Of a DNA stretch of 33,443 bases, positions 1-33,443 are shown piece after piece. Positions within the stretch are counted from its first letter, which is position 1; the number at the start of each line of letters is the position of its first letter. The stretch spans positions 64,001-97,443 of IMG/VR virus record IMGVR_UViG_3300020045_015898. One strand, written 5' to 3'. The DNA is from a virus. Lineage: Duplodnaviria > Heunggongvirae > Uroviricota > Caudoviricetes > Crassvirales. A program made the position numbers and the translations under genes. The notes under the pieces were generated by a model, which saw nothing but the letters and a program-made list of their open reading frames with translations, was not told the DNA's origin and did no database searches.

Positions 1-1360
1 TATTTACGGATTCTCTCTCGGCATTTATTGAAGCTAGTTCTGTTACGAATGTTTTCTTTCTACCATCTGAAATCTCTCCTCTATCGTGAAGTGAGATAAT
101 CATTGTTTCAATCTCGTCTAGAAGTCCAAAAGCTGAATTGTATTCTTTTAGTTCTGCAATAACTTCCGGAGTCATTTTATCACCTCTTTTTAGTTTAGCA
201 ATTCTATTTTTCATCAATTTAATTTGATACTTAGACCATTTGTTGTATTTTAATAAGCCGTTTATTTGGCTTGTAGTGCTATACTTTTCTAAAAGATTTT
301 TTAATTCTTCTATTTTTTCAAAAGGAGTCATTTCATTTTTTGCGTGAGCTTTTACTTTTCTTTCAGTTTCTTTTGCCCTTTCAGCAACGCCTACAGGTTT
401 ATGCTGTTCAAAAATAATAGAAATTCTAGCCTGAACTTGTTCATAAACTGATTCTAAACTAGTTTCAATTTTAGTTTCAATTCCAGTTTCTTCATTTATA
501 AATTTACCAACTCTTTGCTCCATTGACTGGTCATTTAAGTTTTCAAGTAAATCTTGATTAACTCTTTCGTCAAGCAACTCTTTTGTTAAAGATTCAATAG
601 CGTAAGAATCTAATCCAAATGTTCTACGAAGATAGTCCATAACCCAATTACGAAACGATTCCCATGCTGATTTAGTTTCAGCGGAAGTTCTTTCGTCCCA
701 TATTTCAGATCCTTTTCTACCTATAGCTGTTGCTAAAATTTCTTTATGCAAATCATCTTCCATAAGCTCAGGATAAAGCGCTTTTACTTCTGACCATAAC
801 TTAGTACCTCTAAGAGAAGATAATCCTTTCTGAAGTCTAGGATTGGCTAATCCTTTAGGAAATGAGTCTATAAATATGTGACTAAACTCATGTATAGCAG
901 TAGTCTTAAATATTTTTGCTGGATTAATTAGTATTACTGGTTTTCCTGCAGCAATAGTTCTAGGATCATTTGAACCAAGCACTCTTGAAGTTTCTACATC
1001 TGAATCCAAAATAACATCAACATTCATGTTCTCTTGAAGTAATTCAATTTTTTGAGCAAACGTATTCATATCTTCCTCTAAATAGTCTCCATTTAATTGA
1101 GACTTTTCTTGTGCATAGGAAAATCCTTTTGCTTTGTCAATTGCCTGAAAAAGAGCAGTATTTGGTATTGCTTTGTTGTTTTCTTCAAGAAATAATTTTC
1201 CTTTAGTTCCATAGTTTTTTTCTGCAAAATCAGAGAACTTTTTATTACTTTTTCTAAATATATTTTCATCTATAATGTTCAAGAACTTATCTATCGCACC
1301 ATTAGTGCGCATCCACGCTTTGGTGGATGCTTCACTAGTTTTAAATTCACATGATTTCAT
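1..1360 (-). CDS. Large virion cargo protein with zincin-like (HExxH) metallopeptidase domain, phi14:2 gp67-like position; runs off the window edge
   Basis: Not in the ORF track; translated by hand. ATG at 1360, 1 nt after the RNAP stop (MKSCEFKTSEASTKAWMRTNG...). Frame appears open to the window edge (~453 codons). TTAIHEFSHIFID (HEFSH at 878-892) is followed by HKEILATAIG. Confidence 0.85.
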   Translation of the reverse strand, partial: MKSCEFKTSEASTKAWMRTNGAIDKFLNIIDENIFRKSNKKFSDFAEKNYGTKGKLFLEENNKAIPNTALFQAIDKAKGFSYAQEKSQLNGDYLEEDMNTFAQKIELLQENMNVDVILDSDVETSRVLGSNDPRTIAAGKPVILINPAKIFKTTAIHEFSHIFIDSFPKGLANPRLQKGLSSLRGTKLWSEVKALYPELMEDDLHKEILATAIGRKGSEIWDERTSAETKSAWESFRNWVMDYLRRTFGLDSYAIESLTKELLDERVNQDLLENLNDQSMEQRVGKFINEETGIETKIETSLESVYEQVQARISIIFEQHKPVGVAERAKETERKVKAHAKNEMTPFEKIEELKNLLEKYSTTSQINGLLKYNKWSKYQIKLMKNRIAKLKRGDKMTPEVIAELKEYNSAFGLLDEIETMIISLHDRGEISDGRKKTFVTELASINAERESVN

Positions 1361-1361
1361 A

Positions 1362-4300
1362 TTAACAGGTTAATGGGTTTTCACTCGTATTTGTTTCGTC
1401 TTCTTCTGACAAAGGTAATGCTTTATTTTCTTTCTCTCTAACTGGAGATAACATATCTTCTTTTAAAAATAATCCTCTAGCTCTAGCTTCATCCATAAAC
1501 TCATTAATTTGAGCCTTTTGAGACTCACTAATGTTATTTTCAGATATTACCGAGTTAGTTGATTTCTTGTCGTATTGATATTCAACTATGCTACCATTAT
1601 TGTATTTTGCTCCAAGTTTAAAAGTTCTAACGTAAGTTGGCATGAACTTTTCTTTCTCATTGCCATTTTTATCAACAACTGTACTTTTAGACATTCCTAC
1701 TAATTTATAAAGAACGGTAGTTTCAGAAGGAATACCACTATATTCTCCATTATCTTTGAAAACTCTTGAAACAAATTCAGGATAAGTTCCAGATCCATCT
1801 TTAGAAAGTCCAGTCATAATACCTCCTTTAGTTTCAGTTCCTTCATCGTAAACAAATCCGGTTGATGCAATTGTATTTCCAACTCTCTTGATGTTTTTAG
1901 AAGATACTCTTTGAACTATCTTTCTATCGGCAGAAGAGTGTCTGAACATTTGGTCCCTAAAATCTTCACTCAAGTCCATAGCGTTCATTTCTTGATGAAT
2001 AGCTTTGATGTGTTCTGATACTCCTGCATTAACTAATGCTTCATGAGGAATATGAGTAAAGAATTGATTTAAATTAGTTTTAAATCCAGATTGGCTAAAT
2101 GCGTATCTAATTAATCTATTTCCTAAAACCCTCTCTTCTTTAACGTTACTTCTTAACAATTCAACCCAAGCTCTATATATTTTATTGTTATAAGTCTTAG
2201 GCTTATTCTTGCTACTAATTTTCAAGAAATTATATCCCGCAGAACTTTTTATTTCTAGTTCTTGTATTAAGAAATTAGTAGATCCGTCTTCTTTCATTTT
2301 ATATATATCTTCCGGAACTTGTCTAAATAGTAGATCAATGTCATTTAAGTTTTCTTTGAAAATTTCAAGTCCAGACATAGCGTAAGAATAGAAGTCAGCA
2401 GAAATGCTTTTTATAAACTCTTCATTTGTAGATAACGCTCCCTTTCCAGTTCTTTCAGACATGTTATTTATTGTTGATTGAAGAGTTGGATTTGCAGATA
2501 TGAATAAATCATTATCTACTACTAACTTGTTAACCCAATCAATACCATTTTGTCTATAAGTACCAGTAAATGTATCTTTAAATTTATCAACGAAACCTTG
2601 AATCTTATCGTTGAATAATACATTTTCGTACTTATTTTTAGCAACCATCATTTGAGCAAAATCTCCTGCATCAGGAGTTTTAGACGCTCCTACAGCTTCG
2701 GCAAAGAATTTTGATTTTTCTTGAAAGTACTCAAAAATATTAAGAGTTTCTTCTTGCATCGCTACTTCTTCTTCAGTGAAATTACTCATATCTTTATCTT
2801 TGCTGAACTTTTTAATAGTCTCTTCTAATTGTTTAAAAGAGTATTTCTTAAGATAGTTTTCAACATCAATAGCGTTGATAGGTTTTTTTCCTAATCCATT
2901 TGACTTTCTTACAAACTCAGTAGCATTAAATCTTTCACCATCAATTTCTAATTCTTGAGAAGTTATACCTTCTGAATTTTTTGTCGTTCTAGTCATCTCA
3001 GAAAGCATTGGCTGAGCAATAAATCTATTTACCCATTCAACTGGAGTACCTGCGCGCAGCAACATAAATGTAACTCCTGAAGTTATTCCATTGTGATTTC
3101 CTCTAGAGATATATGGATCTTTAGCAATATCTACGTAAGCATTTAAAAATGCTGAGATTGCATCTGCAATAGCGTGTCCGTCGTTTATGTCATATTCATT
3201 ATCAAACTTTGTATTACCAAAATTATCTTTGGCGCCTATACCTAAGTATCCGTCAAAAGTTATATTTTGATGTCTATTTACCATGTGATCTACAAGTTGA
3301 TTAGCAGTTTGAGCTACACCAATCTTTCCAGATAAGTATTCAAATTTAGTTTTCATTTGGTAGGTAGGAGAATAAAAAGTCAAATCTTCCAGAGAAGTCT
3401 CCGGAAACATTCCAACAATATCGTCCTTGAAAAATGAAGCATCAATAGACGTCATGACCTTATCGTAAGCAGATTCGCTCTTAAGAATTGAAGAGTATAA
3501 ATCAATTAATCTATTCTGAACAGCCTTCATGCTTTTTGAATTCTCATCATGCGGAACAGCAGTTACTTTTCCAGTAGTTCTATCTACGTGAAGATTTGGC
3601 ATCATTACGTACATTTTATCAATATCAAAATCCGAACCAGTCTTAGCCGGAACAGCATCGTATGCGATTATTGAATCTCCAACTCCAGGAGGAAGTATAC
3701 CTACAATTTCCATCGCGTCATTAGACGACATTCCTTGATTAGGAATCCTGTATGTAACTAACTGCAAAGCAGAAGGATCTATCATAGCCATTAACTGCTT
3801 ACCTGACATTCCATTCCAATCAGTTCCTTCCGGAAGTAATTTAAGTAATGCTGAGTGAGGCATAAAACATTGTCCAGGCATGTAAGTCTTGGTTGCTTTG
3901 TCATAGTGTGGCGGTTTCAATCCTTTCTTATCGTAATTATCAGACACAATCTTAATACCAGATTTCTCTGTATCGCTAATCGCGTCGAATCCAAACTGGC
4001 TAACTTGAATAAATGAACCACCATTAGTGTAAACCTTTGTCAATTGTTTATTCATCATAGACATGAATACGTTCTCAACTTTATTTCTAATTTGAGGTAT
4101 TGCGTCAAATGGTAAATCTTTTTCAAGTGCTGCAAGTATGTTGTCATTTCCACCTCTTGATTTAAACTCAGATATAAGAGAAGAGTAAACTCTATCCATA
4201 TTATTTATCTTCATTTTACCAGTAGATGCGTCTTCTTTAATGTCAAACTCTTCCATCAAACTAGCTTTACCCATGTCAGATAAATTAGATAACGTAGAGT

Positions 4301-7300
4301 GTATCATTTCAAGAATTTTATCTCCTTGAATTTCTTCTCCATTAAAGTTGTAAATTCCATTTACATCTATACCGGCCAAGATGTTCTTTTGAATTTGTGA
4401 CCCAACCATTGTCTCATGAGCAAGTTTTGTAGGAAGATCTTGTTGTAGTTTCCAACCTCTATTTTTTAAAGGAACAGGATTTAATTCAAAATCAACTTTC
4501 ATGTCTCCATTTGGTTCGTGAATTAGTGTAGGAGCAGTAGCTCCAACTTTAATTCCATCAATAGTCACAACTTCGTGTATTTCATCTTTACCAGAAAGAG
4601 TATTTCCGTCTTTATCCTTTGTCATTTTATCCAGCAAAGCTTGCATTGGAGTTCCTTTTACTAGCTGAGGTATAAGTACTGCTTGAGAGTATTTAAGATA
4701 AACAGGGACAGTAGAATTAAGCTCAAAGTAAACTCCTTTCATTGGCTGAGCAACTAATTTCATTTCATTTTTAGATAGCTTTTGACCTACTTTTCCATTT
4801 TTAGGATTAACATACATCATTTTCTCCCAAGCAGATTGATGAGATTCAGGACCAGTAGTCCATTGACCTAATCTTTCCTTAAGGAATTTCCATCTTCTTG
4901 GGGTAATCCAGGCTTGAGCATCAGTTGAGTTTACCCCACCTTTATTGTATGCGTCAGCAATAGACTTGTCTTTTACAGACTCTCTAATTAAATCTACATA
5001 TCTAGAAGATATTTCAACTCCTTTCACAGTTGCTTGATTAAAATACACATGGTCATTAAGTGATAGAAACAATTGTAATCCATCAGTATATGACGCCGGA
5101 GTTCTCTTAATCATGTCAGACATGTTTTTAAAGTATGCAGGATCTCCTAAGAATAATTTGTTGTACTCAATTGTATTTATAATACTATTCATAAAGAAGT
5201 CTCCAGACATTGCACGAACCGGATCTCTAGAACCTTCATAAGCTCCAATTATATTCTCATCAACAGACAAGTTTGTCGCAACTTCAGCAGTGTGAATAAT
5301 TCCCATGTCGTCCATGTTCTTTAAATTCTCATCCAGTCTAGTTACTAATGCTTTTTTTATTGATTCTTTAACTATAGCTTTTTGTTCATTAGTCATTCCA
5401 GAAGTTGAGTACATTCCATTTTCTTGACCCAACGGTAATCCGTCTTTGTATAATGTAATATATTCTAAAGAATCTTTATCCATGTTTTCTGGAGATAAGC
5501 TAGGAAAAGTTTGTGATTTAAGTCCATTAGGAATTCCTTTACCTGTAGTATGATAATGCACTATTAATTTTTCAGGACTCAAAGTAGCTAATTCATTGCT
5601 AACTTTTTTCATTCTATTATACTCATCTTCAAAGTAATCAGATAAAACAGTTAAGGTCTCATCATTAATATACCATTCTCCATCAACATAATCAATTTTG
5701 GAATCAAAAGTTGGCATGCCTTCAATCTCAATCTTTCTACCTTTATCAGCAGCAAGAAGAGTTTGTGCGTAATTTTTTCCTCCAGCTTTGTGGCCAAGAG
5801 TTTTAGCGATTGCGTTATTAAGCGCATCGACAGGTGATATTTCTTTGGTGTCTTTACCGTCATTTTCCCCTTTAGATTTGAATGAACTATCTAGTCCAAT
5901 TTGTATTTCTGAGATTCTTCTTTTTGATTCCTTTTCTCTTTTGCTTGCATTTGAAGCTATTAAAACTCCTTGTCTACTTTTCTCTGCATTAAGCAAATAT
6001 TTAAGCCAAAGAGAACCTTTATGATAAGCACTTACCGCAAGTTTATCTAATTCAGAAGCGTCTCTCTTCCATTCGTTTATTACGTTATGTAAGTAAGATG
6101 GGTTTGAGTAAGCAAAATAACTTTTACCATTATTAGCAAGAACATTGTTTTCTGCCATATTTATTTCAAATAAAGCTTTTGCTCTTGATAATAATTTTAC
6201 AACTTCCTGATTGTCAAATGGATTCACTTTTTCATCTCCAGCAATCAATGATGTATTTGGATCAAGTATGTATTTAAGCATATAGTCAGTTGACTTAAAC
6301 AAATCAAGTATTGACTCAACAGCTTTTTCTTCTCCTCCTGTCATTCTCATATAAGAAATAACATCGTTATTAGTTATTTCGGCGCCAAGACCGTTGAATA
6401 AATCAACTACTTTTGGTATTTGCAACATAACTTGTCTCATTTGAACTGGATGCTCTTGGCCAGCTATTAATTGACCAAAATCTCTCATATTCTCAGTAAG
6501 AGCAATCTTAGTTTGAGCGATAGCGTCCCTAGCGTCGTCATTTAATTCATATCCATTAGTGAATGTCTTAGCGAATTTAACTCCCCACTGACCTCGTATT
6601 TTACTGTCTCTTGAATTGGTAGAAGTAGCATTGATTATTTTATACTTATTTGTAGTTTTATCTACCTCAGTTACATAAAAGTTAAGTTTTGATTTAGCAA
6701 AAGTTTGAACGAATTGAGCTTGTTGATTGAGGTCCATTTTGTTTACTCTTTCTAATAGTCCACCCATCCATGGCTTAACTGAAGCTAAAGCTTTCATTTC
6801 AATCTTCATTATGTCTAGCGCGTTGACTAAATCGCCGCCATTACTATTGTGAGATACTATATCTGACAATAATGGCTGAAGCGTACCCCAAACATCATCG
6901 AATTCTGCAAACTTAGCTTTACCTAAGAAAGAGTCTCTTTTGTGGCGAATCCTTGGAACAGAAAGATCTTTTACATCTTGCTCACTAAGATTTCCAATAA
7001 CTTCTCCTTTTAAATGTCTTTGTCTCAATCCGTTGACTTGAACTTGAGTTAATTTATGTCTTTCAGCAACTCTTTTTGAAGCAGCAGAAAACTCAGGATT
7101 ACCTTCAGTGTCCGGCAATAAACTAAGAACTAATTTAATTCTTGCTGGAGCTGTTTCTTTTGAATTAGTTTCAAATGATTCAGCAATATTTATTCCTCCT
7201 GCCTTATCGTCTTCTCCTAATTCAGTTTCGTATTCTCCTTTTTCATTAAGAATGCTTTGACGATAAGTTAATCCTAATTCTTCAATTTTATTCAACACTT

Positions 7301-7868
7301 CAATCTTAAAATCTTCTTTATATTTTAAAACCAAATCAGCTCTTCTCAATAATTCTGGATCAGACACTGAATTTTTGTAGTTTTGAATAAAGTTTTCTAT
7401 AGTAGAGATTACTTTTTTTGGATTTAATTTTGATAAATCTTCAAAGTTCTCAGCCATATTCTCTGTAACAAACGCATTAAGAATTATTTTAGAAACCTCT
7501 TCAGATTGATCTGAAGTCATTCCAGGGAACTTAATCTTGTTGATATATTTTCTTATTCCATTAGGAAATTGAAAGTAATACTGATCGTATTCAGTAACTT
7601 TGTCTCCTTTGATTACTCTTTTTTTAATCAATTTAGGTTCTCCTTGGTCATTAACTCTAGTAGATATTTTAGAACCTAAAGGTAAATTAATATCTTCTGA
7701 ATGCCCATTCGAAAACGAAGTAACATAGTCTCCAAAAAGATCTATGAATTTATTTCCACTAATTTTAGAGTACTCAGCAAGTGCCGCGTCTTCTCCTAAG
7801 ATTCTTTCAAGTTCTTTGTACAGTCCGGATTCTCTCCCATCTGTCTTTGCAAATACTTTACAAGCCAT
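1362..7868 (-). CDS. Virion-packaged single-chain DNA-dependent RNA polymerase (double-psi beta-barrel, phi14:2 gp66-like)
   Basis: 2168 aa. Catalytic GSDFDIDK (DFDID at 3618-3632, residues ~1413-1417), upstream YRIPNQG, and STDAQAWITP and LFLGDPAYFK segments. Size and motif match phi14:2 gp66 as recalled. Confidence 0.92.
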   Translation of the reverse strand: MACKVFAKTDGRESGLYKELERILGEDAALAEYSKISGNKFIDLFGDYVTSFSNGHSEDINLPLGSKISTRVNDQGEPKLIKKRVIKGDKVTEYDQYYFQFPNGIRKYINKIKFPGMTSDQSEEVSKIILNAFVTENMAENFEDLSKLNPKKVISTIENFIQNYKNSVSDPELLRRADLVLKYKEDFKIEVLNKIEELGLTYRQSILNEKGEYETELGEDDKAGGINIAESFETNSKETAPARIKLVLSLLPDTEGNPEFSAASKRVAERHKLTQVQVNGLRQRHLKGEVIGNLSEQDVKDLSVPRIRHKRDSFLGKAKFAEFDDVWGTLQPLLSDIVSHNSNGGDLVNALDIMKIEMKALASVKPWMGGLLERVNKMDLNQQAQFVQTFAKSKLNFYVTEVDKTTNKYKIINATSTNSRDSKIRGQWGVKFAKTFTNGYELNDDARDAIAQTKIALTENMRDFGQLIAGQEHPVQMRQVMLQIPKVVDLFNGLGAEITNNDVISYMRMTGGEEKAVESILDLFKSTDYMLKYILDPNTSLIAGDEKVNPFDNQEVVKLLSRAKALFEINMAENNVLANNGKSYFAYSNPSYLHNVINEWKRDASELDKLAVSAYHKGSLWLKYLLNAEKSRQGVLIASNASKREKESKRRISEIQIGLDSSFKSKGENDGKDTKEISPVDALNNAIAKTLGHKAGGKNYAQTLLAADKGRKIEIEGMPTFDSKIDYVDGEWYINDETLTVLSDYFEDEYNRMKKVSNELATLSPEKLIVHYHTTGKGIPNGLKSQTFPSLSPENMDKDSLEYITLYKDGLPLGQENGMYSTSGMTNEQKAIVKESIKKALVTRLDENLKNMDDMGIIHTAEVATNLSVDENIIGAYEGSRDPVRAMSGDFFMNSIINTIEYNKLFLGDPAYFKNMSDMIKRTPASYTDGLQLFLSLNDHVYFNQATVKGVEISSRYVDLIRESVKDKSIADAYNKGGVNSTDAQAWITPRRWKFLKERLGQWTTGPESHQSAWEKMMYVNPKNGKVGQKLSKNEMKLVAQPMKGVYFELNSTVPVYLKYSQAVLIPQLVKGTPMQALLDKMTKDKDGNTLSGKDEIHEVVTIDGIKVGATAPTLIHEPNGDMKVDFELNPVPLKNRGWKLQQDLPTKLAHETMVGSQIQKNILAGIDVNGIYNFNGEEIQGDKILEMIHSTLSNLSDMGKASLMEEFDIKEDASTGKMKINNMDRVYSSLISEFKSRGGNDNILAALEKDLPFDAIPQIRNKVENVFMSMMNKQLTKVYTNGGSFIQVSQFGFDAISDTEKSGIKIVSDNYDKKGLKPPHYDKATKTYMPGQCFMPHSALLKLLPEGTDWNGMSGKQLMAMIDPSALQLVTYRIPNQGMSSNDAMEIVGILPPGVGDSIIAYDAVPAKTGSDFDIDKMYVMMPNLHVDRTTGKVTAVPHDENSKSMKAVQNRLIDLYSSILKSESAYDKVMTSIDASFFKDDIVGMFPETSLEDLTFYSPTYQMKTKFEYLSGKIGVAQTANQLVDHMVNRHQNITFDGYLGIGAKDNFGNTKFDNEYDINDGHAIADAISAFLNAYVDIAKDPYISRGNHNGITSGVTFMLLRAGTPVEWVNRFIAQPMLSEMTRTTKNSEGITSQELEIDGERFNATEFVRKSNGLGKKPINAIDVENYLKKYSFKQLEETIKKFSKDKDMSNFTEEEVAMQEETLNIFEYFQEKSKFFAEAVGASKTPDAGDFAQMMVAKNKYENVLFNDKIQGFVDKFKDTFTGTYRQNGIDWVNKLVVDNDLFISANPTLQSTINNMSERTGKGALSTNEEFIKSISADFYSYAMSGLEIFKENLNDIDLLFRQVPEDIYKMKEDGSTNFLIQELEIKSSAGYNFLKISSKNKPKTYNNKIYRAWVELLRSNVKEERVLGNRLIRYAFSQSGFKTNLNQFFTHIPHEALVNAGVSEHIKAIHQEMNAMDLSEDFRDQMFRHSSADRKIVQRVSSKNIKRVGNTIASTGFVYDEGTETKGGIMTGLSKDGSGTYPEFVSRVFKDNGEYSGIPSETTVLYKLVGMSKSTVVDKNGNEKEKFMPTYVRTFKLGAKYNNGSIVEYQYDKKSTNSVISENNISESQKAQINEFMDEARARGLFLKEDMLSPVREKENKALPLSEEDETNTSENPLTC

Positions 7869-7888
7869 ATTTATTATTTTAAATTGTT

Positions 7889-7917
7889 AAAAAATAGCCC
7901 TTCGTTAAAAGGGCTAT
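7889..7917 (-). terminator. Rho-independent terminator between the 1769-aa gene and the vRNAP gene
   Basis: 9-bp stem ATAGCCCTT/AAGGGCTAT (7894-7902, 7909-7917), 6-nt loop, followed by a T-run on the minus strand. Confidence 0.75.
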
Positions 7918-7925
7918 ATATTGTT

Positions 7926-10900
7926 TTAGAATCCACAACCTGCTTCATCTTGGAAATCATTATAAAAATCTGACAATGAATCTTCCTCGTTGTATTGAGC
8001 TAGATTAACATCATCATTGCTAACTTGATTAAAATCAGGAACTTTCTCAGTTTCTAATTGAACATCAAGTGTGCTAGTTGAATTATTAATTTCATCAAGA
8101 GCAGATAAATCTGCTTGTTCTTGCTCTATCGCTAATTCATTTGACAAATCTAATGAATTCATTCCCATTAATAGCATTCTTGGATCACTAATTTTAGGTG
8201 ATTCTGCAGAATCGTCTTTTCCAAAGATATCTTCAATAGTAAGTTCTTCTTCAACAGGATTCTTTGATTGGTAAATTTCTATAGCAAAACCAATAGAATC
8301 TTTTATTCTTTTAGCGGCTTCATCTTTATCAGTTACTAATAATGTTCTAGCTTTAGCTCCTTCAAATGGACCAACTAATCCCATAGATTCGAGCATATCA
8401 ATATATTTTCCAGCTTGATTGTACCCTAATTTCAATCCTCTTTGAATTGCTGAGGAAGAGCCTGAGCCATTTAGAATAACTACTTCTGAAGCCTGAATGA
8501 ATTTGTCAACTCTTTCTTTATCAGCTAAGCCTGACATGTCTACAAATTCCTGATAAATCTGATTAATCTCTTCATCAGATATCTCTCTAGCAGGAGCTTT
8601 TCCTTGCATAGCTTTAGCATATCTTTCGCTAGCTTCTTTAATTCCAGCTTTATTCTTTGCTGTAATTTCAGCTTGTATCTCTTTCTTTCTATCCAAAGGA
8701 ACTGTATCTATTGCTCTTTGCTCCTCTACAGTAAAATCAGTTATTGACTTGCCATTAATCATCTCTCTGACTAAGTCTTCTCCTGTTGTAGTTATTATTT
8801 CTTCAGAACCAACTTCTTCAGTTTTGCCTGTAAATTTACCGGTGTATTTTGCCATTACTTTGGCTCCAACTGACGATGTAGATAAGATTTCATTACCATT
8901 AGAAGCTGAGCCTGGAGTGATATTGATTATAGTATTTAATGCAGTCGCTGCATAAACCTGATTACCAATAGTTATTTTTTCATACTTAAGAAGTCCTGAT
9001 TTAAGTAAAGCTTTGTTGATTAATTTAAAGTCTTTCTTAGGATCTAATTCTTTACCAGTTTTTTCATTAACAACTATCCCTCCATCTTTAATAACTAAGT
9101 TAAAATTACTTTTAGAATCTTTCTTAATCACAACTTTTATTTCATTAGTATCCTGCTCAGGCAAGTTCGACATGTCGTCTTGTTTTCCTTTTGCAGCTTT
9201 TGCTACTACTGGAGCCGGCTGAGTTTGAACAACTACCTTTGTAGCAGGACCAGAAACTTTCTCTGCATTGTACTTGTCATTAACTGCTTGTTTTGCTAAT
9301 TCTGCAGTATCTCTTAATATTTCTACAGCAGTATTAGAAGAGTCATAGTATGTTGCGGCGAATTTACCATTGGTTGATTTGTCTGAATACGTACCAGCTT
9401 TTTCTGACATCTTTCTTCTTTCAGATTTAGGCTTTCCTCCTGGAACTGGAGGAGTGTGTTGTAATAGTTGAGCTGGATTAGAGACTGGAACTGGTTTAAC
9501 AGTGTCAGGAGCTTTAATATAAATATCAGTTTTACCTCCAAATAAAGGTCCATTGGTTACCGCATCAGTATTTATCAATCCAGAAGAGATTGCGTAATCT
9601 CTATATGCCGGTGAAGATTGCCATAATCCAACATTAAATTGTCTTCTTTTAGTGTTCATTAAAAACTCAACTAGTTTCTCATGATTGAATAAAGATTTTG
9701 GAGTAACTTTTAAATCTGCATTACTAAACTTTACCCACTCACCACTAATAAACAACTCTGAAGCTTTCCCTTCAGTTTGAGGAGATACGTATGTAAAGAA
9801 ATCTACTATATCCATTAGAGAAGGATCTGCTTTCTCCATGGCGTCCAACTCTTCTTTCATTGTTTCAAGAATTTTAAGTCTTGTTTCTTCCTTCATTTGT
9901 GACAAAGGAGTTTCAAACTTATTTTCTTTAGTGATTACAGAAGTCAACAATCCTGCTATTATTTCAGCTTCATTTTGACTATGCTTTTTAACATTAAGTT
10001 TTAATGGAAATTTAGTTCCATCAGCTTTTGGTACTGATAAAAATATTGTACCTCTCATTGGAGTCTTTGCCCCAGTAGTTCCTGTAAGTAAAGGAAGTGT
10101 TAATTGTCTACCTATAAATTCTTTATGACGCTCACCATCCATATTCATTAACTCTCCGAATTCATTTGTGTACATTAAGCTTTCTTCTATAGCTTGAGTT
10201 ACTTGATTTGGTGATGCTTCAGCTCCTTTTAAATCAAACAATTCATCCATTATTGGACCTAAGTGTTGTAAATCACCAATTTTATTTTCTGGTATTACTC
10301 CGTCAATAGCTGGTGCCGCATTAACTTTTCCTCCGTATTGAACAGTTACTTTTGAAGTAGTAGTTTTAGATGGATTAGAATTCATTTGATCTATAAATGC
10401 TTTTCTAATAGGAAAATCTTGTCTAGCCCAAGCTGCTTCGTATCCTGAATTTTGCCCTTCAAGTCTAGCTGACAAGAATGCATTTCTTTCATCAAACTCA
10501 GTGTCTCCGTCTTGCTTATCTATTACTACTTTTAAAGGAAGGTGATTGTATACGTTTGCATTGATGATTCCATTATTGAAGTCGTCTATAGCTTGTTTTA
10601 CTAATTGAGGTTGCTTCGCTCCTGCATAAACTACTGTTCCTGGCTGAATAGTAACCTGAGTTCCTATTTTGTTTTTTCCATTCAACATCCAGTCATTGTA
10701 ATTTTTATTGCCAGTAGCTCCATAAATACTAGTATTCTCTGATGCTTCTGACATTTTTTTCTTAGCAATGTCGCTTTGTTTAACCATGGCTCCATGAATA
10801 TCAACCTCTTCTCCAGCAAGTTCATCTTCTAAATTTTTTCCTACTGGAATTATATTATTATCTGGAACAGCTGCCGGATTGTTTATAGCTGAAGCCTGTG

Positions 10901-13235
10901 ATTCTTTAGTAAGAGTTGATTTATGCTCGTCTTGCTTAGCTTTAGCGGCACTATTTTTCTCTTCTATAGCTATCTCATCAATTCTTTTATCTACCAACGC
11001 GTGTAGTTCAGCTTTCTTTTCTTTTGAAGTTTTTGTGTCTTCATCAATATTAGCTTTAGCCTGCATTGCCTGTTCTACTGATTTAAGACTCTTAACTCTA
11101 TTTCTCATTTGAACCATTCTTAATTCTGCCTGATGAGATTTAGATTGAAGCTTAATGTTTTCTTTTTGCATCAAGTTTATAGCGTCAGTAAGTAGAGTAT
11201 GCTCTGTAGCTTTTACTATAAGGTCCTCAGAAGATTGCTCATATCCAGCGCCAATTAACTTGTCGCTATCTTTCTCATCTTTTGTTCTTGGATCGTTTGA
11301 ATTAAGTTCAACCATTTTAAGATTTAACTTGTCAATTATCTTTTTATTCTTGTCTATTAAGGCTTGTCTGTTTTCTATCTGATACTTTGATTCAGTATTT
11401 TTCATTGCAGCTTCGTGAATCTCATTTGCTTTTTTAAGAGCAACTAAATTTCCTTTTGTTGAGAATTTATCCTGATAATGACTAGTTAATTTGTCTGCAT
11501 TAGGAACTGAATCTTTTATGTTTTGAATCTCCTTAGTAACTTCTTTTGTTCTATTATCAAATGATTTTACATAATGGTCATTTGAAGCCATTTTAGCGGC
11601 AATATTACTATCGTACTTATTGGAATGCTTAAGATAACTTTCTCTTATGCTATGAGCTTGCGATATCAAGCTAGGAACGTATTTCTTAAACAATTCAGGA
11701 TCTAATTCAATACCTAAATCTTTTTCAAATCCAGCTTGCTCAGCTTGAGACATTTTTGACATTCCTTGTAAGGATTCAATATACTCAGCAAATTTTCCGT
11801 TATCGATAGCATCTACAGCCATGTGTACTCCAGAACCGTCAATTGCAGCTTGTCTTTTAACCGGATCTCCAGATTGGTCAGCCTTTGCAATTTCATTCTG
11901 CATTAATTGAAATGAAGCTCCGCGTCTAGTAATATAATCTCCTTGTATACTAGCATAATTTGCTTCTGCATTTTTTCTTTCTGTAGATTTAAATAATTCA
12001 GACGTTCCTTTCCCGGCCGCTTGAAATATATTTCCACCTAATCCTCCCCAGAAGGCAGAAGTAAGCATTTCCTTGTCGCCAATTTTAGAACTTGTTTTTT
12101 GATCGTATTCTTTTTCAGTAATCAATCCTGCTTTTAAATCAGAAAGTAATTTACCTCTCTCAGCTACATAATATTGGTAAGATTCTTCCGCACCCTCTGA
12201 TGCGAATGTCGCACCTCCGGCCATTAATGCTTCTTTTATTCCTGGTTTAACTCCACTTGCAGTTATTTCAGCAATCTTAGATTCCATCTTCATGGACACT
12301 GGATTGAATACTTTTCCTAATGCCAAGTATTGAGGTATGTCTTGAAGCAACATCGCCCAGTCAGATCTGTAAGTAGACGAAGCTCCTTCTGATGCCAATT
12401 GAGTTGCTTCTTCTTCTGTGAAGTACTCTTTAGTTTTTGGATTAATTCTAGACTGAAGTGATGCTTTTTGTTCGTTAAATACTCCTGAAGCTTCCATAGA
12501 GTTCTCTATGTGTCTTGAAACTATAGCTTGAGTAATTCCTTCTGCCATCCATGTTTCGTACTTACCCATTCTTGAAGCTATATCTAAAGATTTGCTGATT
12601 ATACCGGCTCCTTTAGAAGCAGTTTTACCAAGCATTCCTAATACTTTAGTTGCGGCTCCGGAAGGAATAAGCATAGACAATGATGAAGCAACAGAAACTC
12701 CGTTACTAAACCACCATCCGGAATCTCCCATTCCAGAATCTTTTACTTGATGAATAGCCATATTCTCTTGAGCAAATTCACGAGTGTCTTTACCAAGTTC
12801 AGTCATCCAGTTTCCCCAGTTTTGCTCTGTTCCTCCAAGATAATCTATAGCACTTCCTATCTCTCCAATATAACCAAGTCCTTCTATAGTACCACCAATA
12901 ACCTCTCCAATAACAGCTTGCCCAACCATGTTTCTTGCTTGCTCAAACCATCCTTGTTGATTGGCTCTATCTTCATTAAGAGCCTCAACTCCTCCTGGGC
13001 CAAGAACTATGTTGCCTCTGTTATAGTCAGTTTTGTAATCTTCAACATCAATACCTACGTGATAATTAACGTCTCTTTTACCTAAGCTTTTTCTATCAAT
13101 TCCACCAGGAGCAACGTCGTACTCCTGTGGTTTTAATTTTGGTGCTTTTACTGGCGGATCTATTTTTGTACCTTTATCAATTGTCTTAACTGATTCTTCG
13201 GAACTAACTATATTAAAATCTTTTTCTTCTGCCAT
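7926..13235 (-). CDS. Large ejected virion cargo protein (phi14:2 gp65-like position) with C-terminal FtsK-gamma domain
   Basis: 1769 aa. N-terminal Gly-rich hydrophobic helices, long coiled-coil region, and a C-terminal string of small domains including SSSAIQRGLKLGYNQAGKYIDMLESMGLVGP. Lies directly upstream of the vRNAP gene. Confidence 0.75.
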   Translation of the reverse strand: MAEEKDFNIVSSEESVKTIDKGTKIDPPVKAPKLKPQEYDVAPGGIDRKSLGKRDVNYHVGIDVEDYKTDYNRGNIVLGPGGVEALNEDRANQQGWFEQARNMVGQAVIGEVIGGTIEGLGYIGEIGSAIDYLGGTEQNWGNWMTELGKDTREFAQENMAIHQVKDSGMGDSGWWFSNGVSVASSLSMLIPSGAATKVLGMLGKTASKGAGIISKSLDIASRMGKYETWMAEGITQAIVSRHIENSMEASGVFNEQKASLQSRINPKTKEYFTEEEATQLASEGASSTYRSDWAMLLQDIPQYLALGKVFNPVSMKMESKIAEITASGVKPGIKEALMAGGATFASEGAEESYQYYVAERGKLLSDLKAGLITEKEYDQKTSSKIGDKEMLTSAFWGGLGGNIFQAAGKGTSELFKSTERKNAEANYASIQGDYITRRGASFQLMQNEIAKADQSGDPVKRQAAIDGSGVHMAVDAIDNGKFAEYIESLQGMSKMSQAEQAGFEKDLGIELDPELFKKYVPSLISQAHSIRESYLKHSNKYDSNIAAKMASNDHYVKSFDNRTKEVTKEIQNIKDSVPNADKLTSHYQDKFSTKGNLVALKKANEIHEAAMKNTESKYQIENRQALIDKNKKIIDKLNLKMVELNSNDPRTKDEKDSDKLIGAGYEQSSEDLIVKATEHTLLTDAINLMQKENIKLQSKSHQAELRMVQMRNRVKSLKSVEQAMQAKANIDEDTKTSKEKKAELHALVDKRIDEIAIEEKNSAAKAKQDEHKSTLTKESQASAINNPAAVPDNNIIPVGKNLEDELAGEEVDIHGAMVKQSDIAKKKMSEASENTSIYGATGNKNYNDWMLNGKNKIGTQVTIQPGTVVYAGAKQPQLVKQAIDDFNNGIINANVYNHLPLKVVIDKQDGDTEFDERNAFLSARLEGQNSGYEAAWARQDFPIRKAFIDQMNSNPSKTTTSKVTVQYGGKVNAAPAIDGVIPENKIGDLQHLGPIMDELFDLKGAEASPNQVTQAIEESLMYTNEFGELMNMDGERHKEFIGRQLTLPLLTGTTGAKTPMRGTIFLSVPKADGTKFPLKLNVKKHSQNEAEIIAGLLTSVITKENKFETPLSQMKEETRLKILETMKEELDAMEKADPSLMDIVDFFTYVSPQTEGKASELFISGEWVKFSNADLKVTPKSLFNHEKLVEFLMNTKRRQFNVGLWQSSPAYRDYAISSGLINTDAVTNGPLFGGKTDIYIKAPDTVKPVPVSNPAQLLQHTPPVPGGKPKSERRKMSEKAGTYSDKSTNGKFAATYYDSSNTAVEILRDTAELAKQAVNDKYNAEKVSGPATKVVVQTQPAPVVAKAAKGKQDDMSNLPEQDTNEIKVVIKKDSKSNFNLVIKDGGIVVNEKTGKELDPKKDFKLINKALLKSGLLKYEKITIGNQVYAATALNTIINITPGSASNGNEILSTSSVGAKVMAKYTGKFTGKTEEVGSEEIITTTGEDLVREMINGKSITDFTVEEQRAIDTVPLDRKKEIQAEITAKNKAGIKEASERYAKAMQGKAPAREISDEEINQIYQEFVDMSGLADKERVDKFIQASEVVILNGSGSSSAIQRGLKLGYNQAGKYIDMLESMGLVGPFEGAKARTLLVTDKDEAAKRIKDSIGFAIEIYQSKNPVEEELTIEDIFGKDDSAESPKISDPRMLLMGMNSLDLSNELAIEQEQADLSALDEINNSTSTLDVQLETEKVPDFNQVSNDDVNLAQYNEEDSLSDFYNDFQDEAGCGF

Positions 13236-13246
13236 GTTTTTATTTA

Positions 13247-15478
13247 TTATCGTTGATAAGCATCTAGTATGTCTATAACCGCATCTACTCCTCCTGCTGG
13301 AAGGCCTTTACTTTTAACTACATCTTTTCCGCCACTTTTATTATATCTGTCTTTGTCTATCTTATAAACTACAAAAGATTCTGACCCTTCATCTTCTTTT
13401 CTTATTTTCTCAACATAAAGTAATTGACCGTCCTTGGTTTCTTGATTAGGAATAACTCCATGAGAAAATGATTGTTGATGAATTCCCATTCCTCCTACGT
13501 CTCCTGCATAATATGAATTCTTAATCATTCTGTCTCCATCGTTTTTGTATGCTCCTGAATTAACTAAAGATTGTCCAACTTGTCTTTGAAGGATTTTACC
13601 TTGCTCTCCTCTTGTTATGGCTCTTGCAGCAAGGAACGTTCCGTCTTTATCTTTAGCAACTAAAGTTTCAATTGGATTTCCAGCTAAATCATAACCATTT
13701 GTTGGCATTACGTAATACTTAGTTCCTTTTGGTTGTGCATCTCTAAATTCATCTAACGATGCTCCTGAATTAGCTTCTTTCCACCCTTGACCTCCTCTAG
13801 CATTAAATGAATCAGTAAGTGCTTTTTGAGCCGCTCCTGTAACACTTGAATACTTACCTGTTGATGATCCATCGAATGTCTGATAACTTGCTGCTGCAGG
13901 ATTATCTTTAAGGTAATTTTTAGCTTTCTTTTCGTAAGAATCAGTTTTATCAAGATACTCTCCGTAAGCTTGGTTAATGTTTCCATTTTTAGGAAACAAC
14001 AATCCTTTGTTAAGCATTACTAATTTTTTTACTTCAAATTTATATGCGCTTTCGTTAGGTATAATCATCATTGAAAGTTTCGTTCTTTGAGAATCAGTAA
14101 GTCCTAGCTTTTTTTCTTGAGCATTTCTATAGTCTCTTTGCACTAGTTCTCCTCCAAAAAGTCCTCTAATTTTTTCTCCAAAAGAAGGAGCGTTTTTAAG
14201 CATGTTGTCTATTCTATTATCAATGCTAGCGCCTTCTGCCACTCTTCTTCTATCTATATTATTCATGCCTGCATTAGATCTTTCGTAAATTGCATTAAGA
14301 TTAGAAGATAAATTTTGATATTTAATACCGGCTTGTTGATTTGCATTATTTAATCTATTCCATTCGTCATCAGTTCTTGGATCAATTCCTTTTCCTTTAA
14401 GAGCTTCGGCTTTCTTTCTCAATTGATAAGAAGTAGAATCTATTTCTCCTTTAGCTATTCCAAGATTAGATTTTAAATCCTCGTATTTAACAGGAGGAAT
14501 ATCTAACAATCCTGAATCAGCAGCAATAACCATATCGTTTGCAGCTTTCTCGTCTAAACCTCTATTCATCATTGCTATTCCTACGTGATCTGTAACCATT
14601 GTATATTTAGCATCTTCTTTTCTGTAAGCAGCGCCTGTAGCCGCGCCAAGTAGTTGGGCGCCGAAGTAGGATTTAGGAACAAATACTTCTTTACTAACTC
14701 CGTCTTTCTTTACAATTTGGTATTCACCAATATTTGTTGGGTCTTTTTCTCCAGAAAAGGCAGAAGATTGTTTTAACGATGCTTGTAATTTATGGTCGTA
14801 TTGAGCTTGAAGCGCCAATGCTTTAATTATTTTAGAAGCATCTTTATGCTCTACAGTACCGCTTTTCCATGCAGTTTCGAATTGAGCAACAGTTCCATAC
14901 TTTTGAAGCATAATTGGATCTGTATCTGCGGCAACTTTGGCAATATTGTCATTGATCCATTTATTAGTATCAACATAATCTTCAAGTTCTTTTCCTGAGA
15001 AAGAATTAAATTTTCCTGCTCCGGCATCAGTTCCTTTAAATGAAGCAACTTGAGCTTGAGCCCATTTTTTTGCTTCAGAAGGAGACCATCCGGCCTGTCT
15101 TTCTTTTTTTTCAGTAAGATCTTTAACGAATGCTGAAGCTGAAGAGTAATTTGCTTGTGCGTTACCAATCAATCCTTGTTGTCCGAATTCTTTTTCTTTA
15201 GACCTCTTAAGTTCATTAAGTTTAGCCATAGTATTTCTATCAACCCCTCTATCTAATAAAGTAGCTGTTATTTTATTTGCCTCACCTCTCAAGCTTTCTA
15301 ACTTTCCAGTGACAGCCTCTCTGTCTTGTTCTAGACTAGATGCTTGTAATGCAGCATATTCATTAGCAGCACTTTGCGCTTCATCATGTTGCTTTTGCTT
15401 AGCCATTGGAATCATCATTATTGTCTGTAAATCCAGAGGTTTAAATGATCCAGTGCTTAGTGATGTGTATCTATTCAT
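13247..15478 (-). CDS. Virion cargo/ejection protein (crAss-like, helical N-terminus)
   Basis: 743-aa ORF starting MNRYTSLSTGSFKPLDLQTIMMIP; lies in the cargo block between the muzzle and the RNAP. Function from synteny only. Confidence 0.6.
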   Translation of the reverse strand: MNRYTSLSTGSFKPLDLQTIMMIPMAKQKQHDEAQSAANEYAALQASSLEQDREAVTGKLESLRGEANKITATLLDRGVDRNTMAKLNELKRSKEKEFGQQGLIGNAQANYSSASAFVKDLTEKKERQAGWSPSEAKKWAQAQVASFKGTDAGAGKFNSFSGKELEDYVDTNKWINDNIAKVAADTDPIMLQKYGTVAQFETAWKSGTVEHKDASKIIKALALQAQYDHKLQASLKQSSAFSGEKDPTNIGEYQIVKKDGVSKEVFVPKSYFGAQLLGAATGAAYRKEDAKYTMVTDHVGIAMMNRGLDEKAANDMVIAADSGLLDIPPVKYEDLKSNLGIAKGEIDSTSYQLRKKAEALKGKGIDPRTDDEWNRLNNANQQAGIKYQNLSSNLNAIYERSNAGMNNIDRRRVAEGASIDNRIDNMLKNAPSFGEKIRGLFGGELVQRDYRNAQEKKLGLTDSQRTKLSMMIIPNESAYKFEVKKLVMLNKGLLFPKNGNINQAYGEYLDKTDSYEKKAKNYLKDNPAAASYQTFDGSSTGKYSSVTGAAQKALTDSFNARGGQGWKEANSGASLDEFRDAQPKGTKYYVMPTNGYDLAGNPIETLVAKDKDGTFLAARAITRGEQGKILQRQVGQSLVNSGAYKNDGDRMIKNSYYAGDVGGMGIHQQSFSHGVIPNQETKDGQLLYVEKIRKEDEGSESFVVYKIDKDRYNKSGGKDVVKSKGLPAGGVDAVIDILDAYQR

Positions 15479-15513
15479 TATCTATATTTTAGAAGATTTT
15501 ATTGTCTTGACTA

Positions 15514-15521
15514 CAAAAGTA
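15514..15521 (-). promoter_or_regulatory. Putative Bacteroidota-type -7 promoter element (TACTTTTG)
   Basis: Matches TAnnTTTG about 35 nt upstream of the 743-aa gene and downstream of a terminator hairpin; no -33 TTG at the usual spacing. Confidence 0.4.
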
Positions 15522-15571
15522 ATTATAAAATTAGTATTATACGTGTTTTTCTATATCACTTTGTTATTATT

Positions 15572-15616
15572 ATACAAAATAACCAACGAGTTAAGCTAAG
15601 CTAGTCTCGTTGGTTA
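15572..15616 (-). terminator. Probable intrinsic terminator after the 720-aa gene
   Basis: 11-bp perfect inverted repeat TAACCAACGAG/CTCGTTGGTTA (15580-15590, 15606-15616), 15-nt loop, followed by TTTTG on the minus strand. Confidence 0.65.
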
Positions 15617-15635
15617 AGTTTAATTTATTTTATTA

Positions 15636-17798
15636 TTAAGCTTTTTTGGTAGAATCTACTTGATCTTTAAGCTTTTTATACTTTCCTTTCCAGTCATAAT
15701 CAGCTCCCATCAATTCAGGGAACTTCTTATACAGTTCTTCTTGACCTACAGCTCCTAAGTCTGCCGCAACTGCAGTTTTTAATCTGCTTTTTTCAGTGTC
15801 ATAAGCACCTTTATTTCTTGCTCTAATATCCTGAGCAAGAGTTTGTTGTTGAAGATTAGTTGTGTCAACTCCAAGATTAAATGATTGTTCTTGAGCATTC
15901 TCTCTAGCGTTTGCTTCTTGACTCTTCATAAATGCATCGCTTAATGCTTTTGTTGCATTTAATTGCGTGCCTAGTAAATTTGCTCTTGCAGCATTTCCAG
16001 AGCCTTCAGAAGAACTCAATATTGCTTCTCTATTACCTGCAGTTTCTTCTCTAACTAAATTAATCAATCCTTGTTCGTCTACTACATTTTTTTTATATCT
16101 AGTACTTAATTCAGGAGTTGTTTCTTGTTCAGGTTTCTTTAGATTAGCTAATTGCATTATGTTTCCAATTACAGGAGCGTATCTTAAAGAGTCTTTATTA
16201 TCAAGTACTGCGTCTTTAATTTTATTTGCTACTGATTTAGGTTGTTTTGATTTCCAGTCATCATAATACTTGTCAAGACTCTCTTGAACTCCAGTGACTC
16301 CAGTTGCATCAGTTGCATCAGTTTCTTTTTTTATTAAGCTCATCAAGTCTGCATCCATCTCCTTAGATACGCTTGGCTTTATAAATTTTCCATCTGCTCC
16401 ATATCCGGATGTTTTTACAACTGCTTTTACAGTTTTTGTTTTTGAATTATGTTTATGTCCTTGAGGTCCTCCTTCGTGAAACTTATTTAAATTTCCTCCC
16501 ATATTAAATTGATTGTCGTTGACTGCGGCATCTGCGTAAGTTGCATTTCTGTTAGCAATATTTGCATCTTTCTGTTGTTTCTTTGCTCCTATTATACCGG
16601 CTGCTCCTCCAATTACTGCTCCTGCTGCTGCTCCCCAAGGTCCTAATGCCATTCCTGCAGAAGCTCCTTTTGTAGCTCCAGCAAATGCTGCATTACCAAC
16701 TTTTTTACCTTCAACTTTGACTCTACCTGATGTGTCCACTCCTGTTGGACCAAAAGCTTCTTTACCAAGTTCTAATGCTGTAGCTCCCATTTTAGCATAT
16801 CCCATTACTCCTGGTCCACTTGATCCTTCTTGAGTTCCTGTTTCCGCTGAAATACTAGATTCTGTAGAATTGATTGGCCCCATTGAAGGTGACTGCATTG
16901 GATTTACCTGTCCTGGATTTAAAGTAAAGTAAGGATTGTTATTTTTATAATATTGATTTTGATCTCCTCCAAGATCGAATTTATTGCTTTCTTCTTCTCC
17001 TGTAGCTTTAAAATTACTTGCAGTATTAGCTAAGGACATTATTGATGAAGATATCGGTTGATTATTAGCTTGAATTATAGGAGAAAATCTTTGTTCTGCA
17101 GTTTCTGGCATGAAATGCATATCGTCTTCATCTCCTCCTAATGCCATTTTACTTTGTCCTTGCATGTAAGCTTTCCATTGAGGTGTTCTTTGAACTGCCA
17201 TCATTTCTTCTTGATTAACGAATTCTCTGTGTCTCAATGGATCGAACCCTGCTTCTCCTGCGTTTTTACTGTATAAGTAAAATCCACTTTTTCCAGTTTC
17301 TCCAGAAGTAACTCCGGGTTGATATCTCACAATTTGCTTTGTATCAAAATCCATATTATCATTAGTTGGCAAATCACTTATACCTGTAAGCCCTACAACT
17401 TTTCCCTTTATGTTTGACTTAGGAACTGGAGTTTCTTCGCCTGGACCACCGTAAGCATATTGATTACCTCCATAAGCGTTTTGTATTTGACTCATTAAAT
17501 CTTCTTCTGAACTTTGCTCTTGATTATACTCTTGAGTTATTTCATTTTCATCTAAAGGCATTCCTTCTGAACCAGCGACTAAGTCTCCTCCACTTCTTTC
17601 CGGCTGCTCTTGAGCTTCTTTTTGTGCTTTTACATGCTCTTGCATTTGCTTAAGCCTGTCAAGCATTTCTTTTTCAGTGTTTATTGATTCAGGATCAGTT
17701 CTTTCTTTGAATTTAGATTGAATCTTCTTGCTAGCATCTGCGAAGCTAAGTCCGTCTATGTATCTAGGAAGCTTAAATTGTTCTAACATTGTGTTCAT
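15636..17798 (-). CDS. Cargo protein 1-like ejection protein with glycine-zipper membrane segment
   Basis: 720 aa. Low-complexity regions with repeated [FYM]xxGG motifs and a hydrophobic GASAGMALGPWGAAAGAVIGGAAGIIG segment. Position after the muzzle resembles crAss001 C1 as recalled. Confidence 0.65.
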   Translation of the reverse strand: MNTMLEQFKLPRYIDGLSFADASKKIQSKFKERTDPESINTEKEMLDRLKQMQEHVKAQKEAQEQPERSGGDLVAGSEGMPLDENEITQEYNQEQSSEEDLMSQIQNAYGGNQYAYGGPGEETPVPKSNIKGKVVGLTGISDLPTNDNMDFDTKQIVRYQPGVTSGETGKSGFYLYSKNAGEAGFDPLRHREFVNQEEMMAVQRTPQWKAYMQGQSKMALGGDEDDMHFMPETAEQRFSPIIQANNQPISSSIMSLANTASNFKATGEEESNKFDLGGDQNQYYKNNNPYFTLNPGQVNPMQSPSMGPINSTESSISAETGTQEGSSGPGVMGYAKMGATALELGKEAFGPTGVDTSGRVKVEGKKVGNAAFAGATKGASAGMALGPWGAAAGAVIGGAAGIIGAKKQQKDANIANRNATYADAAVNDNQFNMGGNLNKFHEGGPQGHKHNSKTKTVKAVVKTSGYGADGKFIKPSVSKEMDADLMSLIKKETDATDATGVTGVQESLDKYYDDWKSKQPKSVANKIKDAVLDNKDSLRYAPVIGNIMQLANLKKPEQETTPELSTRYKKNVVDEQGLINLVREETAGNREAILSSSEGSGNAARANLLGTQLNATKALSDAFMKSQEANARENAQEQSFNLGVDTTNLQQQTLAQDIRARNKGAYDTEKSRLKTAVAADLGAVGQEELYKKFPELMGADYDWKGKYKKLKDQVDSTKKA

Positions 17799-17809
17799 AT
17801 ATTTTTTTA

Positions 17810-19081
17810 TTATGAGTATGTACTCTTGTTTTTGTTTTCATTTAAAGCTACATTATTCATCAGCCAAATTAAATCTTCTTCAGAATAGTTCTTAAGAAGT
17901 CTATTTTTTATAAAATTATTTTTTGATTTTTTAAGGTGTTCTTTTGTAAATTCTTCTTTTCTTGCATCGTAAACTCCATCTTGATTCATTAGAAATCTAA
18001 ATCCATTTAAGTCTGATTTATTTTCTTCTGGTCTTAAATCGTGATTAACTTTATACCCTCTTTTCTTTATTCTCTCTAGTTCTTCTGGAGAAATATAATC
18101 TTCTGGATTACTATATGTTCTTTGTCTTCTAAACAATTCATTAGCGTCTCTTTCGTTTAATTCTGATCCAGATAATTCTGCGTGACCATACTCGTGAGCT
18201 TTAACTCCTTCTCTAGAAATAAAAGCTTTATTTATTCTATCTGTTGCCTGATCGATAACTATTGAATTTGTTTCTGGCTGATATTGACTGCCTTCTGTTG
18301 AATATGGAGTAGAAGTAACTTTGTTTAATATCTTTTTCATTAATCCAGGAGATCCGTCTTGATAAATAACTTCAGAATCTTTAACTCTATCTAATCTACT
18401 TTTAATAACTTCTTCTGGTTTCTTGTATCCAGAGTTTGTTAATTTTTTCTTATATATTGGTGAGTTTATGTATTCTTCTGTAAACTGCTTTGAGTCTGTC
18501 TTACTTTTTTTTTTAGGTTGATCTTTTTCTTTTCCTCCTAAAGCAAATTCATTTCTAGCTTCAATAGCGTCTTTAAATAATCCGGTAGTGTCTATTCTAT
18601 TGCTGAATATGTAACCTCCATCATCAAATTCATATCTAGTCTCTCCTTCTTCTACTGAGTTTCTCTTACCATTTAAACCAATTCCTAATGGTATTCCTCC
18701 AAGTGAGTTTTGCTCATGGGTTCCTCCTCCTTTAAATTCAGTAAGTCTATTACTTGTTCCAGATGTTGATTCATCTCCTCCGTATGAAAGATGCGTTTCT
18801 TGTTCGGAATTAAATGAGTCCTCTTTTTCAATAAGAGAGTCAGTACTTAGTTGACTAATATTCATCTCTTCATCAAAATCATAATCATCTCTCCATGTCT
18901 TTCCGTCAAGTCTTTCTCCTTCAAGCTCTTCCTGAAGTTGCTTATTGTAAGCGTATTCTCTTTTGCTTACTTCTTCTAATTCAGGATGCTTATCTCTTAA
19001 GTCCCTATACAAAAAATCCCGAGGCTGAATTTCTTCTACCTCAGGTTTATTGATTTCAGGATTATCTAAATAATTTATCAT
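17810..19081 (-). CDS. Virion cargo protein: GGTHEQ...VEEGE...YIFSNR module plus HExxH zincin-like domain
   Basis: 423 aa. Acidic N-terminus, GGTHEQNSLGGIPLG, and KAHEYGHAE (HEYGH at 18182-18196) with downstream EENKSD as a candidate third ligand. Confidence 0.65.
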   Translation of the reverse strand: MINYLDNPEINKPEVEEIQPRDFLYRDLRDKHPELEEVSKREYAYNKQLQEELEGERLDGKTWRDDYDFDEEMNISQLSTDSLIEKEDSFNSEQETHLSYGGDESTSGTSNRLTEFKGGGTHEQNSLGGIPLGIGLNGKRNSVEEGETRYEFDDGGYIFSNRIDTTGLFKDAIEARNEFALGGKEKDQPKKKSKTDSKQFTEEYINSPIYKKKLTNSGYKKPEEVIKSRLDRVKDSEVIYQDGSPGLMKKILNKVTSTPYSTEGSQYQPETNSIVIDQATDRINKAFISREGVKAHEYGHAELSGSELNERDANELFRRQRTYSNPEDYISPEELERIKKRGYKVNHDLRPEENKSDLNGFRFLMNQDGVYDARKEEFTKEHLKKSKNNFIKNRLLKNYSEEDLIWLMNNVALNENKNKSTYS

Positions 19082-19101
19082 CTCTATTTTTGTTTATAAT
19101 A

Positions 19102-19109
19102 CAAATGTA
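19102..19109 (-). promoter_or_regulatory. Putative Bacteroidota-type -7 promoter element (TACATTTG)
   Basis: TAnnTTTG match 20 nt upstream of the 423-aa start, in the spacer after the muzzle gene. The nearest TTG is only 14 nt upstream. Confidence 0.4.
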
Positions 19110-19151
19110 TTAAGTTTTATTGACAATCTTGCTATTAACTATAACAACAAA

Positions 19152-22100
19152 TTAGTATTCTGTATAAGATAGGGTTACATCGTGAGCAACCATTTTGTAT
19201 CCATTAGGATTATTTAAGGTTAATTTTATGTAACTCCATGGATTTCTAATTCTATCTCTAGTTTTAACTGCTCCATTCATTGACCTAGGGAACGCTATAT
19301 TCCAACTTCTAAATCTTCTCTTAAGATTTGACCTTAAAACTAAATTAACGTCTCCTGTGTCTTGATATTCATTCCAAAGTCTTATAGAAGTAAAAGTATT
19401 ATTTGGTAAGTCTACCCCATTAGTAGTAGTCATTTCCATTTTATATTCAGCGTTGTTAAAAACAACATCTTTATCTACGCCAGGAGCTGCAAGAAAAGTT
19501 ATAGATGATTCATAGTTTGATCCATAAAAATTATTTCTCATTCCACTAAAATGTTGCCAACCAGAGTTTCTTCCTGGATTGGTAGTAATCATTCTTTGTC
19601 CTTTATTGATGTAAATAGCTGGTTTATAATCATAAAAACTAGTGAATGCCTTTTTACTTTCATTATAAGCTATTGTATAAGAAGGTATTGACTGTAAGAA
19701 TGTCATGTATATCTCATTGTCAATGTTATTGTACCCAATAGAAACGCCTCTTCCAATCAAAGGATTATCCTGAGCCAAGTCTTCAAGTTTTGTATTGTTA
19801 GTCATAAAACTGTGTAATCCTGCAGCTTCCGATAAACTTACAACTCCTTGCCCAACTTGACCAATAGATCTATTTATTACATCGTAGTAATAAATTCCAT
19901 TAGAGGTTGATCCTACTGACCATTTATTCTTTGTTCCTGATTCAGTCGAAAGATAAGTATGGTTGTTTAATACCGAGCCTGTTCCAATTTGTATTGCCAG
20001 TCCATCGCTAGCAGTTGTTTGGACTCTTGGTTCAATTGATATCTTTGCTATTGCTGTATCTTGGAAAGTAAATATTTCATCTTCTAATTTAGCAACACCA
20101 TTGATTGGTCCGTATCTTCCGTCAAGAGTTCTGGTTTCATTCTCTAAAAAGTTTGTCCAATTGTCTATGAATTCACCGGCAATCTTTTTACTTGAAGACA
20201 CAATCTTAGTATCGAACTCATTTATTGCTTTAAACTTAAATCCAGTTCCTGTTGTTTGTACTAAAGTAGGCTCTTGAGAATAAACTCTATTGTAGTTATG
20301 ATATTCAATTTCTTTTGGTTGATATCTGTTATCCCAGTCATTTATTGAAATATCATTTCTTTGTCTAAGATTAACTGTAGTTTCTACTGGTATTGATATA
20401 ATCTCTGTCACTTGCAAGTAATCTTGATTAGATAACTCAGTATTTGTCTTTGTCATTTTAGCAAATTTAAAATCCCCTAAAAATGTATCTCCAGGAGAAT
20501 GAATAGTTAATACGTTAGAATTAATTTCTTTGTATTCTCCAATTCCCATGTAGCTACTTCTTGACTTTGCTTCCATACTGTTACCTCCGTAAATTCCTCC
20601 AAGATAAGCATGATTTATATCGTGAGTAAATTCAACTATCATTCCGGAATTATTACCGGTCCCAAGTTGATATGTAGGTCCAGGTTGTCCCGATCCTCCT
20701 GTTACTTCATGAAATTTAGCGTCAGTAAATATATTTTCTAAAGATTTTCTAGAAGATATTGGAGTTGATGACGAGTTGTCTCCTTCCATTAACGTGACGC
20801 ATTTTGCTCCAAAACTGTTAGTTCCTAATACTTGGCAAGCAGCGTTATTTCCAGTGTCGTCTTCATCCCAATTATCTATAAGCATTGCTCTTAATGAGTT
20901 AGCATATCTAAACAAAGAATCTCCATTGTATGCTTTGGAGTCTTGACCTATTTCTGTTACTTCTGGAGTTCCATATATGTTTGCAGTTTTTATTCCATTT
21001 AAAGGCGTAGCTATAAACCCGTTTTTAAATTCTCTAAAAAATTGAAAAACACCTGTACTATTATCTGAGTTTGTTGGACCAAAAATACTTCTGTCTGCTA
21101 TTCCTGAAGCACTACCAGTTATAGGATTAACAGTAACTCCTGGAGAGTCAGATGTAAATCCATTTATGAATTTTGCCTCAAGTTCATTTATTTTAGATAT
21201 TGGTTGATACTCTGTTGCCCAGTTATTTTTTCTACTTTCTTGTTGTATACCCACAACGCTAAGCATTGTTGAAGCATTAAATACCGGATTACCAAAAGTA
21301 ACTTCAGGAGAAAATACTTGCATCATTTTATTGAATTGAATATTTTGAGCTCTCCACTGTCCAGATGGAGCAGCTTTAAATCCTTCTCTGTTTCTTCCGT
21401 TCCCTAAAGAACCAAAACCATTGTTTGCGTAATCCTGATAAGCTAATTCGTGATAGTCATTTGCTCCAACAAAAGGAATTTGATTTTTAATCAATGGCCT
21501 TTGTAATGACGGCATTTTTAAAGCGTCAGAATCATTTGCTAAATTAGCAAGAATAGTCTTGTTTGTTTCTTTTCCTGATTTTTTAAGATTTGCAATCATT
21601 GAATTTATCAATCCTTGACAAATTATAGTTTTATCAGATTCTGTTCTATTAGATCTTAATATTCTATATCCTATTGGTTTTTCGTCGTTATCAGGTAGAG
21701 AGTTTAACCAAGTGTAAAAATCTGGTTTTAATAACACTCCAAGAGTATTAGCTAATCCATTTAAGTTTCCATCCGGAGCTTTTAAATCTGATATCCACTT
21801 AGGAAAACTATACTGTCCTTTTGCATTATAAAACTCAATTGCGAATCTATATATTTCTCTACTTTTAAGAAATTTTCCAGGAGCTATATCTTCAATAGGC
21901 ACAGGTCCGTTAGCGTGATTAACATAAAGAGTTATGTATTTTCCTTCAACTCCAGGCAACGATCCGTTTTTGATATACTTATATGTATTATAGTCTCTGT
22001 TTATTGAGTCATGCTTCAAATCTAAAGCATAAGTTGTAGTATTTAAAAGTATAGTATTTGCCGGTGTATTAGTAGTTACTCCTCCTGATCCATCAGAAAC

Positions 22101-23294
22101 AACATCACTCCACACTTCAGCCTGTCCTGATGAATTGTGAGCGTAAGCTCTCATGTCTATATCTATATCGAATTTAAGTTCTTTTACATTAAATAAAAAT
22201 AATCTTAAGTTTTTAGATTCTATGTGTTTTGGTATAGAAACGTTACTTCCAAGAAATAAAAATTCTGCTAACGAAACTGATTGTACTGACGTTCCTGGAT
22301 CACTAAATTGAGTTTCTGTATAATTACTTATTAAACTATCTGACACTATCGATATTGATGGAGCCTGATTGTATGATGTATACTTAATTGCGTAAATCTT
22401 TATGTGCGTATAATTAGTATCTATGTTTTTAATACTTATCGTTGGCATTGACGCTACTACTTCATTTAAGTCTCCTCCTCCTGTAGATTTACCTAAGTCT
22501 ATCATTTCAGATAAAGGAGATATTGCTGTTTGAGATCCATTTACTCTATACAAATTATAAGCATACTGAATTACTCCGGCAGTGTGGCTCCCTCCAGAGG
22601 TCAGCGCAACAAGCGTTGGCTGGGAAGTTATAAATCTACCAACAGTGTCTATTACTGAAACACTCATGTCTATCAATTCTTCTAAATCTTTATTTGCAAT
22701 TGATTGCTTTAAGTTTAAAAATCTTAATTGACTTCTTCCGTCAACCCAATATACTTTTTCTATAATTGAATTTTCATAGTTGTATATTGATTGTATTGGA
22801 TGATTAGACGAGAATTGCATATCGCGCATGTATTTCAGTCTAACAACAATAGGAAGGTTTGTTGATATGTTTTCAATTTCCCAGATACAATCAAATCCCG
22901 CATCATCAGTAGTAAACAAAATTACATTATCTCTTGAATAAGCTTTTCCTATAATAACTTGAGTTCCAGATACTTTTGAAGTTTGGTTTGGATTTGTGTA
23001 TGTTACTTCTATTTCTGAACGAGGAATAACTAATCCGGAGGTAGTATAAGGAAGATTCATGGCGATGTTATCCATTCCAGTATAATTTATCCTTCTGTTT
23101 ACTAAATCTATCACGGGAATTGGAACAGTAAATAGCTGCGAATTCCCGTGCTCATTAGTTACAGAGAATGTACTTTGTTGGTCAGTTGCTATAATCCTAA
23201 TATTCTTCGCGTCGAAATACATCTGGCCAGGGAATTTACTTTTAGATAAATCCTTGACCATTCCTTCCGGGCTTAATTTTAATTGCTTCATCAT
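19152..23294 (-). CDS. Tail muzzle/nozzle (stabilisation) protein
   Basis: 1380 aa, beta-rich. KVYWVDG, YQYAY-like VIQYAYNLY, WTNFLENE...LDGRYGPI and AFTSFYDYKP segments are typical of podovirus nozzle/crAss muzzle proteins; follows a ring gene. Confidence 0.8.
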   Translation of the reverse strand: MMKQLKLSPEGMVKDLSKSKFPGQMYFDAKNIRIIATDQQSTFSVTNEHGNSQLFTVPIPVIDLVNRRINYTGMDNIAMNLPYTTSGLVIPRSEIEVTYTNPNQTSKVSGTQVIIGKAYSRDNVILFTTDDAGFDCIWEIENISTNLPIVVRLKYMRDMQFSSNHPIQSIYNYENSIIEKVYWVDGRSQLRFLNLKQSIANKDLEELIDMSVSVIDTVGRFITSQPTLVALTSGGSHTAGVIQYAYNLYRVNGSQTAISPLSEMIDLGKSTGGGDLNEVVASMPTISIKNIDTNYTHIKIYAIKYTSYNQAPSISIVSDSLISNYTETQFSDPGTSVQSVSLAEFLFLGSNVSIPKHIESKNLRLFLFNVKELKFDIDIDMRAYAHNSSGQAEVWSDVVSDGSGGVTTNTPANTILLNTTTYALDLKHDSINRDYNTYKYIKNGSLPGVEGKYITLYVNHANGPVPIEDIAPGKFLKSREIYRFAIEFYNAKGQYSFPKWISDLKAPDGNLNGLANTLGVLLKPDFYTWLNSLPDNDEKPIGYRILRSNRTESDKTIICQGLINSMIANLKKSGKETNKTILANLANDSDALKMPSLQRPLIKNQIPFVGANDYHELAYQDYANNGFGSLGNGRNREGFKAAPSGQWRAQNIQFNKMMQVFSPEVTFGNPVFNASTMLSVVGIQQESRKNNWATEYQPISKINELEAKFINGFTSDSPGVTVNPITGSASGIADRSIFGPTNSDNSTGVFQFFREFKNGFIATPLNGIKTANIYGTPEVTEIGQDSKAYNGDSLFRYANSLRAMLIDNWDEDDTGNNAACQVLGTNSFGAKCVTLMEGDNSSSTPISSRKSLENIFTDAKFHEVTGGSGQPGPTYQLGTGNNSGMIVEFTHDINHAYLGGIYGGNSMEAKSRSSYMGIGEYKEINSNVLTIHSPGDTFLGDFKFAKMTKTNTELSNQDYLQVTEIISIPVETTVNLRQRNDISINDWDNRYQPKEIEYHNYNRVYSQEPTLVQTTGTGFKFKAINEFDTKIVSSSKKIAGEFIDNWTNFLENETRTLDGRYGPINGVAKLEDEIFTFQDTAIAKISIEPRVQTTASDGLAIQIGTGSVLNNHTYLSTESGTKNKWSVGSTSNGIYYYDVINRSIGQVGQGVVSLSEAAGLHSFMTNNTKLEDLAQDNPLIGRGVSIGYNNIDNEIYMTFLQSIPSYTIAYNESKKAFTSFYDYKPAIYINKGQRMITTNPGRNSGWQHFSGMRNNFYGSNYESSITFLAAPGVDKDVVFNNAEYKMEMTTTNGVDLPNNTFTSIRLWNEYQDTGDVNLVLRSNLKRRFRSWNIAFPRSMNGAVKTRDRIRNPWSYIKLTLNNPNGYKMVAHDVTLSYTEY

Positions 23295-23298
23295 AGTA

Positions 23299-24006
23299 TT
23301 AATGTATTTTCATGAATTCTCTTGATCCTAAATACTTCATTCTTTCATTGAATTGATTTGTATTAGGTAATATTTGTCGTATGCTATTTGTGAATGCTTC
23401 CATTTCAGCTTCATCTGGCATTATTAAATCAGATTGAGCTTGACCTACATTAAAGCAATAATCAACTTCAGCTTTATTTAATTTCTTATCTGATACTTTA
23501 TCCATGTCGTTTAGTATATCAAACCACCTGTATTTTATGTAGCTCTCAATACATCTAATAAGCTTTATGTTATCTGGAATCATTGGATAACAATCTTCAT
23601 CGATAGCGATTGCTTTGTATGCTATTGCCAATTCTCCGCTTTCCATGTTTGTATTAATCTTTGAATTAGACAAACTATATGTGATTGAAGAATTATTTGT
23701 TTCCGACAATTCCACTTTGTCGTAATGGTCGTGTATAATGTCTGTGCCTTTATTTAGCGGGACCAGAGTTCCTCCTTTGTTGTAGTAAACCTGTTCTGTG
23801 TAAATTAAATCAATTGGCAGGTCTCCTTTGAATTGTTTAATTACAATCTTCTCCATTTTAGTTGTATAAATTGGAGGCATGTTTACTAGCCTCAAGCATT
23901 CAACAGTTTTATCTATAATGAATTCGAAGTTAAGATCTTTCATTATTGGATTCATCATTAATCTATCTGCAATAGATTTAATGGAAATAAAATGTCCTGA
24001 TATCAT
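23299..24006 (-). CDS. Tail ring (tubular/adaptor) protein
   Basis: 235 aa. ELAIAYKAIAIDEDCYPMIPDN...IESYIK is a typical crAss ring-protein pattern; directly precedes the muzzle. Confidence 0.7.
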   Translation of the reverse strand: MISGHFISIKSIADRLMMNPIMKDLNFEFIIDKTVECLRLVNMPPIYTTKMEKIVIKQFKGDLPIDLIYTEQVYYNKGGTLVPLNKGTDIIHDHYDKVELSETNNSSITYSLSNSKINTNMESGELAIAYKAIAIDEDCYPMIPDNIKLIRCIESYIKYRWFDILNDMDKVSDKKLNKAEVDYCFNVGQAQSDLIMPDEAEMEAFTNSIRQILPNTNQFNERMKYLGSREFMKIH

Positions 24007-24008
24007 AG

Positions 24009-24548
24009 TTAATATTCGTTTACAAAAGCATCTATCTTTCCTTTAAATATGGATTGAGATAAGTCTCTTTTAAGTTGTCTGTTAAATTTTATCGTATACA
24101 AGCTCTTGTTTTTAAAGTCAGCTTTAGACTTAAGATAAGTTATCTTAAATGTGTGACTGTCTGTGTGTTCATTAGTGAATCTGATTTTAATCTTTTTCTC
24201 TTCTGCAGCTTTGTTTTCTAACCAAAGTTTCCTGGTTTCTTTCCAGTTGACTGGTAGATTGTTTATTATATTTCCGGCAGCGTCTATCTTTACTTCAGTT
24301 TTAGATTTGCGCAGCTCAGCTCTTCCCATCTTATTTGGAAATAAGATATCTTTTCCTTTCATTGAAAGACCATCGCGTAAGAACGCGTTGTATTCTTTTA
24401 TTATTTCTCCGTAGACCTTCCTGCTGATTTTAGAGTCTTTATTATTAAGTTTAAATGATCTGTAATAATCATTTACTCCGTAGTCAGCAGTTGCTCTATG
24501 TATTCTATTTTTCTTCTCTATCGTCTGTTGAATCATTTTTCTCGTCAT
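24009..24548 (-). CDS. IHF/HU-like basic DNA-binding protein of the crAss tail module
   Basis: 179 aa, very basic. YGEIIKEYN...ILFPNKMGRAELRK matches the HU/IHF helix-plus-arm pattern; position between ring genes is conserved in crAss-like phages. Confidence 0.65.
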   Translation of the reverse strand: MTRKMIQQTIEKKNRIHRATADYGVNDYYRSFKLNNKDSKISRKVYGEIIKEYNAFLRDGLSMKGKDILFPNKMGRAELRKSKTEVKIDAAGNIINNLPVNWKETRKLWLENKAAEEKKIKIRFTNEHTDSHTFKITYLKSKADFKNKSLYTIKFNRQLKRDLSQSIFKGKIDAFVNEY

Positions 24549-25176
24549 TAGGTATTTGCAAAGGTACCATTAAATCTTTAACAATCAAAGATACTATATC
24601 GTTAATCATATAACCTTCTAGCGGATACTCGTTATCTAATTCTTCACATGTAGAGAAGCATGACATTTCATTGGCTTTAGCAGGAGATTCAAATACACCT
24701 CTTGCTATAACTTTACTCATCATCATAAAGTTTACTCTTTTTGAATAGAAGTAAATTCTTCCATCTGCATTTATTGCAGTATATATTTGATTGTTCAAGT
24801 ACTTGTTGTGACCTAGGAATGGAAATCTCTCCATTGCAACGGAATTAAATCCGGTCGTAAAGTTGTCTATACTTCTTACTGTAATCAAATCTTCTCTTCC
24901 TGAAATATTAATTACAGTTGGTATGACTTGCTTAGTTCTAAGTACGTGTCCAAATAATGGAGATCCAGTTACAGCATCTACAACTTCTAAGTCGAGACAA
25001 ATTTCCGATAGACACGCTACCGGAATTGATTTGGTTATGTTGCTGAATGTTTGCTTTATAAGCACAATTCTTTTTACGTCTATAAGGTGAGCAAGATACT
25101 CATTAGTAAAGATGTCGTCATCTGTAGTAACTTGTAATTTCTCCTTTATATCGTAAATTATTTCTAGTTTAGTCAT
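24505..25176 (-). CDS. Tail ring protein (true start likely MTKLEIIYDIKEKL at 25176, 223 aa)
   Basis: The ORF-track start at 25410 lies inside the phosphoesterase gene. ATG at 25176 overlaps the phosphoesterase stop (ATGACTAA). C-terminal YPLEGYMINDIV...PNDEKND is ring-like. Confidence 0.7.
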   Translation of the reverse strand: MTKLEIIYDIKEKLQVTTDDDIFTNEYLAHLIDVKRIVLIKQTFSNITKSIPVACLSEICLDLEVVDAVTGSPLFGHVLRTKQVIPTVINISGREDLITVRSIDNFTTGFNSVAMERFPFLGHNKYLNNQIYTAINADGRIYFYSKRVNFMMMSKVIARGVFESPAKANEMSCFSTCEELDNEYPLEGYMINDIVSLIVKDLMVPLQIPNDEKNDSTDDREEK

Positions 25177-26182
25177 TTTTGTATAATTTATTATTAAACA
25201 ATAATCCTTCGTTGTAAGGTATTGCTGTAACTCTTGAGATATTATCTGCTCCAAGTTTAATAACAGCAAGACCATTTGTCCAAGCTTCTTTCTGGAATCC
25301 TGACATGTAGTTAAATACAGGCGCGGTTCTATCTCCTCCAAATCCACAATTATAAGAAGACAATCCACCTTCAAGGTGAGTGTTAAATCTATGTGTATGA
25401 AAGAAAACAACGTTACGTCTAAGTGTCGTTAAGTGTTTATGCGCGGAGTGAGTATTACACCACATACCATGCATAACTTCAGTGTCACCTATAATTACTT
25501 TTGCATTTCTCCAGTCTTTTTGGAAGTTGTAACCTCTTCCTTCAAAGCACGCATGATAAGGACTTAATGATGGTTGATGTCCTAGTTTGGAATTGTCAGC
25601 TTGTTTTGTGTATTGTAAATACCAGTCTTCATGGTTACCATAAAAATACTCCTTTTCTACCTTTCGAGTTCCAATAGCTTCGTCGATTCTATCTAAATAT
25701 TCATTTGCTTCTTTGTATTCTCTAGCTAAATCATAACCAAGCACCGGCATTAATCCTTTGGCATGTCTTGAAATTGAAGACATATCTAAAATATCTCCAG
25801 CTAATACTATTCCTTTTAAGTCCGGGCAATCTTTTATTAATTTTATTACAGAAGCAAAAAAGTCTTCATTAACCCATGGTAAATGCAAACATCCTAATAC
25901 AATATAATTTCCTGCTGCATATTTTTTTTCTAAATACTTGGGCAATGATGGAGCATTTTTTGCTTGATTTACTAAATCAAGAGCTTTATCATACTCCCCT
26001 TTCTTCATTAATTCTGACAACTCATCAATTTCACTTACTGAAGTTTTTGATCTTAATTCCTTTAATACTGTAGCGCAGTCGTTAACATTTTCAATACCTA
26101 ATGCTTTTGCTAAAGCGTATTTACCAAATTTTTTATAACCAGGCTTCTGTTCTAAAAATAATTTAATTTCACTTTTATTCAT
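25169..26182 (-). CDS. Calcineurin-like metallophosphoesterase
   Basis: 337 aa with motifs LGCLH, AGDILD, GNHED, MHG and FHTH in canonical order. Confidence 0.85.
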   Translation of the reverse strand: MNKSEIKLFLEQKPGYKKFGKYALAKALGIENVNDCATVLKELRSKTSVSEIDELSELMKKGEYDKALDLVNQAKNAPSLPKYLEKKYAAGNYIVLGCLHLPWVNEDFFASVIKLIKDCPDLKGIVLAGDILDMSSISRHAKGLMPVLGYDLAREYKEANEYLDRIDEAIGTRKVEKEYFYGNHEDWYLQYTKQADNSKLGHQPSLSPYHACFEGRGYNFQKDWRNAKVIIGDTEVMHGMWCNTHSAHKHLTTLRRNVVFFHTHRFNTHLEGGLSSYNCGFGGDRTAPVFNYMSGFQKEAWTNGLAVIKLGADNISRVTAIPYNEGLLFNNKLYKND

Positions 26183-26205
26183 TTTGTTTTTATTTTATGT
26201 TATTG

Positions 26206-26234
26206 CAAAAATAGGGATAAATTATTTAATACAA
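26206..26234 (-). promoter_or_regulatory. Bacteroidota/Flavobacterium sigma-type promoter TTG-N18-TATTTTTG
   Basis: TTG at 26232-26234, 18-nt spacer, TATTTTTG(CA) at 26206-26213, about 23 nt upstream of the phosphoesterase ATG. Confidence 0.6.
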
Positions 26235-26245
26235 TTTATCCCTAT
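26211..26245 (-). terminator. 13-bp inverted repeat (terminator or operator) after the fibre genes
   Basis: ATAGGGATAAATT (26211-26223) / AATTTATCCCTAT (26233-26245), 9-nt loop, followed by a T-run on the minus strand. Confidence 0.6.
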
Positions 26246-26274
26246 AATGATTTAATTATTAGTCTATTTTTATG

Positions 26275-26661
26275 CTAAACTATATTTATTGAATCTATAT
26301 TATTGTCATGACTTATTATATTTTGATAACATATTGCAGCTGTTATTTCTGAAGGAAAGCTTGGAGCTCCAGCTCCACATCCTACACTATCTCCAAGAAC
26401 TTGTCCTGCTAAAATTGTTACATAAGTAAAAACAGAACCTGAATTACCAATACAATCTCCATTTAAATTATAAAAAGTTTCTACAATAAATTCAGTATTA
26501 ACGGTAACTGGTGATGATAATAATATCGAAGACACTACAATTTTAGTATCGTCTCCGGGACCACATTGATCTACAGTTGAACTTAAGTTTGTTACATTGA
26601 TTATATTTTCTTGAACATCATCAATAACCGTTCTGTATATGTTTCTTTTAAAGATATTCAT
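26275..26661 (-). CDS. Small beta-rich putative virion/fibre-associated protein
   Basis: 128 aa, four Cys, tightly packed after the 402-aa fibre gene; no family recognised. Confidence 0.5.
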   Translation of the reverse strand: MNIFKRNIYRTVIDDVQENIINVTNLSSTVDQCGPGDDTKIVVSSILLSSPVTVNTEFIVETFYNLNGDCIGNSGSVFTYVTILAGQVLGDSVGCGAGAPSFPSEITAAICYQNIISHDNNIDSINIV

Positions 26662-26663
26662 AA

Positions 26664-27872
26664 TTATATTTTAGTGTTACCACCTAAGTAAAAAACATTA
26701 GTGCTTCCTTCTTGAGATAAGTATGTTTGATAATATTGTCCTTTTATTTTCAATCCTATTGGATTTCTAATTGTTGTTCCTAGTTCTAAATAAGAAACGT
26801 CTGAAGATCCTTTTTGAGTAAAACCAATTCCTATTTTAGATGTCAATCCTGACGGAACAGTTATTGTTACTGGATTATTTGAATTGTCTATTATTATTTC
26901 ATGGTTATTATCGTTGTCAGTTATAGTGTAATTTCCACTTATAAAGTCAGTTGGATAAACAATTACTTTTTGTAAAGGCGATTCGTTTGGTAAAGTTAAA
27001 ACACCTTGGTCATCTGCTGAAGCTCCATTAATAAATAATGGCAATGTATACACTCCGAAAGTTGAAGGCGCAGGTATTGATACTGATGAGTCAACAGTAG
27101 CTATATTCATCTTAAGTGAAGTTGCGTTTGCTCCAGATGATTGGTTTACAACGAATCTTGTTTCATCTATAGCAATTTGAGTACCTGTCCCTGTTAGTGT
27201 ATCTTTTACTTCTGCAGAAATAACTGATCCAACAATAAAAGAAGACTCTTTATCTCCATTCACCATTCCTAATTCAGTTCTTACTTCTCCCTTATTAAAC
27301 CTAAGCAAGTTTGCATAACTTCCGCTTATTGTTGCATTTGTACCTGTATCTAATACTGCTTGAAGATTTGGAGATCCAACAGCAACGACTATATTTCCTT
27401 CAGAATCCGCTTCAATTCCATTTACAGAAGTTGCAAGATTATATGTTCCGGAAACTGTCTTTGAAGGAAACTTTAATTCTGTAGAAGACAATGGAGTTGA
27501 AAATCCAACATTTGTTTGTTGCGATCCATTTATTCTTTCTTCTAAATTCATTATTCCGTTTATCATTGAGAATGATGCGCTAATGTAATCTGTAAATGAA
27601 TTTAAATATATTTGGTCCTTGTCTATAAAAAAATCAGATCCATTTCCTTCGTTAGAGTGAAATATTTCTGAGTACTTTCCAGCACCATCTCCTTTAAGTA
27701 AACTTATAAAAGTTTCTCCTAAATCAATTTCAGCATAATTCCCAGAGTCTATTACTGCTTGTAAGTTCGGATCAATTGAGTTGTTTGTTTGATCTTCTTT
27801 TATCAATAGCAAATTATCTGGATTTATTGATTCTATCGCTCCTTTTCCTATATTTATTATTTCGTATATCAT
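26664..27872 (-). CDS. Tail fibre / receptor-binding protein (paralog of 28494-29792)
   Basis: 402 aa. N-terminus MIYEIINIGKG...PDNLLLI shared with the 432-aa gene; two LQAVxDxG units; C-terminal VTITVPSGL-type beta domain. Confidence 0.65.
   Translation of the reverse strand: MIYEIINIGKGAIESINPDNLLLIKEDQTNNSIDPNLQAVIDSGNYAEIDLGETFISLLKGDGAGKYSEIFHSNEGNGSDFFIDKDQIYLNSFTDYISASFSMINGIMNLEERINGSQQTNVGFSTPLSSTELKFPSKTVSGTYNLATSVNGIEADSEGNIVVAVGSPNLQAVLDTGTNATISGSYANLLRFNKGEVRTELGMVNGDKESSFIVGSVISAEVKDTLTGTGTQIAIDETRFVVNQSSGANATSLKMNIATVDSSVSIPAPSTFGVYTLPLFINGASADDQGVLTLPNESPLQKVIVYPTDFISGNYTITDNDNNHEIIIDNSNNPVTITVPSGLTSKIGIGFTQKGSSDVSYLELGTTIRNPIGLKIKGQYYQTYLSQEGSTNVFYLGGNTKI
27851..27872. repeat. 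22-bp direct repeat, copy 1 (second copy at 29771-29792)
   Basis: TATTTATTATTTCGTATATCAT is identical at both positions and covers the first codons of the two paralogous fibre genes. Confidence 0.9.
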
Positions 27873-27880
27873 AATTTTAT

Positions 27881-28471
27881 TTATAAACAGCTAATACCAC
27901 TAATTACACCATTAAATATTTGAACTGACGTATTACCCGTATTCTGGTAATTATGAGTGAAAACTCCATTCTCTAGCAGTGTTGTTCCTGCTTCATCTTC
28001 GTAACAAATATCACCAAACTCAGGGTATCCACCTATACCGTCTGGGTCTGCAAAATAAGCTAACCTGTCTATAGGTTGTTCTTTAAACATCCCAATATTA
28101 TTACAAGCATCTATTACTTCTAAAGTACTTAATATGAATGGGTATTTAGCAATAAAAACCCCCTCTTCAATAATAACCTCAATATTCCATTTGCTGTCTG
28201 TCTCTTGTATTGTTCTCTCTTCTATCGGCAGACTTAATATGTATTCACATATTTGTTCCTCAATAGTTCCTGTTCCGCTTAAATCAGTAGAAAGTATGGA
28301 TAATACTCTTACAAAATTATCTGTTTCTCCTGAAGATGACTCTAAACAATTTTTAAGACTTATTATTAGTTCAGCTATTTTTCTCATGTCAAAAGCACTA
28401 AGTGTTTTGCATTTATGAAATTTTACCTGAAGCGCTTGAGCTTCAGGTATTATACTATTACAGTCTATCAT
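27881..28471 (-). CDS. Fibre-associated virion protein (paralog of 29812-30801)
   Basis: 196 aa. C4/C21/C42 N-terminal helix and DNFVRVLSI...ETDSKWNI domain shared with the 329-aa gene. Confidence 0.6.
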   Translation of the reverse strand: MIDCNSIIPEAQALQVKFHKCKTLSAFDMRKIAELIISLKNCLESSSGETDNFVRVLSILSTDLSGTGTIEEQICEYILSLPIEERTIQETDSKWNIEVIIEEGVFIAKYPFILSTLEVIDACNNIGMFKEQPIDRLAYFADPDGIGGYPEFGDICYEDEAGTTLLENGVFTHNYQNTGNTSVQIFNGVISGISCL

Positions 28472-28493
28472 TTTTTTTTATTTAAATTTATTA

Positions 28494-29792
28494 TTACCTA
28501 GATACCCAGTTCGTTCCATTGTTCCATACAGGACAAACTACAGCCCCTCCTCCTACAAGTGTTCCTAAATATGTAGGAGCTGTTGCATCTGAAACTATAG
28601 CCATATCGTTTAATATTCCTGCTGGAAGTGTAGCTACTGTATATATAGTGTCAGGAGTTGTATTTATCGTGTAATCCCCGACTGTATTTTTAGCCGGAAA
28701 CATCAAGTTAGTATTTAGAGTCGGGTCTTTTATTTTTATGTTTGTAACTCCTATTATTCCAATTCTTTTCGAAATAGTTAATTCTCCTTCTACTAAATTT
28801 ATTACAGAATTATTAGAGTTAAGTTCAGAAGAAATAAGAATATTATTGCTTCCAAGATATAATGAATTTGATCTAATTTCATCACTGTAACCAAAACTAG
28901 TATATTTAGAACTTAATACATTTGTTAAAATTTCTGCGTAATAATCACCGTATTGAGCAGATGTGCCTTGATCTAAAACTCCTTGTAAGTCTTGAGGATA
29001 AGTCAAGTTAGCTTCAACCCATTCTCTAGTAACTAGTACTTTTCCTGTAAGTTCTGCATCTATTTTAGTGTTATCAACACTAGGGGCTTCTACTAAACCA
29101 TTCATTCTAACTTGAAGAGCATTACTTCTAGTCAATACAGTATACTCTGTATCAGCGTTTTGTATAGTACCATTACCAACTGCAAAAAGTATTTTTTCAG
29201 GGAAACTATTCCAATCTAGAAGATTGTCATTTATTATTTCAGCTGCTTGACCTACAACAAAAGGCGCTAAACCTGATACTTGATGTCCTACACCAAAAGT
29301 ATTTACAGCGTACCCTCCTAACTGACTATTTAATCCTACTCCAAGAGAATAAATAGCACTATTGTCTATAATATAACCCATAGAGTAGGCGCCATAACCA
29401 GAAGCAATAACATCTTCACCTATAGCTACAGATCCCGTACCGGTTGCTCCTCTAGTGCTTGATGCGCTACTAGAGTAACTTATGTCAAAAGCATCGTCAC
29501 CTATAGTTCCAAAATTATCTGGACTTCTTCTTTTTAATCTAGTACCTATTCCGCTTCCTTCATCTAAAGCTTGAAATGCTGAATCGTCATTTGGAGTATT
29601 AATTAAATCAGAATAGTCTCCACTAAAAGCAACAGCACTTAATATATTTTGTGGAACAAATGAAAACTCACCATCCTCTCCGTCATTAATTAATTGTGAA
29701 GTTTTAGTAAATCCTGTTTCTATCAGTAAAAGATTGTCAGGAATAAGACTGTTTATCAGTCCTTTACCTTTATTTATTATTTCGTATATCAT
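28494..29792 (-). CDS. Tail fibre / receptor-binding protein with YadA-like repeats
   Basis: 432 aa. LSAVAFSGDYSDLINTP, GSVAIGEDVIASGYGAYSMG-type repeats, FAVGNG...RSNAL, and a C-terminal TVATLP...WNNGTNW domain. Confidence 0.7.
   Translation of the reverse strand: MIYEIINKGKGLINSLIPDNLLLIETGFTKTSQLINDGEDGEFSFVPQNILSAVAFSGDYSDLINTPNDDSAFQALDEGSGIGTRLKRRSPDNFGTIGDDAFDISYSSSASSTRGATGTGSVAIGEDVIASGYGAYSMGYIIDNSAIYSLGVGLNSQLGGYAVNTFGVGHQVSGLAPFVVGQAAEIINDNLLDWNSFPEKILFAVGNGTIQNADTEYTVLTRSNALQVRMNGLVEAPSVDNTKIDAELTGKVLVTREWVEANLTYPQDLQGVLDQGTSAQYGDYYAEILTNVLSSKYTSFGYSDEIRSNSLYLGSNNILISSELNSNNSVINLVEGELTISKRIGIIGVTNIKIKDPTLNTNLMFPAKNTVGDYTINTTPDTIYTVATLPAGILNDMAIVSDATAPTYLGTLVGGGAVVCPVWNNGTNWVSR
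29771..29792. repeat. 22-bp direct repeat, copy 2
   Basis: Identical to 27851-27872, 1920 bp away. Confidence 0.9.
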
Positions 29793-29811
29793 GATTTATT
29801 TTTATTAATAA

Positions 29812-30801
29812 TTAAAGTGATCCTGGACAAGTCCAACTAATTACCTTTCCTGAAGAATTAACTCCTAAAAACGTACTTCCACCTAAAAATGTAGTATAAT
29901 ATCCTTCAGACAAAGCTATAGCCATGCTCATATCTAAGTAAACAGAATCTCCTGGAACAGGATAAGCATTTGTTCCGTCATAATATATTGTTCTATCTAT
30001 TGCGTATACAGGAGAAAATGCGCATGGATCGTTAACAGATATTGTACTTATGTCATAAGGCCGTAATACAACTGGTGCATTTTCAAGTATTTGTATGTTC
30101 CATTTACTATCTGTTTCCAGTATTGTTCTTTCTTCGTCAGGAAGAAGTAATACATAATCGCATATTTGTTGCTTTATATCTCCAATTCCTGATAAATCAG
30201 ACGCTACTATACTAATAACTCTTACTGAATTATCTTGATCCGTTACTACTTCTGGCTTATTTAAAATTTGAGACAATCCTGAAGTTGAATTCCAGTCTGA
30301 ATTTACTTGAATAGCAGGTATTTCTGGCTTGTTTAATATTTCTGCTGGACCAGATATTGCAGACCAATCTGCATTTACTTGAGCAGGAGCAGAAGGTATA
30401 TCTGCATTAATGACATAAGGATCAGCAATAGTCCCAGTTCCTGCAATAGTAATGTTTGCGCCTTCATTAATCTTTGTCTCACTTCCATCAGCTGTATTTA
30501 TTGAAGAGTTTGTAATAACATAAGGATTAGCTATAGATCCATTACCTAATACTGTAATCCCTAAACCTTGTTGTACTTTTGTTTCAGTTCCGTCAACTAC
30601 CGCAGTAATTATTAAATCTCCAACTCCTAATAAGGACTGTCCATTTATTGTTTTAAGGTTAAAAGAACCTCCGGAACAAGCGCTTACACTTTCTATTAAA
30701 TCAACTATCGATCTTAAATCAATAGCTTTTAGATTATAGCATTTGGCAAACATTGTTTTTAATCTTGCTGATTCTGCAGCTATTTGATCACAATTTATCA
30801 T
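29812..30801 (-). CDS. Fibre/collar virion protein with internal repeats
   Basis: 329 aa with LKTINGQSLLGVGDL, 2x DGxETK...G.G..A.PYVI and 2x QVNxDW...ILNKP. Confidence 0.65.
   Translation of the reverse strand: MINCDQIAAESARLKTMFAKCYNLKAIDLRSIVDLIESVSACSGGSFNLKTINGQSLLGVGDLIITAVVDGTETKVQQGLGITVLGNGSIANPYVITNSSINTADGSETKINEGANITIAGTGTIADPYVINADIPSAPAQVNADWSAISGPAEILNKPEIPAIQVNSDWNSTSGLSQILNKPEVVTDQDNSVRVISIVASDLSGIGDIKQQICDYVLLLPDEERTILETDSKWNIQILENAPVVLRPYDISTISVNDPCAFSPVYAIDRTIYYDGTNAYPVPGDSVYLDMSMAIALSEGYYTTFLGGSTFLGVNSSGKVISWTCPGSL
30255..30600 (-). repeat. Two pairs of tandem protein-level repeats in the 329-aa gene
   Basis: DGTETKVQQGLGITVLGNGSIANPYVI / DGSETKINEGANITIAGTGTIADPYVI and QVNADWSAISGPAEILNKP / QVNSDWNSTSGLSQILNKP. 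Confidence 0.85.
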
Positions 30802-30807
30802 GGCTTA

Positions 30808-31044
30808 TTATTTATTTCTACATATATCTGGACAATCAATCTCAATTCTTTTCATTAAGATGTCTAATTTTCTTTTAAAAGATACTCCGTTCGCGTCAAC
30901 ATCGGTATCTCTTATTAAGCTTTTGTATTTTAAAGCTAGTTTATAGAATGATATTCTAGAAACATCTGCATCTCCATAATACTTAAGCCTATTTGTCATG
31001 TTGCCAATTGTGTCAACATAAAGATTTTGCTCTACTGCAGTCAT
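30808..31044 (-). CDS. Small virion protein, tail-hub-B-like position
   Basis: 78 aa, coupled to the upstream gene by a TAATG overlap; C-terminal CPDIC. Assignment from synteny only. Confidence 0.45.
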   Translation of the reverse strand: MTAVEQNLYVDTIGNMTNRLKYYGDADVSRISFYKLALKYKSLIRDTDVDANGVSFKRKLDILMKRIEIDCPDICRNK

Positions 31045-31592
31045 TATACTAATACAAATGCTCCGTCAAGGATTCCATATCCTGAAGTACATCCAGTAAG
31101 ACACGCGTCTATACTTCCTGAACATAATTTCTTCAAAGCGTAAAAATTAACTACTGCGTTTGTGTACTTACCTACTATAAGTGCATTCTTAAGACCTTCC
31201 AAATAAAGATCAATCACTAATGCATTCTGTAGGCTATCATCACAACTTAAGCAATCTCCATTTATTTTAGTTAATGAATCGTTTACTGCGTAGAAGAATT
31301 GAGTGAAATTACATGCCGCAACCGTAACGTCTTCTACTTCATCTTCGTTTGTTCCAAATGTTCCAAAATATATTCCATTAAAAGAATCTAGATTAATATC
31401 TTCCGGAACTAAAATTATATCTTCTACTTCGTCAATTTGTAACAACTTCGAAGTTAAGTCAACTTCAGTATCTAAGTATGTTTCGTCGGTTTGCATCGTA
31501 AAAGAATCTATTCTTTTACCTGTAGCTGCAGTAACTTTAATAGTTAATGTTTTCATGTCTGCTGAGACTTGAAACGTATTCACTGTTATCAT
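31044..31592 (-). CDS. Tail-hub-A-like virion protein
   Basis: 182 aa. Beta-rich N-terminus, GDCLSC, then IDLYLEGLKNALIVGKYTNA helix; follows the auxiliary-capsid-like gene as in crAss001 (recalled). Confidence 0.5.
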   Translation of the reverse strand: MITVNTFQVSADMKTLTIKVTAATGKRIDSFTMQTDETYLDTEVDLTSKLLQIDEVEDIILVPEDINLDSFNGIYFGTFGTNEDEVEDVTVAACNFTQFFYAVNDSLTKINGDCLSCDDSLQNALVIDLYLEGLKNALIVGKYTNAVVNFYALKKLCSGSIDACLTGCTSGYGILDGAFVLV

Positions 31593-31612
31593 ATTGTTTT
31601 TATTTTAAAGTT

Positions 31613-31647
31613 AAAAAAAAAGGAGCTGAGCATTGCCCAACTCCTTT
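31613..31647 (-). terminator. Rho-independent terminator after the auxiliary capsid gene
   Basis: Minus strand AAAGGAGTTGGGC-AAT-GCTCAGCTCCTTT followed by six more T; 13-bp stem with two G-U pairs. Confidence 0.8.
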
Positions 31648-31670
31648 AGTCATTTAATATTCTAATTAGA

Positions 31671-32684
31671 TTACACTGCCGCAATAACTGCTACTGAACC
31701 AGCTCCTAAAATTGTATTAAGATTTGCTACCATTGCATTAAATTGTGCGTTAGGCACTGCTGCAGTTGGCATAGCGATAGTAATACCTTTTTTAGATTGC
31801 TTAGCTTCATCTCTACCTAAAGAGAAATAACCAATTTCAATCACATTGTAAGTATTACTTAGAACAGCATCATAAGTTCCTACGAAGTTATGAGGTGCTC
31901 CCATCTCGCGGTAAACGTCGTTTCTTTCACCTTTCAAGTACCATTCCATATCAGCAATACTGTATCCATCTCCAATTGCAGGTTTCGCAGTAACTACTGT
32001 GAAAACAGGAATAGTTGTGAATTTAGCATTTACTACGAAAGGCATAGAAGTCCTTGTGTGTCTACCTAATTGATAAGTCAACCCAACCCAAGTGTTCTTT
32101 TCTGTGATAACTAAAGCTGCATTAGCTCCAGTACCAGTTTTTGTGAAAGAGAAATAAGGATTGTCCGGAATCTGAATTACAGAAGCATTTGCTAATGTAT
32201 ATGCAGTAGTTGTTGAAAGTAATGGCTCTTCTCTTTTGAAGTTACGAGCTAATGCTTGAACTAAACCATCTACAATATTCTCTGCTGTATTACCAGCCAC
32301 TGCTTTGTAGAAAGCTTTTTTGATGTATTCATTTTCTGCTGATAAAGAACCAAAATCTTTGATTGCAATTTCAACTGTATACAATGTATTTGCATTTACT
32401 GTAATTCCAGAAATAGTAGTTGATCCTAAAACTTGAGCTGAATAAGCTCTTGATTTTGATAATGTAACATTCTTTGGATCAACGATATCTGATGTGATAA
32501 GTGTTCCTTTGTTACTCTTTTGCATGAAGACGAACTTCTTTCCTGCTGCCGGTGCTGTACCGTCTGCTGATAAGATAGCTAATGCTCCATTAGCTCCAGC
32601 TTTTACGGCTGCAACGTTTGCATGTCCAGGGTACGTAAGGCCTACATACATCTGTCTAACTTGATTTTGTCCTGCTAAACTCAT
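31671..32684 (-). CDS. Auxiliary capsid (decoration)-like protein conserved in crAss-like phages
   Basis: 337 aa. QNQVRQMYV start, IGDGYSIADMEWYLKGERNDVYR and YNVIEIGY...KQSKKGITI segments; followed by a strong terminator, consistent with high expression. Confidence 0.65.
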   Translation of the reverse strand: MSLAGQNQVRQMYVGLTYPGHANVAAVKAGANGALAILSADGTAPAAGKKFVFMQKSNKGTLITSDIVDPKNVTLSKSRAYSAQVLGSTTISGITVNANTLYTVEIAIKDFGSLSAENEYIKKAFYKAVAGNTAENIVDGLVQALARNFKREEPLLSTTTAYTLANASVIQIPDNPYFSFTKTGTGANAALVITEKNTWVGLTYQLGRHTRTSMPFVVNAKFTTIPVFTVVTAKPAIGDGYSIADMEWYLKGERNDVYREMGAPHNFVGTYDAVLSNTYNVIEIGYFSLGRDEAKQSKKGITIAMPTAAVPNAQFNAMVANLNTILGAGSVAVIAAV

Positions 32685-32703
32685 AATTATAAATTGTTTT
32701 TAA

Positions 32704-33441
32704 TTAAACTACTCTTTGATTTGTTTGAATTTTACTCTGAAGACTATTTTCTCTATAGTCCCTGATGGCTAACTCAACAGCCCTGTTTAATATTTCTCTG
32801 TGAATACTCTCGTCTAATTCACATTGTTTTATTTGATTCATTCCATTTACTGTAAGTCCTAATCCCGCAACAGAAGCATCTAATTCAAAATTAGCTAAAA
32901 CTATTGGTGATGGATATTTTACATATCTCATTGAATAGGAAATTAGTGGCACTTCAGAAACCAATTCTACATTCTTTAATGTAGCGTCTTTAGATATGTC
33001 CAGTCTAAATACCCTTTTTCCATTTGGTTTCCTAAAAGGATTTTTCATACTTGAGTTTAAGTCGTCGTAACTTATTGGGTTTACTTCGATGGTAACTCTT
33101 TCTCCGCAGTTATTAGATACATCTGCGGCTTCGTATACAATATACATTACATCTGCCGGAATAGTTACTAGTTTTGATTTAGTTGAAAGTGACTTAGACG
33201 AAGTTATAAAAGCTGCTGATTTAAAATCTTTTACCAATTCTGATAGCTCTCTTCTTTTTTGTTCGTCTCCTTCGAAACTCCTTTTCAATGGATTGTATCC
33301 ACAATAAGCCGCTTTTACTAATTCAAATTGAGCTGTAGTTAAATACACACTCTTTTCGTAAACATCCAGTCCAGGAGCAGAACTGCTTGAAATATTGTCA
33401 TAAAGAATGTCAAATTCAGTACTAAATTCTGCTACTGTCAT
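32704..33441 (-). CDS. Tail ring protein (conserved crAss gene downstream of the major capsid gene)
   Basis: 245 aa. MTVAEFSTEFDILYDNISSSSAPGLDVYEKSVYLTTAQ and C-terminal CELDESIHREILNRAVELA are typical of crAss ring proteins. Confidence 0.75.
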   Translation of the reverse strand: MTVAEFSTEFDILYDNISSSSAPGLDVYEKSVYLTTAQFELVKAAYCGYNPLKRSFEGDEQKRRELSELVKDFKSAAFITSSKSLSTKSKLVTIPADVMYIVYEAADVSNNCGERVTIEVNPISYDDLNSSMKNPFRKPNGKRVFRLDISKDATLKNVELVSEVPLISYSMRYVKYPSPIVLANFELDASVAGLGLTVNGMNQIKQCELDESIHREILNRAVELAIRDYRENSLQSKIQTNQRVV

Positions 33442-33443
33442 GG

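Follow-up and report, generated by a model that had tools for sequence, protein, structure and literature searches.

The window analysed here, a stretch of 33,443 nucleotides from a marine crAss-like phage (positions 64,001 to 97,443 of IMG/VR record IMGVR_UViG_3300020045_015898), carries an RNA polymerase cargo block. Three giant proteins are encoded in the order gp67-like protein, virion RNA polymerase (RNAP) and gp65-like protein, the last of which bears a zincin-type motif (Table 1). The boundary between the first two is referred to as junction 1 and that between the second and the third as junction 2.

The RNAP matches the phi14:2 structure in PDB entry 6VR4 (phmmer E = 1.2e-232) and is 32% identical to the enzyme of this phage (tblastn, coverage 89%). 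The gp67-like protein aligns with phi14:2 g067 (BLASTP E = 2e-13 over 310 residues) and is syntenic with it, lying immediately upstream of the RNAP. The gp65-like protein, which comprises 1384 aa in the complete genome with Cys4 as its only cysteine, aligns with phi14:2 g065 (BLASTP E = 1e-100). A PHROGs search gave no match for either the RNAP or the gp65-like protein. In phi14:2 the products of g067, g066 and g065 are all virion proteins and gp65 has a reported zincin domain (10.1101/2020.03.07.982082). Packaging of the RNAP in the virion and its injection are established for phi14:2 and crAss001 (10.1101/2020.03.07.982082; PMC10172136), and the position of the window gene within a syntenic structural block suggests the same fate for its product.

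Table 1. Features of the cargo block (window coordinates)
Feature	Position	Strand	Remarks
gp65-like RNAP-associated protein, last link	2..1360	-	first 453 aa inside window
HEFGH zincin-type metalloprotease motif (HExxH), gp65-like residues 157-161	878..892	-	H157, E158 and H161 invariant in alignment A3
Cys4 codon TGT (MKSC)	1349..1351	-	junction 2, N-side
Virion RNAP (phi14:2 gp66 family), 2168 aa, middle link	1362..7868	-	Cys 3, 1334, 2168
Cys2168 codon TGT, last RNAP residue (..PLTC)	1365..1367	-	junction 2, C-side
Catalytic DFDID motif (DFDxD), RNAP residues 1413-1417	3618..3632	-	invariant in alignment A1
Cys1334, sole internal RNAP Cys	3867..3869	-	conserved core motif ..PGQCF..; outside the terminal rule
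Cys3 codon TGT (MACK)	7860..7862	-	junction 1, N-side
Terminator-like hairpin and T-run	7894..7917	-	in 57-nt gap between gp67-like and RNAP genes
gp67-like giant cargo protein, 1769 aa, chain link 1	7926..13235	-	ORF; sole Cys is residue 1767
Acidic C-terminal tail of gp67-like protein, last 120 aa	7929..8288	-	30 D/E vs 5 K/R
Cys1767 codon TGT (..EAGCGF)	7935..7937	-	junction 1, C-side
FtsK_gamma (PF09397) winged-helix domain, gp67-like residues 1577-1634	8334..8507	-	E 2e-16
743-aa cargo-block protein, upstream of gp67-like	13247..15478	-	0 Cys; negative-control junction
720-aa cargo protein 1 homolog (PF25725 crAss_CARG1)	15636..17798	-	0 Cys

A preliminary description of this DNA had drawn attention to four cysteines at the facing ends of the three proteins. 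The position of every one of them, its TGT codon and its location on the minus strand were verified; they are residues 1767 of 1769, 3, 2168 of 2168, and 4. The three proteins together have 5,321 residues and five cysteines, compared to about 41 expected from the cysteine content of the remaining phage genome, which is 0.775% (Poisson P = 1.4e-12). The probability that at least four of the five would fall by chance within the 16 junction-facing positions is 4e-10. The two C-terminal cysteines had also been placed at the ends of long acidic tethers. This holds for the gp67-like protein, the tail of which is acidic over its last 120 residues; the RNAP tail is acidic in only its last ~20 residues.

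Conservation of the junction cysteines

The arrangement was formulated as a terminal-cysteine junction rule, by which a cysteine lies no more than about 15 residues from the C-terminus of the upstream protein and no more than 8 residues from the N-terminus of the downstream one, the outer ends of the chain have no cysteine, and internal cysteines are few or absent. The window satisfies the rule, with one internal cysteine besides. In the cargo proteins the distances are about 1-15 residues at the C-terminus and 3-8 residues at the N-terminus. Relatives were gathered with an alignment of the RNAP core; a locus search with a single protein gave only loci that are 97-98% identical. Genome record BK010471 was used in place of NC_024711. 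The rule is followed in Cellulophaga phage phi14:2, crAss001, DAC15, p-crAssphage, the Suoliviridae, Flavobacterium phage Fpv1 and 79 IMG/VR loci. The only cysteines of the phi14:2 proteins, which are 22-32% identical to those of the window, are residue 1797 of 1797 in g067, residues 3 and 2179 of 2180 in g066, and residue 3 in g065. The corresponding residues in crAss001 are 2339 of 2341 in gp47, 5 and 2404 of 2412 in gp50, and 5 in gp49.

The junctions were counted in 81 non-redundant chains with 122 protein-to-protein junctions. Unrelated downstream ORFs and the upstream cargo protein, neither of which is part of the chain, were excluded. Cysteines are present on both sides of 120 junctions. 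At the other two, the C-side cysteine is displaced, to 18 residues from the end at one locus and 32 at the other. No cysteine is present at any of 74 outer C-termini or at any true outer N-terminus. Internal cysteines number 90 in 413,728 residues, compared to 247 terminal ones, and several internal cysteines are tolerated in many gut phages. Control junctions with the upstream cargo protein, examined at seven loci, have no cysteine on either side.

The same polarity is found in each protein family. Homologs of the gp67-like protein have a cysteine among the last 15 residues in 36 of 36 cases and never at the N-terminus (0/36), and those of the gp65-like protein have an N-terminal cysteine in 60 of 62 cases and never a C-terminal one (0/62). 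Both terminal cysteines are present in 94 of 98 unfused RNAP homologs, 83 of which have exactly two cysteines. In an alignment of the last 180 RNAP residues (38 sequences, mean identity 16%), the C-terminal cysteine is the sole invariant column.

Several candidate exceptions were rejected. The start of P0016, apparently devoid of cysteine, had been miscalled, the true start being MGKNSNCI. In crAss002 gp33 the start has probably been annotated 32 codons too far upstream, since MSC is found at residues 33-35. At four loci the RNAP appeared to be the first protein and yet to have an N-terminal cysteine; a truncated upstream ORF is present at each of them, ending in ..NPC, ..PCKNN or ..ACGKKIF. 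The fusion in cr10_1 seemed to have no partner, which was merely unannotated and starts with MKIICPN.

The preliminary description had made its proposal depend on the conservation and co-occurrence of the terminal cysteines in orthologs. Both are found, at 22-32% identity and at 120 of 122 junctions, and the cysteines change with gene fusion and fission (see below). The claim that they fall at junctions in the gene order stands as far as the junctions are concerned. The gene order itself is incidental, since in crAss001 and DAC15 the first gene of the chain is on the opposite strand and the rule is still obeyed.

The non-random character of the pattern, also claimed earlier, is upheld by the window statistics and by conservation across Crassvirales families. 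Chance, a compositional artefact of cysteine-poor, AT-rich genes, or a nucleotide signal at the gene boundaries might be invoked, for all four junction codons are TGT and the genome G+C content is 34%. The census, with its conservation across families at 22-32% identity, effectively refutes this explanation, to which we assign a negligible probability. The pair is also absent from the control junctions and from a break made by an intron. A DNA or RNA signal is ruled out by the variable distance of the cysteines from the protein ends and by the opposite-strand cases, and the rule holds across inserted genes as well.

Fused genes and the pairing of the cysteines

Natural gene fusions show which cysteines belong together. 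In 13 fusions of RNAP with gp65 exactly the junction-2 pair is absent and the N-terminal cysteine is kept; at the two such loci where the upstream protein could be read, its C-terminal cysteine is retained. In more than 20 fusions of gp67 with RNAP (3,900-4,946 aa), the junction-1 pair is lost and junction 2 is kept. The gp67-RNAP fusion of Fpv1 has a single cysteine in 4,401 aa, which is the penultimate residue, and a triple fusion (L067) has none in 4,726 aa. An additional split at one locus (L096) is accompanied by an additional cysteine pair. A break caused by a group I intron (cr108_1) has no pair. In C-terminally extended RNAPs the cysteine has moved to the new terminus. In the tree of the RNAP core, junction 1 has switched between split and fused at least seven times and junction 2 at least five times, and the cysteines track this state in all the informative independent contrasts (8-9 in total), never in the reverse direction. 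The rule can assist annotation, as it finds true start codons and protein boundaries and distinguishes genuine gene splits from breaks due to introns or frameshifts.

The fused cargo polyproteins, which occur in other Crassvirales and in Fpv1-like phages, unite the same domains in a single polypeptide and keep their N-to-C order. A peptide bond is found where the separate proteins would have the proposed Cys-Cys link, and none of the cysteines of that junction is present. The replacement of the cysteines by a peptide bond constitutes the main argument that the fused and split states are functionally equivalent.

The fusions also bear on the choice of partners. The head-to-tail pairing proposed in the preliminary description, C-terminus to N-terminus along the chain, is favoured by them over other pairings. 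Cyclisation of the RNAP through its two termini combined with a gp67-gp65 link would leave an orphan cysteine in both kinds of fusion, as would tail-to-tail combined with head-to-head pairing. A Zn-Cys4-type or cluster site shared by the four termini is ruled out, as the pairs are lost independently of each other.

It is improbable that each terminal cysteine acts on its own, in homotypic dimers, in attachment to other virion proteins or as a cysteine switch on the zincin. Such roles would fit the location of the N-terminal cysteine of the gp65-like protein, about 150 residues ahead of the HEFGH motif, and the lone near-C-terminal cysteines, with no obvious partner, of two other cargo-block proteins, p-crAssphage gp47 and crAss002 gp30. 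However, junctions have both cysteines (120) or neither, and there are no cases of the C-side cysteine alone; the outer ends of the chain are always free of cysteine, and both members of a pair vanish on fusion and appear on a new split. The RNAP-gp65 fusions lack the supposed switch cysteine, and a switch would leave the other three cysteines unaccounted for.

Another explanation accepts the pairs as true partners but has them bridged by a metal (a Zn, Fe or Cu thiolate) or by other thiol chemistry. Such a bridge would also function in the anoxic gut, where disulfides form less readily; the anaerobic gut crassviruses nevertheless keep the rule, so that a metal-thiolate or some other link is conceivable. 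The HEFGH motif marks the gp65-like protein as a zinc enzyme in its own right, and no oxidase was found among the phage genes. Against this, a metal is poorly held by only two thiolates, neither terminal cysteine is flanked by a conserved His, Asp or further Cys, and a single site made of all four cysteines is excluded by the loss of one pair without the other. Disulfides, moreover, have been directly observed elsewhere in crAss001 virions. A metal or other non-disulfide bridge is considered unlikely, though less so than independent action of the cysteines.

A proposed reducible cargo chain

These findings point to head-to-tail disulfides, which would convert the three proteins into a linear, reducible pseudo-polyprotein for ejection; on the sequence evidence we regard this as somewhat probable. 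One disulfide would join the C-terminal end of the gp67-like protein to the N-terminal end of the RNAP, and a second one the C-terminal end of the RNAP to the N-terminal end of the gp65-like protein. The product would be a single chain of ~5,300 residues, unbranched because the links are at the extreme ends. It could pass as an unfolded thread through the portal and the tail, in a fixed order and in a 1:1:1 ratio, and the reducing cytoplasm would then cut the links and free the active proteins. In the fused forms, release may be performed by the built-in zincin protease. In more general terms, the cargo of Crassvirales could, with about even chances, be one covalent thread of 5,000-6,500 residues, held together by peptide bonds when the genes are fused and by head-to-tail disulfides when they are separate. 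That the cargo must traverse constrictions under 50 A in a partly unfolded state has been argued for crAss001 (PMC10172136).

We infer a disulfide at each pair, formed in the virion and serving to order ejection and to release the proteins on reduction. No thioredoxin, glutaredoxin or Erv1/Alr gene turned up in searches of the phage genome, the Erv1 result being weak since its control matched nowhere. As the cytoplasm is reducing at the time of assembly and no oxidase was found, bond formation would have to be spontaneous, either within the capsid or once the cell has lysed. The presence of several copies per virion counts against the disulfide reading, because any cysteine might pair with any other, and so do the two displaced C-side cysteines and the internal cysteines of many gut phages. 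Complex prediction with the C-terminal 180 aa of the RNAP and the N-terminal 220 aa of the gp65-like protein, performed with the window sequences alone, gave a score of 0.00, which counts neither way. The published gp66 work used DTT or TCEP (10.1101/2020.03.07.982082). A literature search found neither a disulfide map nor a non-reducing gel of virions, and no paper on an end-to-end cysteine tie of cargo proteins.

The tie might instead serve assembly, by fixing a 1:1:1 stoichiometry or holding the RNAP complex together in the capsid, with the order of threading being irrelevant. Published accounts call the three proteins RNAP-associated, they are co-packaged, and from the fusions it is clear that a covalent connection is tolerated. 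However, the location of the cysteines at the extreme ends and the near-total ban on internal ones fit translocation through a narrow channel and are unneeded for mere association. In addition, the cytoplasm is reducing while the procapsid is filled, and a disulfide therefore cannot drive co-packaging. A role confined to assembly is doubtful, but it is the least unlikely of the alternatives.

If the disulfide-linked chain exists, splitting or fusing the genes would be a nearly neutral change, with the reducing cytoplasm as the trigger for release. The chain would then be a redox-cleavable pseudo-polyprotein, and no virus is known to deliver proteins in this way. An end-to-end tie would account for the sequence and the stoichiometry in which the proteins are delivered, the free fusion and splitting of genes across the order, and the near absence of cysteine. 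The matter bears on how megadaltons of protein, including an RNA polymerase of 2,000 residues, pass through a narrow tail. No viruses are more abundant in the human gut than crAss-like phages, which are common in the sea as well. The question can be put to a direct test in phi14:2 and crAss001, both of which are in culture.

Comparison with known delivery systems

The closest known system is g067-g066-g065 of phi14:2 (6VR4; Drobysheva et al.), with the same gene order, sizes and families and an identical pattern of terminal cysteines. It differs in that the window gp67-like protein carries the FtsK_gamma domain and the window RNAP has one extra internal cysteine. The phi14:2 study does not mention cysteines or disulfides and assumes that the fused forms are cleaved polyproteins (10.1101/2020.03.07.982082). 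In crAss001, gp47, gp50 and gp49 obey the terminal-cysteine rule as in the window; they are RNAP-associated cargo in the capsid, for which partly unfolded ejection has been proposed (Bayfield et al. 2023, PMC10172136). The disulfides seen in the crAss001 virion by cryo-EM are in the tail hubs, the rings and the gp57 dimer and not in the cargo, which is unresolved in the structure, and the host of this phage is anaerobic (PMC10172136).

Podophages also deliver large internal proteins through the tail before or with the DNA, namely gp50-gp52 of N4, gp14-16 of T7, and gp7, gp16 and gp20 of P22. In N4 the RNAP is a T7-like single-subunit enzyme, in contrast to the two-barrel RNAP of crAss-like phages; gp50, gp51 and gp52 have no cysteine, terminal or otherwise, and covalent chaining is not indicated. 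As the vRNAP, gp51 and gp52 of N4 are ejected without cysteines, cysteine avoidance looks like the background state of ejected proteins, and the terminal cysteines of crAss-like phages look like a deliberate exception to it.

The nearest likeness in working is to the AB toxins, such as diphtheria toxin and the clostridial neurotoxins, in which one disulfide tethers the translocated chain to its partner on the way through a narrow channel, until reduction in the cytosol sets the active enzyme free. These toxins have no homology to the phage proteins. Their two chains arise by nicking of one polypeptide and are not bonded head to tail at the extreme termini, whereas the phage would join the products of separate genes into a linear thread.

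The late gene block and its three large proteins

The genome is that of a crAss-like phage, 97,443 bp long with direct terminal repeats and rated 100% complete, and a block of late structural genes lies on the minus strand of the window (bases 64,001-97,443). Three of its products form the chain considered here: a gp67-like protein, the virion RNA polymerase (RNAP) and a gp65-like protein, named after g067, g066 and g065 of Cellulophaga phage phi14:2. This is the nearest named phage, at an RNAP identity of just 32%. The RNAP has a DFDID motif at residues 1413-1417, and in the gp65-like protein residues 157-161 form an invariant zincin motif, HEFGH. A single nucleotide separates the RNAP stop codon from the ATG of the gp65-like gene, as against 57 nt upstream of the RNAP gene. 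The tail-fibre region holds two apparent paralog pairs, one starting MI(D/N)C with cysteines at 4, 21 and 42 in common, the other starting MIYEIIN and nearly cysteine-free.

Features of the window, structural genes in transcription order
Feature	Position	Strand	Remarks
Muzzle-type virion protein	19152-23294	-	first in transcription order
Tail protein, 423 aa		-	follows muzzle-type protein
Cargo protein 1 homolog (PF25725), 720 aa		-	follows 423-aa tail protein
743-aa protein		-	between 720-aa and 1769-aa proteins
gp67-like protein, 1769 aa	7926-13235	-	phi14:2 g067 homolog, E 2e-13
FtsK_gamma winged-helix DNA-binding domain (PF09397)	8334-8507	-	in gp67-like protein, E 2e-16
Terminator-like hairpin, 10-bp stem and T-run	7894-7917	-	in 57-nt gap between gp67-like and RNAP genes
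Virion RNAP, 2168 aa	1362-7868	-	phi14:2 gp66 family; PDB 6VR4 match, E 1e-232
RNAP Cys 1334	3867-3869	-	in conserved ..PGQCF.. core motif, ~80 residues before DFDID
gp65-like protein	start 1360, leaves window	-	phi14:2 g065 homolog, E 1e-100; 1384 aa in full genome
196-aa ORF	27881-28471	-	first paralog pair (MI(D/N)C)
329-aa ORF	29812-30801	-	first paralog pair (MI(D/N)C)
402-aa ORF	26664-27872	-	second paralog pair (MIYEIIN)
432-aa ORF	28494-29792	-	second paralog pair (MIYEIIN)

The only cysteine of the gp67-like protein is residue 1767, that of the gp65-like protein is residue 4, and the RNAP has three, at residues 3 and 1334 and at its C-terminal residue, 2168. All the cysteine codons claimed in the preliminary description are in place, each as TGT. 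At the cysteine content of the remaining 92 ORFs of the genome (0.775%), about 41 cysteines would be expected in the 5,321 residues of the three proteins instead of the 5 observed (P = 1.4e-12). The placement of at least four of the five within 16 junction-facing positions (P = 4e-10) bears out the suggestion that it is unlikely by chance. The acidic C-terminal tethers proposed at the same time are found in the gp67-like protein (30 D/E against 5 K/R in the last 120 residues) and only partly in the RNAP. The FtsK_gamma domain, present in closer relatives only, lies about 135 residues ahead of the gp67-like C-terminal cysteine and might tie the protein chain to DNA. A single internal cysteine near the position of RNAP residue 1334 also occurs in close relatives and in crAss001 gp50; the phi14:2 RNAP is without any.

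Terminal cysteines across Crassvirales

When cysteine positions were tabulated in orthologs of the cargo proteins and the RNAP, the terminal cysteines were found to be kept and to co-occur across Crassvirales. A cysteine is present at each protein end that faces the next chain member, none at the outer ends of the chain, and few elsewhere. In phi14:2, the cysteines of the three proteins are confined to the last residue of g067 (1797 aa), residues 3 and 2179 of g066 (2180 aa) and residue 3 of g065 (1421 aa). Among metagenome proteins, with RNAPs limited to unfused, near-full-length ones, both terminal cysteines are present in 94 of 98 RNAPs, and 83 of these 98 have exactly two cysteines. All 36 gp67-like proteins have a cysteine within the last 15 residues and none at the N-terminus (no other cysteine in 34). 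In the gp65-like proteins it lies within the first 8 residues in 60 of 62 and never at the C-end (0/62), with no other cysteine in 57. The last 180 residues of 38 aligned RNAPs have a mean identity of 16%, the cysteine being the sole invariant column.

The preliminary description had placed the cysteines at gene-order junctions. They do lie at junctions; the gene order itself is immaterial. The gene of the first chain protein runs on the opposite strand in crAss001 (cysteines at gp47 2339/2341, gp50 5 and 2404/2412, gp49 5) and in DAC15 (2220/2222 in the first protein, 5 and 2265/2265 in the RNAP, 4 in the last), and in the locus L049 an unrelated cysteine-rich gene is inserted between the RNAP and its partner; the rule is kept in all three. 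Judged from these sequences, it is an order-wide feature of the proteins and not of gene order. In the Intestiviridae (p-crAssphage, cr11_1, crAss002) a 1957-2020-aa protein ending ..SCM, ..YCE or ..VCS is followed by one of about 4,100-4,400 aa starting MSC. Since the domains are cut elsewhere here and the cysteines are still at the breaks, they track the break points and not particular domains.

Read with table 11, the giant cargo genes of four Suoliviridae loci (L009, L010, L012 and L014; cr4_1, cr109_1, cr53_1 and cr115_1) are interrupted by 18-80 in-frame stops, consistent with the stop-codon reassignment known in these phages, and the rule is kept when the stops are read through. It also reveals start codons that are probably misplaced. 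For crAss002 gp33 (L017:15088-27825) the annotation probably starts 32 codons early, with MSC at residues 33-35, and protein P0016 (L005 ~9971) was called to start 10 codons late, its true start being MGKNSNCI. Two other cargo-block proteins, p-crAssphage gp47 (L016:3588-6161; Cys 856/857) and crAss002 gp30 (L017:4393-6066; Cys 550/557), have a single cysteine near the C-end and are followed by a protein without a facing N-terminal one. In some marine RNAPs (P0002, P0006, P0003) an additional domain, about 95 aa long, lies within the C-terminal tail directly before the cysteine; in others (P0014, P0018, P0023, P0044, P0054, P0062, P0071) there are inserts or C-terminal extensions of helicase type (PF13604, PF13245, PF13538).

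A census was compiled of 81 non-redundant chains, comprising 79 IMG/VR loci found by RNAP-core alignment, named phages and the window. Cysteines are present on both sides of 120 of its 122 protein-to-protein junctions; in the other two the C-side cysteine is displaced, lying 18 residues from the end in one and 32 in the other. No C-side cysteine lacks an N-side partner (0/122). None of the 74 outer C-termini and no true outer N-terminus has a cysteine, and control junctions with the upstream cargo protein have it on neither side (7/7). The 203 proteins (413,728 residues) contain 90 internal cysteines (0.022%) against 247 terminal ones, most commonly at residue 3 or 4 on the N-side and at the last, second-last or third-last residue on the C-side. 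The window is a confirmed instance of this order-wide rule.

Fusions, splits and the proposed pairing of the cysteines

In 13 BLASTP-confirmed fusions of the RNAP with the gp65-like protein (3,354-3,650 aa), both cysteines of the lost junction are gone and the N-terminal one is kept (13/13); in L005 and L006, the two such loci with the upstream gene examined, the gp67-like protein retains its single C-terminal cysteine. Conversely, fusions of the gp67-like protein with the RNAP (3,890-4,946 aa; Suoliviridae, Fpv1 and many marine contigs) have no cysteine at the N-terminus or the fusion point; one lies within 1-4 residues of the C-terminus, and the protein that follows begins M-x-C. The Fpv1 fusion, 4,401 residues long, has a single cysteine, residue 4,400. 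A triple fusion in L067 (by BLASTP, gp67-like from residue 5, RNAP 1462-3507, gp65-like 3441-4726) has none in 4,726 residues. In L096, where the last protein is split again, cysteines occur at 4 and 1166/1167 of the additional middle piece and at 4 of the piece after it. In RNAPs with a helicase-type C-terminal extension, the cysteine lies at the new extreme end. In the RNAP gene of the gut phage cr108_1, annotated as two separate proteins, a group I intron (L100:18371-18689, NC_055878.1; Rfam RF00028, 80 bits, E 8e-21) interrupts the coding sequence of the catalytic DFDID motif; this false junction has no cysteine on either side, and the true junction downstream has them.

On a quick FastTree phylogeny of the RNAP core, in which deep branches are uncertain, transitions between the split and the fused state number at least seven at junction 1 (gp67-like/RNAP) and at least five at junction 2 (RNAP/gp65-like). 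In phylogenetically independent contrasts the cysteines go with splitting in 4-5 of 5 and 4 of 4 cases, never in the opposite direction. Neither test, being small, reaches 0.05 alone; pooled, 8-9 concordant and 0 discordant contrasts give about 0.004-0.008.

The three possible pairings of the four cysteines were compared against these architectures. The C-to-N chain pairing put forward in the preliminary description (gp67-C with RNAP-N, RNAP-C with gp65-N) alone leaves no orphan cysteine in both two-protein architectures, and alone predicts a cysteine-free triple fusion and an extra pair upon an extra split. The other two pairings leave orphans in the two-protein architectures, and a single site made of all four cysteines is excluded by the same data. 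Each cysteine might instead serve an independent role, in homodimers, as an anchor to another virion protein or as a cysteine switch on the zincin; the cysteine-free outer ends and the both-or-neither pattern at each junction argue against this. Since only the chain pairing fits, the cysteine pairs are read as head-to-tail links between cargo proteins. A weak point of this reading is partner choice among the several copies that a virion holds.

Probable nature of the link and a proposed model of ejection

We infer that the link is a disulfide. This is supported by the presence of one thiol per side without conserved flanking ligands, by the disulfides visible in crAss001 virions (PMC10172136), and by the near-ban on internal cysteines, expected if stray thiols would lead to wrong or branched linkage. 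Gut crassviruses, whose habitat is anoxic, also follow the rule, which makes a metal-thiolate or some other link possible, though less probable. If the link is a disulfide, oxidation would be spontaneous, as searches of the phage genome found no recognisable thiol oxidoreductase. In the published work on gp66, purification and crystallisation were done in the presence of DTT or TCEP, and cysteines are not mentioned (10.1101/2020.03.07.982082).

In a full-text literature search, neither terminal cysteines nor a disulfide chain of cargo turned up for crAss-like phages or ejection proteins generally, in agreement with the preliminary description, and there is none of a terminal-cysteine chain in the crAss001 structural atlas (PMC10172136) or the gp66 preprint (10.1101/2020.03.07.982082). 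The rule appears to be unpublished; it is directly testable in two cultured phages.

Cysteines at the extreme ends would keep the thread linear, which fits the published argument that crAss001 cargo must pass constrictions of <50 A partly unfolded (PMC10172136). The links would then be cut by reduction in the cytoplasm and the cargo proteins released. In fused forms the zincin domain, shortly after junction 2, is a speculative candidate for a releasing protease. Translocated AB toxins have an interchain disulfide and are released by its reduction in the cytoplasm, to which the proposed release of the crAss cargo would be alike. The ejected proteins of phage N4 (L101, NC_008720.1), namely the vRNAP gp50 (3,500 aa), gp51 (644 aa) and gp52 (150 aa), are entirely devoid of cysteine, whereas the crAss cargo is nearly cysteine-free except at the facing termini. 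Cysteine avoidance is thus the apparent default for ejected proteins and may be general among those ejected through phage tails, and the terminal cysteines of the crAss cargo look like a deliberate exception to it.

Follow-up and report, generated by a model that had tools for sequence, protein, structure and literature searches.

The crAss-like group ranks with the most abundant of known phages, and to our knowledge hardly any annotation exists for the giant cargo proteins of its virions. The locus considered here lies in a window of 33,443 nucleotides (the whole stretch of crAss-like phage DNA that was analysed) and raises the question of whether one such protein carries a genuine gamma domain of the FtsK type, as a preliminary description had claimed from the sequence alone, and what a gamma domain would do on a protein of this kind. 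The domain and the genes that frame it are as follows.

1362..7868, minus strand: virion RNA polymerase (vRNAP) of 2168 aa, homologue of gp66 of Cellulophaga phage phi14:2 and downstream neighbour (BLASTP)
7926..13235, minus strand: ORF P0002 of 1769 aa, a putative crAss-like 'RNAP-associated' virion cargo protein (ORF list, gene order, BLASTP)
8334..8510, minus strand: FtsK_gamma winged helix-turn-helix, residues 1576-1634 of ORF P0002 (Pfam, AlphaFold2, Foldseek, PDB sequence matches)
15636..17798, minus strand: upstream cargo gene of 720 aa with a Crassvirus cargo protein 1 domain (Pfam crAss_CARG1)

The identity of the domain is borne out by profile, sequence and structure searches. Residues 1576-1634, translated from window positions 8334-8510 on the minus strand, are exactly the 59-residue peptide that had been singled out, and the 1769-aa ORF matches Pfam FtsK_gamma (PF09397) over residues 1577-1634 with 59.8 bits (E 2e-16) against a gathering cut-off of 30.6 bits, covering profile positions 5-62 of 63; the peptide taken alone scores 65.6 bits. 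When the complete 97.4-kb phage genome was scanned in six frames with PF09397, this one site came up, again at 65.6 bits, and no second gamma domain elsewhere. Sequence matches of the domain in the PDB (phmmer) are confined to FtsK gamma entries (2j5o, 2ve8/2ve9, 2j5p and 5dcf), and the AlphaFold2 model of residues 1555-1650 (mean pLDDT 88, pTM 0.80, 46-sequence alignment) retrieves FtsK gamma chains at Foldseek PDB ranks 1 to 13, the top match being the KOPS-bound gamma 2ve9_A (probability 1.00, target-normalised TM 0.85), on which it superposes with an rmsd of 1.2 A over 58 columns. The fold is thus a three-helix winged helix-turn-helix superposable on solved gamma domains, with H1 at residues 1573-1589, H2 at 1594-1601, the recognition helix H3 at 1605-1617 and the wing at approximately 1620-1632.

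The claim that this gamma comes without a motor also holds, as Pfam detects neither an FtsK_SpoIIIE nor an AAA domain in the 1769-aa ORF at E<=1, and the FtsK motor PF01580 finds no match anywhere in the phage genome. Because the RecA-like alpha/beta motor (PF17854 plus PF01580) is absent from protein and genome, the ORF is no FtsK/SpoIIIE translocase; what this crAss-like cargo ORF carries is a genuine FtsK-gamma winged helix unaccompanied by a motor. A membrane-embedded N-terminus combined with a DNA-bound C-terminus, as in FtsK, was considered and dropped, since a Kyte-Doolittle scan of the ORF detects only two, weakly hydrophobic, segments (1.06-1.13).

The assignment of the ORF to the virion cargo follows from its neighbourhood and from distant homology. 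By position and, weakly, by sequence it is orthologous to phi14:2 gp67 (BLASTP E 2e-13, 22% identity over 310 aa, residues 937-1240), which is of comparable size (1797 aa) and with which homology is weak but significant; the counterpart is therefore gp67, and the label 'gp65-like' given to the protein earlier was mistaken. The surrounding gene order is that of phi14:2 g071-g070-g069-g068-g067-g066-g065, and phi14:2 gp65 to gp71 carry annotations from MS/MS virion proteomics, in which gp67 was detected. Also weak but significant is the resemblance of residues 84-458 to crAssphage gp45-type proteins (E 1e-15), gp45 being annotated as 'RNAP associated protein fused to zincin protease'. That the ORF is encoded next to the vRNAP proved correct, as the adjacent gene aligns with phi14:2 gp66 over 1509 aa (BLASTP, 641 bits, 33% identity), and the aligned stretch contains the catalytic motif DFDID, GSDFDIDKMYVM. 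The upstream gene matches crAss_CARG1 with 27.8 bits against a cut-off of 27. Tail, cargo and vRNAP genes surround the ORF on the same strand, which points to late/virion genes and is consistent with packaging and injection, while the gene has no match among GenBank phages by megablast and PHROGs and Pfam searches with the neighbouring genes were mostly empty.

Like phi14:2 gp67, the PhiCrAss001 proteins gp47, gp49 and gp50 are encoded beside the vRNAP and all of these are virion proteins by mass spectrometry; the RNAP-associated proteins of PhiCrAss001 are virion cargo present at approximately six copies each, and N-to-C ejection has been proposed by Bayfield et al. for PhiCrAss001 gp45 (PMC10172136). 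By analogy, this particular protein is probably packaged in the virion and ejected. Unlike ORF P0002, phi14:2 gp67 possesses neither FtsK_gamma nor any other Pfam domain. A segment map of 36 homologues (BLASTP) together with alignments and AlphaFold2 models gives the following architecture.

9216..13235, minus strand: conserved core, residues 1-1340, common to all close homologues (BLASTP segment map)
8847..9140, minus strand: small beta-rich module, residues 1366-1463 (AlphaFold2, alignment, charge)
8610..8783, minus strand: helical linker, residues 1485-1542, variably present among relatives (AlphaFold2 helices)
8262..8603, minus strand: gamma cassette, residues ~1545-1658, with lead-in helix, winged helix and C-terminal helix (alignment, AlphaFold2, dN/dS)
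7929..8243, minus strand: acidic C-terminal tail, residues 1665-1769, ending in GCGF (alignment, charge)

In the AlphaFold2 model of residues 1340-1769 the beta-rich module, which is conserved among near relatives and has a net charge of +8, reaches a pLDDT of ~70-83; a search of the ESM Atlas with the module spanning residues 1366-1545 gave no usable match. The helical linker is missing or shorter in P0004 and P0010. The cassette, flanked on either side by predicted flexible linkers (low-confidence residues 1539-1549 and 1661-1699 in the same model), behaves as one insertion/deletion unit of ~100 aa, cleanly missing from the alignment in P0006, P0008, P0009, P0011, P0039, P0040 and P0044. The tail, mostly of low pLDDT and with a net charge of -25, is conserved with or without the cassette; it has columns in which L, N, D, G and C never vary, and it ends in GCG[F/I].

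A survey of the homologues, as the preliminary description had proposed, finds the gamma cassette in 7 of 36; the remainder do without it, including relatives up to 77% identical. The gamma domain is dispensable for the core job of the protein, and since this distribution shows that the protein works without it, any role of the domain must be auxiliary. In P0005, 89% identical overall, the cassette has been swapped for a very divergent winged helix-turn-helix (26.8 bits), and the distant homologue P0018 carries a second, different gamma at another position (82 bits), which suggests repeated recruitment of gamma domains. The equivalent region of homologue P0021 contains a Rho_N domain (below the Pfam cut-off) and an AlkB-like 2OG-Fe(II) oxygenase, and P0021 has AAA-like segments as well. 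Across lineages the variable C-terminal ~430 residues host FtsK gamma (at two positions), the AlkB-like oxygenase, Rho-N and DUF7831.

Such patchiness, like the replacement in P0005, is what would be expected if the cassette were a neutral passenger of recombination or a purely structural spacer. Against this stands the rate at which it evolves. Compared with P0004, dN/dS is 0.13 for the winged helix-turn-helix, 0.22 for the cassette and 0.036 for the core, and compared with P0007 it is 0.16 for the cassette (the P0004-P0007 pair was left out, its region labels being displaced by P0004 numbering), with dS versus P0004 alike in core (0.62) and cassette (0.70-0.82). The gamma cassette is under purifying selection, functional rather than decaying. 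As it is furthermore kept in several lineages from independent metagenomes and a different gamma appears to have been recruited in P0018, a passenger or spacer role is barely credible.

With respect to origin, the closest cellular gammas are those of FtsK from Flavobacteriales, Microscillaceae and Balneolia, and the six Pfam-significant phage copies show a mean identity of 49-55% to Bacteroidota FtsK gammas. The suggestion that the domain is host-derived is thus plausible, the cassette having perhaps been captured from a Bacteroidota-type FtsK. In the gamma tree, which has too few columns to resolve forks and is compatible with one origin, the phage branches are long (~1 substitution per site versus ~0.1 within the cellular cluster) and P0018 falls among the cellular sequences.

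Kinship with Bacteroidota FtsK could mean that the injected gamma reads a host KOPS-like motif and thereby goes to the nucleoid or competes with FtsK, disturbing segregation or division as a decoy. In E. coli, KOPS recognition needs R1300, E1303 and E1306 (PMC2680272), and the equivalents here, K1610, D1613 and E1616, are all conservative, which is in favour of such a role. On the other hand, of 39 Bacteroidota-type FtsK gammas 38-39 have Q1280, Q1281, R1297, R1300 and Q1304, and these positions are changed here and vary among the phages; the variation among the phage copies reaches residues of the recognition helix and of the H1-H2 turn at which Bacteroidota FtsK is constant. Position 1297 is Q, R or K among the phage copies and position 1300 reads K/R/I/R/K/R/N across the seven, with its neighbours 1297 and 1304, fixed in cells, changed; the difference in the recognition helix noted at the outset (GYNQAGK versus GYNRAAR) is real. 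Retained in the phage copies are G1294, Y1295, A1298 and D/E at positions 1303 and 1306, and in the wing the basic residues K1318 (7/7 copies) and R1320 (6/7). The long phage branch is unlike a domain that reads a fixed host motif, and a handful of gamma monomers would probably lose in competition with hexameric FtsK, which leaves the decoy quite improbable.

The main idea of the preliminary description was a sequence-specific orientation reader of the phage genome, which would orient entry or place the vRNAP at early promoters. Its location beside the vRNAP, as part of the RNAP-associated cargo set, would suit this role, and co-evolution with sites particular to each lineage could explain why the recognition helix varies between phages. 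The phage genome, however, offers nothing to read. A scan for canonical KOPS, SRS and L. lactis motifs, which may not be those of the host, found no KOPS, with zero copies of GGGNAGGG and one of GAGAAGGG, and GAAGAAG occurs 34 times on the plus and 35 times on the minus strand, an echo of purine-rich codons in both blocks of genes. Over the full length of the genome no octamer shows a polarity that is independent of gene direction and holds in both gene blocks; the strongly skewed octamers, for which a search had been recommended, all follow the coding strand. Nor is any 8- or 10-mer over-represented against a Markov model, the maximal z being 3.5 among ~65,000 words. Moreover, close relatives do without the domain, and FtsK owes its directionality to the loading of a hexameric motor that is lacking here. 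An orientation reader is, on this evidence, distinctly unlikely.

A further possibility is that the injected gamma binds the host Xer recombinase or another host protein through the XerD-activating surface of FtsK, switching Xer recombination on or off independently of FtsK. E. coli FtsK contacts XerD via Q1288, R1289, R1292, I1293, G1294 and N1296, with the peptide 1289-1297 being sufficient (PMC5052618). With contact residues taken from PMC5052618 and PMC2680272, the equivalents here are Q1598, R1599, K1602, L1603, G1604 and N1606, and 5 of 7 phage copies retain them, as judged by sequence conservation. R1297, a non-contact control that gave wild-type recombination when changed (PMC5052618), varies in the phage copies, and the R1300A and E1303A proteins lose KOPS reading and still support Xer recombination (PMC2680272), so the two functions are separable. 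However, these residues touch DNA as well, and in the compared FtsK gammas they vary hardly or not at all, so that their retention is uninformative, and K1318 (in all copies) and R1320 (in all except one) are kept though outside the listed XerD contacts. The phage genome encodes no tyrosine recombinase, and dif-like sites are not above chance (23 versus 25-38 in Markov-resampled sequence), a weak negative since the queries were E. coli/B. subtilis-type dif and the XerD-arm core and not a Bacteroidota consensus; for a phage with DTR ends and without integrase there is no apparent benefit. Hijacking of a host protein in this way therefore appears unlikely. More broadly framed, as a motor-free effector whose Q-R-x-x-K-L-G-Y-N surface engages a host XerD-type recombinase or the other clients of FtsK at infection, the proposal has little probability; if true, the C-terminus of the cargo would be an effector-delivery platform, with gamma, AlkB-like oxygenase, DUF7831 or Rho-N by lineage.

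The reading that we favour, and regard as about evenly balanced between right and wrong, is that the gamma cassette is an accessory dsDNA-binding tether on an ejected cargo protein, with relaxed or shifted sequence preference. ORF P0002 would be a giant protein packed in the virion together with the RNA polymerase and expelled into the cell at infection, with its last ~430 residues forming a variable, linker-rich region in which lineages insert different small modules, in this case a gamma-type winged helix from a Bacteroidota-type FtsK. Suspended between flexible linkers close to the C-terminus, the end that would leave the capsid last if exit is N-to-C, the gamma would keep the cargo/RNA-polymerase complex on DNA, in the simplest case the phage genome's leading part, with a relaxed or shifted preference rather than guidance by host KOPS. 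As a single gamma binds weakly and three are required per KOPS (PMC5052618; PMC3384302), avidity would be needed and may be supplied by the several cargo copies per virion.

In favour of a tether are the cargo context, the linkers around a cleanly removable cassette, its purifying selection, the residues retained in the phage copies, the FtsK wHTH of other phage proteins with predicted injection, the DNA-bound gamma 2ve9 as best structural match and the partners of motor-less gammas elsewhere in phages (RdgC, GapR, PIF1 helicase, InPase plus C5-methylase, Mrr nuclease and small terminase), which all handle DNA; we infer DNA binding, and which DNA is bound. Against it, a lone gamma binds weakly, the phage genome lacks a candidate target motif, the homologues without the cassette limit any role to an auxiliary one, and affinity may be low because the winged helix-turn-helix has a net charge of 0 and two basic residues are lost (K1290 to G, K in 37/39; R1297 to Q, R in 39/39 Bacteroidota-type gammas).

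Several known systems come close to this arrangement. With the gamma of FtsK/SpoIIIE (PF09397; 2VE8/2VE9, 2J5O, 2J5P, 5DCF) the phage copy shares fold, family membership, the Q-R-x-x-K-L-G-Y-N stretch that contacts XerD and DNA, and the K/R of the wing, but it has no alpha/beta motor, is present once per polypeptide and evolves much faster, with the five otherwise fixed positions changed and variable. Among phage proteins for which injection is predicted, Iyer et al. in 2017 listed the FtsK wHTH and Rho-N/SAP as rare modules that bind dsDNA (PMC5512222). Those polyvalent proteins are likewise large products of virion late genes for which packaging and injection with the DNA are predicted, and in them the FtsK wHTH is an accessory that binds DNA and has no catalytic role; homologue P0021 with its Rho_N and 2OG-Fe(II) oxygenase resembles them further; the scaffold here is instead a Crassvirales RNAP-associated cargo protein. 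As the definition calls for two or more domains and ORF P0002 has one recognisable domain (FtsK_gamma) on a large core, it is not strictly polyvalent.

Comparable are two phages of Bacillus, vB_BcM_Sam46 and Sam112, the small terminase of which has an N-terminal FtsK_gamma; their genomes contain few or no host KOPS/SRS and the authors left the role of the gamma open (PMC8190038). In both cases a host-like gamma has been co-opted by a phage protein without a motor, and this gamma domain matches Sam112 in tblastn (H63), but in those phages its partner initiates DNA packaging, in place of being an ejected cargo protein, and the gamma keeps bacterial DNA-binding residues, several of which are changed here. 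The RdgC-, GapR-, PIF1- and Mrr-gamma fusions of phages and mobile elements similarly employ a portable, motor-less DNA-binding module on DNA-handling proteins; in contrast to the present protein these are small cytoplasmic replication, recombination and nuclease proteins, mostly of high-GC phages, and no virion cargo. The claim of novelty goes too far: motor-less gamma fusions are widespread in phages, and FtsK wHTH modules on phage proteins with predicted injection have been on record since 2017. No published description of a gamma fusion in crAss-like phages was found, crAss-like phages occur nowhere in Iyer et al. (PMC5512222), and none of 94 GenBank phage records with gamma-like sequence is named as crAss-like. 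Cumulatively, the observation of the preliminary description is confirmed and its interpretation partly supported.

With respect to the biology of crAss-like phages, the gamma cassette reveals no new mechanism; it provides the first recognisable functional module on one giant crAss-like cargo protein. The C-terminal ~430 residues are a swap zone for small domains across lineages, which connects the crAss-like cargo with a strategy of other phages, that of the "polyvalent injected protein". A domain of ~100 residues and known fold, present in some natural relatives and missing from others, is an easy experimental handle on these proteins.

The FtsK-gamma domain in the cargo ORF is confirmed by profile and by fold. 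The peptide quoted in the preliminary description is the exact translation of its coding segment, residues 1577-1634 match FtsK_gamma in a Pfam-A search (PF09397; 59.8 bits, gathering score 30.6 bits, E 2e-16, profile positions 5-62 of 63), and the sequence matches in the PDB are FtsK gamma entries only (2j5o, 2ve8/2ve9, 2j5p and the XerD-gamma fusion 5dcf). The AlphaFold2 model of residues 1555-1650, based on a 46-sequence alignment (mean pLDDT 88, pTM 0.80), displays the expected H1-H2-H3-wing layout with one additional helix on either side. FtsK gamma chains fill the first 13 Foldseek ranks against the PDB, led by the KOPS-bound 2ve9_A (probability 1.00, target-normalised TM 0.85, rmsd 1.2 A over 58 columns). 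The reported lack of a Walker A/B motor also holds, as the cargo ORF contains no FtsK_SpoIIIE/AAA domain nor any other domain above its own Pfam-A cut-off, and a six-frame scan of the entire phage genome detects this single gamma site and no FtsK motor. A tyrosine recombinase is equally absent from the whole phage genome.

Features of the cargo locus (window coordinates):
8334-8510, minus strand: FtsK_gamma segment, residues 1576-1634 of the 1769-aa cargo ORF (7926..13235, minus strand)
1362..7868, minus strand: vRNAP homologue, 2168 aa, immediately downstream of the cargo ORF, 33% identity to gp66 across 1509 residues
15636-17798, minus strand: crAss_CARG1 gene, 720 aa, upstream of the cargo ORF (Pfam crAss_CARG1, 27.8 bits, cut-off 27)

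The phage record is complete (97,443 bp, GC 32.7%), with the window as its final 33.4 kb (64001-97443). Its first 121 bases recur as the last 121, reflecting a terminal repeat or an overlap from circular assembly, and its closest database relatives are Crassvirales. GC and AT skews switch at approximately 22 kb and 60 kb, in line with two gene blocks transcribed in opposite directions. The genes around the cargo ORF follow the order seen in Cellulophaga phage phi14:2 (Steigviridae; g071, g070, g069, g068, g067, g066, g065), where all seven genes are annotated from MS/MS virion proteomics and g066 encodes the catalytic virion RNA polymerase. The vRNAP homologue, which retains the GSDFDIDKMYVM motif, bears out the proposed location beside the vRNAP, while the crAss_CARG1 match makes the 720-aa protein the likely equivalent of cargo protein 1, PhiCrAss001 gp45. 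Gene order together with these two neighbours therefore identifies the cargo ORF as the counterpart of phi14:2 gp67 and not, as first assigned, of gp65; similarity to gp67 is weak but significant (E 2e-13 over residues 937-1240; 1769 versus 1797 aa), and residues 84-458 resemble the crAssphage gp45-type "RNAP associated protein". With gp65 corrected to gp67, the cargo context originally described is right. The RNAP-associated giant proteins of PhiCrAss001 are virion cargo by mass spectrometry, at an estimated ~6 copies each, and are expected to leave via the tail before the DNA does (PMC10172136), so that by analogy with these relatives the cargo ORF can reasonably be taken as an ejected virion protein.

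What the domain might bind can be approached through residues characterised in Escherichia coli. Gamma contacts XerD through Q1288, R1289, R1292, I1293, G1294 and N1296, a subset of its DNA-contacting residues; peptide 1289-1297 suffices and R1297 lies outside the contact set (Keller et al., PMC5052618). R1300, E1303 and E1306 take part in KOPS recognition and are dispensable for Xer activation (Sivanathan et al., PMC2680272). The cargo ORF carries Q1598, R1599, K1602, L1603, G1604 and N1606 at the first set and K1610, D1613 and E1616 at the second; both surfaces thus appear conservatively retained, and the two activities are inseparable by sequence. Binding to XerD or another host protein, with which the first set is compatible, is an improbable role, and action as a decoy for host KOPS, with which the second is compatible, is slightly less probable still. 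Wing residue K1318 is kept in 7/7 phage copies and R1320 in 6/7, and since neither is among the listed XerD contacts, this would mildly support retained DNA binding. The reading we prefer, at roughly even odds, is that gamma would play an accessory part, tethering an ejected RNAP-associated cargo protein to dsDNA.

The orientation-sensing role initially proposed finds nothing in the genome in its support. FtsK acquires its direction when three gamma domains, guided by KOPS, load a hexameric motor, and no such motor is encoded. A scan of the phage genome for KOPS-type motifs shows no copy of GGGNAGGG and one of GAGAAGGG. GAAGAAG occurs in 34 and 35 copies on the two strands, tracking the opposite transcription of the two gene blocks. 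Once gene direction is accounted for, no octamer shows polarity along the molecule; 8- and 10-mers are nowhere over-represented, and no dif-like site exceeds chance with queries of the E. coli and B. subtilis types. Reading of phage-genome orientation or of promoters is as unlikely as the decoy.

HMMER, run exhaustively over 1.84 billion representatives, recovers 6372 proteins with gamma matches at E<=1e-3. The nearest single-domain matches share a signature beginning QQGS.SL[IL]; many of the short ones are fragments from contigs <2 kb, and as those of full length belong to FtsK of Flavobacteriales, Microscillaceae and Balneolia, a Bacteroidota-type FtsK is the likely source. Q1280, Q1281, R1297, G1299, R1300, D1303 and Q1304 (E. 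coli numbering) are fixed in 38-39 of 39 cellular Bacteroidota-type sequences, whereas the same positions vary among the seven phage copies (1297, Q/R/K/Q/K/R/Q; 1300, K/R/I/R/K/R/N; 1304, M/M/M/M/I/Q/A); the QQ pair is lost in all seven, with a single Q left in homologue P0018 only. The phage branch measures approximately 1 substitution per site versus approximately 0.1 within the cellular cluster. Despite this divergence the domain is under purifying selection: compared with homologue P0004, dS is similar in core (0.62) and cassette (0.70-0.82), and dN/dS rises from 0.036 for the core to 0.13 for the winged helix and 0.22 for the cassette, while the comparison with P0007 gives 0.16-0.17. That gamma is a neutral passenger is very improbable.

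Gamma without a motor is a common arrangement. The representatives include small multi-gamma proteins and gamma fusions to DUF4236 and to Mrr-type nucleases (Mrr_cat-gamma in P0051 and P0055), and viral contigs and GenBank phages encode fusions to RdgC (a form frequent among Pseudomonas and Vibrio phages), GapR, PIF1 helicase and an InPase-plus-methylase giant.

Examples of motor-less gamma fusions:
L011, L018, L031: RdgC-gamma
L016: gamma-GapR
L003:1008-3095: PIF1-gamma
L007:6405-10580: 1392-aa viral ORF with FtsK_gamma, InPase and a weak, sub-threshold C5 DNA methylase match (IMG/VR contig, GC 0.67)

Such fusions recur on recombination, nucleoid, helicase and nuclease proteins of phages and mobile elements, and the L007 ORF is a polyvalent-type gamma protein in an unrelated high-GC phage. 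Gamma-like sequence is present in 94 of 50,697 GenBank phage records, none of them named as a crAss-like phage. In Bacillus phages Sam46 and Sam112 the small terminase bears a gamma domain, whose role in phages the authors call unknown (PMC8190038). The "polyvalent proteins" of phages and plasmids are predicted to be co-injected with DNA and contain FtsK wHTH and Rho-N as rare modules predicted to bind dsDNA (Iyer et al. 2017, PMC5512222), in a study that does not mention crAss-like phages. Literature searches returned no description of a gamma fusion in crAss-like phages. The cargo-ORF gamma joins a class known since 2017, the FtsK wHTH on phage proteins for which injection is predicted.

Among 36 homologues of the cargo ORF (search of 5.8 billion proteins), residues ~1-1340 form a conserved core, beyond which the C-terminal region is variable. 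A model of residues 1340-1769 (mean pLDDT 64) suggests that this region is arranged as listed below.

C-terminal layout of the cargo ORF (minus strand):
ahead of the beta-rich module: linker
residues 1366-1463 (window 8847-9140): beta-rich module, small, basic (+8), highly conserved among near relatives
residues 1485-1542: helical linker
residues 1554-1658: gamma unit with low-confidence stretches on either side
residues 1665-1769 (window 7929-8243): acidic tail, mostly disordered, net charge -25 in 111 aa

The beta-rich module has no match in Pfam, PHROG or Atlas. The acidic tail is kept in all 16 aligned relatives, with or without the gamma cassette, and ends in GCGF (invariant G-C-G-[F/I] among relatives) with C1767 as the sole Cys of the cargo ORF; it could be a packaging signal, a docking signal or a DNA mimic.

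Gamma is carried by seven of the 36 homologues (P0002, the cargo ORF itself, P0003, P0004, P0007, P0010, P0005 and P0018) and missing from phi14:2 gp67, which has no Pfam domain whatever, and from P0008, P0011, P0009 and P0006, which are 65-77% identical to the cargo ORF and keep the flanking modules. In the alignment residues ~1545-1658 are a clean insertion/deletion, and gamma reads as an optional cassette of the cargo protein. P0005 is 89% identical overall and only ~30% in the cassette, where a very divergent winged helix (residues ~1545-1630) scores 26.8 bits for FtsK_gamma, below the cut-off; this points to replacement rather than drift and looks like a swap by recombination. In P0018, with a core 39% identical, gamma is more canonical (82 bits) and sits elsewhere, directly after the core; it is 50% identical to cellular gammas versus 38% to that of the cargo ORF and likely represents a second, independent recruitment, the gamma tree of 61 columns being compatible with a single origin of the phage gammas too. 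In the same variable region P0021 (2672 aa) has an AlkB-type 2OG-Fe(II) oxygenase (46.7 bits) and a Rho_N-like segment, and P0030 (2207 aa) has DUF7831 (122 bits). These different modules suggest that the variable region of the cargo protein is an effector-delivery platform, and the cargo-ORF gamma reveals that crAss-like cargo proteins have a C-terminal zone in which modules are swapped.
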